Source: Escherichia phage MikeNSara. Taken from it: a DNA stretch of 50,759 nucleotides. The translations under genes and the position numbers were made by a program. Under the pieces are notes generated by a model, which worked only from the letters and a program-made list of their open reading frames with translations, was not told the origin of the DNA and did no database searches. The stretch lies in sequence record OR896827.1; one strand, written 5' to 3'. Of this stretch, positions 1-50,759 are shown piece by piece (within the stretch, counting starts at the first letter, position 1; each line of letters begins with the position of its first letter).

Positions 1-1569
1 ATGATCATATGGGAAGATTTGACGGCGGCGCAAAAGCGAGCCATTAAAGAAATCAGTGAGCATTCATTCGAAAAGATGATCAGAATCTGGTTCCAATTAT
101 TGCAGGGGCAAAAATTCCAGAGCAACTGGCATTTTAGCTTATTGTGCAGTGAGGTAGAGAAGATCATCAATGGAGAGTCGCAGAATGTGATTTTCAACAT
201 TACGCCAGGTAGCGGTAAGACTGAGATTTTCTCGATCCACATGTCACCCTACGCGTCATTGAAAAGCCGAAAGGTGAGAAATCTTAACCTTTCGTTTAGT
301 GATGGCCTTGTCCAGCAAAACAGCAACCGGATAAAGGAGATTATTGGTTCTCCTGAGTGGCAAGAGCTATGGCCTGGTAAACTGGCAAAGGCGAGCGCTA
401 AAGATCTGATAGTCACCGAAGGCGGCAAGGTTAAATTGCAAGTTAACTCACGTTCTATTGGCGGCCAGGTAACAGGTTTGCGTGGCGGCTATATGGACGA
501 TGGTTTTACTGGTATGCTGGTTCTTGACGATCCAGACAAGCCGGATGATATGCTTTCTAAGGTCAAGCGTGAGGCGATCCACATGCGGTTAAAAAACACA
601 GTGCGATCGCGTCGAATGAAAGACACCACGCCGATTGTTATGGTGCAACAGCGACTACACGTTAATGATTCCACCTGGTTCATGCTTAATGGCGGGATGG
701 GTGGCATTGAGTTTAAAGTTGTGAGCATTCCGGCGCTGGTTACGAAAGAATACCGCGAAACGCTTCCTGATTGGTTGAAGCCTGAATTTGATCGTGATGT
801 GCTGTCAAGTAAGCCAGTGATGATAGATGGCGTCGCTCATTATTCATTTTGGCCTGCGAAGGAAAGCGCGGAGGAGTTGCTTGCATTGCGCAATGCAGAT
901 CCTTACACGTTCGCCAGCCAATACCAACAGCAACCAATCGCGCTTGGCGGTAACGTGTTTAAAACAGAGTGGTTCCAGTATTACGGCAGCGGAGAAAAGT
1001 GCGCACTACCAAAACCGGATCGCTTTGAATACACATTTATTACTGGAGATACCGCGCAGAAGGCCGGAGAGCTTAACGACTATTCGGTTTTTTGTTATTG
1101 GGGGATGTATAAGAATCGCGTTTACTTCATTGATGGCATTCGCGGAAAGTGGGAAGCGCCGGATCTTGAATTAAATTTTATTGCCTTCGTTAACCAGTGC
1201 TGGAAGCGCAATAAGGAGTGTGGCAGCTTGCGACGTATCCACATTGAGGATAAGGCCAGCGGCACGGGTTTGATTCAGGGGGCCAAAAAGAAGATCCCGA
1301 TTGATATAAATCCCGTTCAGCGAAGCAATGACAAGGTGACGCGAGCAATGGACGCCGCGCCAGTAATGAGGGCAGGACGTGTGGCGCTGCCAGAAAATCA
1401 CCCAATGCTGCCTGAGATACTGGCAGAGGTTGCAGCATTCACTTTTGATGATTCTCATCCCCATGATGATATTGTCGATAATATAGTTGATGCTGTTAAC
1501 GTCGAAATGAATTTGGCAGATGATCCGGTAGCAAGGATGAAAAAGCTGGCAGGTCTACGCAATAAATAG
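1..1569 (+). CDS. terminase large subunit
   Basis: 522-aa ORF with P-loop (TPGSGKT) near N-terminus and nuclease-like C-terminal half; sits immediately after the terminase-small-like ORF when the window is circularised; ATG at position 1 may be the true start. Confidence 0.8.
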   Translation: MIIWEDLTAAQKRAIKEISEHSFEKMIRIWFQLLQGQKFQSNWHFSLLCSEVEKIINGESQNVIFNITPGSGKTEIFSIHMSPYASLKSRKVRNLNLSFSDGLVQQNSNRIKEIIGSPEWQELWPGKLAKASAKDLIVTEGGKVKLQVNSRSIGGQVTGLRGGYMDDGFTGMLVLDDPDKPDDMLSKVKREAIHMRLKNTVRSRRMKDTTPIVMVQQRLHVNDSTWFMLNGGMGGIEFKVVSIPALVTKEYRETLPDWLKPEFDRDVLSSKPVMIDGVAHYSFWPAKESAEELLALRNADPYTFASQYQQQPIALGGNVFKTEWFQYYGSGEKCALPKPDRFEYTFITGDTAQKAGELNDYSVFCYWGMYKNRVYFIDGIRGKWEAPDLELNFIAFVNQCWKRNKECGSLRRIHIEDKASGTGLIQGAKKKIPIDINPVQRSNDKVTRAMDAAPVMRAGRVALPENHPMLPEILAEVAAFTFDDSHPHDDIVDNIVDAVNVEMNLADDPVARMKKLAGLRNK

Positions 1570-1585
1570 CACTAATTGCTAAAAA
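1566..1585 (+). repeat. degenerate copy of the 20-bp motif (no canonical spacer/-10)
   Basis: ATAGCACTAATTGCTAAAAA overlapping terminase stop TAG; followed by TATAAT after only 4 nt and then an intrinsic terminator. Confidence 0.5.
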
Positions 1586-1598
1586 GTTATATAATCAA

Positions 1599-1624
1599 GG
1601 CTGGATTTTTCCAGCCTTTTTTAT
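1599..1624 (+). terminator. intrinsic terminator
   Basis: GGCTGGA-loop-TCCAGCC stem followed by T-run. Confidence 0.6.
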
Positions 1625-1639
1625 TATGGAGATTTGACG

Positions 1640-2932
1640 ATGAGCGAAAAAACAAGGCTAGTTAAGGCCGATGGATACAACGAGATTTTCAAGGGTAGCA
1701 AGGGTAATGGGCGTGTAGAGTTGCCTTTCTTTATGCAAGGGTTCGAATACACCACGCACGCTGATTTTTACATTCGCGACGGCCTAGCAAAACGAATTAT
1801 CGACGTTGTTCCAGAAGAAATGGTGACGCCTGGATTTAATATTGATGGCGTGGAAGATGAGGAGAGTTTTAGATCTTTGTGGGATGAGAAGCGACTAAAC
1901 GATAAAATCATTGATGCGCTTTGCTGGTCGCGTCTTTTTGGTGGCGCTGCAATCGTGGCAATCGTTCAGGATGGCAGGTCGTTAAAGTCACCTGTAGCGC
2001 CTGGTGCAATCCTTGAAGATGTTCGCGTTTACGATCGCTTTCAGGTTAGGGTAGAAAAGCGCGAAACTAATCCACGCAAGGTACGATATGGTGAGCCATT
2101 AATTTACACCATTGCACCTGGTGCCGACTTGCCAGAATACCAGGTTCACTATTCGCGAGTCTGTATCATCGACGGTGAGCGGCTACCGAATCAGCGACGT
2201 CAGTCAAATGATGGTTGGGGTGAGTCGATCTTGAATAAGCGACTTGTTGAGGCCATTTGTGATTATAACTACTGCGAAAACTTAGCAACTCAATTGTTGC
2301 GACGTAAGCAACAGGCGGTATGGAAAGCTAAAGGTCTTGCTGATCTTTGTGATGATGATGATGGTGTTAACGCCGCACGTTTGCGCCTTGCTCAAGTTGA
2401 TGATGAGGGTGGCGTAGGCCGTGCGATCGGCATTGATGCGGAAGATGAGGAATATGATGTTTTAAATTCTGATATTTCCGGCGTCGATTCATTCCTGGAA
2501 AAGAAGATGGATCGCATTGTATCTCTTTCCGGCATCCATGAAATCATCCTCAAAAATAAGAACGTTGGCGGTGTTAGCGCGAGCCAAAACACGGCGCTTG
2601 AAACCTTCTACAAGCTGATCGATCGAAAGCGAAAGGAAGAATACAAACCAATCCTTGAATTTCTGATCCCGTTCCTGATTCAAGAGGAAGAATGGAGTAT
2701 TCAGTTTGCGCCGTTAAGCGTTCCCAGCGAAAAGGACCAGGCCGAGATCTTGAACAAGAATATTGATTCTTTGAGCAAGGCTATTGACGGTCAATTCATG
2801 GATACAGAGGAGGCGCGCGACACATTGCGAGCCATTGCGCCTAACGTTAAACTAAAAGACGGCAATAACATTAAATTACCTGAGCAGGACGTAGAGCCGG
2901 AGCCAGGAACAACCGAGGGTAACGATCAATGA
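1640..2932 (+). CDS. portal protein
   Basis: ~430-aa ORF directly after terminase; start moved from TTG 1634 to ATG 1640 with GGAG 8 nt upstream; acidic C-terminus typical of portals; position in morphogenesis order. Confidence 0.7.
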   Translation: MSEKTRLVKADGYNEIFKGSKGNGRVELPFFMQGFEYTTHADFYIRDGLAKRIIDVVPEEMVTPGFNIDGVEDEESFRSLWDEKRLNDKIIDALCWSRLFGGAAIVAIVQDGRSLKSPVAPGAILEDVRVYDRFQVRVEKRETNPRKVRYGEPLIYTIAPGADLPEYQVHYSRVCIIDGERLPNQRRQSNDGWGESILNKRLVEAICDYNYCENLATQLLRRKQQAVWKAKGLADLCDDDDGVNAARLRLAQVDDEGGVGRAIGIDAEDEEYDVLNSDISGVDSFLEKKMDRIVSLSGIHEIILKNKNVGGVSASQNTALETFYKLIDRKRKEEYKPILEFLIPFLIQEEEWSIQFAPLSVPSEKDQAEILNKNIDSLSKAIDGQFMDTEEARDTLRAIAPNVKLKDGNNIKLPEQDVEPEPGTTEGNDQ

Positions 2933-3684
2933 TAGTGAAAGGCGTCGTTAAACAATGGCGCTTTCCTGAAGCAAGCGAGCGGCAATTGCGCCGCTCAATT
3001 CAGGAGGCGATAAGGGATCTTGTTGTGCTGATGCGCAGCAAAACAAAGGAAATGAAATTTGACGCGGACACCGAAGAAATCAACGCCGCAGAGGATGAGA
3101 TTAGTAGCTTCGCGTTAAAGCTAATAGCTGGCATCGCCGCATCACTTCCGGCTATCGGCCTTGCTGTTTATAAATTCAACGCAAAGCAATTTATTAACGT
3201 AGCGAAATCAACGGGAGGTAAGTCAAATTCAGCCGTTATCATCCTTATGGCTATTGGGGCCAATGCGAATGAGAGTTGGTATAGGACGCTATACGGTCAA
3301 TGGCATGACATGACGATCGCATCTCTTCAAAAACTATTTGGAAACATCGTGTCTGACTGGTCAACCAATATTAGATCGGCAAACTTTCGCGGAATGAGAG
3401 ATAGTCAGGTTAATGAATTGGCTGGTAAGAGATTTGCAGTGTATAGCTCTTGGGGTAAGACAAGGGCTGAAAATATCATAGGCGCTTGGAATAGTAGACT
3501 CATGCGCCAGCGTCTTTATGATGCAAAAGTAACTCATTATTTTTGGCATGGTATGCTTGATGACAGAGAACGATTGCAGCATGTACAATGGGAAGGTAAG
3601 CGCATTGCGCTAGATTCTGAACATGATTTTCCTGGTGAGCCTTTCGGTTGTCGTTGTTGGGCCATACCAGATTGGAACAGTTAA
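2929..3684 (+). CDS. head morphogenesis protein (Mu F / SPP1 gp7-like)
   Basis: ATGA overlap with portal stop; C-terminal HxxH...GxxxCRC pattern resembles Mu-F minor head protein family; position after portal. Confidence 0.65.
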   Translation: MIVKGVVKQWRFPEASERQLRRSIQEAIRDLVVLMRSKTKEMKFDADTEEINAAEDEISSFALKLIAGIAASLPAIGLAVYKFNAKQFINVAKSTGGKSNSAVIILMAIGANANESWYRTLYGQWHDMTIASLQKLFGNIVSDWSTNIRSANFRGMRDSQVNELAGKRFAVYSSWGKTRAENIIGAWNSRLMRQRLYDAKVTHYFWHGMLDDRERLQHVQWEGKRIALDSEHDFPGEPFGCRCWAIPDWNS

Positions 3685-3694
3685 GAGGTGTTAA

Positions 3695-4810
3695 ATGAAG
3701 GCAAAACAAAGATTTGATAGCGCCAAAGTAAAGGCGCACTTTGATGATAACGGTTTTTTAGTTGATCGCCCTATCGTGGCGCGAATTGGTTTACAAGTCT
3801 ATCAGACTCCTTTCGGTGAGCGCAGAGAATTTCGTCCGGCGTCCGAAGTATTCAAGGCCGACTCACTCGCCACCTTCGCAGGGAAGCCAGTCACGGTTGG
3901 TCACGTTACGGTAACTCCAGAAAACGCCGAAAAGGTTGTGGTTGGTTCTTGTGCTGGCGCTGGTGTGCCGAACGGGATCGGCGTAGAGGTTCCGTTAAGC
4001 ATTTACTCAAAACGAGCAATCGAAAGCGCGAAGAAGCGAGACACGGCTGAAATTTCAGTTGGTTATACATCGGTTGATATTGATAAACCAGGCTGGGGCA
4101 ATAATAAAACTGGTGAGTACGTTTTCGATGAGGATGTTAGCGAAGACTGGAAACCTGATTCTCCTGATTGGGTTAAGTTTGATGCAATCCAGACTGAAAT
4201 CAAGGTAAACCACATCGCGTTAGTTTTCCGAGGTCGAGCTGGCATTGCAAAATTAAACCTTGATAGCCAGCAAGATTTTCCGTATAGTGACGATGTTATT
4301 AACAACAAAGAGGATCAAATCATGACTGTAAAAATTAAACTGGATGGCGCTGTAGAATTTGATGTGCCGAAAGCAGTTGCGGATCACATTGAAACGCTTA
4401 AAGCTGATGCCAAAGCACAGAAAGAAAAGGCGGACAGCCTGGAAGCTGAGCGAGACGCACTGCAAACCAAAGTAGATGGCATTCAGGATCAGATTGATGC
4501 CGCAGTCAAGAAGGCCAAAGAAGATGCCGAGCAATATGCTCAATTAGTGGCAGACGCTAAAGAGTTAGGCATCAAGTGCGACGGCCTGGATGCGAAAGCA
4601 ATCAAGGTTGCATACATTAAAGAAGTTATGGGCAATGACGTTTCCGATAAAACTGATGCCTATATCGAAACAGCTTTCGACATCGCCAAAAACTCTGATA
4701 AAATGGCGGCGCAGCGTAAGAGCATTAAGGGTGACTCTTTCGCGAATGAAAAACAGGATGAAGCAGGTTCTAAGCTGAATCCTAACGCTCGTTTTGAGAA
4801 ACTGAAATAA
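3695..4810 (+). CDS. putative scaffold / prohead core protein
   Basis: RBS AAGAGGTG; C-terminal third is K/E/A/D/Q-rich predicted coiled coil typical of scaffolds; sits between head-morphogenesis and capsid genes. Confidence 0.5.
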   Translation: MKAKQRFDSAKVKAHFDDNGFLVDRPIVARIGLQVYQTPFGERREFRPASEVFKADSLATFAGKPVTVGHVTVTPENAEKVVVGSCAGAGVPNGIGVEVPLSIYSKRAIESAKKRDTAEISVGYTSVDIDKPGWGNNKTGEYVFDEDVSEDWKPDSPDWVKFDAIQTEIKVNHIALVFRGRAGIAKLNLDSQQDFPYSDDVINNKEDQIMTVKIKLDGAVEFDVPKAVADHIETLKADAKAQKEKADSLEAERDALQTKVDGIQDQIDAAVKKAKEDAEQYAQLVADAKELGIKCDGLDAKAIKVAYIKEVMGNDVSDKTDAYIETAFDIAKNSDKMAAQRKSIKGDSFANEKQDEAGSKLNPNARFEKLK

Positions 4811-4822
4811 GGAGTAATTAAA

Positions 4823-5332
4823 ATGGCTAAAATTGGAGCAAGTTATTTTGACACTATGGCGCGTGCGCTTCCTGGTCAGGTATCCGACACGTCAGCATAT
4901 AACATCGACGGCGCTTGCGTTCTTGACAAGGAAGACGGCATCCCAATCCTGGTTGGCGTGGCTGTTAAGCTAAAAGGCGTTGACTCAATGGGTAATAAGC
5001 TGATCGACGCTATTTCTGGTGGTGGTGATGTTCCTTATGGCGTTGGCGTTCGTTCGCACTTTCAAACCACGACTGATAATGGTCGAATGGTTTATGAGGC
5101 TGGCGGCGGAATCAACGTTATGACCGAGGGCCGTGTTTGGATGATTGGCGATGATTCCGATAAAAGCAAAAAGCCAGAATATCGTGAGCCTGTAAAAATT
5201 GATGAAAACTCTGGCAAGGTGAAAAGTGCTGGCGCTATCAATACAAACTGGGTTTACACTGGCGATAAAACCACTTTTGGAACTGGTAATAATATGTTGA
5301 CTTTGTTTGAAGTTCAGGTCTTCCCAAGCTAA
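4823..5332 (+). CDS. capsid-associated structural protein (decoration-like), paralog 1
   Basis: RBS GGAG; shares YNIDG and RG.VW motifs with the next ORF; followed by intrinsic terminator. Confidence 0.45.
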   Translation: MAKIGASYFDTMARALPGQVSDTSAYNIDGACVLDKEDGIPILVGVAVKLKGVDSMGNKLIDAISGGGDVPYGVGVRSHFQTTTDNGRMVYEAGGGINVMTEGRVWMIGDDSDKSKKPEYREPVKIDENSGKVKSAGAINTNWVYTGDKTTFGTGNNMLTLFEVQVFPS

Positions 5333-5336
5333 AATC

Positions 5337-5362
5337 AAGGCGCTCGCTTGAGCGCCTTTTTT
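5337..5362 (+). terminator. intrinsic terminator
   Basis: AAGGCGCTC-GCTT-GAGCGCCTT stem plus T6. Confidence 0.7.
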
Positions 5363-5382
5363 ATTATGTAAGGAGAAATGAA

Positions 5383-6165
5383 ATGGCTAAAGATTATTCA
5401 TCTGTTATGGGTCTTTCTTGTCCTGGTTGTTTGGTTGATTCTACTCGCTACAATATTGATGGTACTGGCGTTTGTGGTTCTGAATCGATCATTGCTGGTA
5501 AGGTTGTTTTCTTTAAGGAGAGAATCGGCGGTTACAATATATTTGTTGACCACAAAGAGGAGGACGCTGTGGTTGCGGGTGTTGCGCTAAGGAGCAACAT
5601 AACAACGACAGTTAACGAGGAAGACGGGTATTCCGACTACAAGGAAGGAGACGCCATCAACATTTTGACAAGAGGTGTTGTATGGTGTGTAACTCAAACA
5701 ATTGAATCTCCCCCTGAGCATGGGGATCTTGTTTATGTTAACAATGATGGTTTTGTAGCAAAGAGTGATGGCGATGAAATCGTCGATGGCTGGATTTTTA
5801 CTGGTGACTTCTACAAGTTTGATGAAACAATAAACATAGTCGGAGTCAGAATAACGCCGCTTTATCATAGAAAATATCTTCTCACTGGTGCGATCATTGA
5901 GGCTGAAAATGGATACATAGAGGGAACAGAGACGATTGATAACGTACAATTAAAGGTGACAGTTGTTCCGACTTGGGCCGATGACAAAACTGGTCAGTGG
6001 ACAATTACAAATCCACAAGATCCAATGGTTGCCAGTGTTAGTCGAACAGGCCTTGTTGTTCCTACTGGTGTGGGAGGTAGAGTTAACGTCAACTGGACTG
6101 CTAATGATGGTTCTGGAGTTGCTGACCAGTTTGATATTGTATTTACGAAAACCGCTGGCGAATAA
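5383..6165 (+). CDS. capsid-associated structural protein with C-terminal Ig-like domain, paralog 2
   Basis: RBS AAGGAG; N-terminal half paralogous to 4823..5332 (YNIDG, RGVVW); C-terminal beta-rich T/V/G region resembles Ig-like (Big_2-type) decoration domains. Confidence 0.45.
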   Translation: MAKDYSSVMGLSCPGCLVDSTRYNIDGTGVCGSESIIAGKVVFFKERIGGYNIFVDHKEEDAVVAGVALRSNITTTVNEEDGYSDYKEGDAINILTRGVVWCVTQTIESPPEHGDLVYVNNDGFVAKSDGDEIVDGWIFTGDFYKFDETINIVGVRITPLYHRKYLLTGAIIEAENGYIEGTETIDNVQLKVTVVPTWADDKTGQWTITNPQDPMVASVSRTGLVVPTGVGGRVNVNWTANDGSGVADQFDIVFTKTAGE

Positions 6166-6190
6166 CTAATAGCATAAAAAAACATTGCAC

Positions 6191-6209
6191 GTTTAACAAA
6201 AAGTGCTAT
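6191..6209 (-). repeat. 20-bp motif copy in reverse orientation inside late operon
   Basis: GTTTAACAAAAAGTGCTAT on + strand (complement of motif), immediately upstream of terminator 6216..6241; no good -10 at expected position. Confidence 0.5.
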
Positions 6210-6215
6210 CATCTA

Positions 6216-6241
6216 GGCCGTTACATTTAACGGCCTTTTTT
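6216..6241 (+). terminator. intrinsic terminator
   Basis: GGCCGTTA-loop-TAACGGCC stem plus T6. Confidence 0.65.
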
Positions 6242-6255
6242 ATGGAGGAAGCAAA

Positions 6256-7227
6256 ATGACTAAAAAATATGATGAACTAGATGCTACGATTGTGGCGAAT
6301 CATTTGCAGATTCAGGGTGTTAAGTCCGACGCTTCTGATATGGGTATTTGGACCGCTCAAGAGCTACACAAGATCCGCTCTACCGCATACGAGAAAGAGT
6401 ATCCGGCAGGTTCCGCGCTTCGCGTATTCCCTGTAACAAACGAGCTTTCTGATACTGACAAGACTTTCGAATATCAGACTTTTGATAAGGTTGGCTACGC
6501 GAAAATTATCGCCGACTACACCGATGATCTGCCGACTGTGGACGCGTTGATGACTTCTGAGTTTGGCAAAGTGTTCCGCCTGGGTAACGCTTATCTGATC
6601 TCCATTGATGAGATTAAAACAGGTCAGCGAACTGGCAAGAGCCTGTCAACTCGCAAGGCTAACGCTGCGCAAAATGCGCATGATCAGTTGATTAACTTCC
6701 TGGTGTTCAAAGGTTCCAAGCCTCATAAGATCGTTTCCGTTTTCGATCATCCTAACCTTACGAAAATTGTTTCTAAAGGCTGGATGAGCCAGGACGGCAA
6801 TACCAAGTTCCCGGAAGTGGCAAGCGATGAACTGGAGGCCGCAATCGAAACGATCGAGGAAGTAACCAAAGGTCAGCACCGCGCGACCAATATCCTGATC
6901 CCGCCGTCCATGCGCAAAGTCCTGACGGTTCGAATGGAAAATACCACTGAAAGTTATCTGGAATACTTCCAGAAGCAAAACGGCGGTATCACTATCGACT
7001 CTATCGCAGAGCTTGAGGATATTGACGGCAAAGGTACGAAAGGTTGCTTGGTTTACGAAAAAGATCCAATGAACATGAGCATTGAGATTCCAGAAGCGTT
7101 TAACATGCTTCCGGCGCAGCCAAAAGACCTACATTTCAAGGTTCCTTGCACTTCCAAGTGTACTGGCCTTACGATTTATCGTCCGTTTACGATGGTGCTC
7201 ATTACCGGCTTGAAAAAAGCTGAGTAA
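6256..7227 (+). CDS. major capsid protein
   Basis: 323-aa ORF with strong RBS GGAGG, bracketed by intrinsic terminators (high-expression unit); position in head module. Confidence 0.65.
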   Translation: MTKKYDELDATIVANHLQIQGVKSDASDMGIWTAQELHKIRSTAYEKEYPAGSALRVFPVTNELSDTDKTFEYQTFDKVGYAKIIADYTDDLPTVDALMTSEFGKVFRLGNAYLISIDEIKTGQRTGKSLSTRKANAAQNAHDQLINFLVFKGSKPHKIVSVFDHPNLTKIVSKGWMSQDGNTKFPEVASDELEAAIETIEEVTKGQHRATNILIPPSMRKVLTVRMENTTESYLEYFQKQNGGITIDSIAELEDIDGKGTKGCLVYEKDPMNMSIEIPEAFNMLPAQPKDLHFKVPCTSKCTGLTIYRPFTMVLITGLKKAE

Positions 7228-7238
7228 TTAGATAACAT

Positions 7239-7269
7239 GGGGAGCCTTAAGGGTTCCCCTTTTTTTTTA
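7239..7269 (+). terminator. intrinsic terminator after major capsid gene
   Basis: GC-rich hairpin followed by T10. Confidence 0.7.
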
Positions 7270-7286
7270 TTTATGGAGTGCATAAA

Positions 7287-7553
7287 ATGAGCAAAAATTT
7301 AAAACTTAAAGTAACTGGCGTTTGCATGATTATTATGGACGGTAAGCGTTATCATCCTGGTGATGAAGTTGAAATTGAATCTGAACGCATTAATGATTCC
7401 GCAATTGAATACCTGATCGCTCGCGGTGATGTGGAAGTTAAAGACAATTCCGAAATTAACGAGCAAATCAAGGCGAAAGCGGAGAAGAAGCGCAAAAAAG
7501 ATCCTACCGAGGGCAAGAGCCGCAAAGAGCTAGAGGACGGCGGCGAATATTAA
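7287..7553 (+). CDS. hypothetical protein (lysine-rich C-terminus)
   Basis: ORF after capsid gene; start moved from GTG 7278 to ATG 7287 with GGAG upstream. Confidence 0.45.
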
Positions 7554-7558
7554 TAATT

Positions 7559-7580
7559 GGGGCGCTTATGCGCCCTTTGT
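7559..7580 (+). terminator. possible weak terminator
   Basis: GGGCGC-TTAT-GCGCCC stem with short T-run. Confidence 0.4.
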
Positions 7581-7599
7581 CACATCTGGAGAAAACAAA

Positions 7600-8019
7600 A
7601 TGGTAGATGAATTTTACACAGACGCTGAAATCATGCAGCAAATCGTAAAGTTAGCGCCGCCAATGCAACAAGTTGATCCCGATTTAATTGTGGCATGGAT
7701 TGAGCTTGCTAAAGAGTTTGTTTGCAAAAAGCGGTTTAAAAACTCATACCCGAAAGCGGTTGCGCTTTACACTCTTCACCTTATGACCTTAGACGGGGCA
7801 ATGAAACAGGAAGGTGAAAGCGTAGAAAGCTATTCCCGCCGCGTCGCCTCGTTCACTCTGACTGGTGAGTTTAGTCAGACGTTTGATCGAATCTCTTCCG
7901 ATACAAGCGGAAAGCAGATCCGACAAACGCCGTGGGGCAAAATGTACGAAGTGTTAAACCGTAAGCACGGTGGCGGTTTTGGCCTTGTAACTGGATTGCG
8001 CCGGAGATGTTGCCGATGA
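7600..8019 (+). CDS. head-tail connector-like protein
   Basis: ORF with RBS; position between capsid and tail genes. Confidence 0.45.
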
Positions 8020-8387
8020 ACTACAATGAGATTGCAAGAATGGCTACGGCTGGGATTAACTTTTTCAGCGACGCTAACGGTATGTTTAAGTGCATCACGC
8101 AGCAGGGTGGAGTTGAGATTATCGGCGGAGAGGAAGTTACCAAGCCGGAGATTTCAGTGATGATAAAGGGGCTTGTTAGATCCCCTAGAACTAGAGAGGT
8201 TGACGGTGAAACAATCCGAGTAACCGACAAGTTGGGGATATTCACCAATGAAACTGAGATCAAAAATGGTTATCAGATTGAAATTGATGGCGAACGTTAT
8301 GTTGTCGTTGAAGCAAGACCAGTCAGGCAGACTAACATCACGGCGGCTTATCGTCCGATATTAAGGAGGATTGCTGTGCATGGCTGA
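8016..8387 (+). CDS. head-tail adaptor-like protein
   Basis: ATGA start/stop overlap with upstream gene; position. Confidence 0.45.
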
Positions 8388-8823
8388 TAACTATAAGATC
8401 AGGGAATTTCACGGTGATATAAGCAGGTGGATTGATTCAGTAAGCAGCGGCCTTGTTGATTGCGTTGAAATGTTCGCGACAAACGTCCACGAGGATCTTG
8501 TAAATCGCTCGCCAGTTGATACGGGCCGATATAAAGCCAACTGGCAGATAACAGCAAACAAGCCGCCGCTATATGCGCTCAACCAATACGATCGCGATGG
8601 TAGTAAAACCATTGCAGAAGGCAAGCGAGCAATATATGCAATCATGCGTGGCGGTGGCGCGGTGCGGTCAATCTATTTTTCAAACATGCTCATTTACGCC
8701 AACGCGCTTGAATACGGTCATTCAAAACAAGCGCCGTCCGGCGTACTTGGAATCGTGGCGGTAAAGCTGCGATCTTATATGGCTAAGGCAATAAAGGATT
8801 CGAGGGCAAAAAATGCACTATGA
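8380..8823 (+). CDS. neck / tail completion protein (HK97 gp10-like)
   Basis: RBS AGGAGG 9 nt upstream of ATG 8380; NRSPVDTGRYKANW motif typical of HK97 gp10 family. Confidence 0.5.
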   Translation: MADNYKIREFHGDISRWIDSVSSGLVDCVEMFATNVHEDLVNRSPVDTGRYKANWQITANKPPLYALNQYDRDGSKTIAEGKRAIYAIMRGGGAVRSIYFSNMLIYANALEYGHSKQAPSGVLGIVAVKLRSYMAKAIKDSRAKNAL

Positions 8824-9214
8824 TTTAATGTTGGCGGCAAGAAAGGCGCTGGCGGCTGAATATGAATCACGATTTAAGATAGCCTATGAAAACGTTGATT
8901 TTGTGCCGCCTGGAGATGGTTCTATGTGGTTAAAATTTAACTACATGGAAGCAGACACGGATCGCATATCTCTTGATAGAAAATGTGTTTCTTATATCGG
9001 TTTGGTTCAGGTTGGCATTGTCATTCCTCCTGGCGGTGGCACTGATAAAGCGCGTTTGCTGGCTAAAGAGATTGCGAGATTTTTCTATGATGGTAGAATG
9101 CTTGAAACTGGCTATATTAGCGAGGGGGCAAACGTCCACGCATTACTAAAAAGTGAAACAGGTTGGTTATTGCCGATCCGTTTCAGTGTTAGGCTTGACA
9201 CAAAGGAGGAATAA
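8813..9214 (+). CDS. tail terminator-like protein
   Basis: ORF overlapping upstream stop; position immediately before major tail protein. Confidence 0.45.
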   Translation: MHYDLMLAARKALAAEYESRFKIAYENVDFVPPGDGSMWLKFNYMEADTDRISLDRKCVSYIGLVQVGIVIPPGGGTDKARLLAKEIARFFYDGRMLETGYISEGANVHALLKSETGWLLPIRFSVRLDTKEE

Positions 9215-9216
9215 TC

Positions 9217-9879
9217 ATGCACTTGCCTAATGGTTCTCAAATTTTCATCGGCGTTAATATGGGTGAGCCTATTCAGGCTACGGCTATTTCAAATGCTGAT
9301 GATCCTGTTTTTACGACTGCAAACACTCAAAGCATCAAAAAAGGCGCTTATGTTCTTATTGAAACATCTTCCTGGGGCAAACTTGTTAGTCGCGTGCTTC
9401 GAGTTAAGGAGGTATCAGATGATGCAAGCGTTACTCTTGAGGGTGTAAGCACGAAAGACACCAATGTTTTTCCGGCTGGTTCTAATACCGCAACTTTCCG
9501 AGAAGTAAAATCTTGGGTAGAGATTCCTTGCGTACAGGATCTTGCGCAGGACGGCGGCGAGCAACAGTATTACACTTATCAGTGTTTGGCTGATGACCAG
9601 GAGCAGCAGTTACCGACCTATAAGAGCGCCGTTTCTCTTACCTACACTTTCGCGCATGAATATGACAACCCTATTTATCCGATCTTGCGCGAGGCTGAGG
9701 AATCCGGCGACGTAACCGCTTTGCGTATGTACGTTCCGAAAGCTAAAGAGATGCGTTGCTGGGCTGGCGTATTGTCCTTTAATGACATTCCGCAAACCAC
9801 TATGAACGAAATGGAAACTGTTTCCCTTTCCGTATCTCTGAAAGGTAGATTTACGTTCTTATCTTCCGACATCAATTAA
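9217..9879 (+). CDS. major tail protein
   Basis: RBS AAGGAGGA; 220 aa; followed by strong intrinsic terminator and then the chaperone with frameshift site (canonical V-G-GT-H order). Confidence 0.65.
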   Translation: MHLPNGSQIFIGVNMGEPIQATAISNADDPVFTTANTQSIKKGAYVLIETSSWGKLVSRVLRVKEVSDDASVTLEGVSTKDTNVFPAGSNTATFREVKSWVEIPCVQDLAQDGGEQQYYTYQCLADDQEQQLPTYKSAVSLTYTFAHEYDNPIYPILREAEESGDVTALRMYVPKAKEMRCWAGVLSFNDIPQTTMNEMETVSLSVSLKGRFTFLSSDIN

Positions 9880-9882
9880 AAC

Positions 9883-9906
9883 AAGGGGCGTTGCGCCCCT
9901 TTTTTC
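9883..9906 (+). terminator. intrinsic terminator after major tail protein gene
   Basis: AGGGGCG-TTG-CGCCCCT stem plus T6. Confidence 0.75.
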
Positions 9907-9944
9907 ATTCCTGTAAAATCAATCTATCAAATAAATCAATTCCA

Positions 9945-9964
9945 CTTTTAACAAAAAGTGCTAT
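9945..9964 (-). repeat. 20-bp motif copy in reverse orientation inside late operon
   Basis: CTTTTAACAAAAAGTGCTAT on + strand between major tail terminator and chaperone gene; -10-like TAGATT weak. Confidence 0.5.
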
Positions 9965-9978
9965 AAGGAGATCTTGAG

Positions 9979-10296
9979 ATGGCAAAGATGAAACTAACGT
10001 TAGGCCCACTGCCTGATTTTAAGCTACCTGTTTCTTTCGTGCTTCCAAATGGTGATGAGCAAGTTATTGTTTTTACCGTGCGCCACAAGAAGGCAAGCGA
10101 GATTCACGAACGATACACGGCAGAAAAGCCGATGAGCGACGTAGAAATGATCACCTTCCTTGCTTCCGGTTGGGATCTGGAAGATGAATTTAACGAGGAA
10201 AACGTTGCTAAATTGCTGGATTATTACCCTTCTGCGTCATTATCGCTGACTGGTCATTATATGAAAGCACTTGCGGGGCAGCGGGTAAAAAACTAA
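9979..10296 (+). CDS. tail assembly chaperone (lambda G-like)
   Basis: RBS AAGGAG; 105-aa acidic protein immediately upstream of tape measure; ends just after slippery heptamer A_AAA_AAC. Confidence 0.65.
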   Translation: MAKMKLTLGPLPDFKLPVSFVLPNGDEQVIVFTVRHKKASEIHERYTAEKPMSDVEMITFLASGWDLEDEFNEENVAKLLDYYPSASLSLTGHYMKALAGQRVKN

Positions 10297-10613
10297 AGCG
10301 GGCGGTTTACCTGTTTTACCTCAAGCCGCCAACTGACGCACAATTAGAGGCCGTCGGCCTATCCCGTTCAGACTACGAAGGGGAGGAGCCGCCGGAGGTA
10401 ATTTTTGATGAATCAATGTTTCAATCTTGGGATCTGTTTTGCGCTATGCAGACGCAATGGAGGTCGACTAGCGGCAGTGTGTATGGGTTCGACTATAACG
10501 TTTTGCCTATGCTTTTTGACATTTACAAGATTGAGGATCGGGAGATGGCGCTAAATGATTTGCGCATCATGGAACAAAAGGCGCTAGAAATGATTCATTC
10601 AAACAAAACATAA
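9979..10613 (+). CDS. tail assembly chaperone frameshift product (lambda GT-like, -1 shift at 10287..10293)
   Basis: The -1 frame is open from 10293 to stop at 10613 with no intervening stop; heptamer AAAAAAC sits 1 nt before the 0-frame stop; GC-rich hairpin potential just downstream. Confidence 0.55.
10287..10293 (+). other. -1 programmed ribosomal frameshift slippery heptamer A_AAA_AAC
   Basis: X_XXY_YYZ heptamer in 0-frame of chaperone gene, 1 nt before its stop; -1 frame open to 10613. Confidence 0.6.
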
Positions 10614-10634
10614 GCGCCGCAAGGCGCTTTTTTA
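10612..10634 (+). terminator. intrinsic terminator after chaperone frameshift ORF
   Basis: AAGCGCC-GCAA-GGCGCTT stem plus T6. Confidence 0.65.
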
Positions 10635-10652
10635 ATATCTGGAGGTTTTAAA

Positions 10653-13334
10653 ATGGCTGAGAAATACGCTGGCCTAACGCTAGGCGTTGACGTGTCGCAG
10701 GTCAATAATGCTGTTAAATCATTGCAGCAATTCAAGAAGGCAAACGACGACGCAAAAAAAAGCGTTAATGAATTTGTTGATTCTGAGGTTGTGGCGCGAC
10801 AGCAAGCTAAACAGTTTGCCGAAGAATTGGCGCGCCAGAAAGCAGAATTTAAGAAAATCCAGGAGTCAATTGATCCCACCGCGTCAAAGATGGATAAGCT
10901 GCGAAAGGCAGCGACACAGCTTGATGCGCTATGGAAAAAGGGTATTGTTCCTGATGAGACTTTTTTTGAGCTTGGGGCAATTCTTGAGACACAGCAAAAC
11001 AAGCTGATCGCAACCAAAAAAGCGATGACAGAGGAAGGCCGCGCGGCGCTTGAGGAATCAAAGAACAAAGCGCGTGCAGCGGAAGAGGCTAAAAAATTCA
11101 TCCAGGCTTTGCGTGAGCAGGAAGAAGCAGCCGGAAAAAGCAAGTCTGAATTGCTGGAAATGAAAGCGGCACAGCTTGGAGTTAGCCAGGAGGCAGCACC
11201 TTACATCGCAAGACTGAAAGAGCAGGAAAAGCAGATCCAAAAACTTGGGATTTCTACAGGCCAATACAATCAAGCAATGAAGCTATTGCCAATGCAGATC
11301 ACAGACGTGGTGACTTCACTTGCTTCTGGTATGCCTGTTTGGCTGGTCGCAATCCAGCAGGGCGGACAGATTAAGGATTCTTTTGGGGGCGCATCCAATG
11401 CTTTAAAAGCGTTGCTATCTTTCCTTAATCCGGTAAACGTGGCGTTTGGCTTACTTTCCGGCACGCTGGCAATTGCTGCATATAATGCCTACAAAACACA
11501 GACAGAGTTTGAGGCAATTAAAAAAACCGTTCAGGAAACAACTGGCTTGACTGGTGATTTTGCCGAAAAGATTGCTACCGGAATCCAGGAGCTTTCCGAC
11601 AAGACAGGCGAAAGCGCAGAAGATCTGGCAAAGGCTTACATCACCACGAAAGACGGCGCGAGCGAGGCGATTAAAAAACTGGTTGACGTTGGCATGACTT
11701 ATGATGATGCAAAAAAGAAAGTCAACGAGTACAAAGGCGCGTCTAGCTTTGTCAGCTTGAATAACGAAATTGCAAACCACAAAAACAAAGTCCTTGAGTT
11801 GGGCGACTCGTGGTATGAAGTTTTGAAAGCGAAGCGTGATTACGCTTCCCCGTCCGGCGGCCTGTTAGGTAAAGAGCTTGGCTATGTTAATCCTATGCTT
11901 AAGTTTGCACTTAACACTTATGAAGACATTGGAAAGGTCGTAAAAGATGCGAATAAGGACATGGCTGAACGAGCGGAGCGAATCGACAAAGAAAACCTTG
12001 CCTTGAACAGAGTGAGAGCAGCACAGGAGGCTTTAAACAAAGCCATTGAAGATCAGAAGGGCGTGGCGCGTTCGGCTGATGAAGAACTGAAAAAGCGCGC
12101 GGCTGAAAACGTGGAGTTCAGACGCAAAGAGCTTGAGGAGATCAAGAAGCAGGAGCAGAAAAAGAAAGAGGCTAAAGGTGGAATAGTTCGCGGCCCTACT
12201 GAGCAGCTTGATAAAGAGTTGTACGTTTTAAAAGCGCAACTGGAAACTCTTAAAGAGCATCGCACTGTTAACGATGTTATTTCTCGCCAGCGTAAATCTT
12301 TATGGAGCATCGAAAAGCAGATCGAGATCCTGGAGGGTGCGCAGAGCAAGCGTAAATTGACAGGAGCGGAACAGGCGCTACTAAACGAGCAAAAAGCCGT
12401 TCTTGAAATGGCAAGGCAAAAGGCTGAATTAGGGGATCAGATTGTTTTGCAGGAGCGCAAAAACAAGCTGGAGCAAGATAGCATTAAGTTTATCCGTGAA
12501 ACGCAGGCGGCTATTGATGTGCTTGGCCTTAAGCAACTTGGCTACACTGAAAAGCAGATCGAGCGTGAGCTAGAGTTACGCAAGCTGCGCACCGACTACG
12601 AGGCGCAAGGAGGAAGCGTTAGCGATGAAGTTTTTCAGCAAATGGAGGCGAAACTTAAGCAGTATTATCAGACACAGGATGAGGTTCAAGGCAACTGGTT
12701 GGCAGGAGCAAAAAACGCATGGGAGCTATTCGCGGAAGATGCAAACAATGCCTATGGCAATGTTCAGCAGATCGCAAGCGAGGCGTTAAACGGCCTTACA
12801 AACCAATTAGCGAATTTTATCGCTACTGGCAAGGCAAACTTTAAAGACTTCTCGACGGCTATCATCAAAATGATTATTCAGATGATCACGAAAATGGTTG
12901 TCTTTAATGCGTTATCTGGCCTGATGGGTGGTCAAACCTGGACGATGGGGAGCTTGCTTAAGAACATTGGCGGATTTGCTGGCGGTGGATACACTGGCGA
13001 CGGCGGGAAGTATGAGCCAGCCGGAATTGTCCATAAAGGTGAATTTGTCATGACGAAGGAGGCGACGCAGCGTATCGGGGTAGGCAACTTGTACCGCATG
13101 ATGCGAGGCTATGCTAACGGCGGCGCGGTTGGTAGTTCCGGCTATACTGGCGGTGGAGTTGTCACTGGTGGAGCACCTCAATTTAACATCGGTGGGATTG
13201 ATGTTAGCATCAATAACGGCAGCGATCCGAAGGGCATCGAAACTGGCGTTAAGATGATCTTTACTGATATGATTAAACGTTCCTGTATGCAGGGCGGAGA
13301 GGTTTACGAATTTGTTATGAGCAAGCGAGGTTGA
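10653..13334 (+). CDS. tail tape measure protein
   Basis: 893 aa, long coiled-coil A/E/K/Q-rich N-terminal region, central hydrophobic segment, glycine-rich C-terminus; follows chaperone pair. Confidence 0.85.
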   Translation: MAEKYAGLTLGVDVSQVNNAVKSLQQFKKANDDAKKSVNEFVDSEVVARQQAKQFAEELARQKAEFKKIQESIDPTASKMDKLRKAATQLDALWKKGIVPDETFFELGAILETQQNKLIATKKAMTEEGRAALEESKNKARAAEEAKKFIQALREQEEAAGKSKSELLEMKAAQLGVSQEAAPYIARLKEQEKQIQKLGISTGQYNQAMKLLPMQITDVVTSLASGMPVWLVAIQQGGQIKDSFGGASNALKALLSFLNPVNVAFGLLSGTLAIAAYNAYKTQTEFEAIKKTVQETTGLTGDFAEKIATGIQELSDKTGESAEDLAKAYITTKDGASEAIKKLVDVGMTYDDAKKKVNEYKGASSFVSLNNEIANHKNKVLELGDSWYEVLKAKRDYASPSGGLLGKELGYVNPMLKFALNTYEDIGKVVKDANKDMAERAERIDKENLALNRVRAAQEALNKAIEDQKGVARSADEELKKRAAENVEFRRKELEEIKKQEQKKKEAKGGIVRGPTEQLDKELYVLKAQLETLKEHRTVNDVISRQRKSLWSIEKQIEILEGAQSKRKLTGAEQALLNEQKAVLEMARQKAELGDQIVLQERKNKLEQDSIKFIRETQAAIDVLGLKQLGYTEKQIERELELRKLRTDYEAQGGSVSDEVFQQMEAKLKQYYQTQDEVQGNWLAGAKNAWELFAEDANNAYGNVQQIASEALNGLTNQLANFIATGKANFKDFSTAIIKMIIQMITKMVVFNALSGLMGGQTWTMGSLLKNIGGFAGGGYTGDGGKYEPAGIVHKGEFVMTKEATQRIGVGNLYRMMRGYANGGAVGSSGYTGGGVVTGGAPQFNIGGIDVSINNGSDPKGIETGVKMIFTDMIKRSCMQGGEVYEFVMSKRG

Positions 13335-13336
13335 TA

Positions 13337-13687
13337 ATGAAGCTGGATCAGTTTAAGTGGTGTACGCAGGTTCAGAATGGCGGCGGGGCCATGACGTCAT
13401 CGAATAACGATCGAGAGATTGCATTCGGTAACGGATACACACAGGTAGCATCTGGAGGTTTTAACACAATCCGGCGAGAGTTTAGCATTGTTTACGTTGG
13501 GCTTGACTACAGAGATGTTGTCAATTTCCTGAATGAGCACAGGCTAAAACCTTTCTTGTGGATCATGCCTGATGGAAGCCCTGGATTGTTCAGGGTGAAA
13601 AGCGGCAGCGTCGGCCTTACTCCACTGTCGCCAACCGTTCAGGAAGTAAAAGCCACTTTTACGGAGCAATTTACATCAATGCAGTAA
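13337..13687 (+). CDS. minor tail protein (lambda M-like)
   Basis: Start moved to ATG 13337 just after tape measure stop; size and position match lambda gpM. Confidence 0.65.
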   Translation: MKLDQFKWCTQVQNGGGAMTSSNNDREIAFGNGYTQVASGGFNTIRREFSIVYVGLDYRDVVNFLNEHRLKPFLWIMPDGSPGLFRVKSGSVGLTPLSPTVQEVKATFTEQFTSMQ

Positions 13688-13691
13688 TTTA

Positions 13692-13716
13692 AAGCCGCCT
13701 TTGTGCGGCTTTTTTC
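13692..13716 (+). terminator. intrinsic terminator
   Basis: AAGCCGC-loop-GCGGCTT stem plus T6. Confidence 0.65.
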
Positions 13717-13749
13717 TTGATGTTACAATGAGCAAAAAGGAGGTAGAAA

Positions 13750-14511
13750 ATGGCTAATAAAGAATCAGGTAGAGTTGAATTTGAGAACTGCCTACAAAGT
13801 TTGTACCCAGGAGAAATTATAACGCTTGTAGAGATTGACGGGACGAAGTTCGGGGCAAATATTTACCGATTTCACAATGAGAACATCTCTTATACTGCCG
13901 AAGAATTAATGCAAGCGCAGCAAACCGGAATCTTGCCGCCGAAAGATATTATTTTCCAGGGTGAGGTTTACGGAGCGCGGCCTTTCGGTGTGAGCGGGAT
14001 TAACTTCACAAGTAACGGCAGGGCAGATAAGCCTCAGCTTATAGTGTCAAACCTTGACAGCAGGGTTAGCGCCATGATCAGAAATTACAATGGCATGATG
14101 CAAGCAAAGGTGACTTTCTGGATTACGGCAAAGGAATTTATAGGAGAAGGCGGAGCAATCAAAGATGGCGCTTACAGAAAATTGGTTTATTACATTGAGC
14201 GCCCAAGCCAGTATAATAGAGAGGTGGCGAAATTTGATCTGACATCGCCTTACGATATGGATGGATTAATGATCCCGCCGCGCATCACTCAAAGCGTTTG
14301 CTATTGGGCGCAAAGGGGGTGGTACAGGAGCGGAAAGGGTTGCTCTTATAACGGATCGGCAATGTTCGATAAAGACAATAAGCCAGTAACAGATCCATCA
14401 CAAGACTATTGCGCCGGAACTGTAACGGCTTGCAAATTGAGGTTCGGTCAGCAAAACGAATTGGATTTCGGCGGTTGCGCGGTTGCTTCACTGCTACGGA
14501 GGAATCAATAA
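13750..14511 (+). CDS. minor tail protein (lambda L-like)
   Basis: RBS AAGGAGG; ~250 aa; position between M-like and K-like genes. Confidence 0.7.
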   Translation: MANKESGRVEFENCLQSLYPGEIITLVEIDGTKFGANIYRFHNENISYTAEELMQAQQTGILPPKDIIFQGEVYGARPFGVSGINFTSNGRADKPQLIVSNLDSRVSAMIRNYNGMMQAKVTFWITAKEFIGEGGAIKDGAYRKLVYYIERPSQYNREVAKFDLTSPYDMDGLMIPPRITQSVCYWAQRGWYRSGKGCSYNGSAMFDKDNKPVTDPSQDYCAGTVTACKLRFGQQNELDFGGCAVASLLRRNQ

Positions 14512-15242
14512 TGATTAGTGCAAAAATTAAACTTGAAATAATGCAGCACGTTAAAGAGGAATACCCTAAAGAGGCTTGCGGCGTCATAACTCAAAAGTCA
14601 CGGGTACAGAAATATCACCGCATAACCAACGTGCATGACGATCCAGAAAATCATTTTGAAATGGACGCTGTAGAATACGCTGAATCGCTCGACAAAGGCG
14701 AATTAATCGCGGTGGTGCATTCCCATTGCGGGGATGGTGCTAGCACGATACCGAGCGCGCACGACTCATGTATGTGCGATGAAATGGGTGTGTCGTGGAT
14801 TATAGTGTCATGGCCCGAAGGTGATATGAGAATTGTCGAGCCGCAGGAGAGGCCGCTTATCGGTCGCCCGTGGTCGCTTGGGTCGTTCGATTGCTGGGGT
14901 CTTATCATGGCGTGGCATAAACAGCACGGAGTAGTATTGAATGACTTCCGAAAGCCTTACGAGTGGTGGAAGTCAGAATATGGTGAAAATCTTTACCAGG
15001 ATAATTATTTAAAAGAGGGATTTATTGAAACTAACGAGCCTCCAAAGCCTGGCGATATGGTTATCATGCAACTATCATCGCCAGTCTGGAATCATGCGGG
15101 TATATATTTGGGAAACAACCAGCTATTACATCATGCGTTTGGAAAGCTATCTCGCATTGACTTGTATTCTGGATGGTATCAGGAGCACACTGTAAAAATT
15201 TGCCGACATAAGGATCTGAAATATGACATTGAAAGTAATTAA
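14511..15242 (+). CDS. tail assembly protein (lambda K-like; MPN/JAB + NlpC/P60 domains)
   Basis: Start moved from upstream non-ATG extension to ATG 14511 (RBS GGAGG); N-terminal HSH...D metalloprotease-like motif and C-terminal Cys/His NlpC-P60-like region (FDCWGL...H). Confidence 0.7.
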   Translation: MISAKIKLEIMQHVKEEYPKEACGVITQKSRVQKYHRITNVHDDPENHFEMDAVEYAESLDKGELIAVVHSHCGDGASTIPSAHDSCMCDEMGVSWIIVSWPEGDMRIVEPQERPLIGRPWSLGSFDCWGLIMAWHKQHGVVLNDFRKPYEWWKSEYGENLYQDNYLKEGFIETNEPPKPGDMVIMQLSSPVWNHAGIYLGNNQLLHHAFGKLSRIDLYSGWYQEHTVKICRHKDLKYDIESN

Positions 15243-15819
15243 GCTATCTGGTTCCCTGGGGCGTAGATTTGGCGTCTTTCACAAAATGGCGGTTGACTCA
15301 TACCCCGAAGCAATACGCGCGCTATCTTCCCAGGTTGAAGGGTTCAAAGACTACATGCAAAGCGAAGTAGGATCGCGCATGAAGTATGCTGTATTCGTTG
15401 ACGGTAAAAACGTTGGTCAGCATGATGAAAAATCATGGAAGTGCGCGCGAGAGGTTAGAATAATTCCCGTTCCAACTGGTTCTAAGTCCGGCGGCCTGTT
15501 CAATGTTGTTTTTGGCGCTGTAATTATGGCTACTGCGTTCATTACTGGTGGTGCAAGCCTTGCGGCTATGGGCGCTTTTGCATCTTCCGCATTTATGATG
15601 GGTGGTGCTATCGCGCTGGGGGGTGTCATGCAAATGATTTCGCCGCAGCAGGGCGGAATGAAACTGCAAAGCCAATCAGCAGAAAACAGGCCTTCTTACG
15701 CTTTCGGCGGTGCAGTAAATACCACGGCGGCAGGTTATCCGGTTCCTTTGCCATATGGATATAGGACGGTAGGCGGCGCGATCTGGTCGGCTGGCAGCTA
15801 CGCAGAAGATAAAGCATAA
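15223..15819 (+). CDS. tail assembly protein (lambda I-like)
   Basis: Overlaps K-like gene 3' end; glycine/alanine-rich hydrophobic C-terminal half as in gpI. Confidence 0.65.
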   Translation: MTLKVIKLSGSLGRRFGVFHKMAVDSYPEAIRALSSQVEGFKDYMQSEVGSRMKYAVFVDGKNVGQHDEKSWKCAREVRIIPVPTGSKSGGLFNVVFGAVIMATAFITGGASLAAMGAFASSAFMMGGAIALGGVMQMISPQQGGMKLQSQSAENRPSYAFGGAVNTTAAGYPVPLPYGYRTVGGAIWSAGSYAEDKA

Positions 15820-15825
15820 AAAAAT

Positions 15826-15849
15826 ACCCGCCTTGCGCGGGTTTTTTTG
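15826..15849 (+). terminator. intrinsic terminator
   Basis: ACCCGC-loop-GCGGGT stem plus T7. Confidence 0.7.
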
Positions 15850-15897
15850 TGCCTTTATAATGTGTAAACCAAGAAACAGCACAAAAGGTTAAAAGTC

Positions 15898-18800
15898 ATG
15901 GCTAAATATATGATAAGCGGCAGTAAAGGGGGCGGTCAAAAGCCCTACGTGCCAAAAGAGATGGAAGATAACCTGATCTCGATAAACAAGATTAAAGTTT
16001 TGCTGGCTGTATCTGATGGCGAGTGCGATCCAGATTTTACGTTGCGTGATCTTTATCTTGATGATGTTCCGGTTATTGCCAGCGATGGCACTGTTAACTA
16101 CGAGGGAGTTACGGCTGAATATAGGCCAGGTACGCAGACGCAAGATTACATCCAGGGTTTTACTGACACATCAAGTGAGGTTACAGTTGCCAGAGATATT
16201 ACCGGAGACAATCCTTATGTTATTTCTGTTACAAATAAAAACCTATCTGCGGTAAGAATAAAGATCCTGATGCCAGTAGGCATTAAAACAGAGGATAATG
16301 GCGATCTTGTTGGCGTAAGGGTTGAGTATGCCGTAGATATGGCTGTTGATGGCGGTTCTTATAGCGAGGTTATGAGAGATGTAATTGACGGCAAGACAAG
16401 ATCAGGATACGACCGCAGCAGAAGGATTGATCTTCCTAAGTTTGATGAGCGCGTTTTAATCAGGGTTAAGCGACTTACCCCAGACAGCACATCTTCAAAG
16501 GTGACTGATAAAATCAAACTGCAAAGTTACGCTGAGGTTGTGGATGCAAAATTCCGTTATCCTCTGACTGGCCTTGTATTTGTAGAGTTTGACAGCGAAT
16601 TGTTTCCTACACAAATCCCTAACATTTCTATAAAAAAGAAATGGAAGATTATTAATGTGCCAAGCAACTATGATCCAATATCAAGAGAATATCACGGGTC
16701 ATGGGATGGGACTTTTAAAAAAGCGTGGTCAAATAATCCTGCATGGGTTCTTTATGATCTGGTGACTAATCAGCGTTATGGACTTGACCAGCGAGAGTTA
16801 GGAATACAGATCGACAAGTGGAGCTTATACGAGGCAGGCGTTTACTGTGATCAGAAAGTTCCAGACGGTAAGGGCGGTACAGAGCCTCGCTACCTATGCG
16901 ATGTGGTGATCCAGAATCAGGTTGAGGCTTATCAGCTAATCCGTGACATTTGCTCAATCTTTCGCGGAATGAGCTTTTGGAATGGTGAGAGCTTATCAAT
17001 CGTGATTGATAAGCCGCGCGATCCATCATACGTGTTTACTAATGAAAACGTCATCAACGGTGATTTTCAGTACACAACCGCAAGCGAAAAAAGCATGTAC
17101 ACGCAATGTAATGTGACGTTTGACGACGAACAAAACATGTATCAACAGGACGTCGAGGGGGTTTTTGATACTGAGGCGGCATTACGATTTGGATACAATC
17201 CAACAAGCATTACAGCGATCGGGTGTACACGCAGGAGCGAAGCGAATCGTCGAGGTCGGTGGGTTTTGAAAACAAACCTTAGAAGCACTACTGTAAACTT
17301 TGCTACTGGACTGGAGGGGATGATTCCATCCATAGGTGATGTGATTGCTATCGCTGATAATTTTCAGAGCAGCAATCTAACGTTAAATCTTTCGGGCCGA
17401 GTAATGGAAGTTTCAGGCTTGCAAGTTTTCGTTCCGTTTAAAGTTGATGCGCGTCCTGGTGATTTTATTATCATCAATAAGCCGGACGGCAAGCCAGTTA
17501 AGCGAACGATCTCAAAGGTGAGCGCGGACGGAAAAACCATTGAGTTAAATATTGGCTTTGGTTTTGATGTTAAGCCAGACACTGTTTTTGCGATTGACCG
17601 TACTGACCTTGCGTTGCAGCAATACGTTGTGACCACTATCAGCAAGGGAGATGACGAAAACGAGTTTACCTATTCAATCACGGCTGTGGAGTACGATCCG
17701 AACAAATACGACGAGATTGATTATGGCGTAAACATTGATGACAGGCCTACTTCAATTGTTCAGCCTGACGTGATGGCAGCGCCGGAGAATGTTCAGATCT
17801 CATCTTATTCTCGCGTCGTGCAGGGTGTTAGCGTTGAAACTATGGTTGTTTCATGGGATAAGGTTCCTTACGCATCGCTTTATGAAATGCAGTGGCGAAA
17901 AGGTGATGGTAACTGGCTGAATACGCCGCAGACCGCTAACAAAGAGATAGAGGTAGAAGGAATTTATTCAGGCAACTACCAAGTAAGGGTGAGATCCGTT
18001 TCTGCAAGCGGTAACACTTCCCCGTGGTCAAAGATTGCAACAGCTACCCTGACAGGTAAAGTTGGCGAGCCAGGAGCGCCGATTAATCTTACAGCTTCTG
18101 ATAATGAAGTTTTTGGCATTCGTGTTAAATGGGGTATGCCGGAAGGATCAGGAGATACGGCTTACATTGAGCTTCACCAATCGCCAGATGGAACGGTGGA
18201 AAACTCAAGTTTGCTTACGCTGATCCCGTATCCTCAATATGAGTATTGGCATAGCACGTTACCAGCGGGTAAAGTTGTATGGTATAGAATCCGTAGCGTT
18301 GACAGGATCGGCAATGTTTCAGGCTGGACTGACTTTGTTCGTGGCATGGCGTCAGATGATGTTGAATCTGTTTTAGGCGACATTCTTGACAAGATTTTTG
18401 ATACCGAAGCTGGTCAAGAAATCAAAGAGAACGCCATAGACAGTGCCAACAAAATCAAAGACCAAGCGCAATCAATCATCCAGAACGCATTGGCAAATGA
18501 TTCTGATGTTAGAGTTATGAAAAAGGAGAATGGGAAACGGAAAGCTGAATTTAGGCAATCTATACAGATGATTGCTGATGAAACAGAGGCAAGGGTAACA
18601 GCGTTAACGCAATTAAAAGCAGAATTTGATGAGGAGATAACTAGCGAAGTAACAAGACTTGATCAGGCGATCGCAACAGAATCAGAAACGCGAGCAACAG
18701 CTATAGAGGAATTAAAATCACAGATTGGTGATGATATTCAGGGGCAGTTAACGAGAGTTGAGGAAGCGATTGCAAGCGAAACAGAAGCGCGCGTTTCTGC

Positions 18801-19323
18801 CGATACTGCATTAACGGCAAAGTTTGGTGATCTTGAGTCAGCACTTACTGAAAAACTTGATTCATGGGCTGGCGTTGATTCAGTTGGTGCTCAATATTCA
18901 ATGAAGCTGGGCCTAACCTATAACGGTCAGCAGTACAGCGCCGGAATGGTTATGCAGTTAACGCAATCACCGCAAGGATTAATATCACAGATTCTGTTTG
19001 ACGCTAACAGATTCGCGATCATGACAAGTTCTAGCGGAGGGGTATATACGCTTCCTTTCGTGGTTGAGAATAACCAGGTTTTCATCAATAGCTTACTTGT
19101 GAAAGATGGTTCAATAACTAATGCTATGATTGGAAACTTTATTCAGTCAAACAATTTTGTTCAAAATCAGCAAGGTTGGAGGCTTGATAAAAACGGAATA
19201 TTTGAAAACTACGGATCAACTCCAGGAGAGGGAGCTACTAAATTCACCAACGAAGGATTGAAGGTAAAAGATGCAAGCGGAGTATTGAGGGTTGAAGTCG
19301 GAAGGATTACCGGAAGCTGGTAA
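15898..19323 (+). CDS. central tail fibre / host specificity protein (lambda J-like)
   Basis: 1141-aa ORF closing the tail operon; conserved J-like N-terminal region, fibronectin-III-like repeats, divergent C-terminal region; followed by bidirectional terminator. Confidence 0.85.
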   Translation: MAKYMISGSKGGGQKPYVPKEMEDNLISINKIKVLLAVSDGECDPDFTLRDLYLDDVPVIASDGTVNYEGVTAEYRPGTQTQDYIQGFTDTSSEVTVARDITGDNPYVISVTNKNLSAVRIKILMPVGIKTEDNGDLVGVRVEYAVDMAVDGGSYSEVMRDVIDGKTRSGYDRSRRIDLPKFDERVLIRVKRLTPDSTSSKVTDKIKLQSYAEVVDAKFRYPLTGLVFVEFDSELFPTQIPNISIKKKWKIINVPSNYDPISREYHGSWDGTFKKAWSNNPAWVLYDLVTNQRYGLDQRELGIQIDKWSLYEAGVYCDQKVPDGKGGTEPRYLCDVVIQNQVEAYQLIRDICSIFRGMSFWNGESLSIVIDKPRDPSYVFTNENVINGDFQYTTASEKSMYTQCNVTFDDEQNMYQQDVEGVFDTEAALRFGYNPTSITAIGCTRRSEANRRGRWVLKTNLRSTTVNFATGLEGMIPSIGDVIAIADNFQSSNLTLNLSGRVMEVSGLQVFVPFKVDARPGDFIIINKPDGKPVKRTISKVSADGKTIELNIGFGFDVKPDTVFAIDRTDLALQQYVVTTISKGDDENEFTYSITAVEYDPNKYDEIDYGVNIDDRPTSIVQPDVMAAPENVQISSYSRVVQGVSVETMVVSWDKVPYASLYEMQWRKGDGNWLNTPQTANKEIEVEGIYSGNYQVRVRSVSASGNTSPWSKIATATLTGKVGEPGAPINLTASDNEVFGIRVKWGMPEGSGDTAYIELHQSPDGTVENSSLLTLIPYPQYEYWHSTLPAGKVVWYRIRSVDRIGNVSGWTDFVRGMASDDVESVLGDILDKIFDTEAGQEIKENAIDSANKIKDQAQSIIQNALANDSDVRVMKKENGKRKAEFRQSIQMIADETEARVTALTQLKAEFDEEITSEVTRLDQAIATESETRATAIEELKSQIGDDIQGQLTRVEEAIASETEARVSADTALTAKFGDLESALTEKLDSWAGVDSVGAQYSMKLGLTYNGQQYSAGMVMQLTQSPQGLISQILFDANRFAIMTSSSGGVYTLPFVVENNQVFINSLLVKDGSITNAMIGNFIQSNNFVQNQQGWRLDKNGIFENYGSTPGEGATKFTNEGLKVKDASGVLRVEVGRITGSW

Positions 19324-19353
19324 AAAAAAGGGGGCATAGCCCCCTTTAATTTT
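19322..19353. terminator. bidirectional intrinsic terminator between tail operon and convergent minus-strand genes
   Basis: A8-GGGGGC-ATA-GCCCCC-TTT; A-run upstream and T-run downstream. Confidence 0.7.
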
Positions 19354-19966
19354 AATCATAGTGTGATGCATTTATAACCAAAACAGATGAGGCGGTGTAA
19401 ATACCAACAGGTCCAGGGGTTTGTGCAACCTGCCTGGAAAAAGAGTAGATCCCGTTACCATACGCGGCAGCTTGAGACTCAAAAATCATAAATCCACCTA
19501 AAGCCGGATTAGGTACAGAGTTTAACGCTGTTAGTGATGGCATTATTGCGCAAGGGTAGCCCAGGTTAACATCAAACGCGATCCCGCTCACACCAACTTG
19601 CTTTGCATCAAGCGGCCTCATTTTTCCATGATAAACCATTTCACCATGAGCGTTATAAAACGCTATGCCGTGACTACCTGGAGGAGTCACCATGTTACTA
19701 AAAGCATAAACAATAACCTCCCCTTGATTATCAGATCTATCAATTCTTATTGCGTGCCTTCCACCATTGTTAAATTGCGTAAATGATATGTATGATTTAG
19801 CAGTCAATCTAACAAAGAAAAAACATACCCTATCAACAGGAATTGACGAAGTAAAAACGGTTCCGGTATTAGCAGATATTACGGCCCGATCAATTAGATT
19901 AACTGGAGTGAAATCTGGACTTAACCATAACGATCCGTCTGGTTTTTTTATGCTCATCCCGTACAT
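19352..19966 (-). CDS. hypothetical protein (tail-region accessory)
   Basis: Minus-strand ORF converging on J terminator; start moved from TTG 19978 to ATG 19966; N-terminal motif shared with upstream 92-aa ORF. Confidence 0.5.
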   Translation of the reverse strand: MYGMSIKKPDGSLWLSPDFTPVNLIDRAVISANTGTVFTSSIPVDRVCFFFVRLTAKSYISFTQFNNGGRHAIRIDRSDNQGEVIVYAFSNMVTPPGSHGIAFYNAHGEMVYHGKMRPLDAKQVGVSGIAFDVNLGYPCAIMPSLTALNSVPNPALGGFMIFESQAAAYGNGIYSFSRQVAQTPGPVGIYTASSVLVINASHYD

Positions 19967-19968
19967 TA

Positions 19969-20247
19969 TCACCCCCAAAAAGTATATATATATCTTGAAT
20001 CAGATCCAGAAAGTCCACTCCATGTAACGGTGTCGCCACTTACTCCTAAGCTTGGTGCGCCAGGGTCGCCACCGCGCCAGGAATTCATGCCAACATATAT
20101 TGCTTTCAATGATTTACCTGGCGGCCTGTTTTGGTAAGTCTTGCTACCTGATGGCTGAGTGAATTTATCAAGAAAGAAAACAGGCGTTAAAAGTCCTGTA
20201 ACTTCCCTCCCTCGATCGTCATATATTGCATAACCATATTGCGCCAT
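19969..20247 (-). CDS. hypothetical protein
   Basis: RBS GAGGTG; TAATG overlap with lipoprotein gene stop; N-terminal D.G...TPV..LD motif shared with 19352..19966. Confidence 0.5.
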   Translation of the reverse strand: MAQYGYAIYDDRGREVTGLLTPVFFLDKFTQPSGSKTYQNRPPGKSLKAIYVGMNSWRGGDPGAPSLGVSGDTVTWSGLSGSDSRYIYTFWG

Positions 20248-20516
20248 TAATTACACCTCAAATCAATAAATTTACTTTCATTTTGCCAGCGGTTGATAAA
20301 TTTAACTTCTTTATTGTCAACGCTCAACCTGTATTGCTTTTGGCTGAATCTGTTTTCGCGGACTGCATTAATTTTAACTTCATGGAATCCGTTAACAGGG
20401 AATGTTTTAACGTTAAATTTTGCCGTGCAGTCGATCTCATTGAAGTTGCCAGTAGGAGACGCTGCGCACCCGGTCAGAGCGGCTACGGTGGCGATAACTG
20501 CGATTAATTTTTTCAT
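20247..20516 (-). CDS. outer-membrane lipoprotein, Cor-like superinfection exclusion candidate
   Basis: Signal peptide plus lipobox LTGC (MKKLIAVIATVAALTGC); ~89 aa; sits next to the host-specificity gene as cor does in T1/phi80/N15; start moved from TTG 20522 to ATG 20516 with RBS AAGGAG. Confidence 0.55.
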   Translation of the reverse strand: MKKLIAVIATVAALTGCAASPTGNFNEIDCTAKFNVKTFPVNGFHEVKINAVRENRFSQKQYRLSVDNKEVKFINRWQNESKFIDLRCN

Positions 20517-20547
20517 CTTCAATACTCCTTAGTTGTCGTTTCCTGTA

Positions 20548-20590
20548 ACTATACACGATCCGACAAGCGGCGTTTAGCAAAAAGTGCTAC
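20548..20590 (-). promoter_or_regulatory. motif-type promoter cassette (leftward, 19-nt variant) for Cor-like operon
   Basis: GTTTAGCAAAAAGTGCTAC at 20572..20590, 18-bp spacer, -10 TATAGT on minus strand; lipoprotein ATG 20516 downstream. Confidence 0.45.
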
Positions 20591-20689
20591 TTGTTATTTT
20601 TTGTTTTTCGGTGTTATCGAATTTAAGACGGCGTAAATTTAGTGCAAATTTTAGCCAACATAAGGGCAATAAACAATCAATAAAATAGA

Positions 20690-21017
20690 TATATACATAT
20701 AAAATCAATAGTTTATTTATTTATGTATGTATATTTGTTTTTTCTTGTTATCTGTGTTTCTTGTGGTTTTGGTTGTTTGTGGTGATTTTTCTTTATGAGT
20801 ATCTGTATGTGCCATCATTCATGTGTATGTATATAATCCGGCGTATCTGAGAGAACAATGGAACAAGAAAAATAACACATATTAATCATTAACTTACGTG
20901 TCAAATTTGTTTTCTTGCCATCTGAGAACGTTTAGAAAACAGAAAAAACAAAACAACTATTGACTAAATCAACCAAATGGCTACAATGCACAAACAAAGC
21001 AACCAGGAGCATTAAAG
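20690..21017 (+). repeat. AT-rich control region, paralog A
   Basis: Shares ordered blocks with 40960..41298: TTTATTTATTTAT(G/A)T..TGTAT, TTTTGTTATCT, GTATCTGTATGTG, AACAAGAAAAA, TTGAC(T/A) promoter, AACCAGGAG RBS. Confidence 0.6.
20960..20987 (+). promoter_or_regulatory. sigma70-type promoter (TTGACT-16-TACAAT) upstream of recombination module
   Basis: Near-consensus -35 and -10 hexamers with 16-bp spacer, AT-rich upstream region; RBS and ATG 21018 about 30 nt downstream. Confidence 0.6.
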
Positions 21018-22073
21018 ATGAGTGATTTTAACGCCTACACTAGCGAAGAAATGAGCAACGAGCTTTATCATGATCCTAACGCATGGACGGCTGAATATGT
21101 CAGCGGTTCCAGCCTGGCGGAGATTTACAGCACTTGCCCGGCGTACTGGAAGTACAAGCCTCGCCAGGAAACCAAAGCACTTGTTTTCGGTACGCAGTCG
21201 CATACCAATTTTGAAAGCAAGGAGTTATTCGAAAAAACATATCGCCGCGCACCGTCGCAGGATGATTTTAAAGATCTGATCACAAGTCAAACGGCGTTAG
21301 CCTCAAAGCTGAAATCTTTTGGCCTGAAAGGTACGACGGGTAAGCAATACCCTGAATTGCTGGAAATGCTGTACAAGTGCGGTGAGGATCTCAATGTGTG
21401 GTGGCTTATCGAAATGATGGCAGAATGCCAGGCCGCAGCGGACGGCGTGCAGCTAATCGACGCGAAAGATTATGATGCCTGTGTAGCGATGCGGCGCGTA
21501 CTTGAGGCAATACCTGAGCATAATGCTTGCATGAATAGCCCAACCGCGCAGCGTGAAATGTCAATATTCGGGATCATCAATGGCGTAAAAGTTAAAGTGC
21601 GCCTTGATCACGTTGACGTAAACAAGGATGTAAAGGCCACAATCATTAACGGTTACGACGAAAAAGGCCGACCGATTTATGAAGAAGTCATCTATCCAGA
21701 AGCTGTGATTATCACTGACTATAAAACAACGGTTAGCGCAAATCCGGTTGACTTCCAGCGCCTGGCTTACAATCACGGCTATTATCTCAAAATGGCTTTG
21801 CAGCATGATTTATTTAAAAAGGCGTATCCAGACGAGGAAAGGCCAGTAATTGTGAGATTGCTTGCTCAAGAAAAGAAAGAGCCTTACTTGCCGCTCGCAT
21901 TCCGCATGAACATTGAGCAATTGAAGATCGGGCGTATCCAGTACATGAGCGTGATCAACAAGTTCAACGTTTGCCAACAGTTAGATGAATGGCCTTCGTA
22001 TGCAAACGGGCAACCAGAGATTGATCTTGATACTCCTGATTGGGTCCGCGCTCAATTCAGGCAGTATCTATGA
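21018..22073 (+). CDS. PD-(D/E)XK family recombination exonuclease
   Basis: First gene after a consensus sigma70 promoter; RBS AGGAG; (D/E)xK-type motif ...IITDYKT...; precedes Erf and SSB. Confidence 0.55.
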   Translation: MSDFNAYTSEEMSNELYHDPNAWTAEYVSGSSLAEIYSTCPAYWKYKPRQETKALVFGTQSHTNFESKELFEKTYRRAPSQDDFKDLITSQTALASKLKSFGLKGTTGKQYPELLEMLYKCGEDLNVWWLIEMMAECQAAADGVQLIDAKDYDACVAMRRVLEAIPEHNACMNSPTAQREMSIFGIINGVKVKVRLDHVDVNKDVKATIINGYDEKGRPIYEEVIYPEAVIITDYKTTVSANPVDFQRLAYNHGYYLKMALQHDLFKKAYPDEERPVIVRLLAQEKKEPYLPLAFRMNIEQLKIGRIQYMSVINKFNVCQQLDEWPSYANGQPEIDLDTPDWVRAQFRQYL

Positions 22074-22134
22074 CAAACTAAATAAATAGCTAAACTTTTA
22101 TAATGGTTGGTGATATAATTCGCCAACCAGATAA

Positions 22135-22803
<669 letters not shown>

Positions 22804-22807
22804 TAAA

Positions 22808-22830
22808 CGGGGCGCTTGCGCCCCTTTTGT
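22808..22830 (+). terminator. intrinsic terminator after erf
   Basis: GGGGCGC-TTG-CGCCCC plus T4. Confidence 0.55.
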
Positions 22831-22846
22831 CATAGGAGAAAACAAA

Positions 22847-23299
22847 ATGCACGTTATTACAGGTGAGATCCGAAAAGAGCCAAAAGTAAAGCAAATGCCT
22901 AACGGCAGCACGCTATATGTTGTTGAGCTTTCCGAACGATATAAAGACCGTGAAGGCAATTGGCAGTATACAAACTATGTATTTTTCTTTAACGCGAAAA
23001 CAGACGGCCTGAATGGTTGGTATGCTGAGGCGTTCCAGGTTGGTAAGGTTATTTCTGTTTCCTGCGACACCTTGCGGGTTGAAACGCGAGAATACAACGG
23101 AAAGATTTACAGCACCGTGCAGCCTGGCGGATTTGCAAACTTGCTATTTAGCCAGCGAGGTGAAAGCCAGCAACAATATCAGCAGCGAACGCAAGGAGGC
23201 TTGGGGCAACCACAACAGCAACAGCAACAAAACCATCAACAGCAACCACAGCAAAGCAATCAGCCTCCGATTGACTTTGACGACGACATACCCTTCTAA
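22847..23299 (+). CDS. ssb: single-stranded DNA-binding protein
   Basis: OB-fold N-terminal domain, Q/G-rich linker, acidic C-terminal tail DFDDDIPF; start set to ATG 22847 with RBS AGGAG. Confidence 0.85.
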   Translation: MHVITGEIRKEPKVKQMPNGSTLYVVELSERYKDREGNWQYTNYVFFFNAKTDGLNGWYAEAFQVGKVISVSCDTLRVETREYNGKIYSTVQPGGFANLLFSQRGESQQQYQQRTQGGLGQPQQQQQQNHQQQPQQSNQPPIDFDDDIPF

Positions 23300-23303
23300 T
23301 AAC

Positions 23304-23336
23304 AAAAATCCCCGCACAAGCGGGGATTTTTTTATT
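23304..23336. terminator. bidirectional terminator between ssb and convergent tail fibre gene
   Basis: AAAAATCCCCGC-ACAA-GCGGGGATTTTTTT. Confidence 0.75.
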
Positions 23337-25467
23337 CTGTATCTGTTGGATTGTTGATTAATTTCGCTACCGCTTTTTTTAGATCCTCTATCTCTTTCTC
23401 CATTTTCTCAATTTTGTTTCCCATGTAGACCATAGCGCAAGCCATATCAGCCATTATAACGTTATTGTCAAGAGCTAGTGTATCATCTGCTTTGTCAACC
23501 ACAATCTGACGATCCACATATTCTTCACCTTCATCATTAACGCCTATAACATCTGCAAAAATGTCCCCTCCAGGTATTAGCTTTACATATTCAGGATCTA
23601 TTTTTAACAGATCCTGCGCTATCATCCCGAATCGCTGGATGTTGCTTCCATTGTATTTAAACATTGTCGGCATCCACTGCATAACGCGATCATAGCTTTC
23701 CTTTCCATCTGTATAAATTATATCGTGCTTTAAATCTCTGTCAGAGTTAGCGGCCTTTTGAAAAATGAAATTTCCACTTGATGACCATGTGGTTATATCG
23801 TTTGATACTGGATTAAACTGGAAGTTACAGAAAAAATCATGATCACCACGAAGCCTTAACGAGCAAAGAGGCCATGCATTATTACCTTGTGAGATAAGAC
23901 CCCAAGTTGCACGAATCGGGTATCCACCAGTTGATTGTGTAGCCCAAGATAATCCAGGACACCAGCCGCCATCATTATTGGTTATAATTTCACCCCAAAC
24001 AAGAGCATTACCCCAATAATTTGGATCGTCCCACCCCATTTGTTGAGTTCTTCCGGTGTATTGAGCAGAATGCGTTCTGCCGTCAGGGTAAAACTTGTGC
24101 ATATAGCTTTGAACACCATGCTTATACAGTTCAATCCCAAAAGACTCAATTTGGGTAGAGCCACCTCTGATCAAACCTGCGATAGCGTAATCGTCATACC
24201 AGTTGTAACGACTTACACCAGTCCATGTGCTGATTGGTGGATTCATAATTGAAAACAATTGCGACGCATTTCGCTCATTCCCATCTACATAAATACCAGC
24301 CCCAGGAGCTAAGGAAATGCTTTTCGCTCCTGAAAAAGCACCATTTTCATTAAACTGATAATACTGTGATGCCCCATTATGAAATACGCCTATTGTATGC
24401 TTTCCTACGCCTAATTGAGTTTCAAAATAAGACTGAGAAGATCCAATATCTTCACCTTGTGTATTCTTTAGTTTTGAATGGTATATACCTGCGTTTGCAG
24501 TAGTTGCATTTTCCGTTTCGTTTTCAACATTAAGACTCAAAAACTTTGGTGAATGTTTTTCGCCAAGTCCTATATTGTTTCTGATGCCATTTGCGTCAAT
24601 AGCTCCAGTGCCACCAGAAGAAATAGCTAAAGGAACAGTTTCAAATGACCCATACCCTGATACGTCCCTCTGGAAAACAAGAAGACCATCATCTCTGATA
24701 ACAAGCCTATATTCTCTATTTCTAGAGTACAAGATAGTATGCACGTAGTCCTGAAAAAATGAATCAATGCTAAGCGTCCGGCGAGCTTCATCAATGTCAG
24801 AAAGATCTTTAAGGTTCTGATCCTTATGCACTAGATTTTCAGGATTTACCTGTTGCGCCCACTGGCGAGCTTCATCACGCGCAGTTTCAGCGCCAGCCTT
24901 TGCATTATTTGCCTCAACGGCATGATTGCCAGCAGTATCGCGCGCCAGTTCAGCCTGATCGCGAGCATCAAAAGCCTCCTGTTTAATAGCTTCCGTTTCT
25001 GCAATAGCAGAATCCTTTATCTGTTGAGTGTCATTTTTTAATTGTTCAGTGGCTGCGCGATCTGTTGCTACTTGTTGCGCAGATTCCTTAGCTTGATTCA
25101 CCAGATCCTTTAAGCCATCCAAATCAAAATCTTTAAAAAACTCTATTGCTTCTGCAATTTCTGTTTCCTTGCTCTGGTAATAACGCAAAGTTTCCGCTAC
25201 ATCCTGCGCAAGCCCGTCAACCGTTAACGAGTCATGAAGCAAGATCAGGTAATTTGTCTTCTGGACTACCGCGCCGCCAGTAGTAATTGCGCGAATGCTT
25301 GTATCGCTAATCACTTCTGTGATCACAGCAGCTTGCAAAGGTTGAGTGAGAAAGAAAATGGTTGCACCTGGGCGAATCAATGTTAATTGCTCGCGCCATT
25401 TTGTGTCGTAACCAGTTACATAACCTTGAGCGTCCATAGACGCTTGGCCTTGTCTGTAAATCGCCAT
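23332..25467 (-). CDS. tail fibre protein with C-terminal intramolecular chaperone (peptidase S74-like) domain
   Basis: C-terminal ~130 aa ([13 protein letters not shown]...[15 protein letters not shown]...coiled coil) resembles auto-cleaving chaperone domain of endosialidase/T5 L-shaped fibres; start moved from GTG 25491 to ATG 25467 (RBS AGGAGG); flanked by bidirectional terminators. Confidence 0.7.
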
Positions 25468-25484
25468 TTGTAAAATCCTCCTAA

Positions 25485-25504
25485 ATAGCACTTTTTGCTA
25501 ATGA
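25485..25504 (+). repeat. 20-bp motif copy (variant) next to tail-fibre start, no canonical -10
   Basis: ATAGCACTTTTTGCTAATGA; expected -10 position reads TTTCAA. Confidence 0.45.
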
Positions 25505-25532
25505 CAATTCAGATAATAGCATTTTCAAATGC

Positions 25533-25558
25533 AAAAAAAAACCCCGCATAAGCGGGGC
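25533..25558 (-). terminator. intrinsic terminator after primase gene (minus strand)
   Basis: CCCCGC-ATAA-GCGGGG preceded on + strand by A9, i.e. T-run on minus strand. Confidence 0.7.
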
Positions 25559-25573
25559 AATACTAGCGGAGTT

Positions 25574-26503
25574 TTATAGTAGTGATTCGGGCTTGTAGAG
25601 TTTTCTTTCTACGCCCTGTTTAAAATTATCGTCAACAGGCATCATTATGTCAAGACCTCTTTCCTCTGCCGCGATTATCACATCACGATCATCTTTCCGG
25701 CAGACTACTCGCATTCTTCTTTCTCCTTTATATCTATGCGCAACCATTTCAAGATTTGAAGGAGTAAAGCAAGCCCACACCTCTTGACCAGTTGATAAAT
25801 GAACATGCTGGGAATCAACCCAATCAAGGCACAAATAGATCGTCTTATCTGTGCTACCTGTTTTAACAACAGATCCGCGCGTGTAGTCGCGAGCTAAAAA
25901 CCAATCCTTTCCATCCTCATCAATGAAAAGCACGTTACACATTTCATCATCAAGCCCGTCATCATGCACCAAGTGACAAGGTAGCGCGTGAATGTATCGA
26001 CCATCCTTGACGCCGCAATCATAATGACAACCTTCCGTCGGATATATCCCCTCATAAACGCTTAAAGGTGTGCGATCGAATTTTAATGTTTTTGCCATCA
26101 CTTTTTCGCAGCATTCATGACTTGCCTGTTTCCCGAACAAGTAACCAGAAGAACGCGAAGCGCGTTTGTTTGCTCTGATCCTGTAATCCTGCGGCACTTT
26201 TCCGAGGAAGCGACCCAAAATATTGATGGCCTCGCTGTAAGGTTCGCCAGTTAATTTCATTAACCAACCGATCCCCGTGTCGTTACCGCATACGTTGCAG
26301 ATAGCGCCGCCGTCGCCCTCTTCATTTAGCTTATCAGTCCATCTAAAACGATCCTTGCCGCCGCAGTGTGGGCAAGGCTGATGCTTTTTGTTGAAAACAT
26401 CGCTATGCAGTCCGCAAATGCTTTGTAGTGCTTCACGCCATAACCCCTTCATATATGGCAAAACATCTTCTTTCTGATAGGTCATAAAGTTTTCAGTATT
26501 CAT
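25574..26503 (-). CDS. DNA primase (zinc-ribbon + Toprim-like)
   Basis: CxxC...CxxC zinc ribbon (CPHCGGKDRFRW ... CNVCGN) followed by acidic Toprim-like region (DEDGKDW, DD); start moved to ATG 26503 with RBS GAGG; intrinsic terminator downstream. Confidence 0.7.
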   Translation of the reverse strand: MNTENFMTYQKEDVLPYMKGLWREALQSICGLHSDVFNKKHQPCPHCGGKDRFRWTDKLNEEGDGGAICNVCGNDTGIGWLMKLTGEPYSEAINILGRFLGKVPQDYRIRANKRASRSSGYLFGKQASHECCEKVMAKTLKFDRTPLSVYEGIYPTEGCHYDCGVKDGRYIHALPCHLVHDDGLDDEMCNVLFIDEDGKDWFLARDYTRGSVVKTGSTDKTIYLCLDWVDSQHVHLSTGQEVWACFTPSNLEMVAHRYKGERRMRVVCRKDDRDVIIAAEERGLDIMMPVDDNFKQGVERKLYKPESLL

Positions 26504-26558
26504 GGCAAACCTCAATAAAAAAGCCCAGCAAATATTATCATTTCGCTGGGCCTTATCA

Positions 26559-27035
26559 TTAGCTATTCGTGCTGTTATCACCTTTGTAGAATCGTCCGCC
26601 TGGTTCGTAGTCTGAATTTTTGACTACGCGCAACATTTCGTATTTGTCGCAACGGGTAGTAAGAGGCTTGCCGTTAGAATCAAACCGCAGATCTGGACGA
26701 CAAAATGATGCGCGGTATCCTTTGCACCCATTATATTTGTAGTCGTTATGCACCTTTTGTGCTCCAGCGGCTGAAATCATACCACGCTTTCGCCACTGGT
26801 TAACGACTTGCTGAGATACGCGCAGACGTCGGGCCATAGCAGGAACACCGCCGTAATACTCGATCAGAATGTCAAGGCGAGATTTCAGACTTGCTTTTAC
26901 CTCATCTCGCAGGATAAGAAATCCGGTTCGGTGTTTTCGTGGCTTTTTGTCTTTACCTCGTCGCGTTCCGTTGTTACCGTTAATAGTGCGCTTGTCGATC
27001 TCACCAGTAGATACTGCAATTCGTGCATCTTTCAT
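26559..27035 (-). CDS. HTH DNA-binding protein (Cro/YdaS-like)
   Basis: RBS GAGGTG; central helix-turn-helix GGVPAMARRLRVSQQVVNQWRKRG; basic N-terminus. Confidence 0.5.
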   Translation of the reverse strand: MKDARIAVSTGEIDKRTINGNNGTRRGKDKKPRKHRTGFLILRDEVKASLKSRLDILIEYYGGVPAMARRLRVSQQVVNQWRKRGMISAAGAQKVHNDYKYNGCKGYRASFCRPDLRFDSNGKPLTTRCDKYEMLRVVKNSDYEPGGRFYKGDNSTNS

Positions 27036-27046
27036 CTAGTCACCTC

Positions 27047-27090
27047 ATAGCATTTTTTGTTAAAACAGTTTATTGTAATGAGTCTATTAT
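27047..27090 (+). promoter_or_regulatory. motif-type promoter cassette (20-mer + 18-bp spacer + TATTAT)
   Basis: ATAGCATTTTTTGTTAAAAC followed after 18 bp by TATTAT; helicase ATG 27123 downstream. Confidence 0.55.
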
Positions 27091-27122
27091 ATACTCCAAA
27101 TGGCATTTTTTAAAGGTTTAAG

Positions 27123-29120
27123 ATGATTCCAAATATCGAAAAACAAATATCAGCGTTAGGCGAGGCAGTAATAAAAAGCATCCAAGAGCGATTCACGGTT
27201 GGCAATATAGTGCCTTATCCTTATCAGTGCGTTGCGTATGCCGAGATCGCAAAGCGCATGAAAAACTATGAGCATCCTTTCTTTGTTAAGGCTTCTGTGT
27301 CGGCTGGCAAAACATTGATGTTTGCGATGGTTGCGGCGCAATGCCGCAAAATGGGATTGAAAATGATGGTCCTTGCTCGCCAGGCTGAAATTGTTGATCA
27401 GGATTCGGAAGAGATCAGCAATCTTGGCGTGCCAAACTCAATCTATTGCGCCGGACTGAAAACAAAAAGCGCATACTTTCCGATCGTAGTCGGTTCTGAG
27501 GGCACTGTAGTAAACGGATTGTTTAAGTCTTTAGGTGATTATGTTCCGCACGTTATCGGTATTGATGAATGTCACCAGGTGGATTGGGAGGATCTCGCGG
27601 ACGCGATAGAAAATAATGAATCTTACCAGCAGATGACCACTAAGAAGGATTTGCCTGTACTGATTGGAGAAGAACAGCAATTTGATTCCAATGGCGATCC
27701 AATGTTCGGAACAGGGCGCACACAGTACACGGTAATAATCATGGAAATGATGCGCAGGTGTCGCGAGGCATACGGGCACGAATTGCGAATATTCGGTATG
27801 ACTGGATCTGAATTTCGCGGCGTGGTTCCAATACTGGTTGAAGATAAGAACAAAAAGGGATTCTGGCGTGAGCAGGTGACTAACATAGACACAAACTACT
27901 TAATCAAATTCGGTTCTGTAGTGCCAACAAATTTCGGCGACGTAGGCGACCTGGGGTATGACCTTTCAGAGTTCGAAGCCAGTAGCGAGGATGGCGTTTC
28001 AGACTTTGACGCTAAAACATTGCGCAAGATGGAAGAAAAAATCCATCAAGACGCAACAATGACACAGAAAATCATGGCTAAAGTCCATGAGATATGCAAA
28101 GACAGGAACGGAGTTTTAGTTACATGCGCAGGGGAAAGACACTGCAAGGAGGCCGCCGCCGCACTGCCGCCAGGCGTTGAATACAGGATCATAACTGGCA
28201 AGACTGGAGATAATCAGCGTAAAGAGTGGCTGAGGGAGGCATACGAGGGAAAAGTAAAATACATCTTCCAGGTACAGGCGCTTACCACTGGCGTTAACGT
28301 TCCGTTTTGGGATACTTCTGTAATACTGAGAAAGATAGGATCTCTAACATTGCTTATCCAGCTTTTGGGGCGCGGTATGCGACTGCTTAAGCAATGGCAC
28401 ATTGAGCAGGGATTCAAGAAAAAAGACCATCTTGTATTGGATTTTGCCGGTACTATGGATGAGTTAGGGGATTTGTATTTCGATCCAATCCTTGAGCAAG
28501 CGCAATTCCAAAAGAGATTTACAAACGGGAAAGAGCCTAAGACTTGTCCGATATGTGGAACGCTAAACAGCTTTTACGCTCGCCGATGTATGCACGTAGA
28601 CGATAACGGGAAGAGATGCGAGCATTTTTGGACTTACAGAATTTGCGAGGACCAGGTAGATCCGAGAACGAAAAAGATAATCAAGCGCGGTTGCGGAACA
28701 AAAAACGACGTAGTGGCGAGAGTATGCCGTTGTTGCGATATTTCTCTTGTCGATCCTAACGAGAAGTTAAGCGGCAAGCACTACACCAAAAACGATTGGT
28801 GCAACGTTAAATCTTTCCGCGTTGATATGACGAAAAACCAGAAAGGAATTGTTTTTTGCTATGAGCTTGAGGCCAACGGCGACACGTTCAAGGCATACGA
28901 AAGATTTTTCCCTGAGTCAGAAAGCAACATTTGCCGTACGATATGGAGAAAAATAGCATTGCAGCACATACCGGATCGCAAGATTGCTGGTATGGTGGCG
29001 AGCTATAGAAATGCGCGCAAAATAATGTCATACGCTCATCACATCATGCCTCCTGTACGCGTAACGCATCGCAAAAACGGCAAAGGTGAGGATAACATTG
29101 CAAAACGGGAGTTTGTTTAA
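27123..29120 (+). CDS. superfamily 2 DNA helicase (DExH) with C-terminal zinc fingers
   Basis: Walker A-like SAGKT, DExH box (GIDECHQ), C-terminal Cys clusters (CPICG, CRCC); preceded by motif-type promoter. Confidence 0.8.
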   Translation: MIPNIEKQISALGEAVIKSIQERFTVGNIVPYPYQCVAYAEIAKRMKNYEHPFFVKASVSAGKTLMFAMVAAQCRKMGLKMMVLARQAEIVDQDSEEISNLGVPNSIYCAGLKTKSAYFPIVVGSEGTVVNGLFKSLGDYVPHVIGIDECHQVDWEDLADAIENNESYQQMTTKKDLPVLIGEEQQFDSNGDPMFGTGRTQYTVIIMEMMRRCREAYGHELRIFGMTGSEFRGVVPILVEDKNKKGFWREQVTNIDTNYLIKFGSVVPTNFGDVGDLGYDLSEFEASSEDGVSDFDAKTLRKMEEKIHQDATMTQKIMAKVHEICKDRNGVLVTCAGERHCKEAAAALPPGVEYRIITGKTGDNQRKEWLREAYEGKVKYIFQVQALTTGVNVPFWDTSVILRKIGSLTLLIQLLGRGMRLLKQWHIEQGFKKKDHLVLDFAGTMDELGDLYFDPILEQAQFQKRFTNGKEPKTCPICGTLNSFYARRCMHVDDNGKRCEHFWTYRICEDQVDPRTKKIIKRGCGTKNDVVARVCRCCDISLVDPNEKLSGKHYTKNDWCNVKSFRVDMTKNQKGIVFCYELEANGDTFKAYERFFPESESNICRTIWRKIALQHIPDRKIAGMVASYRNARKIMSYAHHIMPPVRVTHRKNGKGEDNIAKREFV

Positions 29121-29539
29121 TGGCTATAACTGATAAAGGCGATTATCTTGAGTTTTACGAAAGGGATCCAACCGACACGAGAAGGGAAGTTAATCACCAG
29201 ATAGATAGTTTTCAGTGGTTGACTTATGCTCATCCTTATTTGCTGGCGTGGCATACGGTAAACGAGAATGAGAAGTCTAAAGCAACGGCGATGATTGATC
29301 AGCAGTCCGGCTTGGTTAAGGGAGTAAGCGATTTCATCATCCTGATTGGTTTAAACGGAAAATACCCCTTTGCAGCGATTGAGATCAAACGAGTGAATAA
29401 ATCAGGCAAGGGGAAAGCATCACCAGTCAGCGATGAACAAAAGGCTTTTTTGCGTCGCGTTCGCAGCTTAGGAGGATTCGCTGCGGTAGCCTACGGATTC
29501 AATCAGTTTAAGTTGGCTATTGAATACATGCTTAAATAG
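29120..29539 (+). CDS. VRR-NUC domain nuclease
   Basis: TAATG overlap with helicase; PD-(D/E)XK core GVSDFIILIG...AIEIK and SDEQKAFL typical of VRR-NUC. Confidence 0.65.
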   Translation: MAITDKGDYLEFYERDPTDTRREVNHQIDSFQWLTYAHPYLLAWHTVNENEKSKATAMIDQQSGLVKGVSDFIILIGLNGKYPFAAIEIKRVNKSGKGKASPVSDEQKAFLRRVRSLGGFAAVAYGFNQFKLAIEYMLK

Positions 29540-29579
29540 CACTTTTTGTTAAAACTGGCGCGATGGATTGCGCCATAAT
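29536..29579 (+). promoter_or_regulatory. motif-type promoter cassette
   Basis: ATAGCACTTTTTGTTAAAAC, 18-bp GC-palindromic spacer, CATAAT; overlaps VRR-NUC stop; Dam ATG 29619 downstream. Confidence 0.55.
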
Positions 29580-29618
29580 TCAATAACACGAGATGGCTTT
29601 TAATAGCGGAGAAATGAA

Positions 29619-30344
29619 ATGGCTAAAGATATTTTAGATAAAGACACCCATGACGCATTCGTTAGCTTTGAGCAGTTGGAGAGAGAAACGTTTATAGGGA
29701 ATGCCCTTGCAATTGGAGGCCATTACCATGCAGTAAAGCCAAATCAATATTATAAGGTAAGCGGCAACCGATACGCTGGAAGCACCACGCCTGACGTTGT
29801 GCGCGATATGTGGAGCACGCCTCAAGAGATCGTGGAGTGGATGGAATCAGAATTTGGTGAATACGATCTCGACGCGGCAGCAAGCCAGGAAAACGCAGTT
29901 TGCGAGAAGTTCTATAGCAAGGAAACAAACTGCTTAAAGCGTTGGTGGGGTAGCAACAAGCACGTATGGCTTAACCCGCCGTACAGCAACCCAACTCCAT
30001 TTATCAAGAAAGCAATTGAGCAAATGGAGCACAACAACCAAATTGATGTTTTGTTGCCAGCCGACAACTCTACAGCATGGTTTTATGAGGCGCAGAAAAA
30101 CGCGGCTGAAATCATCTGGATCACTGGTGAGGTTTACGAAGAGGGTGGAGTAGAATACTCCCGCACCGGAAGAATTGCCTTTGTGTCTGGATTGACTGGT
30201 GAGCCTGTGCAGGGAAACAACAAGGGAAGCGTGATTTTTGTCATGCGCAAACTTAAAGAAGGCGAGGAGCAGAAAACGCGATACGTTAAGATCAGCGATA
30301 TTTGCCCTTCTGTAACCGAACGTCGCGCACGCAAACGGAGCTAA
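29619..30344 (+). CDS. dam: DNA N6-adenine methyltransferase (phage Dam family)
   Basis: WSTPQ, DLDAAAS and catalytic NPPYS motifs of phage Dam-type MTases; RBS GGAG; motif promoter upstream. Confidence 0.8.
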   Translation: MAKDILDKDTHDAFVSFEQLERETFIGNALAIGGHYHAVKPNQYYKVSGNRYAGSTTPDVVRDMWSTPQEIVEWMESEFGEYDLDAAASQENAVCEKFYSKETNCLKRWWGSNKHVWLNPPYSNPTPFIKKAIEQMEHNNQIDVLLPADNSTAWFYEAQKNAAEIIWITGEVYEEGGVEYSRTGRIAFVSGLTGEPVQGNNKGSVIFVMRKLKEGEEQKTRYVKISDICPSVTERRARKRS

Positions 30345-30348
30345 CACG

Positions 30349-30606
30349 ATGGAAAAAGAGAGAAGCGTTTATTTAAATGAAACTGGCGAGTGGTTGTTAT
30401 TTCGCGCTATGGTGTGCGATGCACTTGATAAAAACCCTAACGTGAAAAAGATGATTGATTGCGATCCGTGGGAATTTTCAAGCGCATTAGATATGAGCTT
30501 TGAGGAGACAAGAAAACTCCCGCTTGAAAAATGGCACGAACAAATCAGAAATGACATGCAAGAGTTTGTTGATTCGTGGAATTTTCAGCACGGAATGATC
30601 CACTAA
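30349..30606 (+). CDS. hypothetical protein
   Basis: ORF with RBS ACGGAG; stop abuts 20-bp motif. Confidence 0.5.
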   Translation: MEKERSVYLNETGEWLLFRAMVCDALDKNPNVKKMIDCDPWEFSSALDMSFEETRKLPLEKWHEQIRNDMQEFVDSWNFQHGMIH

Positions 30607-30649
30607 TAGCACTTTTTGTTAAAACGCCCGGCCTAGTGTCGGGCATAAT
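30606..30649 (+). promoter_or_regulatory. motif-type promoter cassette
   Basis: ATAGCACTTTTTGTTAAAAC, 18-bp spacer gcccggcctagtgtcggg, CATAAT; the same spacer occurs inverted at 33829..33846. Confidence 0.55.
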
Positions 30650-30681
30650 TATTTCAACGAAGCAAACATGAGGAAATAAAA

Positions 30682-30861
30682 ATGGTGGTATTCGATAAAC
30701 GCGCTTTTAATCTTGCTCAAGAAGTAGCAAAAGGTTCAGTAGAGGGCGGATCAAAGGAAGGATTCCAGTTTGATTGGGGAATCGCGATGTTCTTACTGAA
30801 AGTTGCATACGGTCACGCGCCAATTGAACAAGCGGAGGCATATTATAAGCATGAAGGTTGA
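30682..30861 (+). CDS. hypothetical small protein (59 aa)
   Basis: Not in ORF track (<60 aa); ATG 30682 with RBS GAGGA, ~30 nt downstream of a motif-type promoter. Confidence 0.4.
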   Translation: MVVFDKRAFNLAQEVAKGSVEGGSKEGFQFDWGIAMFLLKVAYGHAPIEQAEAYYKHEG

Positions 30862-31093
30862 GCAAGGAAGAGATGCGGTATGGAATCACGCTAAAGAATG
30901 CGGTATTGCCGACGATATAAAGAAGATCGCGCAATACTTTGATATTGCAGATGTGAGCATAATTAGCGGCGACAAGATGACTTTCCTCAAGGAAAGGCCG
31001 CGAAAAATGGTAAGAGTTCCAGCAGTTCCAACAAAAATTGATTTCAAAGAGGCAATGGCTAAAATCCGAGAGCCTCGCAAATATTATAAATGA
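30851..31093 (+). CDS. hypothetical protein
   Basis: ORF overlapping previous small gene; track start was TTG 30803, ATG 30851 preferred. Confidence 0.4.
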   Translation: MKVEQGRDAVWNHAKECGIADDIKKIAQYFDIADVSIISGDKMTFLKERPRKMVRVPAVPTKIDFKEAMAKIREPRKYYK

Positions 31094-31187
31094 GGATAGT
31101 TATCATGTGGCGCTTGTTTGTTCTACCGTTACCCGTTATCATCGCTGTTACAGTTATGTACCATATAGTAATGAGATAGGTAGCAGA

Positions 31188-32303
31188 ATGAAAAATGTAA
31201 AAATTACAGATGAGCAATTCAAGATCGAACGGGCGGCGGGTAAGACATATAAACAGATCGCTCAAGAGTACGGGATGAATGTGAGAAGCGTCGAGCGTCG
31301 CGCTGCGCGTCTTGCAAAACAAGGACAGGTGTCAACCATTGGAGCGCCTGGTTTTGGTGTTCATGGTGAGTCAGTAATGACAGACAAAGAAGGCAATATA
31401 ATCCTCAAGTGGACAAAAACCAGCAAGGACAAAGAGCAATTAGAAGCATTGATGCGCGCAGCAATGGAGGCGTTTAGCGAGGAAGTGCCGCGATTAGATC
31501 CAGTTCCATTGCAGGAGCGTAACTATAATGAAACGCTTTCATTGTATCCGATCTTTGACATGCACTTAGGAGCTATGGCCCATAAGCACGAATGCGGAGA
31601 AAATTGGGATACAGCTACGGCTGAGCGCGTTATGAATAACTTTATCGACTATGCTTTGATGTGCGCACCGGACAGCGAAAAGGCTGTTATCCTGATTGGT
31701 GGCGATATGCTGCATAGCGACGGCCTGGAGGCTGTGACACCTGCAAGCGGTCACGTACTTGATCAAGATAGCCGATATGCAAAATTGGTTTACGTTGCAA
31801 TCCGCGCAATGCGTCGCGCAATTAATAAAATGCTGTTAAAGCATAAACATGTTGAGGTCCAGATCGTAGAGGGCAATCACGACCAATCAGGAATGATTTG
31901 GCTACGCGCAGCAATGGCGGCAGCATATGAGAACGAGCCGCGCGTTTACGTTGATGTTTCTCCTCGCGTTGTTCACCACACGCAATACGGAAAAACTTTC
32001 CTTGCGTACCATCACGGGCACACAGTGCGCAAACCTGAGACTTTGCTAATGATGTGCGCGTCAGATTGGCGGGAGGACTTCGGAAACTCAAAAACGATGT
32101 ATGCGCACGTAGGGCACTGGCATCACCAGACAGTGACGGAAACGTCGCTTGGGATCGTGGAGGTACATAGCACCCTGGCGGCAAAAGACGCATACGCCGC
32201 GCGAGGTGGCTGGAGATCTCGACGCCGTGCGGCGGTTATCATTTACGACAAAGAGCATGGAGAAGTCGGGCGATTTGTTCACTATCCAGAAATGATGAAT
32301 TGA
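31188..32303 (+). CDS. HTH-containing calcineurin-like metallophosphoesterase
   Basis: N-terminal HTH (KTYKQIAQEYGMNVRSVERRAARLAKQG) fused to phosphoesterase motifs DMHLG, GGDMLHSD, GNHD, HHGH, GHWHH; start moved from TTG 31038 to ATG 31188. Confidence 0.6.
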   Translation: MKNVKITDEQFKIERAAGKTYKQIAQEYGMNVRSVERRAARLAKQGQVSTIGAPGFGVHGESVMTDKEGNIILKWTKTSKDKEQLEALMRAAMEAFSEEVPRLDPVPLQERNYNETLSLYPIFDMHLGAMAHKHECGENWDTATAERVMNNFIDYALMCAPDSEKAVILIGGDMLHSDGLEAVTPASGHVLDQDSRYAKLVYVAIRAMRRAINKMLLKHKHVEVQIVEGNHDQSGMIWLRAAMAAAYENEPRVYVDVSPRVVHHTQYGKTFLAYHHGHTVRKPETLLMMCASDWREDFGNSKTMYAHVGHWHHQTVTETSLGIVEVHSTLAAKDAYAARGGWRSRRRAAVIIYDKEHGEVGRFVHYPEMMN

Positions 32304-32350
32304 TGAATTTTTATTTAAATCAATGACAAATTAAATCAAAAACTTGCAAA

Positions 32351-32378
32351 GGGGCGGCGTTTGTCGCCTCTTTTTTTT
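32351..32378 (+). terminator. intrinsic terminator before lysis cassette
   Basis: GC-rich hairpin followed by T8. Confidence 0.6.
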
Positions 32379-32448
32379 GTTTAATTTTTTACCATGTGCG
32401 TTTATCATGCGGTCAATATATTGACTTTAATTAATATGGAGAATAAAA

Positions 32449-32664
32449 ATGAAAGATTTTATTAACGCAGCTACCGCCGGATCTGGCGGTTCATCTATCG
32501 CAAGCGCCGCTACAGGGCAGTTAACCATTGCTATTGCCAGTTTTGTTTTAATGGCTGCATTCGGTGCGTGGGGCGCTTACCTTCGCTGGCGTGATAGTAA
32601 AAAATTCCACGAGGCGATCGAAAAAGGTGATATTCAAAAAGCTATTGAGATCAGGGGCAAGTAA
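32449..32664 (+). CDS. holin (pinholin-like, two TMDs)
   Basis: 71 aa; weakly hydrophobic G/A/S-rich TMD1, hydrophobic TMD2, charged C-terminus; immediately upstream of SAR endolysin. Confidence 0.7.
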
Positions 32665-33155
32665 TGAGCATAAAGAACAGGGTAGCGGCGGCGGCCTTTG
32701 GCGTTGCGGTTGCCTTGACTTCTCCACTTCTTGAAGAGATCGAAGGGGTAAGATACAAGCCATACAAAGATATTGCGGGAGTATGGACGGTTTGCGCAGG
32801 AATCACCGGACCAGATGTTATCCTGGGGAAAACGTACACTAAAAAAGAGTGTGATGATTTGTTGGCTAAGCATATCCATGTTGCTAAAAAGGAAGTTGAC
32901 AAGCAGGTTAAGGTTGACATTCCTGATAGTATGCGTGCAGCAATGTACTCATTCACTTATAATGCAGGCGTGGGAGCTTTCAGAAATTCAACAATGCTGA
33001 AACTCATCAACCAGGGGAAATTAAACGAGGCTTGCGATCAGCTTTATCGTTGGACGTATTACCATAACCCCAAAACAGGAAGGCGCGAGAAGTCTAAAGG
33101 CTTACTTAACAGGCGCAAGGTCGAATACAAATATTGCACAATGGATCTGAAATGA
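32664..33155 (+). CDS. SAR endolysin (GH24 lysozyme, phage 21 R / P1 Lyz type)
   Basis: N-terminal Ala/Gly-rich signal-anchor-release segment then [23 protein letters not shown] (E-D-T catalytic triad) and [10 protein letters not shown]; close resemblance to phage 21 R recalled from memory. Confidence 0.85.
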
Positions 33156-33547
33156 TGAGGAAATTTTTACTTACACCAATCGCAATGGCGGTGATCTTGT
33201 CTGGATGTTCAAGCGTTACGCCACTGACCGGATTAATCGGCAGTAAGCCGGAAATCACAGCACAGGCTGGCGCGGAGAACGTGAGGCAGGCAGTTGGCAT
33301 TACAGCAAAGCAGGACGCCAGCACAAAACAGAAAACCACAATAAAGGAATCTGCGGTTGACAAGGTGGACACGTCCAGCAAGAAGCATTTCACAACATCA
33401 ACCATTCAGGCCAATACCATCAAGGCAGACAAAATTCAGGTCGTGCAGGGTAATAACGGCAGATGGTACGATCCAATAATCATATGCGTGGTTGTGTTAA
33501 TTGTGCTGATTTGTCTTTACTGGAGAGAAAAGAAAAAGGAGGCTTAA
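33152..33547 (+). CDS. unimolecular spanin (u-spanin, T1 gp11-like)
   Basis: N-terminal lipoprotein signal with lipobox LSGC plus C-terminal transmembrane helix ([16 protein letters not shown]) and basic tail; overlaps endolysin stop (ATGATG); last lysis gene. Confidence 0.7.
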
Positions 33548-33564
33548 TGCCTCCTTTATTTTTA
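33530..33564. terminator. bidirectional terminator between spanin gene and convergent leftward early operon
   Basis: AGGAGGC-TTAAT-GCCTCCT with A-rich upstream and T-rich downstream flanks; overlaps spanin stop. Confidence 0.7.
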
Positions 33565-33786
33565 TGCGTCGGGCCACATATGAGTTTCGTTTGTTGGCTT
33601 GTTCGATTCGTCGTACCGCCTTACTTCAATGCTGCAAGTGTCGCCGTACATTTCTGCAATCTTGCGCTCATTTTCAACCGCCGATTGCTCACTCCATCCA
33701 AAATCCCTGTCGTAAATTGTCGGTATTTCAGCAGAAGATCCGTTGTCATGATTATATACGCGAACTACTAAAAACTTGCTGGACAT
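33562..33786 (-). CDS. hypothetical protein
   Basis: Minus-strand ORF ~35 nt downstream of motif-type promoter 33823..33866. Confidence 0.5.
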   Translation of the reverse strand: MSSKFLVVRVYNHDNGSSAEIPTIYDRDFGWSEQSAVENERKIAEMYGDTCSIEVRRYDESNKPTNETHMWPDA

Positions 33787-33822
33787 AATTTTACCTTTTG
33801 GTTGTTTCGTTTCGATGAAACA

Positions 33823-33866
33823 AATATACCCGACACTAGGCCGGGCGTTTTAACAAAAAATGCTAT
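33823..33866 (-). promoter_or_regulatory. motif-type promoter cassette (leftward)
   Basis: 20-mer 33847..33866 (one A/G change), 18-bp spacer identical to that of 30606..30649 cassette, -10 TATATT; gene ATG 33786 downstream. Confidence 0.55.
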
Positions 33867-34057
33867 TCCATACGCTTTACCGTAACCAGTAATACACCAT
33901 CATCATTGCATAAAACATGTTCAGTGGTGCTAAAAGCGCGCATATCTGAATAAAGTAGCGTAAGTAAAGCATGAATAAAATCCTCATGTGATATTGAATT
34001 TACGGCGCAGTGCTTCAAGATCTTGTCTATTAGCTTTTGCCTGGAACAATTCATCAT
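33863..34057 (-). CDS. hypothetical protein (uncertain)
   Basis: ORF whose stop is the TAG inside the 20-bp motif, as for other genes; GGGAG upstream of ATG; overlaps 3' end of 33984..34379 by 74 nt. Confidence 0.3.
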   Translation of the reverse strand: MMNCSRQKLIDKILKHCAVNSISHEDFIHALLTLLYSDMRAFSTTEHVLCNDDGVLLVTVKRME

Positions 34058-34379
34058 CGCCCATCTCCCCTATTCTCGCCATATCCCTGATCCAGTCGTT
34101 GCGCATACCATCCAGGCTATACAATTCGAATCCGAAAGGCCGCTTTGATGATCCTTTGGACCAGTATTTTCCGCAGACCCCATCTATATAACCAGCCGTC
34201 ATCATTCTTGCGCAAAATTCCTTAGATGCAAGGCTGGCGAACATTCGCGGCGTAAGTCCGGCGGCCCGCGCGAGCCGCTCGCATTCTCTATGCTGATAGA
34301 TAAATTTGGCTATGTGCTGCCTGTTAAACCAGTCGTATGACTCACACCATTTATACAGATCAAGCAAAAACATAATCAT
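33984..34379 (-). CDS. hypothetical protein
   Basis: ATGA overlap with upstream ATPase gene stop. Confidence 0.5.
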   Translation of the reverse strand: MIMFLLDLYKWCESYDWFNRQHIAKFIYQHRECERLARAAGLTPRMFASLASKEFCARMMTAGYIDGVCGKYWSKGSSKRPFGFELYSLDGMRNDWIRDMARIGEMGDDELFQAKANRQDLEALRRKFNIT

Positions 34380-35956
34380 CCCAGCAGTATTGGATTGACA
34401 AAAATAACACCATTAATCACGCAAACATAATTTCTTTCTTCCAGCATTGGAAGCAAGTGCCCTTCTATCCTCTTCATTACGCCAGCTTGACCAACGAAAG
34501 GTTTTACCTTTCTCGCTGATTCGTACAGGGCGCGAATATTCAGAATCCCTTTATTAGCCTTGCCGTGTCTAGTGATCAATTCAATCAATTTGCCCATTTC
34601 AGCATCATCACCAGCATAACCAGAAGCATTGGCGGCGCTAATGTATGTTTTGCTCAATTCCTGAAACATGATCAGCGCCTCTTGCATTGTTTCCACGTCG
34701 ATCTCTTTCGACTTCTGCGGGTATCCAGCAGGATTAAACCAATTGCGGATAACATGCAGGACGGAAGCAAGCCTGATCACCTGTTTATCCATTTTACCCA
34801 GCGCACCGCGTAACATTGTATGAGAATACTTTCCGCCGTCTGCAAGATGCGGTTCCATATCCTGGCGAGCAATGTTGAGCACTCGCATAGCTGAACGGCT
34901 TATTTTCAGCGATATATTTGATTCGCTCATGATGTTATGCACCAATTGATAATATTGGGCCTTCAATTCAGGATCCACCGCCTCATAGGTAGAATCACCA
35001 TTTTCATCAATGAATGAGCGACGGCCTAAGAATGATTCCTCACGGACCAACAAAAAGCGCTCACTCACACCGATACCGCGCGATCCAGCGTCCATGATTC
35101 CGCTTATCGTTTCATCCTGGGCTATAACGCTCATACATCCAAGCGCGCGAAAACTCATGTTATTGTCAGCATTAGCACGGGCAATTGATACGTGACCATT
35201 ATCCCACGCCTTAAGCACTAGCTCGCTGTTAGTCTTCCTTTCGCTATTGGCATAGGTCAAGCCTAACAGGCTGTTAATACTTGTTGCTTCGTCAGATATT
35301 ACGGCAAAGTTACCTTGCTTGTTGTTGATTTTCGCCAAGCCTTCTGGAGTGGTATCTGAAACAGGGAAAGTTATATCACACATCTTTTCCAGCTTCTCCT
35401 CCAGATCCTCTTTTTCCTGGTATAGAGATTCCATATCAGCGCCTGATCTTTCGCTTTTCATCTCCTTTGCAAGACCTGCCAACTTTGCCTGTATTTTCTT
35501 TCTTTCCTTGCGGCGTTGCTCGTTGATCTTCTCAACTTCCGCAATCATCGGAGCAATAGCCATACTGTTGATCGCAGATTTACCAGTTGACGGCGGCTGG
35601 CTTGTAACGACGTAAAGCGCAGTCGGCTGATCGGTTCCGTGATAGTCAACCGTAAAGCGTCCAAGCATAGCGGCAGAAATGCAGCCGATAAAGTGCATGT
35701 AAGCCGATGATTCAGGAAATTGAACGGATCGCGCAATACTGCGTGATAACTTGCCGACAACATCAATATCATTACCAAGAGAAATAACGGGGTAGCGATC
35801 GTGACCGCTATTTACATCCTTCACGTCGCCCCAAAAGCTGGACGACTGGCGATAGCCGTTAGCCTGAATTGATACGCGAACTGGTGAAAGGTTCTGGCTT
35901 TCAGCCATAGCGATTATTTGCTGTGGAGTTAATTTGTTCGTTTCTAATGAAAACAT
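34376..35956 (-). CDS. P-loop ATPase (DUF3987-like, putative replication/helicase-associated)
   Basis: Walker A-like SQPPSTGKSA and Walker B-like FAVISDEA; 526 aa; RBS AAGGAG; motif promoter upstream. Confidence 0.5.
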   Translation of the reverse strand: MFSLETNKLTPQQIIAMAESQNLSPVRVSIQANGYRQSSSFWGDVKDVNSGHDRYPVISLGNDIDVVGKLSRSIARSVQFPESSAYMHFIGCISAAMLGRFTVDYHGTDQPTALYVVTSQPPSTGKSAINSMAIAPMIAEVEKINEQRRKERKKIQAKLAGLAKEMKSERSGADMESLYQEKEDLEEKLEKMCDITFPVSDTTPEGLAKINNKQGNFAVISDEATSINSLLGLTYANSERKTNSELVLKAWDNGHVSIARANADNNMSFRALGCMSVIAQDETISGIMDAGSRGIGVSERFLLVREESFLGRRSFIDENGDSTYEAVDPELKAQYYQLVHNIMSESNISLKISRSAMRVLNIARQDMEPHLADGGKYSHTMLRGALGKMDKQVIRLASVLHVIRNWFNPAGYPQKSKEIDVETMQEALIMFQELSKTYISAANASGYAGDDAEMGKLIELITRHGKANKGILNIRALYESARKVKPFVGQAGVMKRIEGHLLPMLEERNYVCVINGVIFVNPILLG

Positions 35957-35984
35957 TCGTTAGCTTCTCCTTTGTGGGCCGTAA

Positions 35985-36028
35985 ATTTTAACGGCCCAAT
36001 ACTACCCCGTTTTGTCAAAAAGTGCTAT
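35985..36028 (-). promoter_or_regulatory. motif-type promoter cassette (leftward, variant)
   Basis: GTTTTGTCAAAAAGTGCTAT at 36009..36028, 18-bp spacer, -10 TAAAAT; ATPase gene ATG 35956 downstream. Confidence 0.5.
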
Positions 36029-36246
36029 TTGATCCGCTCTATTGCAACCAGAAGTCGATCAGGCTGGCGGTCGCTGTAGCATTCTCCTGTAATCCCATCC
36101 TTAAACGTAAAGTAAAGCGCCTTATGATATGAAAAACCAATCAGCCAACCTACCGCCGTTTTTTTGATGGGCCTGACTATATCGCCAGGCTTGAAAGTCT
36201 TTGTGGTAGAATGCGTTACTTTGTAACGGTTTTCACTGTTTATCAC
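36025..36246 (-). CDS. hypothetical protein
   Basis: GTG start overlapping upstream stop (GTGA), RBS GAGGG; stop is TAG of motif 36009..36028. Confidence 0.45.
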   Translation of the reverse strand: MINSENRYKVTHSTTKTFKPGDIVRPIKKTAVGWLIGFSYHKALYFTFKDGITGECYSDRQPDRLLVAIERIK

Positions 36247-36629
36247 AGATATTTGCCCTCAAAAAGATAACAGCCGCCAGCAGAGAATCCGACCTCTTCA
36301 CGGTACAGGTTCCAGCGGTCGCCGCACTCATCAAAAACATAACCCGCAACGCTTCCAAGCGGTCGCCCTTTCTCGATCTGGTATCGCTTGCCCTGCTTAA
36401 AGTGCTTTTTGCACGGCATGTTATGATCTACAAACGTGCAAAGAACGGTTTTTGTGTTAATGGCGCGGTAATCATCTCGGTTTGCTGGAAGCCAGCGGCT
36501 ACCCTTAACAAGCGTCTTAACCTGGAACTCTTCCACCTCGATCACATCATTACTTCCTGCAATCTTCTGATAAACCGTTTTAAAACGTCCTTTCATCAAT
36601 ACGTTGGTTTCATTACAGATAACATTCAT
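36243..36629 (-). CDS. hypothetical protein
   Basis: RBS AAGGAG; ~30 nt downstream of motif promoter 36659..36702. Confidence 0.5.
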   Translation of the reverse strand: MNVICNETNVLMKGRFKTVYQKIAGSNDVIEVEEFQVKTLVKGSRWLPANRDDYRAINTKTVLCTFVDHNMPCKKHFKQGKRYQIEKGRPLGSVAGYVFDECGDRWNLYREEVGFSAGGCYLFEGKYL

Positions 36630-36658
36630 GATTAGATCTCCTTTGTTTGTTCGATGTG

Positions 36659-36702
36659 ATTATGCCAGGTTTTTACACCTGGCTTTTAACAAAAAGTGCT
36701 AT
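36659..36702 (-). promoter_or_regulatory. motif-type promoter cassette (leftward)
   Basis: 20-mer 36683..36702, hairpin-forming 18-bp spacer, -10 CATAAT; gene ATG 36629 downstream. Confidence 0.55.
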
Positions 36703-37409
36703 TTTGAGTTTGACTCAAAGACGGCGCGAGCAAAGCCGCGCGGAGTGAGAGAGCGGATCATCTTTGTGCGCGATGACTTGCCGCCAGTTTTGGCCCAGCC
36801 TGGATTATCTTTGTCTTCCTCTTTCGGCAGGATTAAAGCGCGTGGAGGAATAACAAAGCCGTTGCCAGTCCAGAGGCACGTTTTCTTAAAATAGCGATCC
36901 CGCGCCGGAATAATATCAGGGAAGTCGGGATGTTTATCATCTTCCGGCAGATAGCCAGCGTAATCGCACGGATGGAACGTATAATCAGGCTTTCGCCATA
37001 ACGTTGACAACTTGCCAACCGGATTTTCGATCATGTAAGGAACGCCGAAATAATCAGCTATATCAGCCGCGATCCTGCAAGTGTCGGCGGCCTCATCCTG
37101 GAACGATGGATTCTCAAGGCGTTTTTTGGCCCAATGGCGAGATCCGCTATTTGCAAGGTCAGTGCACGGCGGAAATGCCATAATAAAGTCAGGAATGCCC
37201 CATTCCTCCCAGCGCGCGCGGTGGTAAAATCTTTCATCAATCCAGACGTTAACATATTCGATATTCTCATGCTGTATGCGCACTGACTGGTAATCACCGT
37301 GATCGCCGCCGTCAGCATTAAAGCAAATGCACTTATAGCCATTATCAGCCCAATCTTTAACGGCTTTACCAGATCCATCAAATAGGGAGAATATTAAACC
37401 TTTATACAT
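36699..37409 (-). CDS. putative DNA (cytosine-5)-methyltransferase-like protein (short form)
   Basis: FSLFDGSG (motif I-like), PPCTD (PC motif), ENPVG (ENV motif); only ~236 aa; start moved to ATG 37409 with RBS GAGGT. Confidence 0.5.
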   Translation of the reverse strand: MYKGLIFSLFDGSGKAVKDWADNGYKCICFNADGGDHGDYQSVRIQHENIEYVNVWIDERFYHRARWEEWGIPDFIMAFPPCTDLANSGSRHWAKKRLENPSFQDEAADTCRIAADIADYFGVPYMIENPVGKLSTLWRKPDYTFHPCDYAGYLPEDDKHPDFPDIIPARDRYFKKTCLWTGNGFVIPPRALILPKEEDKDNPGWAKTGGKSSRTKMIRSLTPRGFARAVFESNSK

Positions 37410-37419
37410 CGTAATTACC

Positions 37420-37644
37420 TCAAAACGGAAAACAGCGCGCACAACCAGGATCGAAATCGCATCCACAATCATTAACAATCATAGTGGGATCTGCAAATAT
37501 TGCGCTTGATTCAAGATCCATATCCATATCACCTAAAGCCTCATCAAGAGTCTTAATTTTATATGCCACTTCAAGCGCCGCCTCTTTATTTAGTCCGGCA
37601 TCTTCTGCCATTTGAAGGCGTTCAAAAAATCCGTCTTGACTCAT
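37420..37644 (-). CDS. hypothetical protein
   Basis: RBS AAGGAG; acidic; C-terminal CGCDFDPGCARC cysteine cluster. Confidence 0.5.
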   Translation of the reverse strand: MSQDGFFERLQMAEDAGLNKEAALEVAYKIKTLDEALGDMDMDLESSAIFADPTMIVNDCGCDFDPGCARCFPF

Positions 37645-37757
37645 CGCATAATCTCCTTAATAACAACCAAGATAATAGCCAGGCCAGCAGCAGTAACCAA
37701 AAAGCCAGCCGCGCCAATAATCGAATAAAAAAAGAAATCAATAGCTTTATCCATCAT
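37641..37757 (-). CDS. hypothetical small membrane protein (38 aa)
   Basis: Not in ORF track; RBS GAGGTG; single hydrophobic helix; stop overlaps next ATG (ATGA). Confidence 0.35.
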   Translation of the reverse strand: MMDKAIDFFFYSIIGAAGFLVTAAGLAIILVVIKEIMR

Positions 37758-37799
37758 TTTTCACCTCATTTAAAAGGCGGCAAAACGCCGCCAGATTAA

Positions 37800-38027
37800 T
37801 TAAAGAGCGCGCCAACTTTGAATATAGAAAGCGTTTTCTTCCAGTAATTCTTTTACCTGATCTTTATTGTATTTGCGCACCTTGCCGCCTGGATGGATAC
37901 CAATAAGATAGCCGCCTTTGCCCTCGGTGATAGTGATTTGGCTAATTCCGCAGGACTTATCAAGTTTTACAGCCACGCGGTGATGAGCGTCAATAGTTGC
38001 CATAATGTTTAAAACTTTTGCTTTCAT
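37800..38027 (-). CDS. hypothetical protein
   Basis: RBS GAGGAT upstream of ATG 38027. Confidence 0.5.
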   Translation of the reverse strand: MKAKVLNIMATIDAHHRVAVKLDKSCGISQITITEGKGGYLIGIHPGGKVRKYNKDQVKELLEENAFYIQSWRAL

Positions 38028-38135
38028 TTAAATATCCTCAATTGAAATATGAATGACGTGGCGCTCTTTTTCCGTCGCCGCCGTAATGGTCATTTGCAAC
38101 CGCCACCATCCAAGCGTTTTTGAAAATAAATAGCC

Positions 38136-38348
38136 TCATTTCTTATTTTTCAGCTTAAATTTATGACTTGGAACACCAGCGCCAATATACCCATCGTTGT
38201 ATTCCATTAAATAAAGGTGAATACCATTATCTGAAATTACATGAGGATCTTCTTTGAGATTTCCCATTAGTGGATATTCTTTTCCGCGCGTAAATTTCCA
38301 AATTGAGTTATAAGTTTCTACGCATTTAAGTTTTAATTGCTTTGCCAT
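38136..38348 (-). CDS. hypothetical protein
   Basis: ATG overlapping upstream stop. Confidence 0.45.
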   Translation of the reverse strand: MAKQLKLKCVETYNSIWKFTRGKEYPLMGNLKEDPHVISDNGIHLYLMEYNDGYIGAGVPSHKFKLKNKK

Positions 38349-38629
38349 TATGCGATCCCAGTTACGTTAAAACTTACAGCCCTTGTTGCGCTAAATACAT
38401 AAGCATCAACAGCGCCGCCAAATACACGAATTTTACCCTGGCCGTACTGCGCATTCATATTTCGCCAAACCGTTCTATTAGAGCAGAATGCGCTACCAGT
38501 CTTAATAAGCGTATCCATCTCTTTTCTTAGATCGCGATAGTCAAGCCAGAATCTAAAGGCGCGCTGTTTAATTCGCGCCGCCTTGATTTTTTCTCTTGCG
38601 CTATTGAAATCATTCTTTTCGTATGCCAT
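38348..38629 (-). CDS. hypothetical protein
   Basis: ATG overlapping upstream stop. Confidence 0.45.
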   Translation of the reverse strand: MAYEKNDFNSAREKIKAARIKQRAFRFWLDYRDLRKEMDTLIKTGSAFCSNRTVWRNMNAQYGQGKIRVFGGAVDAYVFSATRAVSFNVTGIA

Positions 38630-38826
38630 TAAATGATCTCCATGTATGTTTCAAAGCCATTTAACTTGAACAGGCCGTTTTCACATTTGCGCACGTTCCA
38701 AGTTAGCCCTGAGTGGTACGCCTCCATATCATCAAGGTCAATGGTGATTTCAGCACCTTTCTTAAACAAACCTTTTTCGTGAGACTTGTCGCGCTTAACA
38801 ACTTTAACATCAACCTGATTTTCCAT
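38629..38826 (-). CDS. hypothetical protein
   Basis: ~30 nt downstream of motif promoter 38858..38901. Confidence 0.5.
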   Translation of the reverse strand: MENQVDVKVVKRDKSHEKGLFKKGAEITIDLDDMEAYHSGLTWNVRKCENGLFKLNGFETYMEII

Positions 38827-38857
38827 CTTTAAATCCTCGTTTGTTGTCGATGCGCAT

Positions 38858-38901
38858 AATATACCAATCAGAGGCGCATCGGTTTTAACAAAAAGTGCTA
38901 T
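38858..38901 (-). promoter_or_regulatory. motif-type promoter cassette (leftward)
   Basis: 20-mer 38882..38901, 18-bp spacer, -10 TATATT; gene ATG 38826 downstream. Confidence 0.5.
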
Positions 38902-39179
38902 TCAACAACAGATCCAGTTAAAGAGATAAGTGCTCTTGTGATCTTGTGTCTGCGATACTTACGCGCAACAACAGGAAGATTTTCACCGCTTTGATGCCCA
39001 AAAGTGATCGGCAACTCTTCTCCTCCAGACATACCGAACTCAGTGTGTGTTGGTTTGTTCCGCCAACCCTGGATAAAACCGAAACGGTCACGAGTTATGT
39101 ACCTGTAGTTGTTAGGTAGGGGCAATTGTATCCCCTCAAAATCCACTGTGTCGGTGTAGCTGTAAAACTTAGAACTCAT
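38898..39179 (-). CDS. hypothetical protein
   Basis: Start moved from TTG 39194 to ATG 39179 (RBS GGAG); stop is TAG of motif. Confidence 0.45.
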   Translation of the reverse strand: MSSKFYSYTDTVDFEGIQLPLPNNYRYITRDRFGFIQGWRNKPTHTEFGMSGGEELPITFGHQSGENLPVVARKYRRHKITRALISLTGSVVE

Positions 39180-39321
39180 AGTCAACAACTCCAAATTCGT
39201 TTACGATTTGCGCCTTGTAGAAGCCGCCATTTTTCGCCAGGTTGTAACAAGCGGCTACGGTTTCAAATTCGCGCGCTTCCGGCTGGCTGTTTTCGTTTTC
39301 CCAGGTAATCAGAGTAACCAT
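39169..39321 (-). CDS. hypothetical small protein (50 aa)
   Basis: Not in ORF track; RBS GAGGA 8 nt upstream of ATG 39321, ~27 nt downstream of motif promoter 39355..39398. Confidence 0.4.
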   Translation of the reverse strand: MVTLITWENENSQPEAREFETVAACYNLAKNGGFYKAQIVNEFGVVDYEF

Positions 39322-39354
39322 TTTCAAATCCTCGCATTCGTTGTCGATGCGTGT

Positions 39355-39398
39355 AATGTACAGGAATGCGAGGATTGAGTTTTAACAAAAAGTGCTAT
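39355..39398 (-). promoter_or_regulatory. motif-type promoter cassette (leftward)
   Basis: 20-mer 39379..39398, 18-bp spacer, -10 TACATT; small gene ATG 39321 downstream. Confidence 0.55.
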
Positions 39399-39662
39399 TT
39401 AGTCCAGGAATTCGATTTCACGCTCTCCAGTTAACGGATCCACAAGCCAGAATCCAAGCGGTTCGCCGTGAACACCGCCATAGAATCCAAGCGCCGTCAG
39501 ATCTTCACCTTTAACGAATACCAGATTCCCGCTACGGCTTACGTGAGACACGTTAACGATAACCGGAAATGTGCGATCCTTAAATGCAGGCCGCAGGGCG
39601 TAGCATCCGTTGTTGAGTAAACGTGCTTTGCGCTTAACTGGAATAGGTGCATTAATTTTCAT
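39399..39662 (-). CDS. hypothetical protein
   Basis: RBS AAGGAG; stop abuts motif. Confidence 0.5.
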   Translation of the reverse strand: MKINAPIPVKRKARLLNNGCYALRPAFKDRTFPVIVNVSHVSRSGNLVFVKGEDLTALGFYGGVHGEPLGFWLVDPLTGEREIEFLD

Positions 39663-39888
39663 GGTTATTACTCCTTATCGTAAAGATTTAAAGACGTATA
39701 GTTTATTGCGGTAACTATATATCCGCATTGTTATTTCTCGCAGTGCAATATATTCCTTCCTGTTTTCCGGCAGACTGGCGAGCAACAACAGGCAGTATTT
39801 ATAAGCGCGGTCAAGATTCCTTTCCGTGCCCCTGCAATATCCCTTGTTGCGCCTGGAGCGGTACAGCCATAACAATTTCTTGAACATT

Positions 39889-40098
39889 TCAGATACGCCC
39901 ATACAGATCACAGACTTCGTTGATAAAACAGCGTTGAGACTCTTTATCCTGCTTCTCAAACATCGCACGGCACTCATAGCGGTGATTATGCACGATGACA
40001 ACAACCATATTTTCAGGTGCTGACGGGTGACGCGCGGAAGCATCGCAGATTGAAACATCCATACCCATCTCATGTGCTTTCTTGATCACATCCAACAT
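39889..40098 (-). CDS. hypothetical protein
   Basis: Start moved from TTG 40122 to ATG 40098 (RBS AGGAG). Confidence 0.45.
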   Translation of the reverse strand: MLDVIKKAHEMGMDVSICDASARHPSAPENMVVVIVHNHRYECRAMFEKQDKESQRCFINEVCDLYGRI

Positions 40099-40352
40099 TT
40101 TTTCTTCTCCTGCAATAAGCAAACATCATTGATAAAATCAGCACGGCCCTTAATGTTGCTGATGTGGAACGTCTTTTCAGCGTACAGGCCATCACCTTCA
40201 ATCACGATCATTACGCGAGTCGGTTTATTCACGGGCGCACACGAAAAGAGTGGTCGCGCCGGAAGAAATTTAGTAGCCACATCCAGGTTAGCCCTGGCGG
40301 CCCTGCAAAATGCCTCCGCCAGATCCAAATCATTTTCGGTAATCACCGCCAT
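40086..40352 (-). CDS. hypothetical protein
   Basis: RBS GAGGAG; ATG overlaps upstream stop. Confidence 0.5.
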   Translation of the reverse strand: MAVITENDLDLAEAFCRAARANLDVATKFLPARPLFSCAPVNKPTRVMIVIEGDGLYAEKTFHISNIKGRADFINDVCLLQEKKKCWM

Positions 40353-40624
40353 TACTTCTTGATCTCCTCACTGATAAATTTCAGCACCTGACGCAAGAAA
40401 ACCTCGTTGTTGATAGTCGCTGGCAATTCTTCTTTCACTTCTTGCGGCAGATAGATATTGCCGTGCCAGGTCAAGCAATCGTAGTTGATACGATAAGAGC
40501 AAAGCCACTCGCAATCGTTATCTGCTTCCCAAATGCAGAGTTGCAGAACATCGCCAAAATCTTCAACAGTCAGATCCAGACCGTGACGCTTAGCGAAATT
40601 GAAAGTGGTTTTGCTGATGTTCAT
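40352..40624 (-). CDS. hypothetical protein (first gene of leftward early operon)
   Basis: RBS AGGAG; ~30 nt downstream of motif promoter 40659..40702. Confidence 0.5.
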   Translation of the reverse strand: MNISKTTFNFAKRHGLDLTVEDFGDVLQLCIWEADNDCEWLCSYRINYDCLTWHGNIYLPQEVKEELPATINNEVFLRQVLKFISEEIKK

Positions 40625-40658
40625 TGCTATCTCCTGAGCGGTTCGTTTCGATGTGTGT

Positions 40659-40702
40659 AATGTACCCGATCAGACGGCCTGAGTTTTAACAAAAAGTGCT
40701 AT
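40659..40702 (-). promoter_or_regulatory. motif-type promoter cassette (leftward)
   Basis: Reverse complement of canonical 20-mer at 40683..40702, 18-bp spacer, -10 TACATT (as read on minus strand); ATG 40624 downstream. Confidence 0.55.
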
Positions 40703-40733
40703 TTGACGGTTAGCGCCAGGATTGTGATCGAAA

Positions 40734-40824
40734 TAATCAAAAGTAATCATTCGTAATCAAATCACGTCAAAATGATGATTGCCTTTGCAAATTTGATGAG
40801 AAAAGTAATCACGTTTAATCATTG
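40734..40824. promoter_or_regulatory. iteron-like cluster of (G)TAATCA repeats
   Basis: At least six copies of TAATCA / AGTAATCA within ~90 bp, just upstream of the leftward motif promoter. Confidence 0.4.
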
Positions 40825-40959
40825 GTTGCAGGGGAGATAGTGAAACCTCCTCCTCTTGCCTCACTTTTCCGCCTGGCTGTCAGTGGTTGTTATGTTCCGT
40901 TCCCGCCTGTTCTTTTGTTGACCTTCCGCAAAATACGATAACAAAAAATAACAAACAAT

Positions 40960-41298
40960 ACCTATATAATACATTGAAAAATAAGGATTATTTATTTATA
41001 TGTATCTATATATTCTCTTTTGTTATCTTGGTTATTGTGGTATTTGGTGGGGGTATATAGTTTTTGTGTATCTGTATGTGTGTATGGGTATGTAGGGGCA
41101 TATATATCTATATGGCACTTTCCGCGAGAAAACTTCGATAACAGGCAATGATAACATTGATTTATAAGGAAAAATAACGCCTATATTGTTATTGTGCCAC
41201 CATATAAAATTGATAAAACACGCGGGAACAAGAAAAAACAGTTGACACATTAAATAGCATTATTGATAATGCCCACACCTAACAACCAGGAGGCAGAA
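40960..41298 (+). repeat. AT-rich control region, paralog B
   Basis: See paralog A; alternating purine-pyrimidine TG/TA tracts and A-tracts upstream of consensus sigma70 promoter. Confidence 0.6.
41242..41270 (+). promoter_or_regulatory. sigma70-type promoter (TTGACA-17-GATAAT) for rightward early operon
   Basis: Consensus -35, 17-bp spacer, GATAAT -10; A-tract upstream; ATG 41299 about 28 nt downstream. Confidence 0.65.
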
Positions 41299-41763
41299 AT
41301 GAGCGAGCAATCATTCACTGACACGCTGCGCCGTGCCGCTATTATGCTGGCTAATGGCGAGGAAGAGACGATCAAGATTCCTGACGCGTATTTGCAGGTC
41401 CACATGTTCGGCAAGAAGTCGGCAAGCAATCCGGCGGCCTACATTCGCCAGATCATGAGTCGAGTGCCAGAAGTCGCCGAGCGGGGGCGCGTATCCGTTA
41501 CCCGTGGCGTTTACGGGCCGGAAGATGAAAACTTCGGTAGCACTTTCTACGAGGTGCGGATTGTTGAAGGCCGTCGCAAGGTTTACAACAAAGAGGCACT
41601 GGAAAGGGCAGTACGCCAGGCTAAGCGCAAGGTTGCAGAGGCGATCATTGATATGTCACCCAACCTGGCAAACTATGCGCCGGAAGAGTACGAAACATTA
41701 TCAAAGGCCGTCGCTGACTTTCACGCGATGATCAAAAAAACTTTCCTGGAGGATGAGCAATGA
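41299..41763 (+). CDS. hypothetical early protein (first gene of rightward early operon)
   Basis: Start moved to ATG 41299 with RBS AGGAGG; ~25 nt downstream of TTGACA-17-GATAAT promoter. Confidence 0.55.
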   Translation: MSEQSFTDTLRRAAIMLANGEEETIKIPDAYLQVHMFGKKSASNPAAYIRQIMSRVPEVAERGRVSVTRGVYGPEDENFGSTFYEVRIVEGRRKVYNKEALERAVRQAKRKVAEAIIDMSPNLANYAPEEYETLSKAVADFHAMIKKTFLEDEQ

Positions 41764-42032
41764 AAAAGGCATTAATCAGTGTTTTGGTGGCAATGGCATT
41801 CCTGACCGGATGTAAAGAAGATGGCGCGCATGTTGGCAATGTGCAGATGGCTAACCCTGGCGATGACTACAACGTAAGGGAGCTATTCACCGCTGACGGA
41901 TGCACTGTTTACCGATTCTATGACGATCGCACTGTTTACTTTACCAACTGCAAGGGCGCGACTAGCTGGGAAGCATCGAAAAGCAATGGCAAAGGCACGA
42001 CAACAGAATATATGACCGTAGAAACAAAATAG
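41760..42032 (+). CDS. putative lipoprotein
   Basis: ATGA overlap; signal peptide with lipobox LTGC (MKKALISVLVAMAFLTGC). Confidence 0.55.
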   Translation: MKKALISVLVAMAFLTGCKEDGAHVGNVQMANPGDDYNVRELFTADGCTVYRFYDDRTVYFTNCKGATSWEASKSNGKGTTTEYMTVETK

Positions 42033-42072
42033 CACTTTTTGTTAAAACGCCAGGCGCAAAGCCTGGCATAAT
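42029..42072 (+). promoter_or_regulatory. motif-type promoter cassette
   Basis: Canonical 20-mer overlapping stop of 41760..42032, palindromic 18-bp spacer, CATAAT. Confidence 0.55.
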
Positions 42073-42104
42073 AGCCTCATCGAAACGAGATTGAGGAAAC
42101 AAAA

Positions 42105-42290
42105 ATGGCACGTCGCATCACCAAAGACCTTAAAGTCCTGAACAAAGAAAACGTAGTTAAAATCCTGGTTATCTGGGGCTACAACGAAGAAACAGCAAAG
42201 CAGAAGGTAGAGGCAGGTTATGATCTGGCTGTAAAAGCAATGCCAAACGACGACGCCAAAGGCATTGCAAACTATGTAGCGTTCTTTTAA
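42105..42290 (+). CDS. hypothetical protein
   Basis: RBS GAGGAA; downstream of motif promoter 42029..42072. Confidence 0.5.
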   Translation: MARRITKDLKVLNKENVVKILVIWGYNEETAKQKVEAGYDLAVKAMPNDDAKGIANYVAFF

Positions 42291-42305
42291 TTAGCAGGTG
42301 AATAA

Positions 42306-42491
42306 ATGAAAACGAAATTAGCCCATAAATCAGAAATCAAGATCGGCGATACTGTGATTCACAACGGCGAGCTTAGAACGGTTGGCAAAGAGTCAATAAG
42401 CCACGATGAATTTATGGGGATCTTGTTGTTCGGTGACTCTTATCGTCTTGGTTACAAGATGGTTGAGCTTGTGGAAGAGGTAAAATTCTAA
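42306..42491 (+). CDS. hypothetical protein
   Basis: RBS AGGTGA. Confidence 0.5.
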   Translation: MKTKLAHKSEIKIGDTVIHNGELRTVGKESISHDEFMGILLFGDSYRLGYKMVELVEEVKF

Positions 42492-42535
42492 ATAGCACTT
42501 TTTGTTAAAACTCGAAAACGATAACCAGGCATAAT
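42492..42535 (+). promoter_or_regulatory. motif-type promoter cassette
   Basis: Canonical 20-mer, 18-bp spacer, CATAAT; gene 42590 downstream. Confidence 0.55.
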
Positions 42536-42589
42536 AAATCACATAGGGCGGCACGGCGTCGCCCACAAAACCAATCAGGAGAAAGCACC

Positions 42590-43480
42590 ATGTTAAAACT
42601 TACTGACATTAAATTCCCGATCACCTTCGAATCTCGCGGCGTTGGTCATTTCATGTTTACAGACGAGAAGACATGCACTAAGTTTAACGAATACGGAAGT
42701 CCAAACGCTTCAACAATGGAGATTGAACACTTCATTGAAGCGCACAATAAACACTACAACTCACTCAGAGACTACGGTTACGCAATGCCAGGCTACACCT
42801 GTTTCCACTACAAGCCATATAAAGGCCAGGTGTTGCCAGTGCGCTCACCGGAACGCGCAGAGATTCCGATGGTCAATATGAAAACCTGCGACTACAAAAA
42901 GCTGTGGTGCTTAAGTGTGGACAATATCAAGTATCCGATCACGTTCCACACGACTGGTAAGTCAACGATTCGCTACACATCACGCGACAATGGCGTTTAT
43001 AGCGATGGTACGAAATCAGAGTTGAAAGTTGATTTCTTTGTCAACGGTCACAACAAATTCAATCCGCACAACGAAGAGGATAAAGTGTACTACGTGGAAG
43101 ACATTACAAAACACTTGTTTGGAGAAACTCCATTCGGCGGCGGAAAGACGTCAATTCAAAAAATCATTGGCGAGGAGATCCACAAAGCGGCTGCCGAAAT
43201 GAAAGCGCCTGGAGGCTGGCGTATTGATAAGAGCGCCTTTGCAAATCAAGAAATCGTAACGCAGGGCGCGATTGAAGATATGCCAGTTGCAGCCACGCTA
43301 AAAGGAGTCCGGCTTGATGATGGTGTGTGGTTTGAATTAACGGCTACACCAAAGACGATCGAGATTCATGATGATGTTGTTATCCTCCTGCTTCACTACG
43401 GCGGCACTAAAAATCGGACTGTTGCAGGTGAGATCAGCATCAAGCGCGGAACGATGGTTAAGTGGAAGGTAAAGATTTGA
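42590..43480 (+). CDS. hypothetical protein with internal tandem duplication
   Basis: RBS AGGAG; two ~55-aa modules share IK(F/Y)PITF ... F(I/V).(A/G)HNK pattern. Confidence 0.55.
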   Translation: MLKLTDIKFPITFESRGVGHFMFTDEKTCTKFNEYGSPNASTMEIEHFIEAHNKHYNSLRDYGYAMPGYTCFHYKPYKGQVLPVRSPERAEIPMVNMKTCDYKKLWCLSVDNIKYPITFHTTGKSTIRYTSRDNGVYSDGTKSELKVDFFVNGHNKFNPHNEEDKVYYVEDITKHLFGETPFGGGKTSIQKIIGEEIHKAAAEMKAPGGWRIDKSAFANQEIVTQGAIEDMPVAATLKGVRLDDGVWFELTATPKTIEIHDDVVILLLHYGGTKNRTVAGEISIKRGTMVKWKVKI

Positions 43481-43556
43481 GTTTGTTCACTGCGGCGCAC
43501 GTCGCCGCATGGATCGGATTGTTTGCCTACCTGTTTAGATTTTATTGAGGTGAGAG

Positions 43557-43709
43557 ATGGCTACCTGGATTTTGCTGATTCTTATGATTGATGGCGGCGT
43601 TGACCATATCGAAATGAATAGCCAGCAATCTTGCATTGAGGCACGAGAGCAGATCAAGAACAACAACAGGTTTTATGCGTACACTCACACGCTATGTATT
43701 AAGAAATAG
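43557..43709 (+). CDS. hypothetical small membrane protein (50 aa)
   Basis: Not in ORF track; RBS GAGGTGAG; hydrophobic N-terminus; stop is TAG of motif 43706..43725. Confidence 0.35.
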   Translation: MATWILLILMIDGGVDHIEMNSQQSCIEAREQIKNNNRFYAYTHTLCIKK

Positions 43710-43748
43710 CACTTTTTGTTAAAACTCAAATGTGGGGCCAGGTATAAT
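43706..43748 (+). promoter_or_regulatory. motif-type promoter cassette
   Basis: Canonical 20-mer, 17-bp spacer, TATAAT; gene 43779 downstream. Confidence 0.55.
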
Positions 43749-43778
43749 GGCCTCACTTTCAACGAAGGAGATCAAACG

Positions 43779-43997
43779 ATGTACATTAAAAAGAAGATGA
43801 AATGCGTTTCCGTTAACTATGCTTGCTCTGGCATGTTCAAGCCTGGCGAAATCTATACGGCGCAAAAACTGAAATCATCAACCGGATCTTTTTACGTGAG
43901 CAATAGTAAGGGGCATCGCATGTTCCTGAACGGCGGCGAAGGCACTAAGGTTATGGCACACGCTATGGTAATGGCTGAATTTGAGGAAGTGAAATAA
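43779..43997 (+). CDS. hypothetical protein
   Basis: Start moved to ATG 43779 with RBS AAGGAG, ~30 nt after motif promoter. Confidence 0.5.
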   Translation: MYIKKKMKCVSVNYACSGMFKPGEIYTAQKLKSSTGSFYVSNSKGHRMFLNGGEGTKVMAHAMVMAEFEEVK

Positions 43998-43999
43998 TC

Positions 44000-44209
44000 A
44001 TGGACCAGAACAAAACAGCAAAATATAAATTCACTGACGACTACGGAGACACTATCGACGTTTATCAGCGTGGGAATCAGATCTTTATAGATGGCACTTT
44101 CGAATATGGCCGGATGCCAGACTTTCGGGGAATACTTTCGGCAGATAGCGCGCGACGCATGGCGAACGTGTTAAATAAACTGGCGGCAAAGATTGAGGCG
44201 ATGCAATGA
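44000..44209 (+). CDS. hypothetical protein
   Basis: ORF immediately after upstream stop. Confidence 0.45.
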   Translation: MDQNKTAKYKFTDDYGDTIDVYQRGNQIFIDGTFEYGRMPDFRGILSADSARRMANVLNKLAAKIEAMQ

Positions 44210-44742
44210 AAAAATACACTTTCGAACTGTGGGGCAAGAAGTACGAATTAATGACCAGTAAGCCGATTGTTATCGTTGACCTGGACGGCACACTATCGGA
44301 CGGATCGCATCGTTTGCATTTGCTGCCAACTGAAAACTTGCACCTTACGGAATCGTGGCGCGAGTTTAACAGGGTCGCCGCCGGAGATTCACCTATTAAA
44401 AGCACTATCGCGGTTATTAACGGTTTATGGGTGTCGGGATTTGCCATCGTCATCTTGACCGGACGCAGCGACGAGGTTCGCTATGAAACCTGCAAATGGT
44501 TGAATGAGAACGGCGTGAAGTTTGACGAAATCATCATGCGCCGCCAGGAGGACAACCGAAAGGATACGGTTATTAAAGAAGAAGCCTTGCGCGCTATTGG
44601 CCTGGACAACATTGTTTGCGCCTTTGACGATTCGCCTAACGTGGTTAAGCACTTCCGCAGCTTGGGGGTCACAACCTATCAGGTCACGGAATACGACAAG
44701 CCACACGCTCACATACAATCTCACGGCGTGGAGAAATTATAA
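44206..44742 (+). CDS. HAD-superfamily phosphatase (T4 Pnk phosphatase-domain-like)
   Basis: HAD motif I VIVDLDGTL, motif II ILTGR, C-terminal FDDSP; overall pattern resembles the 3'-phosphatase domain of T4 polynucleotide kinase (from memory). Confidence 0.6.
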   Translation: MKKYTFELWGKKYELMTSKPIVIVDLDGTLSDGSHRLHLLPTENLHLTESWREFNRVAAGDSPIKSTIAVINGLWVSGFAIVILTGRSDEVRYETCKWLNENGVKFDEIIMRRQEDNRKDTVIKEEALRAIGLDNIVCAFDDSPNVVKHFRSLGVTTYQVTEYDKPHAHIQSHGVEKL

Positions 44743-44934
44743 ATGGCTGACTTTATGCATCAAATGATTGTTGTATTTAAGGGCAGTGAAGATGAAGAGG
44801 TTCGCGAATGCTTCACCATTGAGAAATCATACAGCGCATCTTTAACCAGTTTTGGCAACATATCTATGATTGATGATAATGGCGATCCGTGGATTTTTGA
44901 AGATGATACGGATTGCTTTGAGATTAAAGAATAG
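44743..44934 (+). CDS. hypothetical acidic protein
   Basis: RBS GGAG; strongly acidic 63-aa product; stop is TAG of motif. Confidence 0.45.
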   Translation: MADFMHQMIVVFKGSEDEEVRECFTIEKSYSASLTSFGNISMIDDNGDPWIFEDDTDCFEIKE

Positions 44935-44974
44935 CACTTTTTGCAAAAACAGATTATCGGGCTTGCGGTATAGT
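44931..44974 (+). promoter_or_regulatory. motif-type promoter cassette
   Basis: ATAGCACTTTTTGCAAAAAC, 18-bp spacer, TATAGT; gene 45006 downstream. Confidence 0.55.
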
Positions 44975-45005
44975 AAGCCCATCGACAACGAAAGAGGAAA
45001 CGGCG

Positions 45006-45305
45006 ATGTTAGTACGCAATGCGATGTATAAAATCAAATCTGATGAGCGTGTCCACCTGTTTCATGTGAACGAGCACGGCGACCTTTCGATCGCGATGTA
45101 CCGTAACGACCGAGGCGGTTGCGAGGAATCAATAGGCGGTAAAGTGCATCCAATGTTTTTCATGTTCCGCCACAAGGCCGATCAATACAGCCATCACAAC
45201 CACTGGATCGGTGACTTGCTGCAATATGGGAAATTGGTTGCGTCGCACGTTGTAGATCCTGGCAAGTTAACCAGCCGCCAGCTTCGCAAAATGGCGCGCA
45301 AATAG
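45006..45305 (+). CDS. hypothetical protein
   Basis: RBS GAGGAA; downstream of motif promoter 44931..44974. Confidence 0.5.
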   Translation: MLVRNAMYKIKSDERVHLFHVNEHGDLSIAMYRNDRGGCEESIGGKVHPMFFMFRHKADQYSHHNHWIGDLLQYGKLVASHVVDPGKLTSRQLRKMARK

Positions 45306-45345
45306 CACTTTTTGTTAAAATCAACTTTACGGCCTGCGGTATAGT
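45302..45345 (+). promoter_or_regulatory. motif-type promoter cassette
   Basis: ATAGCACTTTTTGTTAAAAT, 18-bp spacer, TATAGT; gene 45377 downstream. Confidence 0.55.
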
Positions 45346-45376
45346 AGGCCCATCAACAACAAACGAGGATTAAATC

Positions 45377-45640
45377 ATGGCTAACAAGATCGAGTTTTTT
45401 AAAGCGGTAGACATTATTGATGGCGCGCCTAGCTTCTTCGCTATCCATTCTATTGACGGCAAGGATATTGGGTACAACGTTATCCGTCGAGATGGAATAT
45501 CAAAACTTAGTGACCTGGTAGGCCATATTGTGTCAATCGGGAAATGCGCATGGCCCGATTCGCCACGAGAGCCGCGCCGCCGCGACATGATTAATCCTGA
45601 ATTGCTTTACACGCTGGTAGTAGAGGGAGAAAATAAATGA
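45377..45640 (+). CDS. hypothetical protein
   Basis: RBS GAGGA; downstream of motif promoter 45302..45345. Confidence 0.5.
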   Translation: MANKIEFFKAVDIIDGAPSFFAIHSIDGKDIGYNVIRRDGISKLSDLVGHIVSIGKCAWPDSPREPRRRDMINPELLYTLVVEGENK

Positions 45641-45822
45641 TTTGGTTACTTGCTTTTTTGGTTGTTTTTCTTTACATTTCAGGCTTGTTTACGTTCCGCG
45701 CGTTGGTGAAATATTCTGACGCGACAGACAAAGACGATAAAATCGTTCTCGCTTTCTGGTTTGTTTGGGTGTGGTTAGCAATTTACGAGATCATCAGAGA
45801 CAAACAGAAATTTGAGTGGTGA
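45637..45822 (+). CDS. hypothetical membrane protein
   Basis: ATGA overlap; two hydrophobic helices. Confidence 0.45.
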   Translation: MIWLLAFLVVFLYISGLFTFRALVKYSDATDKDDKIVLAFWFVWVWLAIYEIIRDKQKFEW

Positions 45823-45878
45823 TTCTTGCTATGGCGCATTCATGCAGTGCGCCATGTTGAGAAAACCTAAAGGGGGAA

Positions 45879-46031
45879 ATGATGCGTAACTTTGAAAAAA
45901 TCATTACCAAAAAGAAGCGTCGCGGGTACGATGAGCATGTGGAGCTTGTGAAAAAGCAACGCAAGAAGCGCAACGAAGACAAGAAGCGCGGGAAAAAATT
46001 TAATGCGATTTTTCGCTATGGAGGAAACTAA
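45879..46031 (+). CDS. hypothetical small basic protein (50 aa)
   Basis: Not in ORF track; RBS AAGGGGGA; K/R-rich. Confidence 0.35.
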   Translation: MMRNFEKIITKKKRRGYDEHVELVKKQRKKRNEDKKRGKKFNAIFRYGGN

Positions 46032-46223
46032 ATGCAATTGCCACCATTTAACGAAAAAAGCGAAGAGATTGCCAAAACTGCATGTCACCTTCGAGAGCTT
46101 GCCGACATGATAGAGCGCGGTCAGGTTATGATTGTCAATATGACTATCAAAAGCGAGAATAGAAATTTCAAGGTTTTAAGCGAGACAACAGAAATTACCG
46201 TCTTGAAAGCAAGGGGAGAGTAA
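46032..46223 (+). CDS. hypothetical protein
   Basis: TAAATG junction with previous small ORF. Confidence 0.45.
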   Translation: MQLPPFNEKSEEIAKTACHLRELADMIERGQVMIVNMTIKSENRNFKVLSETTEITVLKARGE

Positions 46224-46225
46224 TC

Positions 46226-46816
46226 ATGAAACGAGACATTATCATCCTTAATGGGCCTCCAGGTTGCGGGAAGGACACTATTGCAGCTTACCTAACAGGC
46301 CATCGTTACCCAGCGGTTAAGGCATCATTCAAGCAACCTATGTTCGACATTGCTTTTTCTATGCTTGGCCCGACTCGATACGATGAATTTATGGACCTGT
46401 ACAACGACCGAGAGCAAAAAGAAAAGCCTCAAGTTATCTTAGGCGGCAAGTCACCTCGACAATTCATGATCTGGATTAGCGAGGATGTAATGAAGCCAGT
46501 TTTTGGAGATCACTATTTCGGGCGTCGAATGGTTGAAGAGATTCACGAGATGTACCGAGATTTGGAGGTTGTGATCAGTGATGGCGGATTCCCCGAAGAA
46601 ATCAAGCCGCTCGTTAAGGCGGGGCATGAGGTGCATATTTGCCGATTGCATCGAGACGGCTTCACGTTTGCTGGCGATTCGAGAGACTACATTGACCTGA
46701 GCGGTTATCACTATCGAATCCATCACTATGATTTCCACTTGCAGGACGGTAAGCCGGAACTGGCTGTAAGCGAGATCGTCAATGCAGTCAAATGGAAGCA
46801 CACACAGATTAAATAG
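46226..46816 (+). CDS. P-loop nucleotide kinase (dNMP-kinase-like)
   Basis: Walker A GPPGCGKDT at N-terminus; overall pattern reminiscent of T4 gp1 dNMP kinase (from memory); RBS GGGGAGAG; stop is TAG of motif. Confidence 0.6.
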   Translation: MKRDIIILNGPPGCGKDTIAAYLTGHRYPAVKASFKQPMFDIAFSMLGPTRYDEFMDLYNDREQKEKPQVILGGKSPRQFMIWISEDVMKPVFGDHYFGRRMVEEIHEMYRDLEVVISDGGFPEEIKPLVKAGHEVHICRLHRDGFTFAGDSRDYIDLSGYHYRIHHYDFHLQDGKPELAVSEIVNAVKWKHTQIK

Positions 46817-46856
46817 CACGAATTGCTAAACGCGGGGTTATCGGCCCCGCTATAAT
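46813..46856 (+). promoter_or_regulatory. motif-type promoter cassette (variant 20-mer)
   Basis: ATAGCACGAATTGCTAAACG, 18-bp palindromic spacer, TATAAT; gene 46887 downstream. Confidence 0.5.
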
Positions 46857-46886
46857 GCTCGCATCAACAATCAAGAGGAAATCACA

Positions 46887-47267
46887 ATGGTTAACATCCG
46901 AAAAATCCGCGTCGGCACTAAATTCTTAGTTACTTATGCAATTCCAGAGAGCGGAATGAAGAAGGGCCAGATTGTTAAGGTTGATAGCAAAAGGTTCGGG
47001 ATCCCTGGTATCAATGGCTATCTAATCAATAGAGATCTTGGATTCGACGGATTCGCTATCCGTGCGCTTGAGGGTATTGTTGCCACTCTTAAACGAATCA
47101 CTAATCATCGCGGCTGCCCAATCAAGACGATTAAAGCGCCAATAAATTACGGCAAACTGGATAATCGTCGAATCCGCCGCCTGGCGCGTAACGCGTTAAA
47201 ATTCCGTGGCGTAGGCGATGATTTCTACTATGGATACAAGAGGATTGCGCGCAATGCTGGCAAATAA
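46887..47267 (+). CDS. hypothetical basic protein
   Basis: RBS AGAGGA; downstream of motif promoter 46813..46856. Confidence 0.5.
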   Translation: MVNIRKIRVGTKFLVTYAIPESGMKKGQIVKVDSKRFGIPGINGYLINRDLGFDGFAIRALEGIVATLKRITNHRGCPIKTIKAPINYGKLDNRRIRRLARNALKFRGVGDDFYYGYKRIARNAGK

Positions 47268-47366
47268 CAATAACGCAACGAATCCTAAGCCACCTTTTGA
47301 TTTTCATTCCGCAATGATTGCGGTATTATCAATGCTACTTTTTCTTTATAGCATGAGGGCGCTACT

Positions 47367-47615
47367 ATGGTTTTTAACGCATTGAAACGACTGTTTAAGC
47401 CGGAATACCGGATCGTATTTTGCCGCGACTGTTCTACTTATCATGTGCAGCGACGCAGCTTAGGCGGCAATTGGCACTATGTTACAGACGACTTTTTCGG
47501 CATCATTGCCACTGAATTTAAGTATTACAGTGATGCTTATATGTACGTGAAGAAGCGCCACCGCTTACGCAAGTGTCGTTTTTCCGTGCTGATTCACGTT
47601 AATGATTGTTACTGA
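47367..47615 (+). CDS. hypothetical protein (Cys-containing, possible zinc-binding)
   Basis: RBS GAGGG; CRDC...HRLRKC pattern. Confidence 0.45.
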   Translation: MVFNALKRLFKPEYRIVFCRDCSTYHVQRRSLGGNWHYVTDDFFGIIATEFKYYSDAYMYVKKRHRLRKCRFSVLIHVNDCY

Positions 47616-47622
47616 GGTGAAA

Positions 47623-47805
47623 ATGAAAACTGGTATTATTATTCTTTTCCTGATCCTTTTCGGTAGCCATTTAACCATTAACTATGAGGGCATTATGGCC
47701 TTTTGGGGCAACTTGATGGTTTTTGCCGCTGGTTCAATTACTGGCTACTCTGACGGGAAAAAGGACGGCGTTCGCAAGATGCTGATGGGACTTAAACAAA
47801 AATAA
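47623..47805 (+). CDS. hypothetical membrane protein
   Basis: Start moved to ATG 47623 (RBS GAGGTGA); two hydrophobic helices. Confidence 0.4.
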   Translation: MKTGIIILFLILFGSHLTINYEGIMAFWGNLMVFAAGSITGYSDGKKDGVRKMLMGLKQK

Positions 47806-47816
47806 GGGGATCTGAA

Positions 47817-48107
47817 ATGGCAAACAAAACTTACCGCAAACTACTGGTTAACGCTTTTGAAAACATCGCGCAGTCTAACAAGTGGAACGACTCTAAACAC
47901 TCGCCAGTCACAATGAAGCGCGTCGGATTCAAAAATGCTCGTTCATGGGCGCGAGCTTTCGCAGCTTGCTATATGCCGGATGGTGGACTAGGAGCGATGG
48001 ACGATTTTTTGATCAACATGATAGAGGAAGCTGCGCGAGAGGATCGACCGCTGACACAGCGAGATTTTGATGACTTCGCGCGCGATGAGCTTTACTATCT
48101 GAGCTAA
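47817..48107 (+). CDS. hypothetical protein
   Basis: RBS AAGGGGA; stop abuts motif 48107..48126. Confidence 0.5.
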   Translation: MANKTYRKLLVNAFENIAQSNKWNDSKHSPVTMKRVGFKNARSWARAFAACYMPDGGLGAMDDFLINMIEEAAREDRPLTQRDFDDFARDELYYLS

Positions 48108-48150
48108 TAGCACTTTTTGTTAAAACTTCCGCAAGGGCATTTGATAAAGT
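48107..48150 (+). promoter_or_regulatory. motif-type promoter cassette
   Basis: Canonical 20-mer, 18-bp spacer, TAAAGT; gene 48183 downstream. Confidence 0.5.
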
Positions 48151-48182
48151 GCCCTTATTGAAGCGAAACAGAGGAAAGCGCA

Positions 48183-48395
48183 ATGAAAATCAAAATCACC
48201 AAAATCGACACCATCAACGGCGACGGATCAATCACTCTTGAGCAATGCGGTTTGGTTGTTGGTGATGTGCTGGAAGTTGATGGACATTTCAGCGACGGAT
48301 CTTATTGTGTTATTGCGCCGCGTAACAGCGAGTTTATCAAGGCTGGCGACAATATTAGTGTTAACCATGACGAATGCGAGGTAGTAGAAGAATGA
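48183..48395 (+). CDS. hypothetical acidic protein
   Basis: RBS GAGGAAAG; downstream of motif promoter; net strongly acidic. Confidence 0.5.
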   Translation: MKIKITKIDTINGDGSITLEQCGLVVGDVLEVDGHFSDGSYCVIAPRNSEFIKAGDNISVNHDECEVVEE

Positions 48396-48655
48396 TCACG
48401 ATTAACCTGTCAGAGCAGCAAGCGCGCATTATGTTGTCGGCCTTCGGTTGGCGAGACAATGACGGTTTACAGGCCACAGTTAAAATTTATGAGCCAGTGG
48501 CGCGTGAGGTTTTCAGCCAGCTAGAACACGCATTTGATCCTGCTGGGACTGAGCAAGCGGAAACTGCCGCATGGTTCGGAGAGAACGGATACAGAGATCA
48601 GCAAGTCGAAAACTGGAAGCGCATAAACGAGACTATGGAGGAATCAGGTTTATGA
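48392..48655 (+). CDS. hypothetical protein
   Basis: ATGA overlap with upstream stop. Confidence 0.45.
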   Translation: MITINLSEQQARIMLSAFGWRDNDGLQATVKIYEPVAREVFSQLEHAFDPAGTEQAETAAWFGENGYRDQQVENWKRINETMEESGL

Positions 48656-48966
48656 TTTACATTCACTACTACCAAATCGGAACTAACGAGAACAAAAAAG
48701 AGCATCGTTTCATCCACGATGATTTGGACAAGGCAAAGGCCCAGCAACAGGTTTTAGGCGGCGTCATTCAGGCTTTTGAGCCTGTAGAAGATATTGAGTA
48801 CCGCGAGCATTTAAAAGATGTTGTTATTGATGAGATCTCTTGCTTGATTGATGATATGACAAATCACGGCCCTGGTTCCCCGTGGGAAGACGCAGGATCT
48901 GTAACGTGGGACAAGGCCAAAATTAAGACGCTAAACAACTTTCGAGAGATTCTCGACGGTTTTTAA
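48652..48966 (+). CDS. hypothetical protein
   Basis: ATGA overlap; RBS GGAGGA. Confidence 0.45.
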   Translation: MIYIHYYQIGTNENKKEHRFIHDDLDKAKAQQQVLGGVIQAFEPVEDIEYREHLKDVVIDEISCLIDDMTNHGPGSPWEDAGSVTWDKAKIKTLNNFREILDGF

Positions 48967-49036
48967 TTAAAAACTCATAGCCGTTAGAGCGCCTCAATCG
49001 CATTCTAACGAGCTATTTTTCTGGTAAGGTGATTTA

Positions 49037-49165
49037 ATGGATGAGTACAAACAACCTTCGCAGTGGTGCAAAGAGAAGCAAGAAGAGGCACTGGAGCGCG
49101 GAGATGTGGAAGAAGCTATGAACTATTTCAAACTTGCGGAAGAATGGAAGGGGAGAGGATACTGA
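49037..49165 (+). CDS. hypothetical small protein (42 aa)
   Basis: Not in ORF track; RBS AAGGTGA; stop overlaps next ATG. Confidence 0.3.
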   Translation: MDEYKQPSQWCKEKQEEALERGDVEEAMNYFKLAEEWKGRGY

Positions 49166-49395
49166 TGTTCGGCATGAATGAGGCGCAATTCAACGCAGCT
49201 AAACGCCAGGCTAAAAAGTGCGGCGAGGCGATGAAAGCGGATGTGGAAAAGCGCGGGAAGTATGTTGATGAAGTAATGAAGGGCATCATTGCAGAACACT
49301 ACCAGCCAATCGCGCCAATGTTGACGATCACTCAATTCATTTGGCTATGTGGTTACTTGCGTGGACGTTGGGGGAACGCTTTCGACAGGGAATGA
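49165..49395 (+). CDS. hypothetical protein
   Basis: Internal ATG of track ORF 49063..49395 chosen; TGATG coupling. Confidence 0.4.
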   Translation: MFGMNEAQFNAAKRQAKKCGEAMKADVEKRGKYVDEVMKGIIAEHYQPIAPMLTITQFIWLCGYLRGRWGNAFDRE

Positions 49396-49557
49396 TTGAC
49401 AACTCTTTCCTGATTGGTTAGCATGGCGTCGTTTACATAAGAGCGGCTTAGTCCGAACGCGTGACGCGATAGTCACACAACAACGGCGATATGCAGGAGG
49501 TTTTTGCAATGCAAAATAATCCGTAAGACGTATCGCCTTTTTTAATGGAGATTCAAA

Positions 49558-49791
49558 ATGATCAAATACAAATTAACCGTTTCTTTCCGTGATACCGTTA
49601 TTCATCCTTTCTACAATAGCTTTGTTAACAGCTTTACAGTAGAAGTTACAGAGGATCAGCTAGACGGTGACGAAACTTGCATTTCTATTGGAAATGTTGC
49701 TTACCCGATTCACAACATTACCAGCATTAAGCGTGAGGTTGTCGCTGATGAATTACAAAGTGAAGATGACGATCCGGCGAATGGGGCGTAA
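49558..49791 (+). CDS. hypothetical protein
   Basis: RBS GGAG upstream of ATG 49558. Confidence 0.5.
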   Translation: MIKYKLTVSFRDTVIHPFYNSFVNSFTVEVTEDQLDGDETCISIGNVAYPIHNITSIKREVVADELQSEDDDPANGA

Positions 49792-49933
49792 TTGCCAATC
49801 ATGCAAACAGGAATATGAATGCGTAGTTGATGCTCTTGATGAACTGGAAGCAGTAGCAAAAGCAAAAGAGCAATCGGGCGCTAATCCTGAAACACATCAA
49901 TTTTCAATTAACCTTGTGAGGGCTTTACAATGA
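49781..49933 (+). CDS. hypothetical small Cys-rich protein (uncertain)
   Basis: Internal ATG of track ORF 49667..49933; CQSCKQEYEC motif; weak RBS. Confidence 0.3.
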   Translation: MGRNCQSCKQEYECVVDALDELEAVAKAKEQSGANPETHQFSINLVRALQ

Positions 49934-50154
49934 TCGCATTATCTTTCTGCATTGGTTTTATCATGGCTATCATTATCTTTTCCGTTGTCATGCGCTTTGC
50001 TTATAAGTTCGTGATTAATAAAGGTTGGTACGCTTCTGCCATCTGGAGCGAAAAACAAAAGAAATGGCTTGTCCGTGGTCAATACCTGATGATCGGTAGC
50101 AAGATCCTAAATTCCATTCGAGCCAAAGATGGGAAAGTAAAATATACAGCTTAA
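49930..50154 (+). CDS. hypothetical membrane protein
   Basis: ATGA overlap; N-terminal hydrophobic helix; followed by intrinsic terminator. Confidence 0.45.
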   Translation: MIALSFCIGFIMAIIIFSVVMRFAYKFVINKGWYASAIWSEKQKKWLVRGQYLMIGSKILNSIRAKDGKVKYTA

Positions 50155-50157
50155 AAA

Positions 50158-50183
50158 TCACCCGCCGCACGGCGGGTTTTTTA
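50158..50183 (+). terminator. intrinsic terminator before terminase small subunit gene
   Basis: CCCGCCG-CA-CGGCGGG plus T6. Confidence 0.7.
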
Positions 50184-50232
50184 TTGCCCGTTGTTTGGTA
50201 TAATCAGGCATCTAACCAAAGGAGGATTAACA

Positions 50233-50759
50233 ATGGCTAAAAACGTTGAGCCTGCTGTAAAGGCATTAAATTTCAAAGAGTTATATAATAAAACCTATGG
50301 CGATATTGTTACGCTAAACAACCGCCACAAGTACACGCCGGAACAGGTTTTTGATATGGCGATCCGCTATTTTACGTGGGCCGAAGAGAATCACATCCAG
50401 GCGGCTGAAACAGCTTCCTTTCAGGGTGACGTGTACGAGAGCAGAGTTTACAAGCCTCGCGTTTTCACGGTTAACGGATTCAGCTTGTATCTCGGCGTTA
50501 CTGAGGCGGCTGTAAGCAAATGGCGTAAAGAGCCTGGATTCTGCGATGTGATGGAGTTTGTTGATAAAGTAATTTACGAGCAAAAATTCCAGCTTGCGGC
50601 AAATAACATGATTAACGCTGGATTTATCGGTAAAGAGATCGGAGTAGAGAAGCCAGCAACAGTGAGCGTTGAAGCGAGCGCGGCAGCTAATGCAAGCATT
50701 GACGCAGTAACTGCCGATGAGGTGAAAGAGGCTGTGATTGATATTCTGGAGCAACTTTA
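50233..50759 (+). CDS. terminase small subunit (3' end runs off window; closes on base 1 if circularised)
   Basis: RBS AAAGGAGG; open frame from ATG 50233 to window end with no stop; HTH-like segment FTVNGFSLYLGVTEAAVSKWRK typical of small terminase DNA-binding domains; the last two bases TA plus window base 1 (A) form an in-frame TAA. Confidence 0.6.
   Translation, partial: MAKNVEPAVKALNFKELYNKTYGDIVTLNNRHKYTPEQVFDMAIRYFTWAEENHIQAAETASFQGDVYESRVYKPRVFTVNGFSLYLGVTEAAVSKWRKEPGFCDVMEFVDKVIYEQKFQLAANNMINAGFIGKEIGVEKPATVSVEASAAANASIDAVTADEVKEAVIDILEQL

Follow-up and report, generated by a model that had tools for sequence, protein, structure and literature searches.

The two reversed repeat copies in the late region of this phage, at 6192–6209 (site 1) and 9947–9964 (site 2), are most likely operators that time the late genes. 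Both appear to lie within conserved + strand promoters of the sigma70 type, which the initial annotation overlooked, although of its readings the one that fits best is that a factor binds the copies and acts on late transcription. With slightly better than even confidence, we regard them as functional repeat copies in late promoters used by host sigma70 and read by one regulator, which would turn early genes on and keep late genes down. A literature search for transcriptome studies of T1-like phages returned none.

The repeat family in the window

The window, which is the whole stretch of 50,759 nt analysed here, comes from a T1-like coliphage of the Drexlerviridae with 98% identity to phage FritzSarasin. 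Motifs, positions and conservation were read directly from the DNA of the window and of related loci. Counted at no more than 3 mismatches over the full window, the repeat has 20 matches, against 0.12 expected by chance. The regulatory repeat of the T1 family is ATAGCACnnnTTGnTAAAA, and its core is the imperfect palindrome TAGCA-N5-TGYTA. In forward reading it is ATAGCACTTTTTGTTAAA, and about 16 early genes, located on both strands, are transcribed in this direction. In the early layout (16 copies), a TAnnnT -10 follows exactly 19–20 nt past the repeat, and after the -10 come a start region similar to CATCGAAAC, a ribosome-binding site and ATG. These promoters are without a -35 hexamer, and the upstream repeat is centred at -42, where the hexamer is missing. 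The same layout was also found in T1 and Klebsiella phage NJR15.

A match search on the + strand placed TTTAACAAAAAGTGCTAT at sites 1 and 2 with exact identity (18/18), each copy pointing against the + strand late genes and adjoining a hairpin with a T-run. The two reversed copies reported initially are thus confirmed, while their starts, given as 6191 and 9945, were off by 1–2 nt.

The repeat of the window belongs to the same sequence family as the 21-nt intergenic direct repeats aaATAGCACnnnTTGnTAAAA, which were described for TLS and are also mentioned for T1, Rtp and Rogue1 (PMC11447400). According to the TLS paper, the repeats point the same way as transcription and only three sigma70 promoters were found; a reversed copy is not discussed there, and the function of the repeats is listed as an open question (PMC11447400). 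The homologue of site 1 is TLS DR7 (negative strand, 15044..15024, beside terminator T35), while TLS, unlike the window, has no copy at site 2. Beyond that description, we observed the fixed 20-nt spacing to the -10 and the contrast between early and late genes in the position of the repeat.

Site 1 lies in the predicted promoter of the major capsid gene

The elements around site 1, including those of the putative capsid promoter P(mcp), are as follows.

6176..6182, + strand, A-tract (UP-element-like) upstream of P(mcp); AAAAA unchanged across 42 distinct variants (73 loci)
6185..6190, + strand, -35 hexamer TTGCAC of P(mcp); TTG invariant in relatives
6192..6209, - strand, site 1, reversed repeat copy, exact match; present in T1 and in 73 of 80 related loci
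6204..6212, + strand, extended -10 of P(mcp), TGc TATCAT; TG and TAT..T in all variants
6215..6241, + strand, hairpin (6215–6236) and T-run; folding energy -14.6 kcal/mol in read-through RNA
6256..7227, + strand, major capsid protein gene; labelled major capsid or head protein in records with 98% identity

Within P(mcp), site 1 serves as the 16-nt spacer and also contributes the TGn and the first half of the -10; it spans about -27 to -10 with the palindrome centre near -18. The A-tract, TTG, TGn and TAT..T are all invariant in the 42 distinct variants, with variable flanks, and the TG and TAT..T are kept even in Webervirus-like loci with 55% capsid identity. Among relatives the -35 reads TTGACG, TTGACC, TTGAAC or TTGCAC; the last, found in the window, matches only 3 of 6 positions and is not listed by a simple consensus scan. 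The T1 counterpart, TTGACG-16-TGcTATTAT, is the top + strand promoter match in the T1 late region, and the GenBank record of T1 (AY216660) annotates a promoter at 15062..15089, which corresponds to the predicted + promoter at 6185–6212. This T1 promoter (ttgacg...tattat), located between the decoration-protein and capsid genes and followed by a terminator, is a software prediction (PePPER), and the record is silent on its reversed-repeat spacer.

The start of P(mcp) is predicted at about 6219, within the 5' arm of the hairpin. In an RNA beginning there the hairpin has a folding energy of only -2.8 kcal/mol, compared with the value given above for read-through RNA, and it would stop read-through transcripts. 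The stem shows compensatory changes among relatives, in which the T-run is often missing.

It is quite unlikely that no factor is involved and that the 18-mer is kept only as a good spacer with TGnTAT at site 1, or as an A-rich leader at site 2. The TGn and TAT within the site-1 -10 do come from the reversed repeat, three relatives retain TATCAT despite a differing repeat end, GTGCTTATCAT (TAAGCAC for ATAGCAC, a variant also present in T1 at 2830), and the Webervirus promoter persists with a repeat degraded at palindrome positions (ATATCACGAATCGTTAAG), the early copies of that phage being intact. However, spacers normally vary, yet 16 spacer bases at site 1 are near-invariant beside diverged flanks, a conservation that exceeds promoter needs by far. 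The changes that occur are switches to the other canonical repeat class: in some lineages the repeat is swapped as a whole unit for the GAA class. Moreover, the site-2 copy has no role in the + strand promoter, and convergence on promoter needs cannot, in our judgement, produce 18/18 identity to a family of 20 copies.

The initial annotation also suggested decayed relics and proposed a comparison with related phages, in which both copies turned out to be kept in T1 and related loci. The relic reading was rejected because the copies are perfect, retain both place and direction in T1 and dozens of relatives (73 of 80 related loci for site 1, 20 for site 2), and are switched whole to the other canonical class in some lineages. 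Neither reversed copy is indispensable, judging from the TLS-like lineages without site 2 and the degraded site 1 of Webervirus.

Antisense promoters with weak -10 hexamers (GCTATT and TAGATT) had been considered as well, and here the two sites part. GCTATT lies at another spacing; the minus-strand hexamer at the family spacing of 20 nt is TATTAG, and TAnnnT stands at that spacing in just 2 of 34 variants, so that an antisense promoter at site 1 was rejected. For site 2 TAGATT is right, and the backward promoter is better supported than had been supposed.

Site 2 lies in the leader of a predicted late promoter, with a possible backward promoter

Site 2 is found in the leader of P(tac), the predicted promoter of the tail-chaperone and tape-measure genes.

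9883..9907, + strand, terminator past the major tail protein gene; hairpin 9883–9901 and T-run, -13.4 kcal/mol
9914..9919, + strand, -10 hexamer TAAAAT of P(tac), 17 nt past TTGCGC
9921..9929, - strand, extended -10 TGa TAGATT; the reversed repeat lies exactly 20 nt upstream
9947..9964, - strand, site 2, reversed repeat copy, exact match, at +22..+39 of P(tac)
9979..10296, + strand, tail assembly chaperone gene, first of the tape-measure unit; Pfam Phage_TAC_4, E = 5e-31

The loop and 3' arm of the terminator supply the -35 of P(tac), TTGCGC at 9891–9896. TTGC is retained in the terminator loop in all relatives, and the same design, with the -35 inside a terminator, is repeated at 13701–13729, at 15833–15861 and in T1. 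The start of P(tac) is predicted at about 9926. Its -10 is TAnAAT in 19 of 19 variants bearing the repeat and TAATAT or TAAAAT in E. coli-phage-type lineages without it, and TTGCGC-17-TAnAAT is kept both with and without the repeat. The site-2 copy is conserved in position and orientation in 20 related loci and is present in T1, whose record annotates no promoter at the counterpart; it is absent from TLS-like lineages, in which P(tac) persists. It lies 0–1 nt from the ribosome-binding site AAGGAG (9965–9970) and its distance to the + strand -10 is 27 nt in all 19 variants, with variable sequence in between.

On the minus strand, all 19 distinct variants have TGnTAnnnT at a distance from the repeat of exactly 20 nt, which matches the 16 early promoters. 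This -10 resembles the TTTGATAAAGT subclass at 48107, and the backward start is predicted at about 9914. It is possible, though we hold it doubtful, that the reversed copies chiefly drive transcription against the late genes (antisense RNA or interference), with the + strand overlap being secondary. The full early layout at site 2 (repeat, 20 nt, TGaTAGATT) speaks for this, as do the middle of the hexamer, which varies freely as expected of a -10, and its TA, which is not retained in lineages without the repeat. The RNA would enter the tail-tube gene because the reverse side of the hairpin is without a U-run in most relatives. On the other hand, site 1 has no conserved minus-strand -10, a conserved antisense ORF or ribosome-binding site was looked for and not found, and no Rfam family matched. 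In addition, the minus-strand -10 columns overlap the predicted + start region TAYCAAA, which is similar to the CATCGAAAC of early leaders, so their conservation may partly have another cause. The antisense reading could hold for site 2 alone, where such a promoter is plausible, and it is then compatible with the operator model.

A factor on the copies that modulates the neighbouring intrinsic terminators is very improbable. Sites 1 and 2 and the forward copy at 1566 all have a hairpin and T-run no more than 50 nt away, and the terminator adjacency pointed out initially is true, but it is not special: of the 9 gaps between late genes that exceed 25 nt, 8 carry a hairpin, and almost all late gaps have a terminator with or without the repeat. 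A link to termination as such is unsupported. The repeat precedes the hairpin at site 1 and follows it at site 2, the site-1 hairpin often has no T-run in relatives, the T1 hairpin at site 2 has none behind it, and the early copies (about 16) have no terminators beside them.

Other copies and a candidate regulator

Sites 1 and 2 are not the only copies at late genes. A forward copy lies at 1566–1583 in the terminase-portal gap, a degenerate forward copy at 15875–15895 ahead of the J-like tail gene, and a third reversed copy at the tail-fibre gene; T1 has a forward copy upstream of its small terminase gene. A further copy is shared by the helicase and regulator genes.

23332–25467, - strand, tail-fibre gene; Pfam Peptidase_S74
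25485..25502, + strand, third reversed copy at a late gene, at +5..+22 in the tail-fibre leader
26559..27035, - strand, candidate reader of the repeat, Cro/CI-type helix-turn-helix protein of 158 aa; Pfam and PDB matches
27047..27064, + strand, copy common to two interleaved divergent promoters, those of the helicase and the Cro-like regulator

The tail-fibre leader copy is downstream of a terminator and TGcTATTAT. The copy at 27047..27064 is forward at -42 for the helicase and reversed, at +16..+33, in the leader of the regulator; this layout is also found in T1 and NJR15, and the T1 record annotates a minus-strand promoter at 36483..36511, the counterpart of this region. The regulator has Pfam matches to YdaS_toxin and P22_Cro (below cut-off), PDB matches to Cro-like proteins (E = 6e-4) and 57–64% identity to the T1 and NJR15 proteins, the former being labelled a transcriptional regulator in the T1 record. 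Site 2 shares with the tail-fibre and regulator genes the order of sigma70 promoter, short leader, reversed repeat and ribosome-binding site. Because late promoters carry forward copies too, position and not reverse orientation may be what matters.

RNA pairing has also been considered, in which forward copies in read-through early mRNAs pair over 18 nt with the reversed copies of late leaders and, next to a ribosome-binding site, would block translation or trigger cleavage. At site 2 and at the tail-fibre and regulator genes, 0–9 nt separate the reversed copy from the ribosome-binding site, and forward copies would be transcribed because the early genes are in tandem without terminators. We give this very little credence: forward copies at late genes (T1 small terminase, J-like) also adjoin the ribosome-binding site or ATG, so the closeness reflects short leaders and not orientation, site 1 is outside the transcript of its own promoter, and the palindromic core and the use of both orientations suggest that the repeat is recognised as double-stranded DNA.

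Proposed mechanism and comparison with known systems

In the operator model, one dimeric DNA-binding protein would read all copies through the palindrome. It is most likely the phage Cro-like regulator, whose own leader holds a reversed copy. Bound at -42, it would activate the early promoters; bound in the core or leader, it would hold down the late promoters (capsid, tail chaperone, tail fibre, portal), which host sigma70 RNA polymerase would read. We infer this direction of regulation from the position of the copies only. In the model the late promoters would stay down until the activity of the regulator falls; it counts against the model that an early activator repressing late promoters needs a release step. 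At site 2, the repeat and TGnTAnnnT would form a complete backward promoter of the repeat type, back-to-back with P(tac), and polymerase recruited there would compete with P(tac) and yield non-coding RNA that extends in antisense into the tail-tube gene.

Lambda paQ is a CII-dependent antisense promoter inside the late regulator gene Q and delays late expression. Both paQ and the putative backward promoter at site 2 are of the activator type, without a -35, and directed against late genes. However, paQ lies within a coding region of a temperate phage and has TTGC-N6-TTGC repeats, whereas site 2 is intergenic in a virulent phage and interleaved with a late promoter, and its transcript is only predicted. 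Opposite effects of one site on overlapping promoters are known for CRP at gal P1/P2, lambda cI at OR (PR/PRM) and phi29 p4 at A2b/A3. The likeness is that position sets the effect, with activation near -42 and repression in the core or leader, and that divergent promoters are interleaved, here at the regulator/helicase pair and site 2; the window differs in that one putative operator serves about 20 promoters of the whole lytic programme. An analogy with the stoperators of mycobacteriophage L5 has been proposed (PMC11447400). In both cases a single asymmetric site recurs many times in short gaps between genes and keeps a set orientation to transcription, but stoperators block elongation for a lysogenic repressor, while in the window, from a virulent phage, most copies are upstream of a -10 at a fixed distance and late copies occur in both orientations.

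A host protein may read the repeat instead, with Lrp as the leading candidate, but we consider this unlikely. Each copy fits the E. coli consensus YAGHAWATTWTDCTR at 12–13 of 15 positions in palindrome register (consensus and 3-mismatch search criterion from PMC5554404), only 85 window positions (0.17%) score that high, 21 of which are the repeat, and the repeat is identical in E. coli and Klebsiella phages. However, two 5-nt half-sites carry the match and the centre misfits; Lrp sites are degenerate and usually clustered, whereas the repeat copies are single and near-invariant over 18–20 nt including asymmetric flanks; and the motif was compared with many known consensus sequences, so one match is unsurprising. 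If Lrp does read the repeat, the early promoters would fire at once upon infection, and the late copies would couple capsid and tail expression to the nutritional state of the host.

Reversed copies of the T1-family repeat in the late genes

The region 5300-10400 shows 98% identity to Escherichia phage FritzSarasin and tonnikala, and 92-98% identity to many further T1-like coliphages (Drexlerviridae). Positions 1-19323 of the + strand hold the late morphogenesis genes, namely large terminase, portal, protease, decoration proteins, major capsid, connectors, major tail protein, tail assembly chaperone, tape measure and tip proteins. Three of them are needed here:

6256-7227, + strand, major capsid
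9217-9879, + strand, major tail protein
9979-10296, + strand, tail assembly chaperone

Two motif copies had been noticed in this operon by the initial annotation, and both were confirmed as an exact 18-mer, TTTAACAAAAAGTGCTAT, on the + strand at 6192-6209 (site 1) and 9947-9964 (site 2). In the window, 20 matches to the repeat have 3 mismatches or fewer, compared with a chance expectation of 0.12. The remaining copies read ATAGCACTTTTTGTTAAA along their downstream gene and are distributed on both strands of the early region (20.5-48 kb). Since these copies run with the transcription of their genes, sites 1 and 2 are reversed with respect to the late genes, and the opposite orientation to the + strand structural genes claimed at first holds at both.

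The T1-like phage TLS carries 21 copies of the consensus aaATAGCACnnnTTGnTAAAA, and similar repeats exist in T1, Rtp and Rogue1 (PMC11447400). Both sites match this 21-nt consensus at 18 of 18 positions. They are intergenic and lie upstream of an ATG (by 47 nt at site 1 and 15 nt at site 2), departing from the rule for TLS repeats in that they are opposite to transcription and nearer to the ATG than ~76 nt. According to the text of the TLS study, the repeats follow the direction of transcription, although its table has the copy DR7 on the negative strand, adjoining terminator T35 (PMC11447400); site 1 is homologous to DR7. As roles of the repeat, the study suggested stoperators, enhancers or UP elements, and it listed the function as an open question. 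The literature searched yielded neither transcript maps nor promoter studies for T1-like phages, the Drexlerviridae match concerning T5-like transcriptomics only, and a scan of the whole window returned no Rfam families.

Further copies in the late genes are a forward one at 1566-1583 and a degenerate forward one at 15875-15895; the copy at 25485-25502 runs opposite to its gene, the minus-strand tail-fibre gene (Peptidase_S74). Late promoters carry forward copies too, and the position of a copy probably counts more than its reverse orientation. The degenerate copy (AACAGCACAAAAGGTTAAAAG) immediately precedes the ATG of a J-like tail gene and has counterparts in T1 (25021-25038) and TLS (DR8). 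In some relatives (locus L038 at 9762-9779, and L039-L045 at about 5941-5958), the reversed copies belong to the GAA class (…CAATTCGTGCTAT), not the TTT class, a four-base switch made as a unit.

Layout of the early promoters

The core of the repeat is an imperfect palindrome, TAGCA-N5-TGYTA. At 16 copies, a TAnnnT hexamer (CATAAT, TATAAT, TATAGT, TACATT and similar) lies exactly 19-20 nt after the repeat, followed by five variable bases, a CATCGAAAC-like sequence, a ribosome-binding site and the ATG. No -35 hexamer was found at the proper distance at any of these 16 promoters. T1 and Klebsiella phage NJR15 share this layout. With a start 7 nt past the -10, the palindrome would be centred at -42, a position occupied by class II activators, among them CRP, FNR and lambda cI at PRM.

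In many early promoters (29536-48124), for example at 29554-29579, 30624-30649, 36659-36684, 42047-42072 and 46831-46856, the 20-nt spacer between repeat and -10 forms a G+C-rich hairpin. Its sequence varies among the promoters, with stems such as GCCAGGC/GCCTGGC, TGGCGC/GCGCCA and CGCGGGG/CCCCGCT. At 38884, 44931, 45302 and 48107, the hairpin encloses the -10 instead. Two promoters on opposite strands (30605-30666 and 33806-33867) are 89% identical over 62 nt, including spacer hairpin and leader, which suggests a recent duplication or conversion of the whole promoter module. Two A+T-rich non-coding stretches 20 kb apart, 20713-20792 and 40988-41048, both in unusually long gaps, have a 61-nt direct repeat in common (70% identical); the former has an internal 19-nt periodicity, and these stretches might be an origin or other control region.

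Site 1 as part of a predicted major-capsid promoter

Total matches in consensus promoter scans were at chance level, so conservation was relied on and the counts were not used as evidence. Around site 1, the + strand sequence AAAAAAA-CA-TTGCAC-g-TTTAACAAAAAG-TGc-TATCAT comprises an UP-like A-tract, a -35 and, after a spacer of 16 nt, an extended -10. It fits a sigma70 extended -10 promoter (TTGCAC, 3/6 of -35; 16 nt; TGc; TATCAT). We fetched 79 related loci via the capsid protein and added T1, giving 80 in total. The arrangement is present in 73 of the 80, as 42 distinct variants, in which the A-tract, TTG, TG and TAT..T stay constant down to 55% capsid identity and the flanking bases vary. 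The T1 counterpart, TTGACG-16-TGcTATTAT, is the best + strand promoter match in the T1 late region and is annotated as a promoter in the T1 GenBank record. From the arrangement and its conservation, the reversed repeat therefore supplies the spacer and one half of the -10 in the predicted major-capsid promoter, P(mcp), spanning about -27 to -10 relative to the predicted start.

The spacer of P(mcp) is conserved far beyond promoter requirements, and in one clade it was swapped as a unit for the other canonical (GAA) class, TTTAGCAATTCGTGCTAT. Both facts argue that the repeat is under selection in its own right. A decayed relic, one of the readings first offered, does not fit site 1, where the copy is exact, the arrangement is widespread and the spacer is over-conserved. 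The minus-strand hexamer at the 20-nt spacing typical of the family is TATTAG in the window, and TAnnnT is found at this place in only 2 of 34 variants; neither site has a CATCGAAAC-like leader or a conserved ORF on that strand. MerR-type activation through the spacer was also rejected, because it needs an overlong spacer of 19-20 nt and the actual one measures 16 nt in every variant, or 17 nt in three of them should the GTGCTTATCAT form be taken to contain an inserted base.

Terminators overlapping with the late promoters

Hairpins with T-runs are located at 6215-6236 and 9883-9901, so that the terminator reported beside each copy is real in form (a G+C-rich hairpin with a U-run, and a stem that covaries); the U-run is short or missing in several relatives. 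Since 8 of 9 late intergenic gaps longer than 25 nt carry a terminator-like hairpin, a neighbouring terminator is the rule in this region.

At site 1, the hairpin begins 2-3 nt past the -10 in all E. coli-phage relatives, with compensatory stem changes, and the predicted P(mcp) start (~6219) falls inside its 5' arm. The read-through RNA folds at -14.6 kcal/mol, compared with -2.8 kcal/mol for RNA from 6219. Judging from this difference, the hairpin could stop upstream transcripts, and P(mcp) transcripts would escape. A predicted promoter start in a hairpin is also found at 1590-1618, before the portal gene. The late promoters at 1566-1618 and 6185-6241 both directly precede a hairpin with the predicted start within its 5' arm; their own transcripts would thus lack the full hairpin, and the folding energy changes from about -15 to about -3 kcal/mol.

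In a second design, the terminator contains the -35 of the next promoter. In the late terminators at 9883-9919, 13694-13729 and 15826-15861, TTG(C/T)GC lies in the loop and 3' arm and TAnAAT follows exactly 17 nt on, and therefore terminator and next promoter overlap. Apart from the one at site 2, these promoters are TTGTGC-17-TACAAT (13701-13729) and TTGCGC-17-TATAAT (15833-15861), both common to T1, where the overlaps are located at 22793-22830 and 24970-25007.

Putative tail-chaperone and backward promoters at site 2

The predicted promoter of the tail chaperone and tape measure, P(tac), takes its -35, TTGCGC (9891-9896), from the terminator loop, and TAAAAT (9914-9919) follows 17 nt on. 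This -10 is kept as TAnAAT in all 19 distinct repeat-bearing variants, and as TAATAT or TAAAAT in the repeat-less TLS-like and other E. coli-phage lineages. The repeat keeps a distance of 27 nt from this -10 in 19 of 19 variants, and the bases in between are variable. The start is predicted near 9926, which would put the repeat at +22..+39, abutting the ribosome-binding site.

Read on the minus strand, site 2 consists of the repeat, exactly 20 nt, and TGaTAGATT, thus the full layout of a backward repeat-type promoter. TAnnnT is retained in 19 of 19 variants, its middle three bases free and TG present in most, and the hexamer resembles the TTTGATAAAGT subclass of early promoters (e.g. at 48107). 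This putative promoter would start near 9914, interleaved back-to-back with P(tac). The antisense promoters proposed for both copies by the initial annotation are thus plausible at site 2, but not at site 1.

Several other readings of site 2 were rejected. No conserved antisense ORF was found among the relatives, whose longest minus-strand ORFs range from 11 to 151 aa with differing starts, which speaks against an antisense coding gene. A + strand promoter of the repeat itself (TTCCAC-16-TGcTATAAG) has neither hexamer conserved, and it would start transcription within or beyond the ribosome-binding site. A hairpin in the P(tac) leader RNA, CACUUUU/AAAAGUG, is predicted in the window and was dropped because the flanking CAC is present in only ~8 of 19 variants.

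The site-2 copy is missing in some lineages, and in Webervirus the site-1 copy is decayed at palindrome positions while early copies are intact in the same phage, so neither copy is essential. Lineages without intact copies also indicate that the late promoters either predate the operators or do not depend on them.

Candidate readers of the repeat

The order of sigma70 promoter, short leader, reversed repeat, ribosome-binding site and ATG recurs at two more genes:

Tail-fibre gene, promoter TGcTATTAT, repeat at +5..+22
Gene of a Cro-like helix-turn-helix regulator (158 aa), 26559-27035, promoter TTTAAA-17-TATAAT, repeat at +16..+33

The tail-fibre gene (Peptidase_S74 domain, minus strand) lies amid early genes. 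The stretch from 23332 to 25502 takes in this gene together with the reversed repeat in its leader, and a terminator and an extended -10 promoter of its own also belong to it. In the regulator leader, the copy doubles as the -42 element of the divergent helicase promoter. The helicase and regulator promoters (27047-27114) are interleaved and divergent, their -10 hexamers sharing TATTATA, an arrangement kept in T1 (whose record annotates the minus-strand promoter) and NJR15; the regulator protein is 57-64% identical across MikeNSara, T1 and NJR15. A repeat copy in the regulator's own leader looks like autoregulation, which makes the Cro-like protein the first candidate reader of the repeat.

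Host Lrp was treated as a lead for the same role, and we consider it decidedly improbable. All copies agree with the E. coli Lrp consensus YAGHAWATTWTDCTR (PMC5554404) with no more than 3 mismatches (12-13 of 15), a match of sequence only, in register with the palindrome; Lrp-like cores are seen in all copies, e.g. at 6193-6207 and 9948-9962. The fit is due to the half-sites only, and this consensus was one of many with which the motif was compared.

A position-dependent model

From the observed sequences, positions and conservation, we infer a model of transcript starts, protein binding and identity, and direction of regulation, in which one dimeric protein, for which the Cro-like regulator is the leading candidate, would bind all repeat copies and the position of the copy would decide the outcome. 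A repeat at -42 of promoters without -35 would lead to activation. Repression would result from a repeat in the core of self-sufficient sigma70 promoters (capsid, portal) or in the leader (tail chaperone, tail fibre, the regulator's own gene). At site 2, the bound protein would also draw polymerase to the backward promoter, excluding the late promoter. Our guess is that release might come from titration or dilution of the autoregulated protein over replicating genomes.

Such a position-dependent mechanism resembles CRP at gal P1/P2, lambda cI at OR and phi29 p4, and the backward promoter at site 2 resembles lambda paQ. L5-type stoperators were rejected as an identity for the repeat. They have one orientation to transcription and lie within transcribed operons, serving a lysogenic repressor, whereas the late-gene copies here have both orientations, most copies are upstream of a -10 at fixed distance, and T1-like phages are virulent (PMC11447400).

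The public record already contains the repeat family, the DR7 copy of TLS and the predicted capsid promoter of T1. It does not describe the reversed repeat as the spacer of the capsid promoter, the second reversed copy, which keeps a fixed distance in the leader of the tail chaperone and is accompanied by a conserved backward -10, the fixed 20-nt distance of early copies from the -10, and late-gene copies in what would be repressing positions.

At its broadest, the model would have the whole temporal programme of T1-like phages governed by a single near-palindromic operator whose effect depends on position, with ~16 early promoters turned on, late ones held down, a backward promoter and dilution of a Cro-like protein, a proposal that is rather unlikely as a whole. 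In its boldest version, the reader may be host Lrp, and the phage would be timed by the host's feast/famine signal. The siting of repeats in late promoters, the early -10 distance without -35 and the regulator's own copy make the open question of repeat function testable, and the model predicts transcript starts at 6217-6221 and 9926 on the + strand and 9914 on the minus strand, and names a candidate protein. The terminators with the next promoter's -35 in the loop, and the promoters starting inside a terminator stem, are compact portable parts. Should the model prove wrong, the annotation of a classical phage family would still gain two late promoters.

What the first reader, a model, noticed from the sequence alone, without database searches (positions are those of the whole stretch)
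10287..10613. G/GT-type programmed -1 frameshift in the tail assembly chaperone
The chaperone ORF (9979..10296) ends one nucleotide after a canonical slippery heptamer A_AAA_AAC (10287..10293). The -1 frame is open from there to 10613 with no stop, which would give a ~210-aa fusion, and a GC-rich stem (GCGGGCGG...CCGCC) lies just downstream. Gene order is major tail, chaperone, fusion, tape measure, as in the lambda G/GT paradigm.
Basis: partly seen in the sequence, partly recalled or inferred. Interest (0 to 1): 0.55.

Follow-up and report, generated by a model that had tools for sequence, protein, structure and literature searches.

The report
Tail chaperone -1 frameshift, T1-like phage
This is the ordinary, widely conserved ribosomal frameshift that lets a tailed phage make a short and a long form of its tail assembly chaperone.

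Summary
The 105-aa chaperone ORF (9979..10296, Pfam Phage_TAC_4) ends GTA AAA AAC TAA. The in-frame heptamer A_AAA_AAC (10287..10293) directly abuts the stop codon. The -1 frame is open to the TAA at 10611..10613 and has no ATG/GTG/TTG before 10416. The predicted fusion is 211 aa, 24.3 kDa.

The window is a Warwickvirus (T1-like, Drexlerviridae) and is 99.4% identical to phage NorthRox over this region.

Comparative data settle the question:
- The 120 nt that GenBank records leave uncoded (10296..10415) evolve as protein in the -1 frame only. pN/pS is 0.10-0.35 there, against 1.3-9.1 in the other two frames.
- All 96 distinct homologous regions keep NNA-AAR-NNN-stop. The variants (A_AAG_GGT, A_AAG_GTC, A_AAA_GTN) are all shift-prone motifs in E. 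coli.
- In Dhillonvirus-like relatives a -1-frame stop sits directly before AAAAAAC, so the shift window there is 7 nt.

A hairpin (10301-10308 / 10323-10330, 7-nt spacer) is more stable than its amino-acid sequence requires in several lineages but is missing in others. It is a plausible stimulator, not a proven one.

The parts have no sequence similarity to lambda gpG/gpT, so this is a functional analogue of lambda G/GT. The frameshift has already been noted for T1-like phages. Verdict: real, ordinary, low interest.

The parts
9217..9879 (+). Major tail (tube) protein gene, 220 aa, immediately upstream of the chaperone cassette
   Evidence: Pfam Phage_tail_3 E=2.7e-63; phrog_584 major tail protein E=1.2e-90
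9883..9909 (+). Terminator-like hairpin plus T-run between the tube gene and the chaperone gene
   Evidence: 8-pair stem with 6 GC pairs, followed by TTTTTCATT. The equivalent site is annotated as a rho-independent terminator in phage T1
9964..9970 (+). Shine-Dalgarno sequence TAAGGAG, 8 nt before ATG 9979
   Evidence: Read directly from the sequence
9979..10296 (+). G-like tail assembly (tape measure) chaperone ORF, 105 aa, 11.9 kDa; the zero-frame product
   Evidence: Pfam Phage_TAC_4 E=5.2e-31 over residues 1-105; size
10287..10293 (+). Slippery heptamer A_AAA_AAC in X_XXY_YYZ register (zero frame GTA AAA AAC)
   Evidence: Of 96 distinct relatives, 72 carry A_AAA_AAC and the rest carry A_AAA_GYN, A_AAG_GTC or A_AAG_GGT. 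The first A is a synonymous site that never varies
10294..10296 (+). Zero-frame stop TAA directly abutting the heptamer; possible 'shifty stop' contribution
   Evidence: A TAA or TGA occupies this exact position in all 96 distinct relatives
10301..10330 (+). Candidate stimulatory hairpin GGCGGUUU / AAGCCGCC (10301-10308 with 10323-10330), 14-nt loop, 7 nt after the heptamer
   Evidence: -13.2 kcal/mol, z=-1.3 against dinucleotide shuffles. Only 3.2% of synonymous-codon randomisations fold as well here, and 0-0.4% in T1 and four other lineages, but the hairpin is absent in five lineages. 79% of cells are paired against 28-52% in slid controls
10293..10613 (+). T-like -1-frame extension: 106 sense codons (LKRAVYL...SNKT) plus stop TAA 10611-10613. 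It is reached only by the frameshift, giving a GT fusion of 211 aa, 24.3 kDa
   Evidence: Pfam DUF1799 E=1.5e-12; phrog_17368 covers both halves. No ATG/GTG/TTG before 10416. pN/pS is 0.10-0.35 for 10296-10415 in this frame only
10612..10637 (+). Terminator-like hairpin plus T-run overlapping the T stop codon, ahead of the tape measure gene
   Evidence: 7-pair stem followed by TTTTTAAT. Annotated as a terminator at the same place in T1 and in phage Sip
10653..13334 (+). Tape measure protein gene, 893 aa
   Evidence: Pfam TMP_2 E=1.2e-36 and Tape_meas_lam_C E=1.9e-22

Best explanation
This is a programmed -1 ribosomal frameshift in the tail assembly (tape measure) chaperone gene of a T1-like siphophage.

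Most ribosomes read GTA AAA AAC and terminate at TAA 10294-10296, giving the 105-aa G-like chaperone. A minority slip back one nucleotide on A_AAA_AAC: tRNA-Lys moves from AAA to AAA and tRNA-Asn from AAC to AAA. They then read CTA AAG CGG... and continue to 10613, giving a 211-aa G-T fusion with junction ...QRVKN-LKRAVYL...

Shown here:
- the anatomy of the site;
- that the -1-frame segment with no start codon is a conserved protein-coding sequence;
- that the slip site is conserved at synonymous positions.

Inferred:
- that the fusion is actually made;
- that its level is low (a few percent), as in lambda and IS1;
- that the hairpin 7 nt downstream and the abutting stop codon raise the level;
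- that, as in lambda, the G part binds the tape measure protein and the T part recruits the tube protein, with both leaving before the virion is complete.
For: 1. Anatomy. The heptamer is in register, the stop abuts it, the -1 frame is open for 106 codons, and there is no start codon before 10416.

2. Families and position. The two halves match Phage_TAC_4 and DUF1799. One PHROG profile (17368, 213 positions) spans both halves. The cassette lies between the tube and tape measure genes.

3. The 'gap' is coding. For 10296-10415, pN/pS against 8 relatives is 0.10-0.35 in the -1 frame and 1.3-9.1 in the other two frames. There are no -1-frame stops in 33 loci. Diversity by codon position is 0.23/0.16/0.57, the same pattern as in G and in the 65-aa ORF. 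Upstream of the heptamer the variation follows the zero frame.

4. Site conservation. In 96 distinct regions, down to 38% T-part identity, the pattern is always NNA AAR NNN stop. The codon before Lys is GTA, GCA, GAA or CAA, so its third base is always A. Val there has synonymous diversity 0.0, against 0.5-0.78 at neighbouring codons.

5. The variants are also slippery. A_AAG_GGT, A_AAG and A_AAA are experimentally shift-prone in E. coli. A_AAA_AAC is the proven IS1 site (PMC4066793) and is used for g-t frameshifting in the archaeal virus HCTV-2 (PMC5009743).

6. The shift window is narrow. In Dhillonvirus-like relatives a -1-frame TGA directly precedes AAAAAAC, limiting the shift to 7 nt.

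7. tblastn. 1,095 of 1,148 phage records cover at least 80% of the fusion, in two pieces in nearly every listed record.

8. No in-frame fusions. None of the 150 best T-like proteins out of 318 hits in 1.84 billion representatives is an in-frame G-T fusion.

9. Prior annotation. The frameshift is annotated in phage Shelby and noted for T1-like phages Stevie and U136B.
Against: - There is no experimental evidence for this phage or, as far as the searched literature shows, for any T1-like phage.
- A_AAA_AAC is a low-efficiency heptamer in E. coli (PMC4066793).
- The hairpin is not significant against dinucleotide shuffles (z=-1.3). It is absent in several related lineages and shows only one lineage-level compensatory change.
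- Most GenBank records, including RefSeq T1, annotate two separate CDSs.
- The relatives share ancestry, so the counts of conserved sites are not independent observations.
Confidence: 0.9

Rival explanations
1. There are two independent genes, as annotated in most GenBank relatives. The chaperone terminates at 10296, a separate 65-aa protein starts at ATG 10416, and 10297-10415 is non-coding spacer.
For: NorthRox, JLBYU16, Sip, FritzSarasin, Jahat and T1 are annotated this way. The Met at 10416 is present in 19 of 20 T1-like representatives. SD-like GGAGG lies at 10394-10398.
Against: The 'spacer' has pN/pS 0.10-0.35 in the -1 frame, no stops in any relative, and LKRAVYL directly after the junction is among the best-conserved residues. 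GGAGG is 17 nt from ATG 10416, too far for a normal RBS, and it simply encodes the conserved Glu-Val. Webervirus, Dhillonvirus and PHB10 homologues have no Met at that position. T1's annotated start is at a different Met. Additional weak internal initiation cannot be excluded, but it would not explain the conserved upstream 40 codons.
Confidence: 0.03
2. RNA polymerase, not the ribosome, slips on the A6 run. It adds one A to a fraction of the mRNAs, which are then translated normally into a fusion with junction VKK-LKR instead of VKN-LKR.
For: There is a homopolymer of six A at 10287-10292. Two IMG/VR relatives (L011, L027) carry A5 at this run, which shows the run is error-prone at least for sequencing or replication.
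Against: Efficient transcriptional slippage in bacteria is described for runs of about 9 A or T (PMC5009743). Relatives with the same architecture have only A3-A4 runs (GTA AAG GGT, GCA AAG GTC, GCA AAA GTT), where polymerase slippage is implausible but tRNA-Lys slippage on A_AAR is known (PMC4066793).
Confidence: 0.04
3. This is a sub-variant of the main explanation, not exclusive of it. The shift is a single-tRNA P-site slip, not a tandem slip. Either peptidyl-tRNA-Asn moves from AAC to AAA while the slowly decoded stop UAA waits in the A site ('shifty stop'), or tRNA-Lys slips on A_AAA before the next codon is decoded. The protein product is identical.
For: A stop codon directly follows the motif in all 96 distinct relatives. 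Lineages with A_AAA_GTT or A_AAG_GTC cannot re-pair an A-site tRNA-Val, so at least there a single tRNA-Lys slip on the tetramer is needed. A_AAG and A_AAA tetramers are shift-prone in E. coli (PMC4066793). The 'shifty stop' concept is established (Weiss et al. 1987, cited in PMC5009743).
Against: In the GTT and GTC variants the stop is not in the A site when tRNA-Lys is in the P site, so the stop cannot be the common driver. The full heptamer, including its first A, is conserved in 72 of 96 regions, which fits tandem slippage. The stop may be kept simply to preserve the C-terminus of G.
Confidence: 0.25
4. The pattern is a chance juxtaposition or a sequencing or assembly error that splits one gene.
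For: In-frame heptamers are frequent (45 in this window), and open -1 frames beyond gene ends are common in packed phage genomes.
Against: The same two-frame arrangement is present in 1,095 independent phage records and in 96 distinct regions with the motif at the same codon. There are no in-frame fusions among 150 representative homologues.
Confidence: 0.01

Closest known systems
Phage lambda G/GT tail assembly chaperone frameshift (Levin, Hendrix & Casjens 1993; Xu, Hendrix & Duda 2004, 2013, 2014; summarised in PMC5009743)
   Same: Two overlapping ORFs lie between the major tail gene and the tape measure gene. [quoted passage not shown] The expected outcome is a short abundant product plus a rare fusion. 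Even RefSeq lambda lists T as a separate CDS.
   Different: There is no sequence similarity (BLASTP E>100 for G and 0.97 for T), and the Pfam families differ: Phage_TAC_4/DUF1799 here against Phage_TAC_2/Phage_tail_T in lambda. The heptamer is A_AAA_AAC rather than G_GGA_AAG. Here the stop abuts the heptamer, whereas in lambda it lies 5 codons downstream. Here there is a candidate hairpin at +7 nt. Terminator-like hairpins flank the cassette here.
Annotated chaperone frameshifts in other Drexlerviridae: Klebsiella phage Shelby (MK931445), Citrobacter phage Stevie (PMC4319613), E. coli phage U136B (PMC8104045)
   Same: These are homologous proteins (47-50% identity to the fusion) at the same genomic position, with the shift at the same codon. 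Shelby carries a joined CDS labelled 'tail assembly chaperone frameshift product'.
   Different: Shelby and other Webervirus phages use GCA AAA GTT TAA, a tetramer-type A_AAA site, rather than the full heptamer. The Warwickvirus records closest to this window lack the joined annotation.
IS1 InsAB' transposase frameshift
   Same: It uses the same heptamer A_AAA_AAC, decoded by E. coli ribosomes. It is a proven -1 frameshift of low efficiency that sets a low amount of a fusion protein (PMC4066793).
   Different: It is a mobile-element transposase with an unrelated function. No stimulator has been established for IS1 (PMC4066793). Whether its stop codon abuts the heptamer was not checked here.
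E. coli dnaX gamma/tau frameshift
   Same: It is a -1 shift on an A-rich heptamer with a downstream hairpin at a short spacer.
   Different: dnaX uses the much more efficient A_AAA_AAG and also has an upstream Shine-Dalgarno-like stimulator. No conserved SD-like element is seen upstream here; the upstream sequence is GCN GGN CAR CGN with varying third bases. The dnaX shift produces a shorter product, not a longer one.

Membership tests
Conserved tail-assembly-chaperone -1 frameshift class (lambda G/GT paradigm, Xu-Hendrix-Duda 2004) | Two ORFs located between the major tail (tube) gene and the tape measure gene | tested here: met
   Tube gene 9217-9879 (Phage_tail_3), G 9979-10296, T extension to 10613, TMP 10653-13334
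Conserved tail-assembly-chaperone -1 frameshift class (lambda G/GT paradigm, Xu-Hendrix-Duda 2004) | Second ORF in the -1 frame, overlapping the end of the first and lacking its own start codon or RBS | tested here: met
   The -1 frame is open 10212-10613. The first ATG/GTG/TTG is at 10416, 40 codons after the junction, and the nearest SD-like motif is 17 nt from it
Conserved tail-assembly-chaperone -1 frameshift class (lambda G/GT paradigm, Xu-Hendrix-Duda 2004) | [quoted passage not shown] | tested here: met
   A_AAA_AAC at 10287-10293, zero frame GTA AAA AAC TAA
Conserved tail-assembly-chaperone -1 frameshift class (lambda G/GT paradigm, Xu-Hendrix-Duda 2004) | Arrangement and slip site conserved among diverged relatives, with the extension under protein-level selection | tested here: met
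   96 distinct regions all have NNA AAR NNN stop. pN/pS is 0.10-0.35 in the -1 frame only. The heptamer's first A is fixed at a synonymous site
Conserved tail-assembly-chaperone -1 frameshift class (lambda G/GT paradigm, Xu-Hendrix-Duda 2004) | Both the short product and the fusion are made at a fixed low ratio, and both are required for tail assembly | not testable with these tools
   Needs a reporter assay, western blot or proteomics, plus phage genetics
Conserved tail-assembly-chaperone -1 frameshift class (lambda G/GT paradigm, Xu-Hendrix-Duda 2004) | G part binds the tape measure protein, T part binds the tube protein, and neither is present in virions | not testable with these tools
   Inferred by analogy with lambda (PMC5009743)
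Lambda gpG / gpT protein families (Pfam Phage_TAC_2 PF06894, Phage_tail_T PF06223) | Sequence or profile similarity to lambda gpG and gpT | tested here: not met
   There are no Pfam hits to these families at E<=0.01. BLASTP against lambda G gives no alignment and against T gives E=0.97. Lambda's own proteins do hit those families. Fold-level relatedness was not tested
Pfam Phage_TAC_4 (PF08748) plus DUF1799 (PF08809) chaperone pair of T1-like phages | Profile matches above the curated cut-offs for both halves | tested here: met
   107.9 bits against a cut-off of 21.1 and 48.0 bits against a cut-off of 26. phrog_17368, phrog_569 and phrog_680 also match
Drexlerviridae, Tempevirinae, Warwickvirus (T1-like phages) | Nucleotide identity to classified members over this region | tested here: met
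   99.4% to phage NorthRox and 95-98% to 43 other records over 9200-10700. The whole-genome criterion was not tested
Hairpin- or pseudoknot-stimulated -1 frameshift signals (dnaX / IS911 type) | Stable, conserved 3' structure 5-9 nt after the heptamer | tested here: inconclusive
   An 8-bp hairpin lies at +7 nt, -13.2 kcal/mol, z=-1.3. It is stronger than synonymous-codon nulls in 7 lineages and not in 5. 79% of cells are paired, with one lineage-level compensatory change. No Rfam frameshift element matches
Hairpin- or pseudoknot-stimulated -1 frameshift signals (dnaX / IS911 type) | Upstream Shine-Dalgarno-like stimulator about 10 nt 5' of the heptamer | tested here: not met
   The upstream sequence is GCN GGN CAR CGN (Ala-Gly-Gln/His-Arg) with variable third bases. 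No GGAG or GAGG motif is conserved

The most novel reading that the evidence does not exclude
The arrangement 'A_AAR, one codon, stop' is invariant across every homologue examined, and many lineages have a hairpin exactly 7 nt downstream. This could mark a termination-coupled ('shifty stop') mode of -1 frameshifting that differs from lambda's. In that mode the G:GT ratio would be set by competition between release factor and slippage, and so would respond to the host's translational state. The four interchangeable motif types would form a natural series tuning that ratio.
Probability: 0.12. Interest if true: 0.4.

Novelty: already known. Interest (0 to 1): 0.18.

Why it matters
The main value is annotation quality. 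The nearest GenBank records inspected (NorthRox, JLBYU16, Sip, FritzSarasin, tunzivis) and RefSeq T1 either list a truncated 55-65-aa 'hypothetical protein' or omit the second ORF. They leave about 40 conserved codons unannotated and miss the 211-aa fusion, which is probably essential for tail assembly.

The family also offers a tidy natural series of slip motifs at one fixed codon (A_AAA_AAC, A_AAG_GGT, A_AAG_GTC, A_AAA_GTN), with or without a downstream hairpin. That series could be used to study how low-level frameshift efficiency is tuned in E. coli phages.

It does not change what is understood about phage tail assembly or about recoding.

Tried and rejected
- Rfam scan of 9800-10800 at E<=1. 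It gave only sub-threshold sRNA hits driven by the terminator hairpin at 9883-9901 and no frameshift element.
- PDB sequence search with the fusion. Nothing relevant; the best hit had E=0.58.
- The search for homologous proteins with the fusion. It returned only 3 hits, all T-part ORFs. Two of them (P0001, P0003) carry N-terminal extensions that are out-of-frame translations of the end of G, which are gene-caller artefacts.
- Exhaustive HMMER search with the chimeric fusion. No in-frame G-T fusions appeared among the top 150 hits. The one long hit, P0041 (2059 aa), is a cohesin-repeat scaffoldin and is spurious.
- Second-longest -1 extension after an in-frame heptamer (AAAAAAA at 23374-23380, minus strand, 76 codons). 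It lies at the end of the 719-aa tail fibre gene, and the extension runs through a terminator and antisense across the SSB-like gene. Judged to be chance.
- Upstream SD-like stimulator. None is conserved.
- Dinucleotide-shuffle test of the hairpin. Not significant (z=-1.1 and -1.3). A synonymous-codon null was used instead.
- One paper search failed on a term shorter than 3 characters.
- Structure prediction and fold search were not run. Pfam membership was unambiguous, and the allowed inputs (window sequence plus 3 homologues) would have given a shallow alignment.

Full report
**What is in the sequence.**
The ORF 9979..10296 starts at an ATG 8 nt after TAAGGAG and encodes 105 aa ending ...ALAGQRVKN. 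Its last codons are GTA AAA AAC TAA. A_AAA_AAC (10287-10293) is therefore an in-register X_XXY_YYZ heptamer, and the stop codon follows it directly.

The -1 frame is open from 10212 to the TAA at 10611-10613. The other frame is full of stops. In the -1 frame there is no ATG, GTG or TTG before 10416. A -1 slip on the heptamer gives ...QRVKN-LKRAVYLFYLKPP...SNKT, 211 aa and 24.3 kDa, against 11.9 kDa for the short product.

**Identity of the parts and of the genome.**
- The upstream ORF matches Pfam Phage_TAC_4 (E=5e-31) and the -1 extension matches DUF1799 (E=1.5e-12).
- The flanking genes are the tail tube protein (Phage_tail_3) and the tape measure protein (TMP_2, Tape_meas_lam_C).
- One PHROG profile of 213 positions matches the two halves end to end.
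- The region is 99.4% identical to Escherichia phage NorthRox and 95-98% identical to 43 other records. The records inspected are classified as Warwickvirus (Drexlerviridae, T1-like).

In these records, and in RefSeq T1, the region is annotated as two separate CDSs or the second ORF is missing. This leaves about 120 nt 'non-coding'. Klebsiella phage Shelby (Webervirus) carries a joined 'tail assembly chaperone frameshift product'. Genome announcements for the T1-like phages Stevie and U136B mention the conserved frameshift.

**Is it more than chance?**
From this sequence alone, only moderately. The window has 45 in-register heptamers in 12,583 codons. In a packed phage genome the -1 frame is often open beyond a gene's end because the next gene lies there. 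This heptamer is, however, the only one that abuts a stop, and it has the longest -1 extension.

The decisive evidence is comparative:
- *The extension is coding.* I collected homologous regions from IMG/VR and GenBank. Across the 120 nt between the G stop and ATG 10416, pN/pS against eight diverged relatives is 0.10-0.35 in the -1 frame and 1.3-9.1 in the other two. No relative has a -1-frame stop there. Diversity by codon position (0.23/0.16/0.57) matches that of G and of the downstream 65-aa segment.
- *The switch point is at the heptamer.* The residues right after the junction, LKRAVYL, are among the most conserved. Upstream of the heptamer the variation follows the zero frame, and the position of the upstream -1-frame stop wanders from -7 to -169 nt. 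Translation in the -1 frame therefore begins at the heptamer, not before it and not at 10416.

**The slip site.**
In 96 distinct regions, down to 38% identity in the T part, the pattern is always NNA AAR NNN stop:

| Motif | Regions |
|---|---|
| A_AAA_AAC | 72 |
| A_AAA_G(T/C)N | 20 |
| A_AAG_GTC | 3 |
| A_AAG_GGT | 1 |

- The codon before Lys is GTA, GCA, GAA or CAA, so its third base, the first A of the heptamer, never varies.
- Where that codon encodes Val its synonymous diversity is 0.0, against 0.5-0.78 for neighbouring four-fold codons. Asn is always AAC.
- In Dhillonvirus-like relatives a -1-frame TGA directly precedes AAAAAAC, so the shift can only occur within those 7 nt.
- All four motif types are experimentally shift-prone in E. 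coli. A_AAG is the best tetramer, and A_AA.G_GG.U and A_AA.A_AA.C are on the shift-prone list. A_AAA_AAC is a low-efficiency motif but is the proven IS1 site (PMC4066793).
- A_AAA_AAC is also the g-t shift site of the archaeal virus HCTV-2 (PMC5009743).
- A low-efficiency motif fits a system that, in lambda, needs about 30 G per GT (PMC5009743).

**Stimulators.**
The best-predicted structure downstream is an 8-bp hairpin, GGCGGUUU (10301-10308) with AAGCCGCC (10323-10330). It has a 14-nt loop, starts 7 nt after the heptamer and has a free energy of -13.2 kcal/mol. Against dinucleotide shuffles it is unremarkable (z=-1.3).

Both arms are fixed largely by the amino acids Arg-Ala-Val and Lys-Pro-Pro, so I used a null that keeps the protein and redraws synonymous codons:
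- Only 3.2% of such sequences fold as well in the window.
- The figure is 0-0.4% in T1, Hanrivervirus and three other lineages, and 4.9% in Dhillonvirus, which has a different GC-rich stem at the same spacing.
- Five lineages (L023, AN_ECEAS, phiEB49, Jahat, PHB10) have no such structure.

On a 34-sequence alignment 79% of cells pair, against 28-52% for slid controls. The only compensatory change is a single-lineage event.

My reading is that the hairpin is a plausible, lineage-dependent stimulator, at roughly even odds. No SD-like element is conserved upstream.

The stop codon abutting the motif is invariant. This is compatible with a 'shifty stop' contribution (Weiss et al. 1987, cited in PMC5009743). 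It cannot be the common driver, though, because in the A_AAA_GTT lineages the stop is not in the A site when tRNA-Lys slips.

**Rivals.**
- *Independent initiation at 10416.* It cannot explain the conserved 40 codons upstream. The nearest SD-like motif is 17 nt away, and Webervirus, Dhillonvirus and PHB10 homologues lack that Met.
- *Transcriptional slippage.* It is unlikely on A6 and implausible for relatives with A3-A4 runs (PMC5009743).
- *Error or chance.* It is excluded by 1,095 phage records with the same two-frame arrangement. There are also no in-frame fusions among the 150 best of 318 representative T-like proteins.

**Comparison with known systems.**
It works like lambda G/GT but is not a sequence relative. 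Lambda gpG and gpT belong to Phage_TAC_2 and Phage_tail_T, and BLASTP finds nothing between the pairs. Lambda uses G_GGA_AAG with the stop five codons downstream.

The system belongs to the broad conserved chaperone-frameshift class defined by Xu, Hendrix and Duda (2004), and to the T1-like Phage_TAC_4/DUF1799 pair. The frameshift has already been annotated or mentioned for that pair.

**Verdict.**
The feature is real and correctly interpreted, and it is already known in kind and in this phage family. Its practical value is in correcting annotation.

What remains inferred is that the fusion is actually produced, at what level, and whether the hairpin and the stop contribute.

Noticed in passing
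window 9883-9909 and 10612-10637: Terminator-like hairpins with T-runs bracket the chaperone cassette. One follows the tube gene and one overlaps the T stop codon just before the tape measure gene. The same sites are annotated as terminators in T1 and Sip. They may step down transcription from tube to chaperone to tape measure in line with the required stoichiometry.
   Followed up: partly
L011:1808-1830 and L027:1804-1826: Two IMG/VR relatives carry GTAAAAACTAA, with five A instead of six, at the slip site. L011 also has further frame breaks downstream, so these are most likely homopolymer sequencing or assembly errors, but genuine A-run length variants were not excluded.
   Followed up: partly
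Proteins P0001, P0003, P0005 (homologues of window 10212-10613): Database gene calls for the T-like ORF often start at an upstream codon inside the G overlap. This gives 25-30 N-terminal residues that are out-of-frame translation of the end of G (for example P0003 and P0005, ending ...SSRKKLKRAVYL and ...ASCKSLRRAVYL). These are gene-caller artefacts caused by the unrecognised frameshift.
   Followed up: partly
NC_005833 (T1) 19339-19506; relatives' CDSs equivalent to window 10416-10613: RefSeq T1 (ST39, 55 aa) and the Warwickvirus records inspected annotate only a truncated C-terminal piece of the T domain, starting at different Met codons. Some records (tunzivis, aalborv, AN_ECEAS) omit it altogether. 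PHROG-derived labels call all three genes 'tail length tape measure protein'.
   Followed up: yes
window 23374-23380, minus strand: An in-register AAAAAAA lies 13 codons before the end of the 719-aa tail fibre gene, with a 76-codon open -1 frame. The extension runs through a terminator-like hairpin and antisense over the SSB-like gene (22796-23299), so it looks like chance.
   Followed up: partly
window 10380-10410: Strong SD-like strings GGGGAGGAG (10380-10388) and GGAGG (10394-10398) lie inside the T coding region, where they encode the conserved EGEEPPEV. GGAGG sits 9 nt before an out-of-frame ATG at 10408, which opens a 48-aa ORF in the G frame, and 17 nt before ATG 10416. Whether any internal initiation or ribosome pausing occurs there was not examined.
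   Followed up: no
window 9873-9956, minus strand: There is a sub-threshold Rfam match to the Salmonella sRNA family STnc50 (35 bits against a gathering score of 55, E=5e-4). It overlaps the bidirectional terminator hairpin after the tube gene and is probably driven by that hairpin.
   Followed up: no
Protein P0041 (2059 aa) from the representative search: A cohesin-repeat scaffoldin scored E=9e-8 against the T domain, with 10 matched stretches. Pfam shows 14 cohesin domains and no DUF1799, so the match appears to be spurious repeat-driven similarity.
   Followed up: partly

What the first reader, a model, noticed from the sequence alone, without database searches (positions are those of the whole stretch)
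19352..20516. Cor-like lipoprotein module convergent on the host-specificity gene
Three minus-strand genes directly follow the J-like gene behind a bidirectional terminator and have their own motif-type promoter. The promoter-proximal gene encodes a small lipoprotein (LTGC lipobox) in the position where T1, phi80 and N15 carry cor, whose product blocks the FhuA receptor. The two downstream proteins (92 and 205 aa) share an N-terminal motif (D.G...TPV..LD) and may be co-functional.
Basis: partly seen in the sequence, partly recalled or inferred. Interest (0 to 1): 0.55.

Follow-up and report, generated by a model that had tools for sequence, protein, structure and literature searches.

The report
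Phage receptor-binding and self-exclusion gene cassette
The three genes are the known swappable cassette of T1-like coliphages that encodes the tail-tip receptor-binding protein, a small partner and a lipoprotein that probably blocks the same receptor, most likely BtuB and not FhuA, so the finding is real but ordinary.

Summary
Three tightly packed minus-strand genes (89-aa lipoprotein, 92 aa, 204 aa) lie between a bidirectional terminator after the J-like gene and a copy of the phage's recurrent promoter-like motif.

The window is a Warwickvirus-like T1 relative. Its 92- and 204-aa proteins are 100% identical, and the lipoprotein 98% identical, to those of phage FritzSarasin (Bas04), whose receptor was determined experimentally as BtuB. 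A same-genus phage that uses FhuA carries a different allele (28-33% identity).

The lipoprotein is Cor-like in layout: lipobox, two invariant cysteines, a C-terminal motif and the same genomic position. It fails NCBI's curated Cor cut-off, and most of its similarity to Cor is signal peptide.

All three proteins fall in the same PHROG families as T1 gp32, gp31 and Cor. This locus type is already described (Maffei 2021; Matusiak 2025). Exclusion by the lipoprotein and the role of the 92-aa protein remain untested.

The parts
15898..19323 (+). GpJ-like central tail fibre (1141 aa). Context: the presumed docking platform for the cassette's tail-tip proteins.
   Evidence: Pfam FNIII-A_GpJ, Phage-tail_3 and Phage_Tail_Tip; PHROG 31 'central tail fiber J'. 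The last 60 aa are 53-97% identical in the five other phages compared, whatever their receptor, including a Dhillonvirus whose J is 35% identical overall.
19327..19347 (.). Bidirectional intrinsic-terminator-like hairpin shared by the J operon and the cassette.
   Evidence: AAAGGGGGC-ATA-GCCCCCTTT, 9 bp stem with 6 G-C pairs, T runs on both strands.
19352..19966 (-). 204-aa all-beta protein, the probable BtuB-binding receptor-binding protein at the tail tip (PHROG 425, misnamed 'membrane associated protein').
19969..20247 (-). 92-aa partner protein (PHROG 557, misnamed 'outer membrane protein'), a probable tail-tip accessory or adaptor.
   Evidence: PHROG 557, E 3.9e-20. Adjacent to and upstream of the large protein in all 88 loci examined. 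No signal peptide. Shares the N-terminal YG..I...G...TPV motif.
20247..20516 (-). 89-aa outer-membrane lipoprotein, Cor-like in layout, the probable superinfection-exclusion factor for BtuB.
20525..20530 (-). Shine-Dalgarno sequence AAGGAG, 8 nt before the lipoprotein ATG.
   Evidence: Read from the sequence.
20548..20590 (-). Promoter-like region: one copy of the phage's recurrent motif (GTAGCACTTTTTGCTAAA, 20573-20590) followed by TATAGT (20548-20553).
   Evidence: 20 copies of the motif in the window against 0.11 expected. Families D1, D2 and D7. Not called by the sigma-70 scan.

Best explanation
This is the BtuB-type 'receptor-binding plus receptor-blocking' cassette of small T1-like siphophages, a self-contained unit of promoter, three genes and terminator.

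Inferred mechanism:
1. One transcript starts at the motif-type promoter near 20550-20590 and ends at the hairpin shared with the J operon.
2. The 89-aa product is exported and lipidated at Cys17. With Ala at +2 it is sorted to the inner leaflet of the outer membrane. It probably forms a Cys30-Cys88 disulphide.
3. It then binds the periplasmic face of the TonB-dependent vitamin B12 transporter BtuB, so that the extracellular face is no longer recognised. This would protect the infected cell from superinfection and keep progeny from adsorbing to cell debris, as Llp does on FhuA for T5.
4. The 204-aa product is the receptor-binding protein. It caps the C-terminal tip of the GpJ trimer, probably through its disordered N-terminal hairpin motif and its C-terminal strand, and binds the outside of BtuB.
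5. The 92-aa product, which carries the same N-terminal motif, is a tail-tip accessory, either an adaptor or an assembly factor.

Shown here: the gene anatomy; identity to phages that need BtuB; fold homology of the 204-aa protein to a solved RBP; family links to T1 gp32, gp31 and Cor; and the cassette boundaries. Inferred: all binding events, the timing of expression and the role of the 92-aa protein.
For: Receptor. The cassette proteins are 100/100/98% identical to Bas04 and 66/70/54% identical to Bas06, both BtuB-dependent by experiment. A related lipoprotein (53% identity) is in vB_EcoS_PTXU06, which PMC10373560 reports as BtuB-dependent. Same-genus Bas05 uses FhuA, has a J 91% identical, yet its cassette is only 28-33% identical.

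Kinship with T1. All three proteins hit the same PHROGs as T1 gp32, gp31 and Cor. hhalign of the large-protein family against T1 gp31 gives E 3.7e-5 over 161 columns.

Module. DNA similarity to Bas05 stops at 19334 and resumes at 20463, which is the signal-peptide codons of the lipoprotein gene.

Against: The BtuB assignment rests on identity to other phages, not on this phage itself. Which of the two tail-tip proteins touches BtuB is inferred from fold alone. The big family shows no sequence-level similarity to the Oekolampad RBP. JenP1 and the Stx phages carry the pair without an adjacent lipoprotein, so the three genes are not an obligate trio.
Confidence: 0.8

Rival explanations
1. One reading: a Cor orthologue that blocks FhuA, helped by two co-functional partner proteins encoded downstream.
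For: PHROG 1119 'Cor' is the best family hit (E 1e-7). NCBIfam Cor is the top hit. The gene sits where T1 has cor. Full-length hhalign against Cor gives 96.8% probability.
Against: Phages with the identical or related cassette need BtuB, not FhuA. FhuA-dependent relatives carry a clearly different allele. The Cor signal is mostly signal peptide, and the NCBIfam score is below the curated cut-off.
Confidence: 0.07
2. The 92-aa and 204-aa proteins are membrane or periplasmic cofactors of the exclusion lipoprotein, as their database names ('outer membrane protein', 'membrane associated protein') and the KanT1 paper suggest.
For: PHROG names. Co-transcription with the lipoprotein. PMC13164509 assumes a role in exclusion for the T1 homologues.
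Against: Neither has a signal peptide, lipobox or hydrophobic segment. The larger one is fold-homologous to a solved RBP. In T1, Bas05 and L033 the pair is co-oriented with J, and where a lipoprotein is present (T1, Bas05) it sits on the other strand. The pair occurs without an adjacent lipoprotein in JenP1 and the Stx phages. The phi24B homologue is in virions. Others calculated low membrane affinity for relatives.
Confidence: 0.07
3. The lipoprotein does something other than receptor blocking, for example a Bor/Lom-like host-fitness moron or an envelope or lysis accessory, and only the two other genes concern the receptor.
For: No functional data exist for this family. Its fold is a generic small beta-barrel. 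It is the most divergent of the three among BtuB-type cassettes (54% against 66-70%).
Against: A lipoprotein gene is encoded beside the RBP in every comparable system examined. Blocking has been demonstrated for T5 Llp, BF23 Llp and Rtp45, and T1 Cor is an established exclusion protein; for Oekolampad it is inferred. Weak but co-linear similarity to Cor includes both cysteines. The mature part is exchanged together with the RBP.
Confidence: 0.1

Closest known systems
T1 gp32 - gp31 - Cor cassette (also N15 gp22-gp23-cor, HK022, phi80; FhuA type)
   Same: Same three PHROG families (557, 425, 1119). Same position between J and the recE-like gene. Same small-then-large gene order. Same N-terminal motif on both tail-tip proteins. 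The lipoprotein has a lipobox plus two cysteines.
   Different: Only 24-26% identity for the pair, and 41% over 59 aligned columns for the lipoprotein. In T1 the pair is co-oriented with J and cor is alone on the other strand, whereas here all three form one minus-strand operon. The receptor is FhuA there and BtuB here.
Oekolampad (Bas18) RBP bas18_0025 with SE lipoprotein bas18_0026; Rtp44/Rtp45 (LptD type)
   Different: The RBP is 321 aa in a single gene with no 92-aa partner. There is no sequence-level similarity. Its SE lipoprotein shows no similarity to ours. The receptor is LptD, which is not a TonB-dependent transporter.
T5 pb5 / Llp and BF23 Hrs / Llp (T5-like phages)
   Same: A receptor-binding gene next to a receptor-blocking lipoprotein gene, inherited as a unit. 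Llp is a small disulphide-bonded lipoprotein acting from the periplasmic side of a TonB-dependent transporter. BF23 and phiR2-01 also target BtuB.
phi24B gp55/gp54 and 933W L0126/L0127 (short-tailed Stx phages)
   Same: 44% identity for the large protein, the same PHROGs and the same adjacency. gp54 was detected in virions and proposed as the tip RBP.
   Different: These are podoviruses with a needle instead of a J fibre. BamA is the presumed receptor. There is no adjacent lipoprotein; lom follows instead.

Membership tests
Cor, phage exclusion lipoprotein (NCBIfam NF047972 / PHROG 1119) | Scores above the curated family cut-off | tested here: not met
   NF047972 gives 18.7 bits against a cut-off of 31; T1 Cor scores 55.8. 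PHROG 1119 gives E 1e-7 for the full length, but no hit once the signal peptide is removed.
Cor, phage exclusion lipoprotein (NCBIfam NF047972 / PHROG 1119) | Homology of the mature domain | tested here: inconclusive
   hhalign of mature parts gives 11.6% probability over 18 columns. The family profile scores Bas05 Cor at 11.8 bits (0 of 1000 shuffles reach it) and T1 Cor at 6.7 bits (2 of 1000). Both cysteines align in Bas05 Cor; in T1 Cor only the C-terminal cysteine is inside the aligned stretch.
Cor, phage exclusion lipoprotein (NCBIfam NF047972 / PHROG 1119) | Lipobox signal peptide and two conserved cysteines in the mature part | tested here: met
   LTGC lipobox; Cys30 and Cys88 are invariant in the family. 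Cor has Cys25 and Cys73.
Cor, phage exclusion lipoprotein (NCBIfam NF047972 / PHROG 1119) | Excludes FhuA-dependent phages | not testable with these tools
   Indirect evidence points elsewhere: phages with this cassette use BtuB.
T5 Llp-like receptor-blocking lipoprotein (fold) | Small beta-barrel fold similar to Llp (PDB 8A60 chain B) | tested here: inconclusive
RBPs encoded downstream of gpJ in small siphophages (Oekolampad RBP type) | Fold of the solved RBP | tested here: met
RBPs encoded downstream of gpJ in small siphophages (Oekolampad RBP type) | Encoded directly after gpJ, beside a lipoprotein gene | tested here: met
RBPs encoded downstream of gpJ in small siphophages (Oekolampad RBP type) | The allele follows receptor use, not phage phylogeny | tested here: met
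   100% identity to Bas04 (BtuB), 66% to Bas06 (BtuB, another genus), 62% to a Dhillonvirus whose J is 35% identical, and 28% to same-genus Bas05 (FhuA).
RBPs encoded downstream of gpJ in small siphophages (Oekolampad RBP type) | Binds the receptor and is present in the virion | not testable with these tools
   Only literature on a 44%-identical homologue: phi24B gp54 in the virion proteome.
PHROG 425 / PHROG 557 pair (T1 gp31 / gp32) | Profile match and adjacency, small gene then large gene | tested here: met
   E 1.7e-49 and 3.9e-20. T1 and 933W proteins hit the same families. The two genes are adjacent in all 88 loci examined.
'Outer membrane protein' / 'membrane associated protein' (the database names of those PHROGs) | Signal peptide, lipobox or membrane-spanning segment | tested here: not met
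   None is visible in either sequence by inspection; no predictor was run. PMC12309495 calculated low membrane affinity for relatives.

The most novel reading that the evidence does not exclude
The FhuA-, BtuB- and LptD-type tail-tip RBPs of small siphophages, called unrelated families in a 2026 preprint, may be one fold family that docks on a conserved GpJ tip through a shared N-terminal hairpin motif. Cor and this BtuB-type lipoprotein may likewise be one two-cysteine family that has been retargeted between TonB-dependent transporters. Whole cassettes would then be exchanged by recombination between the J 3' end or terminator on one side and the conserved signal-peptide codons or promoter on the other.
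Probability: 0.5. Interest if true: 0.45.

Novelty: already known. Interest (0 to 1): 0.25.

Why it matters
The cassette decides which outer-membrane protein the phage uses and probably how it shuts that door behind itself. It is therefore the natural handle for predicting or re-engineering host range in T1-like phages.

Practical points from this work:
- The database names ('outer membrane protein', 'membrane associated protein', 'Cor') mislead for this allele.
- The expected exclusion phenotype concerns BtuB (BF23-like phages, E colicins, vitamin B12 uptake) and not FhuA.
- The fold link between the BtuB-type protein and the solved LptD-type RBP, together with the mapped swap boundaries, gives a concrete design for cassette exchange.

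None of this overturns current understanding.

Tried and rejected
- Pfam gave nothing for the three proteins.
- Sequence searches of the PDB with the three proteins and with T1 gp31, gp32 and Cor gave nothing credible.
- I tested whether the 204-aa protein is a tandem duplication of a domain also found in the 92-aa protein. hhalign supports only a 14-column motif, YG.A.Y[DN]..G..V (E 0.002-0.005), and not whole domains. The idea is dropped as unproven.
- Sequence-level homology of the large protein to the Oekolampad RBP was not detected. Only the fold matches.
- The sigma-70 consensus scan found no promoter on the minus strand upstream of the lipoprotein gene. The promoter claim rests on the recurrent motif alone.
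- Rfam at gathering thresholds gave nothing in the window.
- The PHROG and full-length hhalign 'Cor' hits turned out to be driven mainly by the signal peptide. The DNA comparison explains this: the signal-peptide codons are the conserved flank of the cassette.
Its Ig-like fold is taken from PMC12309495 and was not tested here.

Full report
**What is there.** The window is a complete-looking genome of about 50.8 kb from a T1-like coliphage. Positions 19200-20900 are 98.8% identical to phages tiwna, Kalemo and FritzSarasin (Bas04; Drexlerviridae, Tempevirinae, Warwickvirus).

After the 1141-aa GpJ-like gene (15898-19323, +) comes a hairpin at 19327-19347 that looks like a terminator on both strands. 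Three minus-strand genes follow:
- 20247-20516: 89 aa, MKKLIAVIATVAALTGC..., with a lipobox.
- 19969-20247: 92 aa.
- 19352-19966: 204 aa.

The first two genes overlap by TAATG, and the last two are 2 nt apart, so this is one operon by anatomy. GC skew is negative across 19400-20600, as expected for minus-strand coding.

Upstream lie an AAGGAG ribosome-binding site and a copy (2 mismatches) of an 18-nt motif, ATAGCACTTTTTGTTAAA. That motif occurs 20 times in the window against 0.11 expected. Promoter activity itself is inferred: the spacing to the TATAGT box is 21 nt, and the sigma-70 scan does not call it.

**Which receptor.** The 92-aa and 204-aa proteins are 100% identical, and the lipoprotein 98% identical, to those of Bas04. 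They are 70/66/54% identical to those of Bas06 KarlJaspers, which belongs to another genus but has the same gene layout. The BASEL supplementary table lists BtuB as the experimentally determined terminal receptor of both phages.

Bas05 PeterMerian belongs to the same genus as the window, and its J is 91% identical. It uses FhuA and carries a T1-type cassette that is 33/28/32% identical. A Dhillonvirus (BEK2-2) whose J is only 35% identical carries a cassette that is 68/62/53% identical. The cassette therefore follows the receptor and not the phage lineage, as Maffei et al. proposed for these 'bona fide RBP loci'. FhuA is the wrong target.

**The 204-aa protein.** It hits PHROG 425 (E 1.7e-49), which is also the family of T1 gp31 and 933W L0127. 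hhalign of its family against T1 gp31 is co-linear over 161 columns (E 3.7e-5). It has no signal peptide or hydrophobic segment.

Oekolampad has the same operon logic: SE lipoprotein first, then the RBP, convergent on J. The two RBPs have similar ends: MGAGILIDYNDG... and ...LLVIPNMY against MYGMSIKKPDGS... and ...VLVINASHYD. The phage-proximal part of the Oekolampad RBP is poorly ordered in the cryo-EM map, which fits the disordered N-terminus here.

Two papers bear on relatives. The homologue in phi24B is 44% identical. By its size and its position after the needle gene it is the 204-aa gp54, which was detected in the virion proteome and proposed to sit at the needle tip. Matusiak et al. modelled relatives as a monomer capping the J trimer. 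I conclude that this is the tail-tip RBP and that its receptor is BtuB. Binding itself was not tested.

**The 92-aa protein.** It hits PHROG 557 (E 3.9e-20), the family of T1 gp32. It lies directly upstream of the large gene in all 88 loci examined, in siphoviruses and in Stx podoviruses. It is absent from the LptD-type locus.

It shares with the large protein an N-terminal motif, M.YG..I...G......TP[VI]. The motif recurs in both T1 and Bas05 proteins and, in weaker form, in the Oekolampad RBP. In the window and T1 genomes, a pattern written after the fact matched 5 of 348 ORFs, and four of the five are these pair proteins.

Profile-profile scores support only the motif, not a shared domain. 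A similar hairpin-like string...VKDASGVLRVEVG, ends GpJ, whose tail is conserved across receptor types. My reading is that the motif is a docking element and that the 92-aa protein is a tip accessory. This is the least certain part of the model.

**The lipoprotein.** It has Ala at +2, which should send it to the outer membrane. Cys30 and Cys88 are invariant in the 12 close homologues and the 23 distant representatives retrieved. The family is small: 25 clusters among 1.84 billion representatives.

The 'Cor' signal needs care:
- PHROG 1119 gives E 1e-7, and full-length hhalign against a Cor alignment gives 96.8% probability.
- Without the signal peptide, hhalign falls to 11.6%, and PHROG 1119 is no longer hit.
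- NCBI's curated Cor model gives 18.7 bits against a cut-off of 31.

A profile of the mature family still scores Cor proteins above composition-matched shuffles. Bas05 Cor scores 11.8 bits (0 of 1000 shuffles reach it), aligned end to end with both cysteines. T1 Cor scores 6.7 bits (2 of 1000). The LptD-type SE protein does not score at all.

I file it as Cor-like in architecture and probably in mechanism. It is not a member of the curated Cor family, and its most likely target is BtuB.

**Why Cor shows up in searches.** DNA similarity to Bas05 is 92% up to position 18698 and 74% over the J 3' end and the terminator (18808-19334). It is absent from 19335 to 20462. It resumes at 20463, which falls in the signal-peptide codons of the lipoprotein gene, and continues through the intergenic region. 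The exchanged unit is thus the mature lipoprotein plus both tail-tip genes, flanked by conserved sequence on both sides. This fits cassette swapping by homologous recombination. It also explains why the signal peptide is nearly the same in Cor of Bas05 and in BtuB-type lipoproteins.

**Comparison with the known, and verdict.** The closest systems are:
- the T1/N15/HK022/phi80 gp22-gp23-cor cassette: same three families, a different orientation of the pair, FhuA as receptor;
- the Oekolampad/Rtp RBP plus Rtp45-type SE lipoprotein;
- T5 pb5/Llp and BF23 Hrs/Llp.

The locus type, its link to BtuB and the idea of a cognate exclusion lipoprotein are already published. The finding is therefore already known and of low interest.

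- a fold-level link between the BtuB-type protein and a solved LptD-type RBP, two groups that a 2026 preprint calls unrelated families;
- co-membership of the BtuB-type and FhuA-type proteins in the same PHROG families;
- the shared terminal motifs;
- the swap boundaries;
- a correction of the predicted exclusion phenotype from FhuA to BtuB.

Noticed in passing
window, 20 sites, e.g. 6192-6209(-), 9947-9964(-), 29536-29553(+), 42029-42046(+): The 18-nt motif ATAGCACTTTTTGTTAAA occurs 20 times against 0.11 expected. Most copies lie upstream of non-structural genes in the gene's orientation. Two copies lie antisense inside the plus-strand structural operon, where the plus strand reads TTGCAC/TTCCAC-N16-TATCAT/TATAAG. 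The TTGTTA-to-'-10' spacing of 21-22 nt is not canonical, so a phage-specific regulator site is possible.
   Followed up: partly
window 20640-20900 and 40920-41180: The two large divergent intergenic regions share an AT/GT-rich element of about 120 nt (TTATTTATTTAT..TTGTTATCT..TTTGGT..). GC content is about 29% at 20600-21000. Function unknown; no Rfam match.
   Followed up: partly
L003 4720-4998 (933W L0126; likewise phi24B gp55): The Stx-phage homologue of the 92-aa protein is annotated as 75 aa from a GTG start. The ORF actually extends to 92 aa and then begins with the conserved MEYGFAIYN... motif, so the start is probably mis-annotated. This is relevant to the report that gp55 was not detected by proteomics.
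   Followed up: partly
L040 1259-1492, L049 70-303, L052 1242-1475, L078 and L079 1238-1471: Some Stx-phage-like loci carry a 77-aa Cor-like lipoprotein (32% identical to T1 Cor, both cysteines conserved) about 3.5 kb upstream of the small/large pair, not adjacent to it.
   Followed up: no
L038, L039, L076, L085 (contigs of 106-114 kb); phage PhiR41_1 (108 kb): The small/large pair (39-41% identity) also occurs on contigs of about 100 kb whose nature was not examined.
   Followed up: no
window 19100-19323 (GpJ C-terminus): The last 60 residues of GpJ are 53-97% identical across FhuA-, BtuB-type and Dhillonvirus phages. They contain hairpin-like strings (GWRLDKNGIFENYG, VKDASGVLRVEVG) that resemble the N-terminal motif of the cassette's tail-tip proteins.
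   Followed up: partly
GenBank MG065643, MG065649, MG065680, MG065681 (hits H41, H136-H139): Records named 'Campylobacter phage' (49,946 bp) carry this cassette at 65% (large protein) and 51% (lipoprotein) identity. That is odd for a BtuB-type coliphage module, and the host label may be wrong.
   Followed up: no
window 20247-20516 compared with 19352-20247: Among BtuB-type cassettes the lipoprotein is the most diverged component (54% identity to Bas06, against 66-70% for the tail-tip proteins), although all are presumed to act on the same receptor.
   Followed up: no

What the first reader, a model, noticed from the sequence alone, without database searches (positions are those of the whole stretch)
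23332..25467. Side tail fibre with self-cleaving chaperone domain, placed away from the tail operon
The 711-aa protein ends in a domain resembling the intramolecular chaperone/peptidase S74 module of endosialidases and T5 L-shaped fibres. It lies on the minus strand between the recombination and replication modules, bracketed by bidirectional terminators and preceded by a degenerate motif copy. Such isolated receptor-binding genes are hot spots for horizontal exchange and host-range change.
Basis: partly seen in the sequence, partly recalled or inferred. Interest (0 to 1): 0.5.

Follow-up and report, generated by a model that had tools for sequence, protein, structure and literature searches.

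The report
T1-like phage lateral tail fibre gene

Summary
The ORF is real: 23332..25467, minus strand, 711 aa, ATG preceded by AGGAGG. It is 100% identical to the GenBank "tail fiber protein" of Escherichia phage MikeNSara, whose contig length equals the window. The phage is a Drexlerviridae/Warwickvirus-like relative of phage atuna.

- **S74 domain:** the last 137 aa match Pfam Peptidase_S74 (E 1.7e-8, above the curated cut-off). The motif N574-S575-D-R-D-L-K580 aligns residue for residue with T5 pb1 T1263-S1264...K1269, the proven cleavage site.
- **Location:** the gene lies between ssb and primase. This is the standard lateral-tail-fibre locus of Drexlerviridae described in the BASEL papers, not an anomaly.
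- **Mosaicism:** the N-terminal anchor (aa 1-~155) is 97-100% identical to same-genus phages. Residues ~228-704 are 82-89% identical to L-shaped fibres of T5-like phages and also occur in ~60-kb siphophages and lambdoid prophages. The last ~30 aa again follow the Warwickvirus lineage.
- **Terminators:** the downstream one is bidirectional; the upstream one works on the minus strand only.
- **Motif:** the "degenerate motif copy" is an inverted copy of the known T1-family 21-nt repeat.

Verdict: interpretation supported, already known, low interest.

The parts
23304..23331 (.). Bidirectional intrinsic terminator shared by the convergent ssb (+) and fibre (-) genes
   Evidence: 12-bp stem with 6 G-C pairs, flanked by A5 and T7. 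It folds at -21.2 and -20.0 kcal/mol on the two strands, z about -7.
23332..25467 (-). Lateral tail fibre gene: 711 codons plus a stop at 23332-23334
   Evidence: ORF. 100% identical to 'tail fiber protein [Escherichia phage MikeNSara]'. Best PHROG tail-fibre match E 1.3e-180.
25153..25467 (-). N-terminal virion-attachment (anchor) domain, aa 1-~105
   Evidence: aa 1-183 match the N-terminus of the phage depolymerase chains 7LZJ, 7VYV and 7VZ3 at E about 4e-51. 97-100% identical to tiwna and atuna; it is the only part conserved across Drexlerviridae fibres (PMC8594841).
24850..25218 (-). Alpha-helical (coiled-coil) shaft, aa ~84-206, holding the recombination junction and a 25-aa repeat-unit deletion
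   Evidence: AF2 model has helices 84-112 and 116-206. Relatives have two TQQIKDSA units 25 aa apart and the window has one. Nucleotide similarity to tiwna stops at about 24995.
23746..24786 (-). Distal shaft plus receptor-binding region, aa ~228-574 (the exchanged cassette)
   Evidence: aa 228-704 are 82% identical to aa 444-917 of the L-shaped fibre of T5-like phage EC148, and aa 291-704 are 89% identical to OSYSP and SUT_E420. 87% nt identity to many Tequintavirus genomes. AF2 pLDDT is 80-92 for aa 320-460, all beta.
23335..23745 (-). Peptidase_S74 intramolecular chaperone domain, aa 575-711 (15.6 kDa); predicted to be cut off at N574|S575
23728..23745 (-). Catalytic motif S575-D-R-D-L-K580 (Ser codon 23743-23745, Lys codon 23728-23730)
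   Evidence: Translation. Aligns with T5 pb1 S1264...K1269 (roles of these residues in PMC4690869). S575, D576, R577, D578 and K580 are at least 90% conserved in 66 homologues.
25477..25482 (-). Shine-Dalgarno AGGAGG, 9 nt before the ATG
   Evidence: Read from the sequence.
25485..25501 (-). Copy of the T1-family intergenic repeat core (ATAGCACTTTTTGCTAA on the + strand, 1 mismatch), inverted relative to the fibre gene
   Evidence: Consensus published for TLS (PMC11447400). Present in Warwickvirus relatives but not in Hanrivervirus slyngel or G29-2.
25513..25521 (-). Candidate extended -10 promoter TGcTATTAT for the fibre gene (inferred)
   Evidence: Read by eye; the sigma-70 scan did not report it. 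The block AAATGCTATTATCTG is conserved in atuna, tiwna, FritzSarasin, slyngel and G29-2, whereas the sequence after it is not.
25532..25558 (-). Unidirectional intrinsic terminator after the primase gene (stem 25558-25541, T9 at 25540-25532)
   Evidence: -14.7 kcal/mol on the minus strand; no T tract follows the stem on the + strand.

Best explanation
The gene encodes the lateral (side) tail fibre of a T1-like siphophage (Drexlerviridae, Tempevirinae, Warwickvirus-like; identical to phage MikeNSara).

Inferred mechanism: three 79-kDa chains assemble into a fibre. The conserved N-terminal domain (aa 1-~105) plugs the fibre into the tail. A helical coiled coil (aa ~84-206) forms the shaft. The beta-rich distal part (aa ~228-574) forms the receptor-binding tip. 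The C-terminal 137 residues act as an intramolecular chaperone that drives trimerisation of the tip. Once the tip is folded, Ser575, activated by Lys580, cuts the N574-S575 bond. This releases the 15.6-kDa chaperone and leaves a 63.5-kDa mature fibre.

By analogy with T5 and other Drexlerviridae, the fibre makes the first, reversible contact with a surface glycan, probably an O-antigen. Irreversible binding is done by the GpJ tip and its separate receptor-binding protein locus.

The gene appears to be its own transcription unit: the primase terminator upstream, a candidate extended -10 promoter, and a bidirectional terminator downstream. Its receptor-binding cassette has been exchanged by recombination, with junctions in the coiled-coil repeats and near the 3' end of the chaperone domain.

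Shown here: identity, domain content, the dyad, synteny and mosaicism. Inferred: cleavage, virion incorporation, the ligand and the promoter.
For: - **Identity and annotation:** P0001 is 100% identical, 711 aa, on a contig of 50759 bp, named 'tail fiber protein [Escherichia phage MikeNSara]'. The region 18-30 kb is 98.1% identical to phage atuna, a Warwickvirus.
- **Family matches:** PHROG tail fibre families, best E 1.3e-180. Pfam Peptidase_S74, E 1.7e-8, above the gathering score.
- **Dyad:** SDRDLK aligns with S959...K964 of 8HQZ_d ('L-shaped tail fiber assembly') and with SSDRRIKKDI of 6F45_A. It also aligns with T5 pb1 T1263-S1264-D-A-R-L-K1269, the residues shown to be scissile and activating (PMC4690869). 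These residues are at least 90% conserved in 66 homologues.
- **Anchor:** aa 1-183 match 7LZJ at E 3.6e-51.
- **Synteny:** the same ssb / fibre / primase order is found in atuna, tiwna, FritzSarasin ('lateral tail fiber protein'), slyngel and G29-2. It is described for the family in PMC8594841.
- **Architecture in the literature:** PMC11990801 describes a Drexlerviridae fibre (JakobBernoulli) as an N-terminal coiled coil, a T5-like tip and a C-terminal IMC.
- **Mosaicism:**
- **Virion evidence from a relative:** TLS Gp55, said to be structurally related to the T5 L-shaped fibre, is reported as a 78-kDa structural protein (PMC11447400).
Against: - Nothing here shows cleavage or virion incorporation for this protein.
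- The fold matches to 3GW6 and 4UW8 are weak (E 0.04-0.6). The models are monomers of what should be an intertwined trimer.
- The full-length model gave no informative Foldseek match.
- The alignment to T5 pb1 covers only 14 columns and is not significant on its own (E 0.044, probability 1.2%). A profile of the whole family finds no significant similarity to the T5 pb1 tip.
- The arginine that senses correct folding in T5 and K1F could not be located by sequence.
- The ligand is unknown. The closest relatives were isolated on K-12, which has no O-antigen, so the fibre may be dispensable on that host.
Confidence: 0.9

Rival explanations
1. It is an enzymatic tailspike (a polysaccharide depolymerase) rather than a purely binding fibre. 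The N-terminal anchor would carry a glycan-degrading domain, as in Klebsiella T1-like phages.
Confidence: 0.05
2. It is the terminal (irreversible) receptor-binding protein or central fibre of the phage, and so decides which outer-membrane protein is used.
For: It is the largest variable host-recognition gene in the window and is annotated simply as 'tail fiber'.
Against: A GpJ-like tip protein (15898-19323; Phage_Tail_Tip, FNIII-A_GpJ) is followed by a separate small locus that includes a Cor-like exclusion protein. BASEL work matched allelic variants of that locus to terminal receptor specificity in this family (PMC8594841). The gene studied here is called the lateral tail fibre in that work.
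Confidence: 0.03
3. The S74 domain folds the fibre but is no longer cleaved, so it stays attached to the mature fibre.
For: No cleavage data exist for this protein. The folding-sensor arginine was not identified.
Against: Ser575 and Lys580 are intact, correctly spaced and at least 90% conserved among 66 homologues. Homologues with the same motif (T5 pb1, K1F endosialidase) are cleaved (PMC4690869).
Confidence: 0.05

Closest known systems
Lateral tail fibre of Drexlerviridae, e.g. atuna gp11, FritzSarasin (Bas04) bas04_0030, JakobBernoulli (Bas07) Gp36
   Same: Same locus (between ssb and primase, on the opposite strand to the recombination genes). Same N-terminal anchor. Same order of coiled coil, tip and C-terminal IMC. 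92.5% aa identity to atuna's fibre (PMC8594841 and PMC11990801).
   Different: Compared with atuna it lacks one 25-aa TQQIKDSA repeat unit in the shaft (711 aa against 736). Compared with tiwna and FritzSarasin it carries a different receptor-binding cassette, with 10-45% identity in the distal half.
L-shaped tail fibres of T5-like phages (Tequintavirus EC148, OSYSP, phiLLS, SUT_E420)
   Same: aa 228-704 are 82-89% identical. Nucleotide identity is 87% over about 1.2 kb, including the IMC.
   Different: The N-terminal halves are unrelated. The T5-like proteins are 922-933 aa, start with a different attachment region, and carry an extra ~66-aa insert before the GGTGA collar motif.
Phage T5 pb1 (Ltf) C-terminal domain with its intramolecular chaperone (PDB 4UW7, 4UW8)
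   Same: Same logic: a C-terminal chaperone of about 135 aa after the receptor-binding tip. The motif (T/N)-S-D-x-x-L-K aligns with the scissile Ser1264 and with Lys1269. 4UW8 is among the best structural matches of the IMC model.
   Different: No significant sequence similarity outside the motif. The ligand of T5 pb1 (polymannose O-antigen) cannot be transferred to this protein.
Phage K1F endosialidase C-terminal intramolecular chaperone domain (PDB 3GW6); Pfam PF13884 / MEROPS S74
   Same: Pfam family match above threshold. 3GW6 chains are the top six structural matches of the IMC model.
   Different: There is no endosialidase catalytic domain. Only the chaperone module is shared.
Depolymerase chains 7LZJ, 7VYV and 7VZ3 (from memory: tailspikes of T1-like Klebsiella phages)
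   Same: Homologous N-terminal anchor and start of the shaft (aa 1-183, E about 4e-51).
   Different: Everything after aa ~183 differs. Those proteins are depositor-named depolymerases of 907-928 aa, and only their first ~186-207 residues align.

Membership tests
Peptidase_S74 / intramolecular chaperone domain (PF13884) | Match to the family profile above the curated threshold | tested here: met
   PF13884, aa 575-629, covering the whole profile (1-58 of 58), E 1.7e-8, 35.1 bits against a cut-off of 22.
Peptidase_S74 / intramolecular chaperone domain (PF13884) | Ser-Lys dyad: scissile Ser with Lys five residues downstream, aligned to experimentally defined sites | tested here: met
   S575 and K580 align with T5 pb1 S1264 and K1269 (PMC4690869), and with the corresponding residues in 8HQZ_d and 6F45_A. 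At least 90% conserved in 66 homologues.
Peptidase_S74 / intramolecular chaperone domain (PF13884) | Position at the extreme C-terminus, directly after the fibre tip; size about 130-150 aa | tested here: met
   aa 575-711, 137 aa, the last residues of the protein. The T5 domain spans residues 1263-1396.
Peptidase_S74 / intramolecular chaperone domain (PF13884) | Fold: alpha/beta region, long beta-hairpin 'tentacle' and C-terminal trimeric coiled-coil helix | tested here: inconclusive
Peptidase_S74 / intramolecular chaperone domain (PF13884) | Folding-sensor arginine from a neighbouring chain (Arg1250 in T5) | tested here: inconclusive
   No alignable region with T5 upstream of the motif. R538 and R540 are not conserved in the family consensus, while G541 and D542 are.
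Peptidase_S74 / intramolecular chaperone domain (PF13884) | Autoproteolytic release of the domain after trimer folding | not testable with these tools
   Needs protein chemistry: a 63.5-kDa against a 79-kDa product, and an S575A mutant.
Drexlerviridae lateral tail fibre | Conserved N-terminal attachment region shared across the family | tested here: met
   aa 1-150 are 93-100% identical to tiwna and 70-90% to slyngel and G29-2. aa 1-120 are 73-100% identical to FritzSarasin, dropping to 27% over aa 121-150. Homologous to the N-terminus of 7LZJ.
Drexlerviridae lateral tail fibre | Locus between the recombination genes (exonuclease, Erf, SSB) and primase/helicase | tested here: met
   Described in PMC8594841, S1C Fig legend.
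Drexlerviridae lateral tail fibre | Structural component of the virion | not testable with these tools
   Indirect only: TLS Gp55 is reported as a 78-kDa structural protein (PMC11447400).
T5 pb1-type L-shaped tail fibre (whole protein) | N-terminal region homologous to the attachment end of T5-type L-shaped fibres | tested here: not met
   The N-terminal ~227 aa are unrelated to T5-like Ltf proteins (10-40% chance-level identity in the alignment). Only the distal cassette is shared, so this is not a pb1 orthologue as a whole.
Endosialidase tailspike | Sialidase catalytic beta-propeller domain | tested here: not met
   No Pfam hit other than S74 at E <= 0.1, apart from a chance Kri1_C match.

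The most novel reading that the evidence does not exclude
The distal cassette (aa ~228-704) may be a single receptor-binding allele, possibly specific for an O157-type O-antigen. It circulates among four unrelated tail platforms: T1-like phages, T5-like phages, ~60-kb siphophages carrying a PF08400 N-terminus, and lambdoid prophages. The coiled-coil TQQIKDSA repeats and the conserved S74 chaperone end would act as the two homology arms for exchange.

The O157 link rests only on co-occurrence. Several T5-like carriers plaque on smooth O157:H7 strains. One of the two complete E. coli genomes holding the cassette is an O157:H7 strain with a lambdoid prophage.
Probability: 0.3. Interest if true: 0.3.

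Novelty: already known. Interest (0 to 1): 0.1.

Why it matters
As a discovery it matters little. The gene is annotated in GenBank, and the literature already describes its architecture, its location and its tendency to recombine in this phage family. It does have practical uses:

- The boundaries found here (anchor to about aa 155, cassette about aa 228-704, lineage-specific last ~30 aa) mark where a fibre could be swapped to re-target a T1-like phage.
- The near-identity of the cassette with fibres of O157-infecting T5-like phages gives a testable prediction of the primary receptor.

Tried and rejected
- **Family profile against T5 pb1:** hhalign of the family profile against T5 pb1 residues 970-1396 found nothing significant. 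The IMC profile against pb1 residues 1200-1396 aligned only the 14-residue catalytic motif.
- **Rfam:** the whole window at gathering thresholds gave no hits.
- **Promoter scan:** the sigma-70 scan found no two-hexamer promoter between the primase terminator and the fibre start. The extended -10 candidate was read by eye and is supported only by conservation.
- **Alternative start:** the GTG at 25491 (719 aa) was rejected. It has no ribosome-binding site, it overlaps the repeat copy, and all relatives start at MAIY.
- **Inverted repeats as late promoters:** this idea was dropped because the copy at 6193 is followed directly by a terminator hairpin before the capsid gene.
- **Ligand:** the one carrier-phage paper read (OSYSP) reports no receptor for this fibre allele; it only speculates about O-antigen.

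Full report
**What is there**

The window holds a 2,136-nt ORF on the minus strand, 23332..25467. The longest frame starts at a GTG at 25491. The ATG at 25467 is preceded by AGGAGG at 25482-25477, and every homologue begins MAIYR, so the 711-aa reading is correct.

The protein is 100% identical to 'tail fiber protein [Escherichia phage MikeNSara]', which sits on a contig of 50,759 bp, exactly the window's length. The surrounding 12 kb is 98.1% identical to Escherichia phage atuna, classified as Drexlerviridae, Tempevirinae, Warwickvirus. The window is therefore a complete T1-like phage genome, and this gene is already annotated.

**Context**

- The GpJ-like tail tip gene ends at 19323.
- Three small minus-strand genes follow, one of them a Cor-like exclusion protein.
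- A + strand recombination block comes next: PDDEXK exonuclease, Erf and SSB, ending at 23299.
- The fibre gene converges on that block from the minus strand.
- Upstream of the fibre on the minus strand are primase and a regulator. Helicase follows on the + strand.

The same order occurs in atuna, tiwna, FritzSarasin, slyngel and G29-2. The BASEL paper describes it as the lateral tail fibre locus of Drexlerviridae: it is flanked by conserved recombination and primase/helicase genes, and only the 5' end of the fibre gene is conserved (PMC8594841). 'Placed away from the tail operon' is true, but it is the family norm.

**Signals around the gene**

- *Downstream terminator.* The hairpin at 23304-23331 has a 12-bp stem flanked by an A run and a T run. 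It folds equally well on both strands (-21.2 and -20.0 kcal/mol, z about -7). It is a genuine bidirectional terminator for the convergent ssb and fibre genes.
- *Upstream terminator.* The hairpin at 25558-25541 has its T9 tract only on the minus strand. It terminates the primase transcript and is not bidirectional.
- *Candidate promoter.* Between that hairpin and the ribosome-binding site lies TGcTATTAT (25521-25513), a candidate extended -10 promoter. The block around it is conserved in both Warwickvirus and Hanrivervirus relatives. This promoter is inferred, not shown.
- *Repeat copy.* One copy of the T1-family intergenic repeat also lies here. The core is ATAGCACTTTTTGCTAA at 25485-25501 on the + strand, one mismatch from the core. 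The repeat is known from phage TLS, with consensus aaATAGCACnnnTTGnTAAAA and unknown function (PMC11447400). The copy before the fibre gene is inverted relative to the gene and abuts its ribosome-binding site. It is absent from the Hanrivervirus relatives.

**The protein**

PHROG tail-fibre families match with E down to 1.3e-180.

- *aa 1-183.* This region is homologous to the N-terminus of the solved phage depolymerases 7LZJ, 7VYV and 7VZ3 (E about 4e-51). It is the anchor shared by fibres and tailspikes of T1-like phages.
- *aa ~84-206.* The AF2 model predicts one long helical shaft.
- *aa ~228-574.* This part is beta-rich. It is the best-modelled region, with pLDDT 80-92 for aa 320-460.
- *aa 575-711.* The final 137 residues match Pfam Peptidase_S74 above the curated threshold (E 1.7e-8).

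The motif N574-S575-D-R-D-L-K580 (nt 23748-23728) aligns with three reference sequences:

- S959...K964 of 8HQZ_d, 'L-shaped tail fiber assembly';
- SSDRRIKKDI of 6F45_A, 'Long tail fiber distal subunit';
- T1263-S1264-D-A-R-L-K1269 of T5 pb1.

In T5, Ser1264 is the scissile residue, shown by the S1264A mutant, and Lys1269 is proposed to activate it (PMC4690869). S575, D576, R577, D578 and K580 are at least 90% conserved across 66 homologues.

**Mosaicism**

| Comparison | Backbone / flanks | Fibre gene |
|---|---|---|
| tiwna (same genus) | 97-98% | Similar only up to 23336 and again from 24995 (first ~157 codons); little or no similarity between those points (one 120-nt, 79% segment) |
| slyngel, G29-2 (Hanrivervirus) | 75-81% | 91-94% over 23377/23420-25029 |
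| EC148 (T5-like) | unrelated genome | 87% over 23435-24629 |

At protein level, aa 228-704 are 82% identical to aa 444-917 of the EC148 L-shaped fibre, and aa 291-704 are 89% identical to OSYSP and SUT_E420. The same module also occurs in two other settings:

- on ~60-kb phages whose fibres start with a PF08400 domain;
- on lambdoid prophage fibres, including one in an O157:H7 chromosome next to a host specificity protein J gene.

The last ~30 residues ([28 protein letters not shown]) again follow the Warwickvirus lineage. They are shared with atuna and FritzSarasin but not with slyngel or EC148. The cassette therefore appears to be bounded by the coiled-coil repeats on one side and the end of the chaperone domain on the other.

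Relative to atuna, slyngel and G29-2, the window has lost one 25-aa unit between two TQQIKDSA repeats.

**How it most likely works**

This section is inferred from homologues. The chaperone drives trimerisation of the tip and then removes itself through the Ser575/Lys580 dyad. The mature fibre, held on the tail by its N-terminal anchor, makes reversible first contact with a surface glycan. The GpJ tip and its separate receptor-binding protein locus then make the irreversible contact with an outer-membrane protein.

The ligand is unknown. Several T5-like carriers of the cassette were isolated on, or plaque on, smooth O157:H7 strains, and an O157:H7 prophage carries it. This suggests, but does not show, specificity for the O157 O-antigen.

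**Comparison with what is known, and verdict**

The architecture of coiled coil, T5-like tip and C-terminal IMC is explicitly described for a Drexlerviridae fibre (PMC11990801). The locus and its variability are described in PMC8594841. A TLS protein related to the T5 L-shaped fibre is reported as a 78-kDa structural protein.

The protein is a member of the Drexlerviridae lateral tail fibre family and carries a bona fide S74 domain by sequence criteria. It is not a pb1 orthologue as a whole, because the N-terminus differs, and it is not an endosialidase. The feature is already known and of low interest.

Noticed in passing
window 6193-6209, 9948-9964, 25485-25501; the other 17 copies are listed: The T1-family 21-nt intergenic repeat (core ATAGCACTTTTTGTTAA) occurs 20 times. 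Seventeen copies point with local transcription, lie 51-81 nt upstream of a start codon and are followed about 21 nt later by a -10-like box. The three inverted copies all sit just upstream of virion structural genes: the major head protein, the gene after the major tail protein, and the lateral tail fibre. [quoted passage not shown]
   Followed up: partly
window 24995-25056 (aa ~148-157 of the fibre): The window lacks one 25-aa coiled-coil unit between two TQQIKDSA repeats that atuna, slyngel and G29-2 have. This looks like a repeat-mediated in-frame deletion that shortens the shaft.
   Followed up: yes
L004 425-2249 and L005 467-2292 (slyngel, G29-2): Hanrivervirus relatives carry four extra small minus-strand genes between ssb and the fibre gene that are absent from the window. 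The fibre locus therefore differs in gene content as well as in allele.
   Followed up: no
GenBank MG065643, MG065649, MG065657, MG065680, MG065681: Unannotated 49,946-bp records named 'Campylobacter phage' match this coliphage fibre gene at about 90% nt identity. They look like T1-like enterobacterial phage genomes, so they are probably contaminants or mislabelled hosts.
   Followed up: no
window 19352-20522 (minus strand): Three small genes directly after the GpJ-like gene include a Cor-like superinfection exclusion protein and an 'outer membrane protein' family member. This corresponds to the terminal receptor-binding/exclusion locus described for Drexlerviridae, and it has its own forward repeat copy at 20574-20590.
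   Followed up: partly
L008 5860-8304 (E. coli O157:H7 LSU61 chromosome): A lambdoid prophage side tail fibre (814 aa, near a host specificity protein J gene and next to mppA) carries the same receptor-binding plus chaperone cassette at about 84% nt identity. Only 2 of 5,426 complete E. coli genomes have it.
   Followed up: partly

Follow-up and report, generated by a model that had tools for sequence, protein, structure and literature searches.

The DNA analysed here, a window of 50,759 nucleotides that is the whole stretch taken from Escherichia phage MikeNSara (OR896827.1), is very probably best explained as a Warwickvirus-type genome with two solitary DNA methyltransferases, a T1-type Dam and a minimal C5 enzyme. 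The source phage is a T1-like Warwickvirus (Drexlerviridae, Tempevirinae) that infects E. coli, and phages NorthRox, tiwna and FritzSarasin are ~98% identical to the window over 9 kb, with both methyltransferase genes annotated in all three. Two solitary enzymes of this kind are typical of the Warwickvirus-type group. Both are genuine, yet already known: dozens of almost identical Drexlerviridae genomes have the genes annotated, which leaves little that is new, and the short C5 enzyme has already been published, in the relative KarlJaspers, as a trigger of retron Ec86/Eco1. The value of the analysis therefore lies in corrections and caveats to a preliminary description made from the sequence alone. 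Coordinates are given in Table 1.

Table 1. Methyltransferase genes and neighbouring elements in the window
Feature	Position	Strand	Basis or remark
VRR-NUC domain protein, upstream of dam	29120..29539	+	PF08774 at 4.8e-10; no PADLOC match
Promoter-type element of dam: ATAGCACTTTTTGTTAAAAC (29536-29555), 18-nt GC hairpin spacer, CATAAT	29536..29579	+	
T1-type phage Dam, N6-adenine DNA methyltransferase, 241 aa	29619..30344	+	Profiles, motifs, T1 homology
ATAGCACTTTTTGTTAAAAC copy overlapping the C5 stop codon	36683..36702	-	CATAAT and an SD lead from it to the start (ATG) of the following gene (36629)
Minimal C5-cytosine DNA methyltransferase ("Dcm-like"), 236 aa	36699..37409	-	Motifs, fold, homology
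74-aa ORF with its end 10 nt upstream of the C5 ATG	37420..37644	-	No family match
Terminator-like element (GC-rich hairpin, then a run of T), within the unit and upstream of the C5 gene	37776..37792	-	
ATAGCACTTTTTGTTAAAAC copy closest to the C5 gene on the upstream side, same strand	38882..38901	-	~1.47 kb from the C5 gene

The adenine methyltransferase had been described as a Dam-family enzyme with NPPYS and DLDAAAS motifs, and this reading is borne out by the translation, in which DLDAAAS occupies residues 83-89 and NPPYS residues 119-123, and by matches to PF05869 (Dam; 9.8e-62, 208 bits against a cutoff of 28.1) and to the TIGR01712 equivalog (1.1e-53, 181.1 bits against a cutoff of 97.05). 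Both motifs (DLDAAAS, and NPPY at 119-122) are also kept in T1 Dam, and the protein is 83% identical to the Dam-like protein of KarlJaspers (Bas06). PADLOC labels the ORF "orphan methyltransferase" (3.8e-103), and its start is preceded by the Shine-Dalgarno (SD) sequence GGAG, 7 nt before the ATG. Homology to T1 Dam indicates that the target is most likely GATC.

A restriction endonuclease was neither found by PADLOC among the neighbouring genes nor annotated in the whole of the 98%-identical tiwna genome, in agreement with the earlier statement that the methyltransferases have no cognate restriction enzyme. The accompanying statement that no nuclease lies adjacent does not hold, as the VRR-NUC gene ends 80 bp before dam, and downstream of dam lies a gene with the annotation DNA repair exonuclease. 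These two are conserved T1 replication/recombination genes, arranged as they are in T1, and not restriction enzymes, and the order helicase/VRR-NUC/Dam is the same in T1, KarlJaspers, FritzSarasin and tiwna. A type III-like restriction-modification (R-M) module composed of the helicase (which has a ResIII domain), VRR-NUC and Dam was considered and rejected on the grounds of the conserved T1 order, the lack of PADLOC matches and the identity of the helicase as the replicative SF2 helicase of the family.

A repeat search of the window yielded the 20-nt motif ATAGCACTTTTTGTTAAAAC, present in 17 copies against 0 expected, with a -10-like hexamer 17-18 nt after the copies and then an SD sequence and an ATG. 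The preliminary description held that each methyltransferase gene is driven by a promoter of this motif type. This is correct for dam, which has its own copy immediately upstream, but not for the C5 gene, where the copy in question sits at the 3′ end, overlaps the stop codon and serves the next gene. On the strand of the C5 gene, ~1.47 kb separates it from the nearest upstream copy, which places the C5 gene last in a multi-gene unit. The unit probably starts at that distant copy, and the 74-aa ORF is probably co-transcribed with the C5 gene. In a sigma70 consensus scan, the 100 bp preceding dam and those preceding the C5 gene showed no promoter, and no sigma70-like site was found on the minus strand between 37800 and 37410. 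A GCGCCATAAT search for a promoter element was uninformative, and a literature search on the 20-nt motif returned nothing useful.

The C5 gene begins with an ATG preceded by GAGGT and a 7-nt spacing. A 259-aa version of the ORF starting at TTG was rejected, as it overlaps the upstream ORF and is not conserved in the homologues, and the ATG has a good SD sequence. The assignment of the protein as C5-methyltransferase-like is upheld by its motifs, by its fold and by a match to phrog_757 at 2.1e-84. The motifs are FDGSG (motif I, residues 10-14), the catalytic PPC (80-82), ENPV (128-131), KK (175-176) and, at the C-terminus, IRSLTPRGFARAV (218-230); the FxGxG-like and PC motifs named earlier are thus present, and the one read as ENV is in fact ENPV. 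In 31 homologues, F10-D-G12-S13-G14, P81-C82 and E128-N129-P130(-V131) vary little or not at all. Judged from these motifs, FDGSG would bind SAM and Cys82 would act as the nucleophile, with Glu128 (ENP) and Lys175/176 completing the catalytic residues. The length of the protein had been called atypical; 236 aa is instead the norm of a very large phage family, which forms ~2,100 clusters when grouped at 50% identity and has 1,498 phage records. Neither the 236-aa nor the 259-aa version has a Pfam match at E<=1, PF00145 included, or an NCBIfam match, and the models of both collections overlook this short C5 family completely.

Sequence searches against the PDB (phmmer and the family profile) gave only marginal matches to DNMT3B and HaeIII (E 0.05-0.2), the profile match (E ~0.1) spanning motifs I-IV, and a comparison of structures was therefore needed. 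The AlphaFold2 (AF2) model of the protein (pLDDT 89.2, pTM 0.87) has DNMT3A/3B as its best Foldseek matches in the PDB (E ~1e-6), and its best structural matches are mostly DNA 5mC methyltransferases, so that the protein shows the C5-methyltransferase fold while escaping the canonical PF00145 sequence profile. In the predicted model, the Rossmann core has its seven strands, and the catalytic apparatus is retained. From strand beta7 (177-182) to the C-terminal IRSLTPRG (from 218), only ~35 residues are available as a recognition region, and these form the least confident stretch of the model, with pLDDT down to 59. No sizeable target-recognition domain was found between motifs VIII and IX of the protein, and the earlier suspicion of a reduced recognition region is supported. 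Across the 31 homologues, this segment divides the family into two variants, DNPGW and GYSxQH.

The closest functional information comes from KarlJaspers, the Dcm-like enzyme of which is equal in length to the window protein and 91% identical to it over 236/236 residues. The 22 substitutions fall mostly in residues 23-120, residues 121-236 are almost identical, C82, E128, K175 and K176 are common to both proteins, and the neighbouring genes are alike. Phage K42 is a strain of KarlJaspers with a genome 95.4% identical to the Bas06 reference, and its Dcm-like enzyme activates retron Ec86/Eco1 and is toxic together with Ec86, while K42 escapers of Ec86 carry mutations in the 711-bp dcm gene (Cell Rep 2024;43:114857). 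In the same study, the K42 enzyme placed 5mC on retron msDNA as measured by LC-MS, the signal was gone with the C82A/E128A/K175A/K176A mutant, and Dcm was encoded by 34 of 35 Ec86-sensitive phages; later literature accepts the Ec86-trigger result of that paper. Judged by homology, the window gene belongs to a family with a known Ec86 trigger, and would hence carry a cost besides possibly serving as a defence. This liability side, the triggering of retron Ec86, was absent from the preliminary description.

That no Pfam or NCBIfam model recognises the 236-aa protein would fit a protein that is not a DNA 5-methylcytosine methyltransferase at all, and that instead forms another C5 adduct (e.g. carboxymethyl), acts on RNA like DNMT2 or is catalytically dead. 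This is highly improbable given the 5mC produced by the K42 enzyme and the lack of effect of its active-site mutant, the invariance of all catalytic motifs in the family, and a majority of DNA 5mC methyltransferases among the best structural matches. A minimal C5 DNA methyltransferase remains the preferred reading.

The name "Dcm-like", in turn, rests on a CCWGG specificity that is assumed and not demonstrated. Alignment of the C5 family profile to E. coli K-12 Dcm by hhalign covered 24 columns around motif IV only, at a probability of 1.2%, and because motif IV alone aligns, CCWGG specificity is not transferable by homology. The retron study took CCWGG from the name "Dcm", its msDNA-site mutants could alternatively disturb effector contacts, and its experiments used dcm+ MG1655, with control msDNA that carried little 5mC (Cell Rep 2024;43:114857). 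That msDNA in this dcm+ host is low in 5mC until the phage enzyme is expressed suggests that host Dcm and the phage enzyme differ on msDNA. Together with the undetectable similarity to the recognition domain of E. coli Dcm, the DNMT3 enzymes as nearest folds, which read only CpG, and the two variants of the recognition segment, it speaks for an enzyme without the E. coli Dcm specificity, whose motif would be shorter or otherwise different, or which would favour hairpin or single-stranded DNA (msDNA stems, replication intermediates). We nevertheless regard this reading as rather doubtful. McrBC acts on 5mC in a purine-5mC context, and dense methylation of that kind would be expected to be restricted in mcrBC+ K-12, which supports plating of these phages. 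Defence was also abolished when the CC of the msDNA CCTGG was mutated, and the DNA of Pantoea phage AAS23, in which this gene pair also occurs, was reported by its authors to be Dam- and Dcm-methylated, on the basis of digestion with a set of restriction enzymes, MboI and EcoRII among them. A stronger version of the idea, in which the protein would represent the most compact functional design of a sequence-specific C5 DNA methyltransferase, drawing its specificity from the ~35-residue segment, perhaps with DNMT3-like dimerisation, and having a target that is not simply CCWGG (a shorter motif, or a hairpin or single-stranded preference), is unlikely. Such an enzyme would explain the methylation of retron msDNA that is largely unmethylated by host Dcm.

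In terms of function, Dam would be expressed from its motif-type phage promoter within the helicase/VRR-NUC/Dam replication module, and the C5 enzyme from the last gene of an early multi-gene unit on the minus strand. Both enzymes may then outpace host Dam and Dcm in methylating the phage DNA as it replicates. Such methylation would shield the phage from restriction enzymes that act on GATC- and CCWGG-type sites in unmethylated form, and the same methylation would expose it to methylation-sensing defences, e.g. retrons. The protective self-methylation proposed in the preliminary description is putative for either enzyme. Methylome data on these phages were looked for in the coliphage paper of Olsen 2020 and are not part of it. 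Within the window, GATC (O/E 1.05) and CCWGG (0.97) are not avoided and most 6-bp palindromes are, strongly, with 520 observed against 827 expected, 0 sites for EcoRV and 2 for EcoRI. Palindrome avoidance offers an alternative route to restriction resistance and, rather than methylation, may better explain the resistance of the close relative FritzSarasin.

Restriction avoidance visibly achieved through palindrome loss also speaks for a main role of the methyltransferases elsewhere, in phage DNA metabolism, such as the avoidance or control of host mismatch repair and SeqA binding, or the timing of transcription or packaging. Such a role is further suggested by the BASEL data, in which methyltransferase genes have no simple link to R-M resistance in Drexlerviridae, by the embedding of dam in a replication module (helicase, VRR-NUC) conserved from T1 to the window phage, and by the recurrence of the Dam and short-C5 pair in an unrelated lambdoid-type prophage and even as a single fused protein (P0258). 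It nonetheless appears somewhat unlikely, since a DNA-metabolism role has no direct support in Drexlerviridae, GATC and CCWGG sites were not enriched at recognisable regulatory positions in a shallow check, and anti-restriction is the role classically assigned to orphan phage methyltransferases, T1 Dam among them (reference cited in the AAS23 study).

Among known systems, Type II R-M systems contain the same methyltransferase classes; unlike them, the phage is without an endonuclease gene, and its two methyltransferases each stand alone, in separate transcription units. With E. coli Dcm and M.EcoRII (PF00145), the C5 enzyme has in common its chemistry and catalytic motifs I, IV and VI, and the literature gives the phage Dcm-like enzyme the E. 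coli Dcm target site; E. coli Dcm, however, has 472 aa against 236 aa, and the phage enzyme has neither a Vsr partner nor recognition-domain similarity. Its closest structural relatives are the catalytic domains of DNMT3A and DNMT3B, which have a small target-recognition domain but only ~18% identity to the phage protein; they measure ~280 aa, ~45 residues more than the phage protein, and act as DNMT3L-assisted oligomers reading CpG. Finally, T1 Dam (M.EcoT1Dam) is 66% identical to the window Dam over 218 residues, and both dam genes sit after a helicase and a VRR-NUC-like gene. T1 dam likewise has the 20-nt ATAGCACTTTTTGTTAAAAC motif at the equivalent place upstream, where the hairpin is annotated in T1 as a terminator, and the window Dam departs from T1 Dam by ordinary sequence divergence only.

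Both methyltransferases of the window are real and solitary, and the main interpretation of the preliminary description holds: each protein has family matches and neither gene has a restriction partner. The dam product matched PF05869 (Dam; 9.8e-62; 208 bits, cut-off 28.1), TIGR01712, an NCBIfam equivalog named "phage N-6-adenine-methyltransferase" (181 bits, cut-off 97), and the PADLOC "orphan methyltransferase" model (3.8e-103). The finding is already known, both genes having previously been annotated in many genomes. Positions 29000-38000 (9 kb) are 98.5-98.1% identical over their full length to the Escherichia phages NorthRox, vB_Eco_Sip, tiwna, FritzSarasin (Bas04) and tonijn (Drexlerviridae, Tempevirinae, genus Warwickvirus). 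The FritzSarasin record labels the two products "Dam-like N6-adenine methyltransferase" and "Dcm-like C5 cytosine methyltransferase", and the swan01 and SLUR29 records label the pair "dam" and "dcm".

Methyltransferase genes and associated features in the window
Feature	Coordinates	Strand	Description
VRR-NUC nuclease-fold protein	29120-29539		80 bp upstream of dam; PF08774, 4.8e-10
dam	29619-30344	+	241 aa; DLDAAAS at 83-89, NPPYS at 119-123
C5 gene	36699-37409	-	236 aa; GAGGT and 7 nt before ATG
20-nt element, start positions	6190, 9945, 27047, 29536, 30606, 33847, 36009, 36683, 38882, 39379, 40683, 42029, 42492, 43706, 44931, 45302, 48107		
Element copy at dam	29536-29555		CATAAT at 29574-29579; stop codon of VRR-NUC gene within first bases
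Element copy at C5 stop	36683-36702		overlaps the C5 gene's own stop codon; precedes next gene, ATG at 36629
Nearest element copy upstream of C5 gene	38882-38901		same strand as C5 gene
Terminator-like hairpin	37792-37776		between the 38882-38901 copy and the C5 gene

The neighbours of dam and the C5 gene were scanned by profile search, including PADLOC. The earlier statement that no nuclease is adjacent was literally wrong, though harmless, as a VRR-NUC protein is encoded just upstream of dam. The helicase preceding it carries a ResIII-type SF2 domain, and neither protein matched any PADLOC model. As the helicase/VRR-NUC/dam arrangement is a conserved T1 replication module, and the complete tiwna annotation contains nucleases of the recombination or repair type only (exonuclease VIII, VRR-NUC and DNA repair exonuclease), "orphan" is the correct term for both methyltransferases. 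In an E. coli contig (JBRAPV010000005.1, 4494-6747), a prophage region of lambdoid type (NinG, RusA, antiterminator) encodes a homologue, 248 aa long, of the short C5 enzyme and, two genes upstream of it, a PF05869 Dam. Here too no endonuclease accompanies the pair, and the combination is thus shared with an unrelated type of phage.

For the C5 gene, the conserved N-terminus and Shine-Dalgarno (SD) sequence support the 236-aa ATG start. A longer TTG start (257-259 aa in some GenBank records) was rejected, as it overlaps the upstream ORF and is unconserved among homologues; at 37410-37478 (-), several GenBank records and a 257-aa cluster representative (P0001) begin the gene further upstream, at TTG or an alternative start, which makes it overlap the ORF before it. 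The protein had no match in Pfam or NCBIfam, even at E<=1, and the matches from PDB sequence searches, DNMT3B and M.HaeIII, were only marginal and spanned motifs I-IV (E 0.05-0.2). Profile search placed it in the PHROGs family phrog_757 "DNA methyltransferase" (2.1e-84). The 90%-clustered database yielded 3,033 matches, nearly all of 225-260 aa and without Pfam domains, and an exhaustive profile search yielded 2,096 clusters at 50% identity. Short length is uniform across this very large family, and the 236 aa previously called atypical are therefore its norm. Members occur in 1,498 phage records, including Drexlerviridae, Dhillonvirus, JSE-type (~166 kb), ~135-140 kb types (e.g. FFH2), ~48-52 kb Klebsiella siphoviruses (e.g. 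KLPN1), and Campylobacter and Vibrio phages. In one relative (P0258, 563 aa) the short C5 domain is fused to a D12-class N6-adenine methyltransferase/Dam (PF02086, 2.5e-48), and another (P0255, 348 aa) carries an HNH endonuclease domain besides it, probably from an inserted homing endonuclease; in Shigella phage 1b, similarly, a split gene adjoins a homing endonuclease.

Conserved residues were read from an alignment of 31 family members, in which F10, D11, G12, S13 and G14 (motif I), N31, D33 and H37, P80, P81 and C82 (motif IV), E128, N129 and P130 (motif VI), K175, K176 and T177 (motif VIII region) and I218-R-S-L-T-P-R224 near the C-terminus are invariant or nearly so. The structure prediction that had been suggested for this protein, an AlphaFold2 model from the same alignment, was confident (mean pLDDT 89.2, pTM 0.87), with a seven-stranded alpha/beta core and a sole weak segment at about residues 201-210. 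Foldseek against the PDB placed DNMT3A/3B catalytic domains on top (E 1e-6, probability 1.0), and the modelled fold, like the catalytic motifs, is that of a C5 methyltransferase. By our own reading of the sequence, IRSLTPRGFARAV resembles the DNMT3 motif-X segment. Strand 177-182 and the C-terminal motif lie only ~35 residues apart, and the recognition region is therefore much reduced, as had been suspected. A putative recognition segment (residues ~196-206) takes two forms across the alignment, DNPGW(A/K)K in Drexlerviridae-type members and G(Y/F)SxQ(H/Y)xK in others, a sequence difference that may reflect more than one specificity among its members.

Each gene had also been described as driven by a motif-type promoter. 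A consensus sigma70 scan gave no site just upstream of dam or the C5 gene. A repeat search yielded a 20-nt element, ATAGCACTTTTTGTTAAAAC, with 17 copies at <=3 mismatches where 0 are expected. Every copy has the orientation of its flanking genes, and the element often begins at the stop codon of the gene before it. Downstream of most copies come 17-18 nt (in many cases a GC hairpin), then a -10-like hexamer (CATAAT, TATAAT, TATATT, TACATT or TATAGT), ~25-35 nt, an SD and ATG. Exact copies occur in T1, KarlJaspers (Bas06), FritzSarasin and tiwna; in T1, too, an exact copy lies upstream of dam, and the hairpin there carries a terminator annotation. As the element precedes dam but overlaps the C5 stop codon, ahead of the next gene, and the nearest copy upstream of the C5 gene lies at 38882-38901, the promoter claim holds for dam alone. 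A 74-aa ORF stops 10 nt before the C5 start. The spacing to any TTG(T/A)xA hexamer exceeds that of a standard sigma70 promoter. A phage factor may be involved; one candidate is the putative regulator that annotations of relatives place directly before the helicase gene. Two copies of the motif plus hairpin (GCCCGGCCTAGTGTCGGG), one per strand, form a 62-nt inverted repeat (30605-30666 and 33806-33867, 89% complementary). The units that they direct converge on a bidirectional terminator-like hairpin (33535-33557), past the lysis cassette.

The evidence that both enzymes are active methyltransferases is good; their protective role against restriction is inferred. In BASEL, Drexlerviridae abundantly encode such enzymes with no simple pattern tying them to RM resistance, and FritzSarasin, a close relative, is among the few highly RM-resistant members. 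In the window, neither GATC (318 observed, 304 expected) nor CCWGG (130 observed, 133 expected) is avoided, and CCSGG is depleted (5 observed, 21 expected). The count of 6-bp palindromes taken together falls far below that expected under a Markov model (520 against 827), with 22 of 64 absent, including the sites of EcoRV (GATATC, 0 against 12 expected), PstI (CTGCAG, 0 against 9.5), NcoI, SacI, KpnI, XhoI and SmaI; EcoRI sites (GAATTC) number 2 against 12 expected. Site avoidance is therefore an alternative explanation of resistance to 6-cutter systems, and may explain the reported RM resistance of FritzSarasin better than methylation.

Specificity of the short C5 enzyme for CCWGG is not secure. 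The family profile aligned to E. coli Dcm around motif IV only, with a probability of 1%. In favor of a Dcm-like target, window-type phages form plaques on mcrBC+ K-12, in which McrBC would restrict DNA with frequent purine-5mC sites. The CCWGG target in a study of retron Ec86 was borrowed from the behavior of E. coli Dcm, and msDNA of its dcm+ MG1655 controls contained little 5mC; also for a Dcm-like target, defence was lost when the CC of the msDNA CCTGG was mutated (bioRxiv 10.1101/2023.08.16.553469). On the same side, Pantoea phage AAS23 carries the same gene pair, and its authors reported Dam and Dcm methylation of its DNA by restriction analysis.

Experiments on an ortholog have already characterized the C5 enzyme as a methyltransferase that makes 5mC and triggers a retron. 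The KarlJaspers Dcm-like protein (236 aa) is 91% identical to the window protein without gaps and almost identical over residues 121-236, and the gene neighbours are shared, which makes the window gene an ortholog of the characterized enzyme. Ec86 escapers were isolated in K42, a KarlJaspers-like Drexlerviridae phage, and the 711-bp "dcm" gene was disrupted in 4/4 of them (10.1101/2023.08.16.553469, later published as Wang et al., Cell Rep 2024;43:114857). According to the preprint, K42 Dcm was toxic only with Ec86 present, the C82A/E128A/K175A/K176A mutant was inert, LC-MS detected high msDNA 5mC only with the wild-type enzyme, and 34/35 Ec86-sensitive phages encode Dcm. The window Dam is 83% identical to KarlJaspers Dam and 66% identical to that of T1, in which the order of SF2 helicase, small VRR-NUC protein and Dam is the same. 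T1 Dam, described in the 1980s and 1990 by Auer and Schweiger and by Schneider-Scherzer et al., is reportedly GATC-specific, and we infer the same specificity for the window enzyme. Retron Sen2/Eco9 has likewise been reported to be triggered by phage Dam enzymes, through msDNA methylation.
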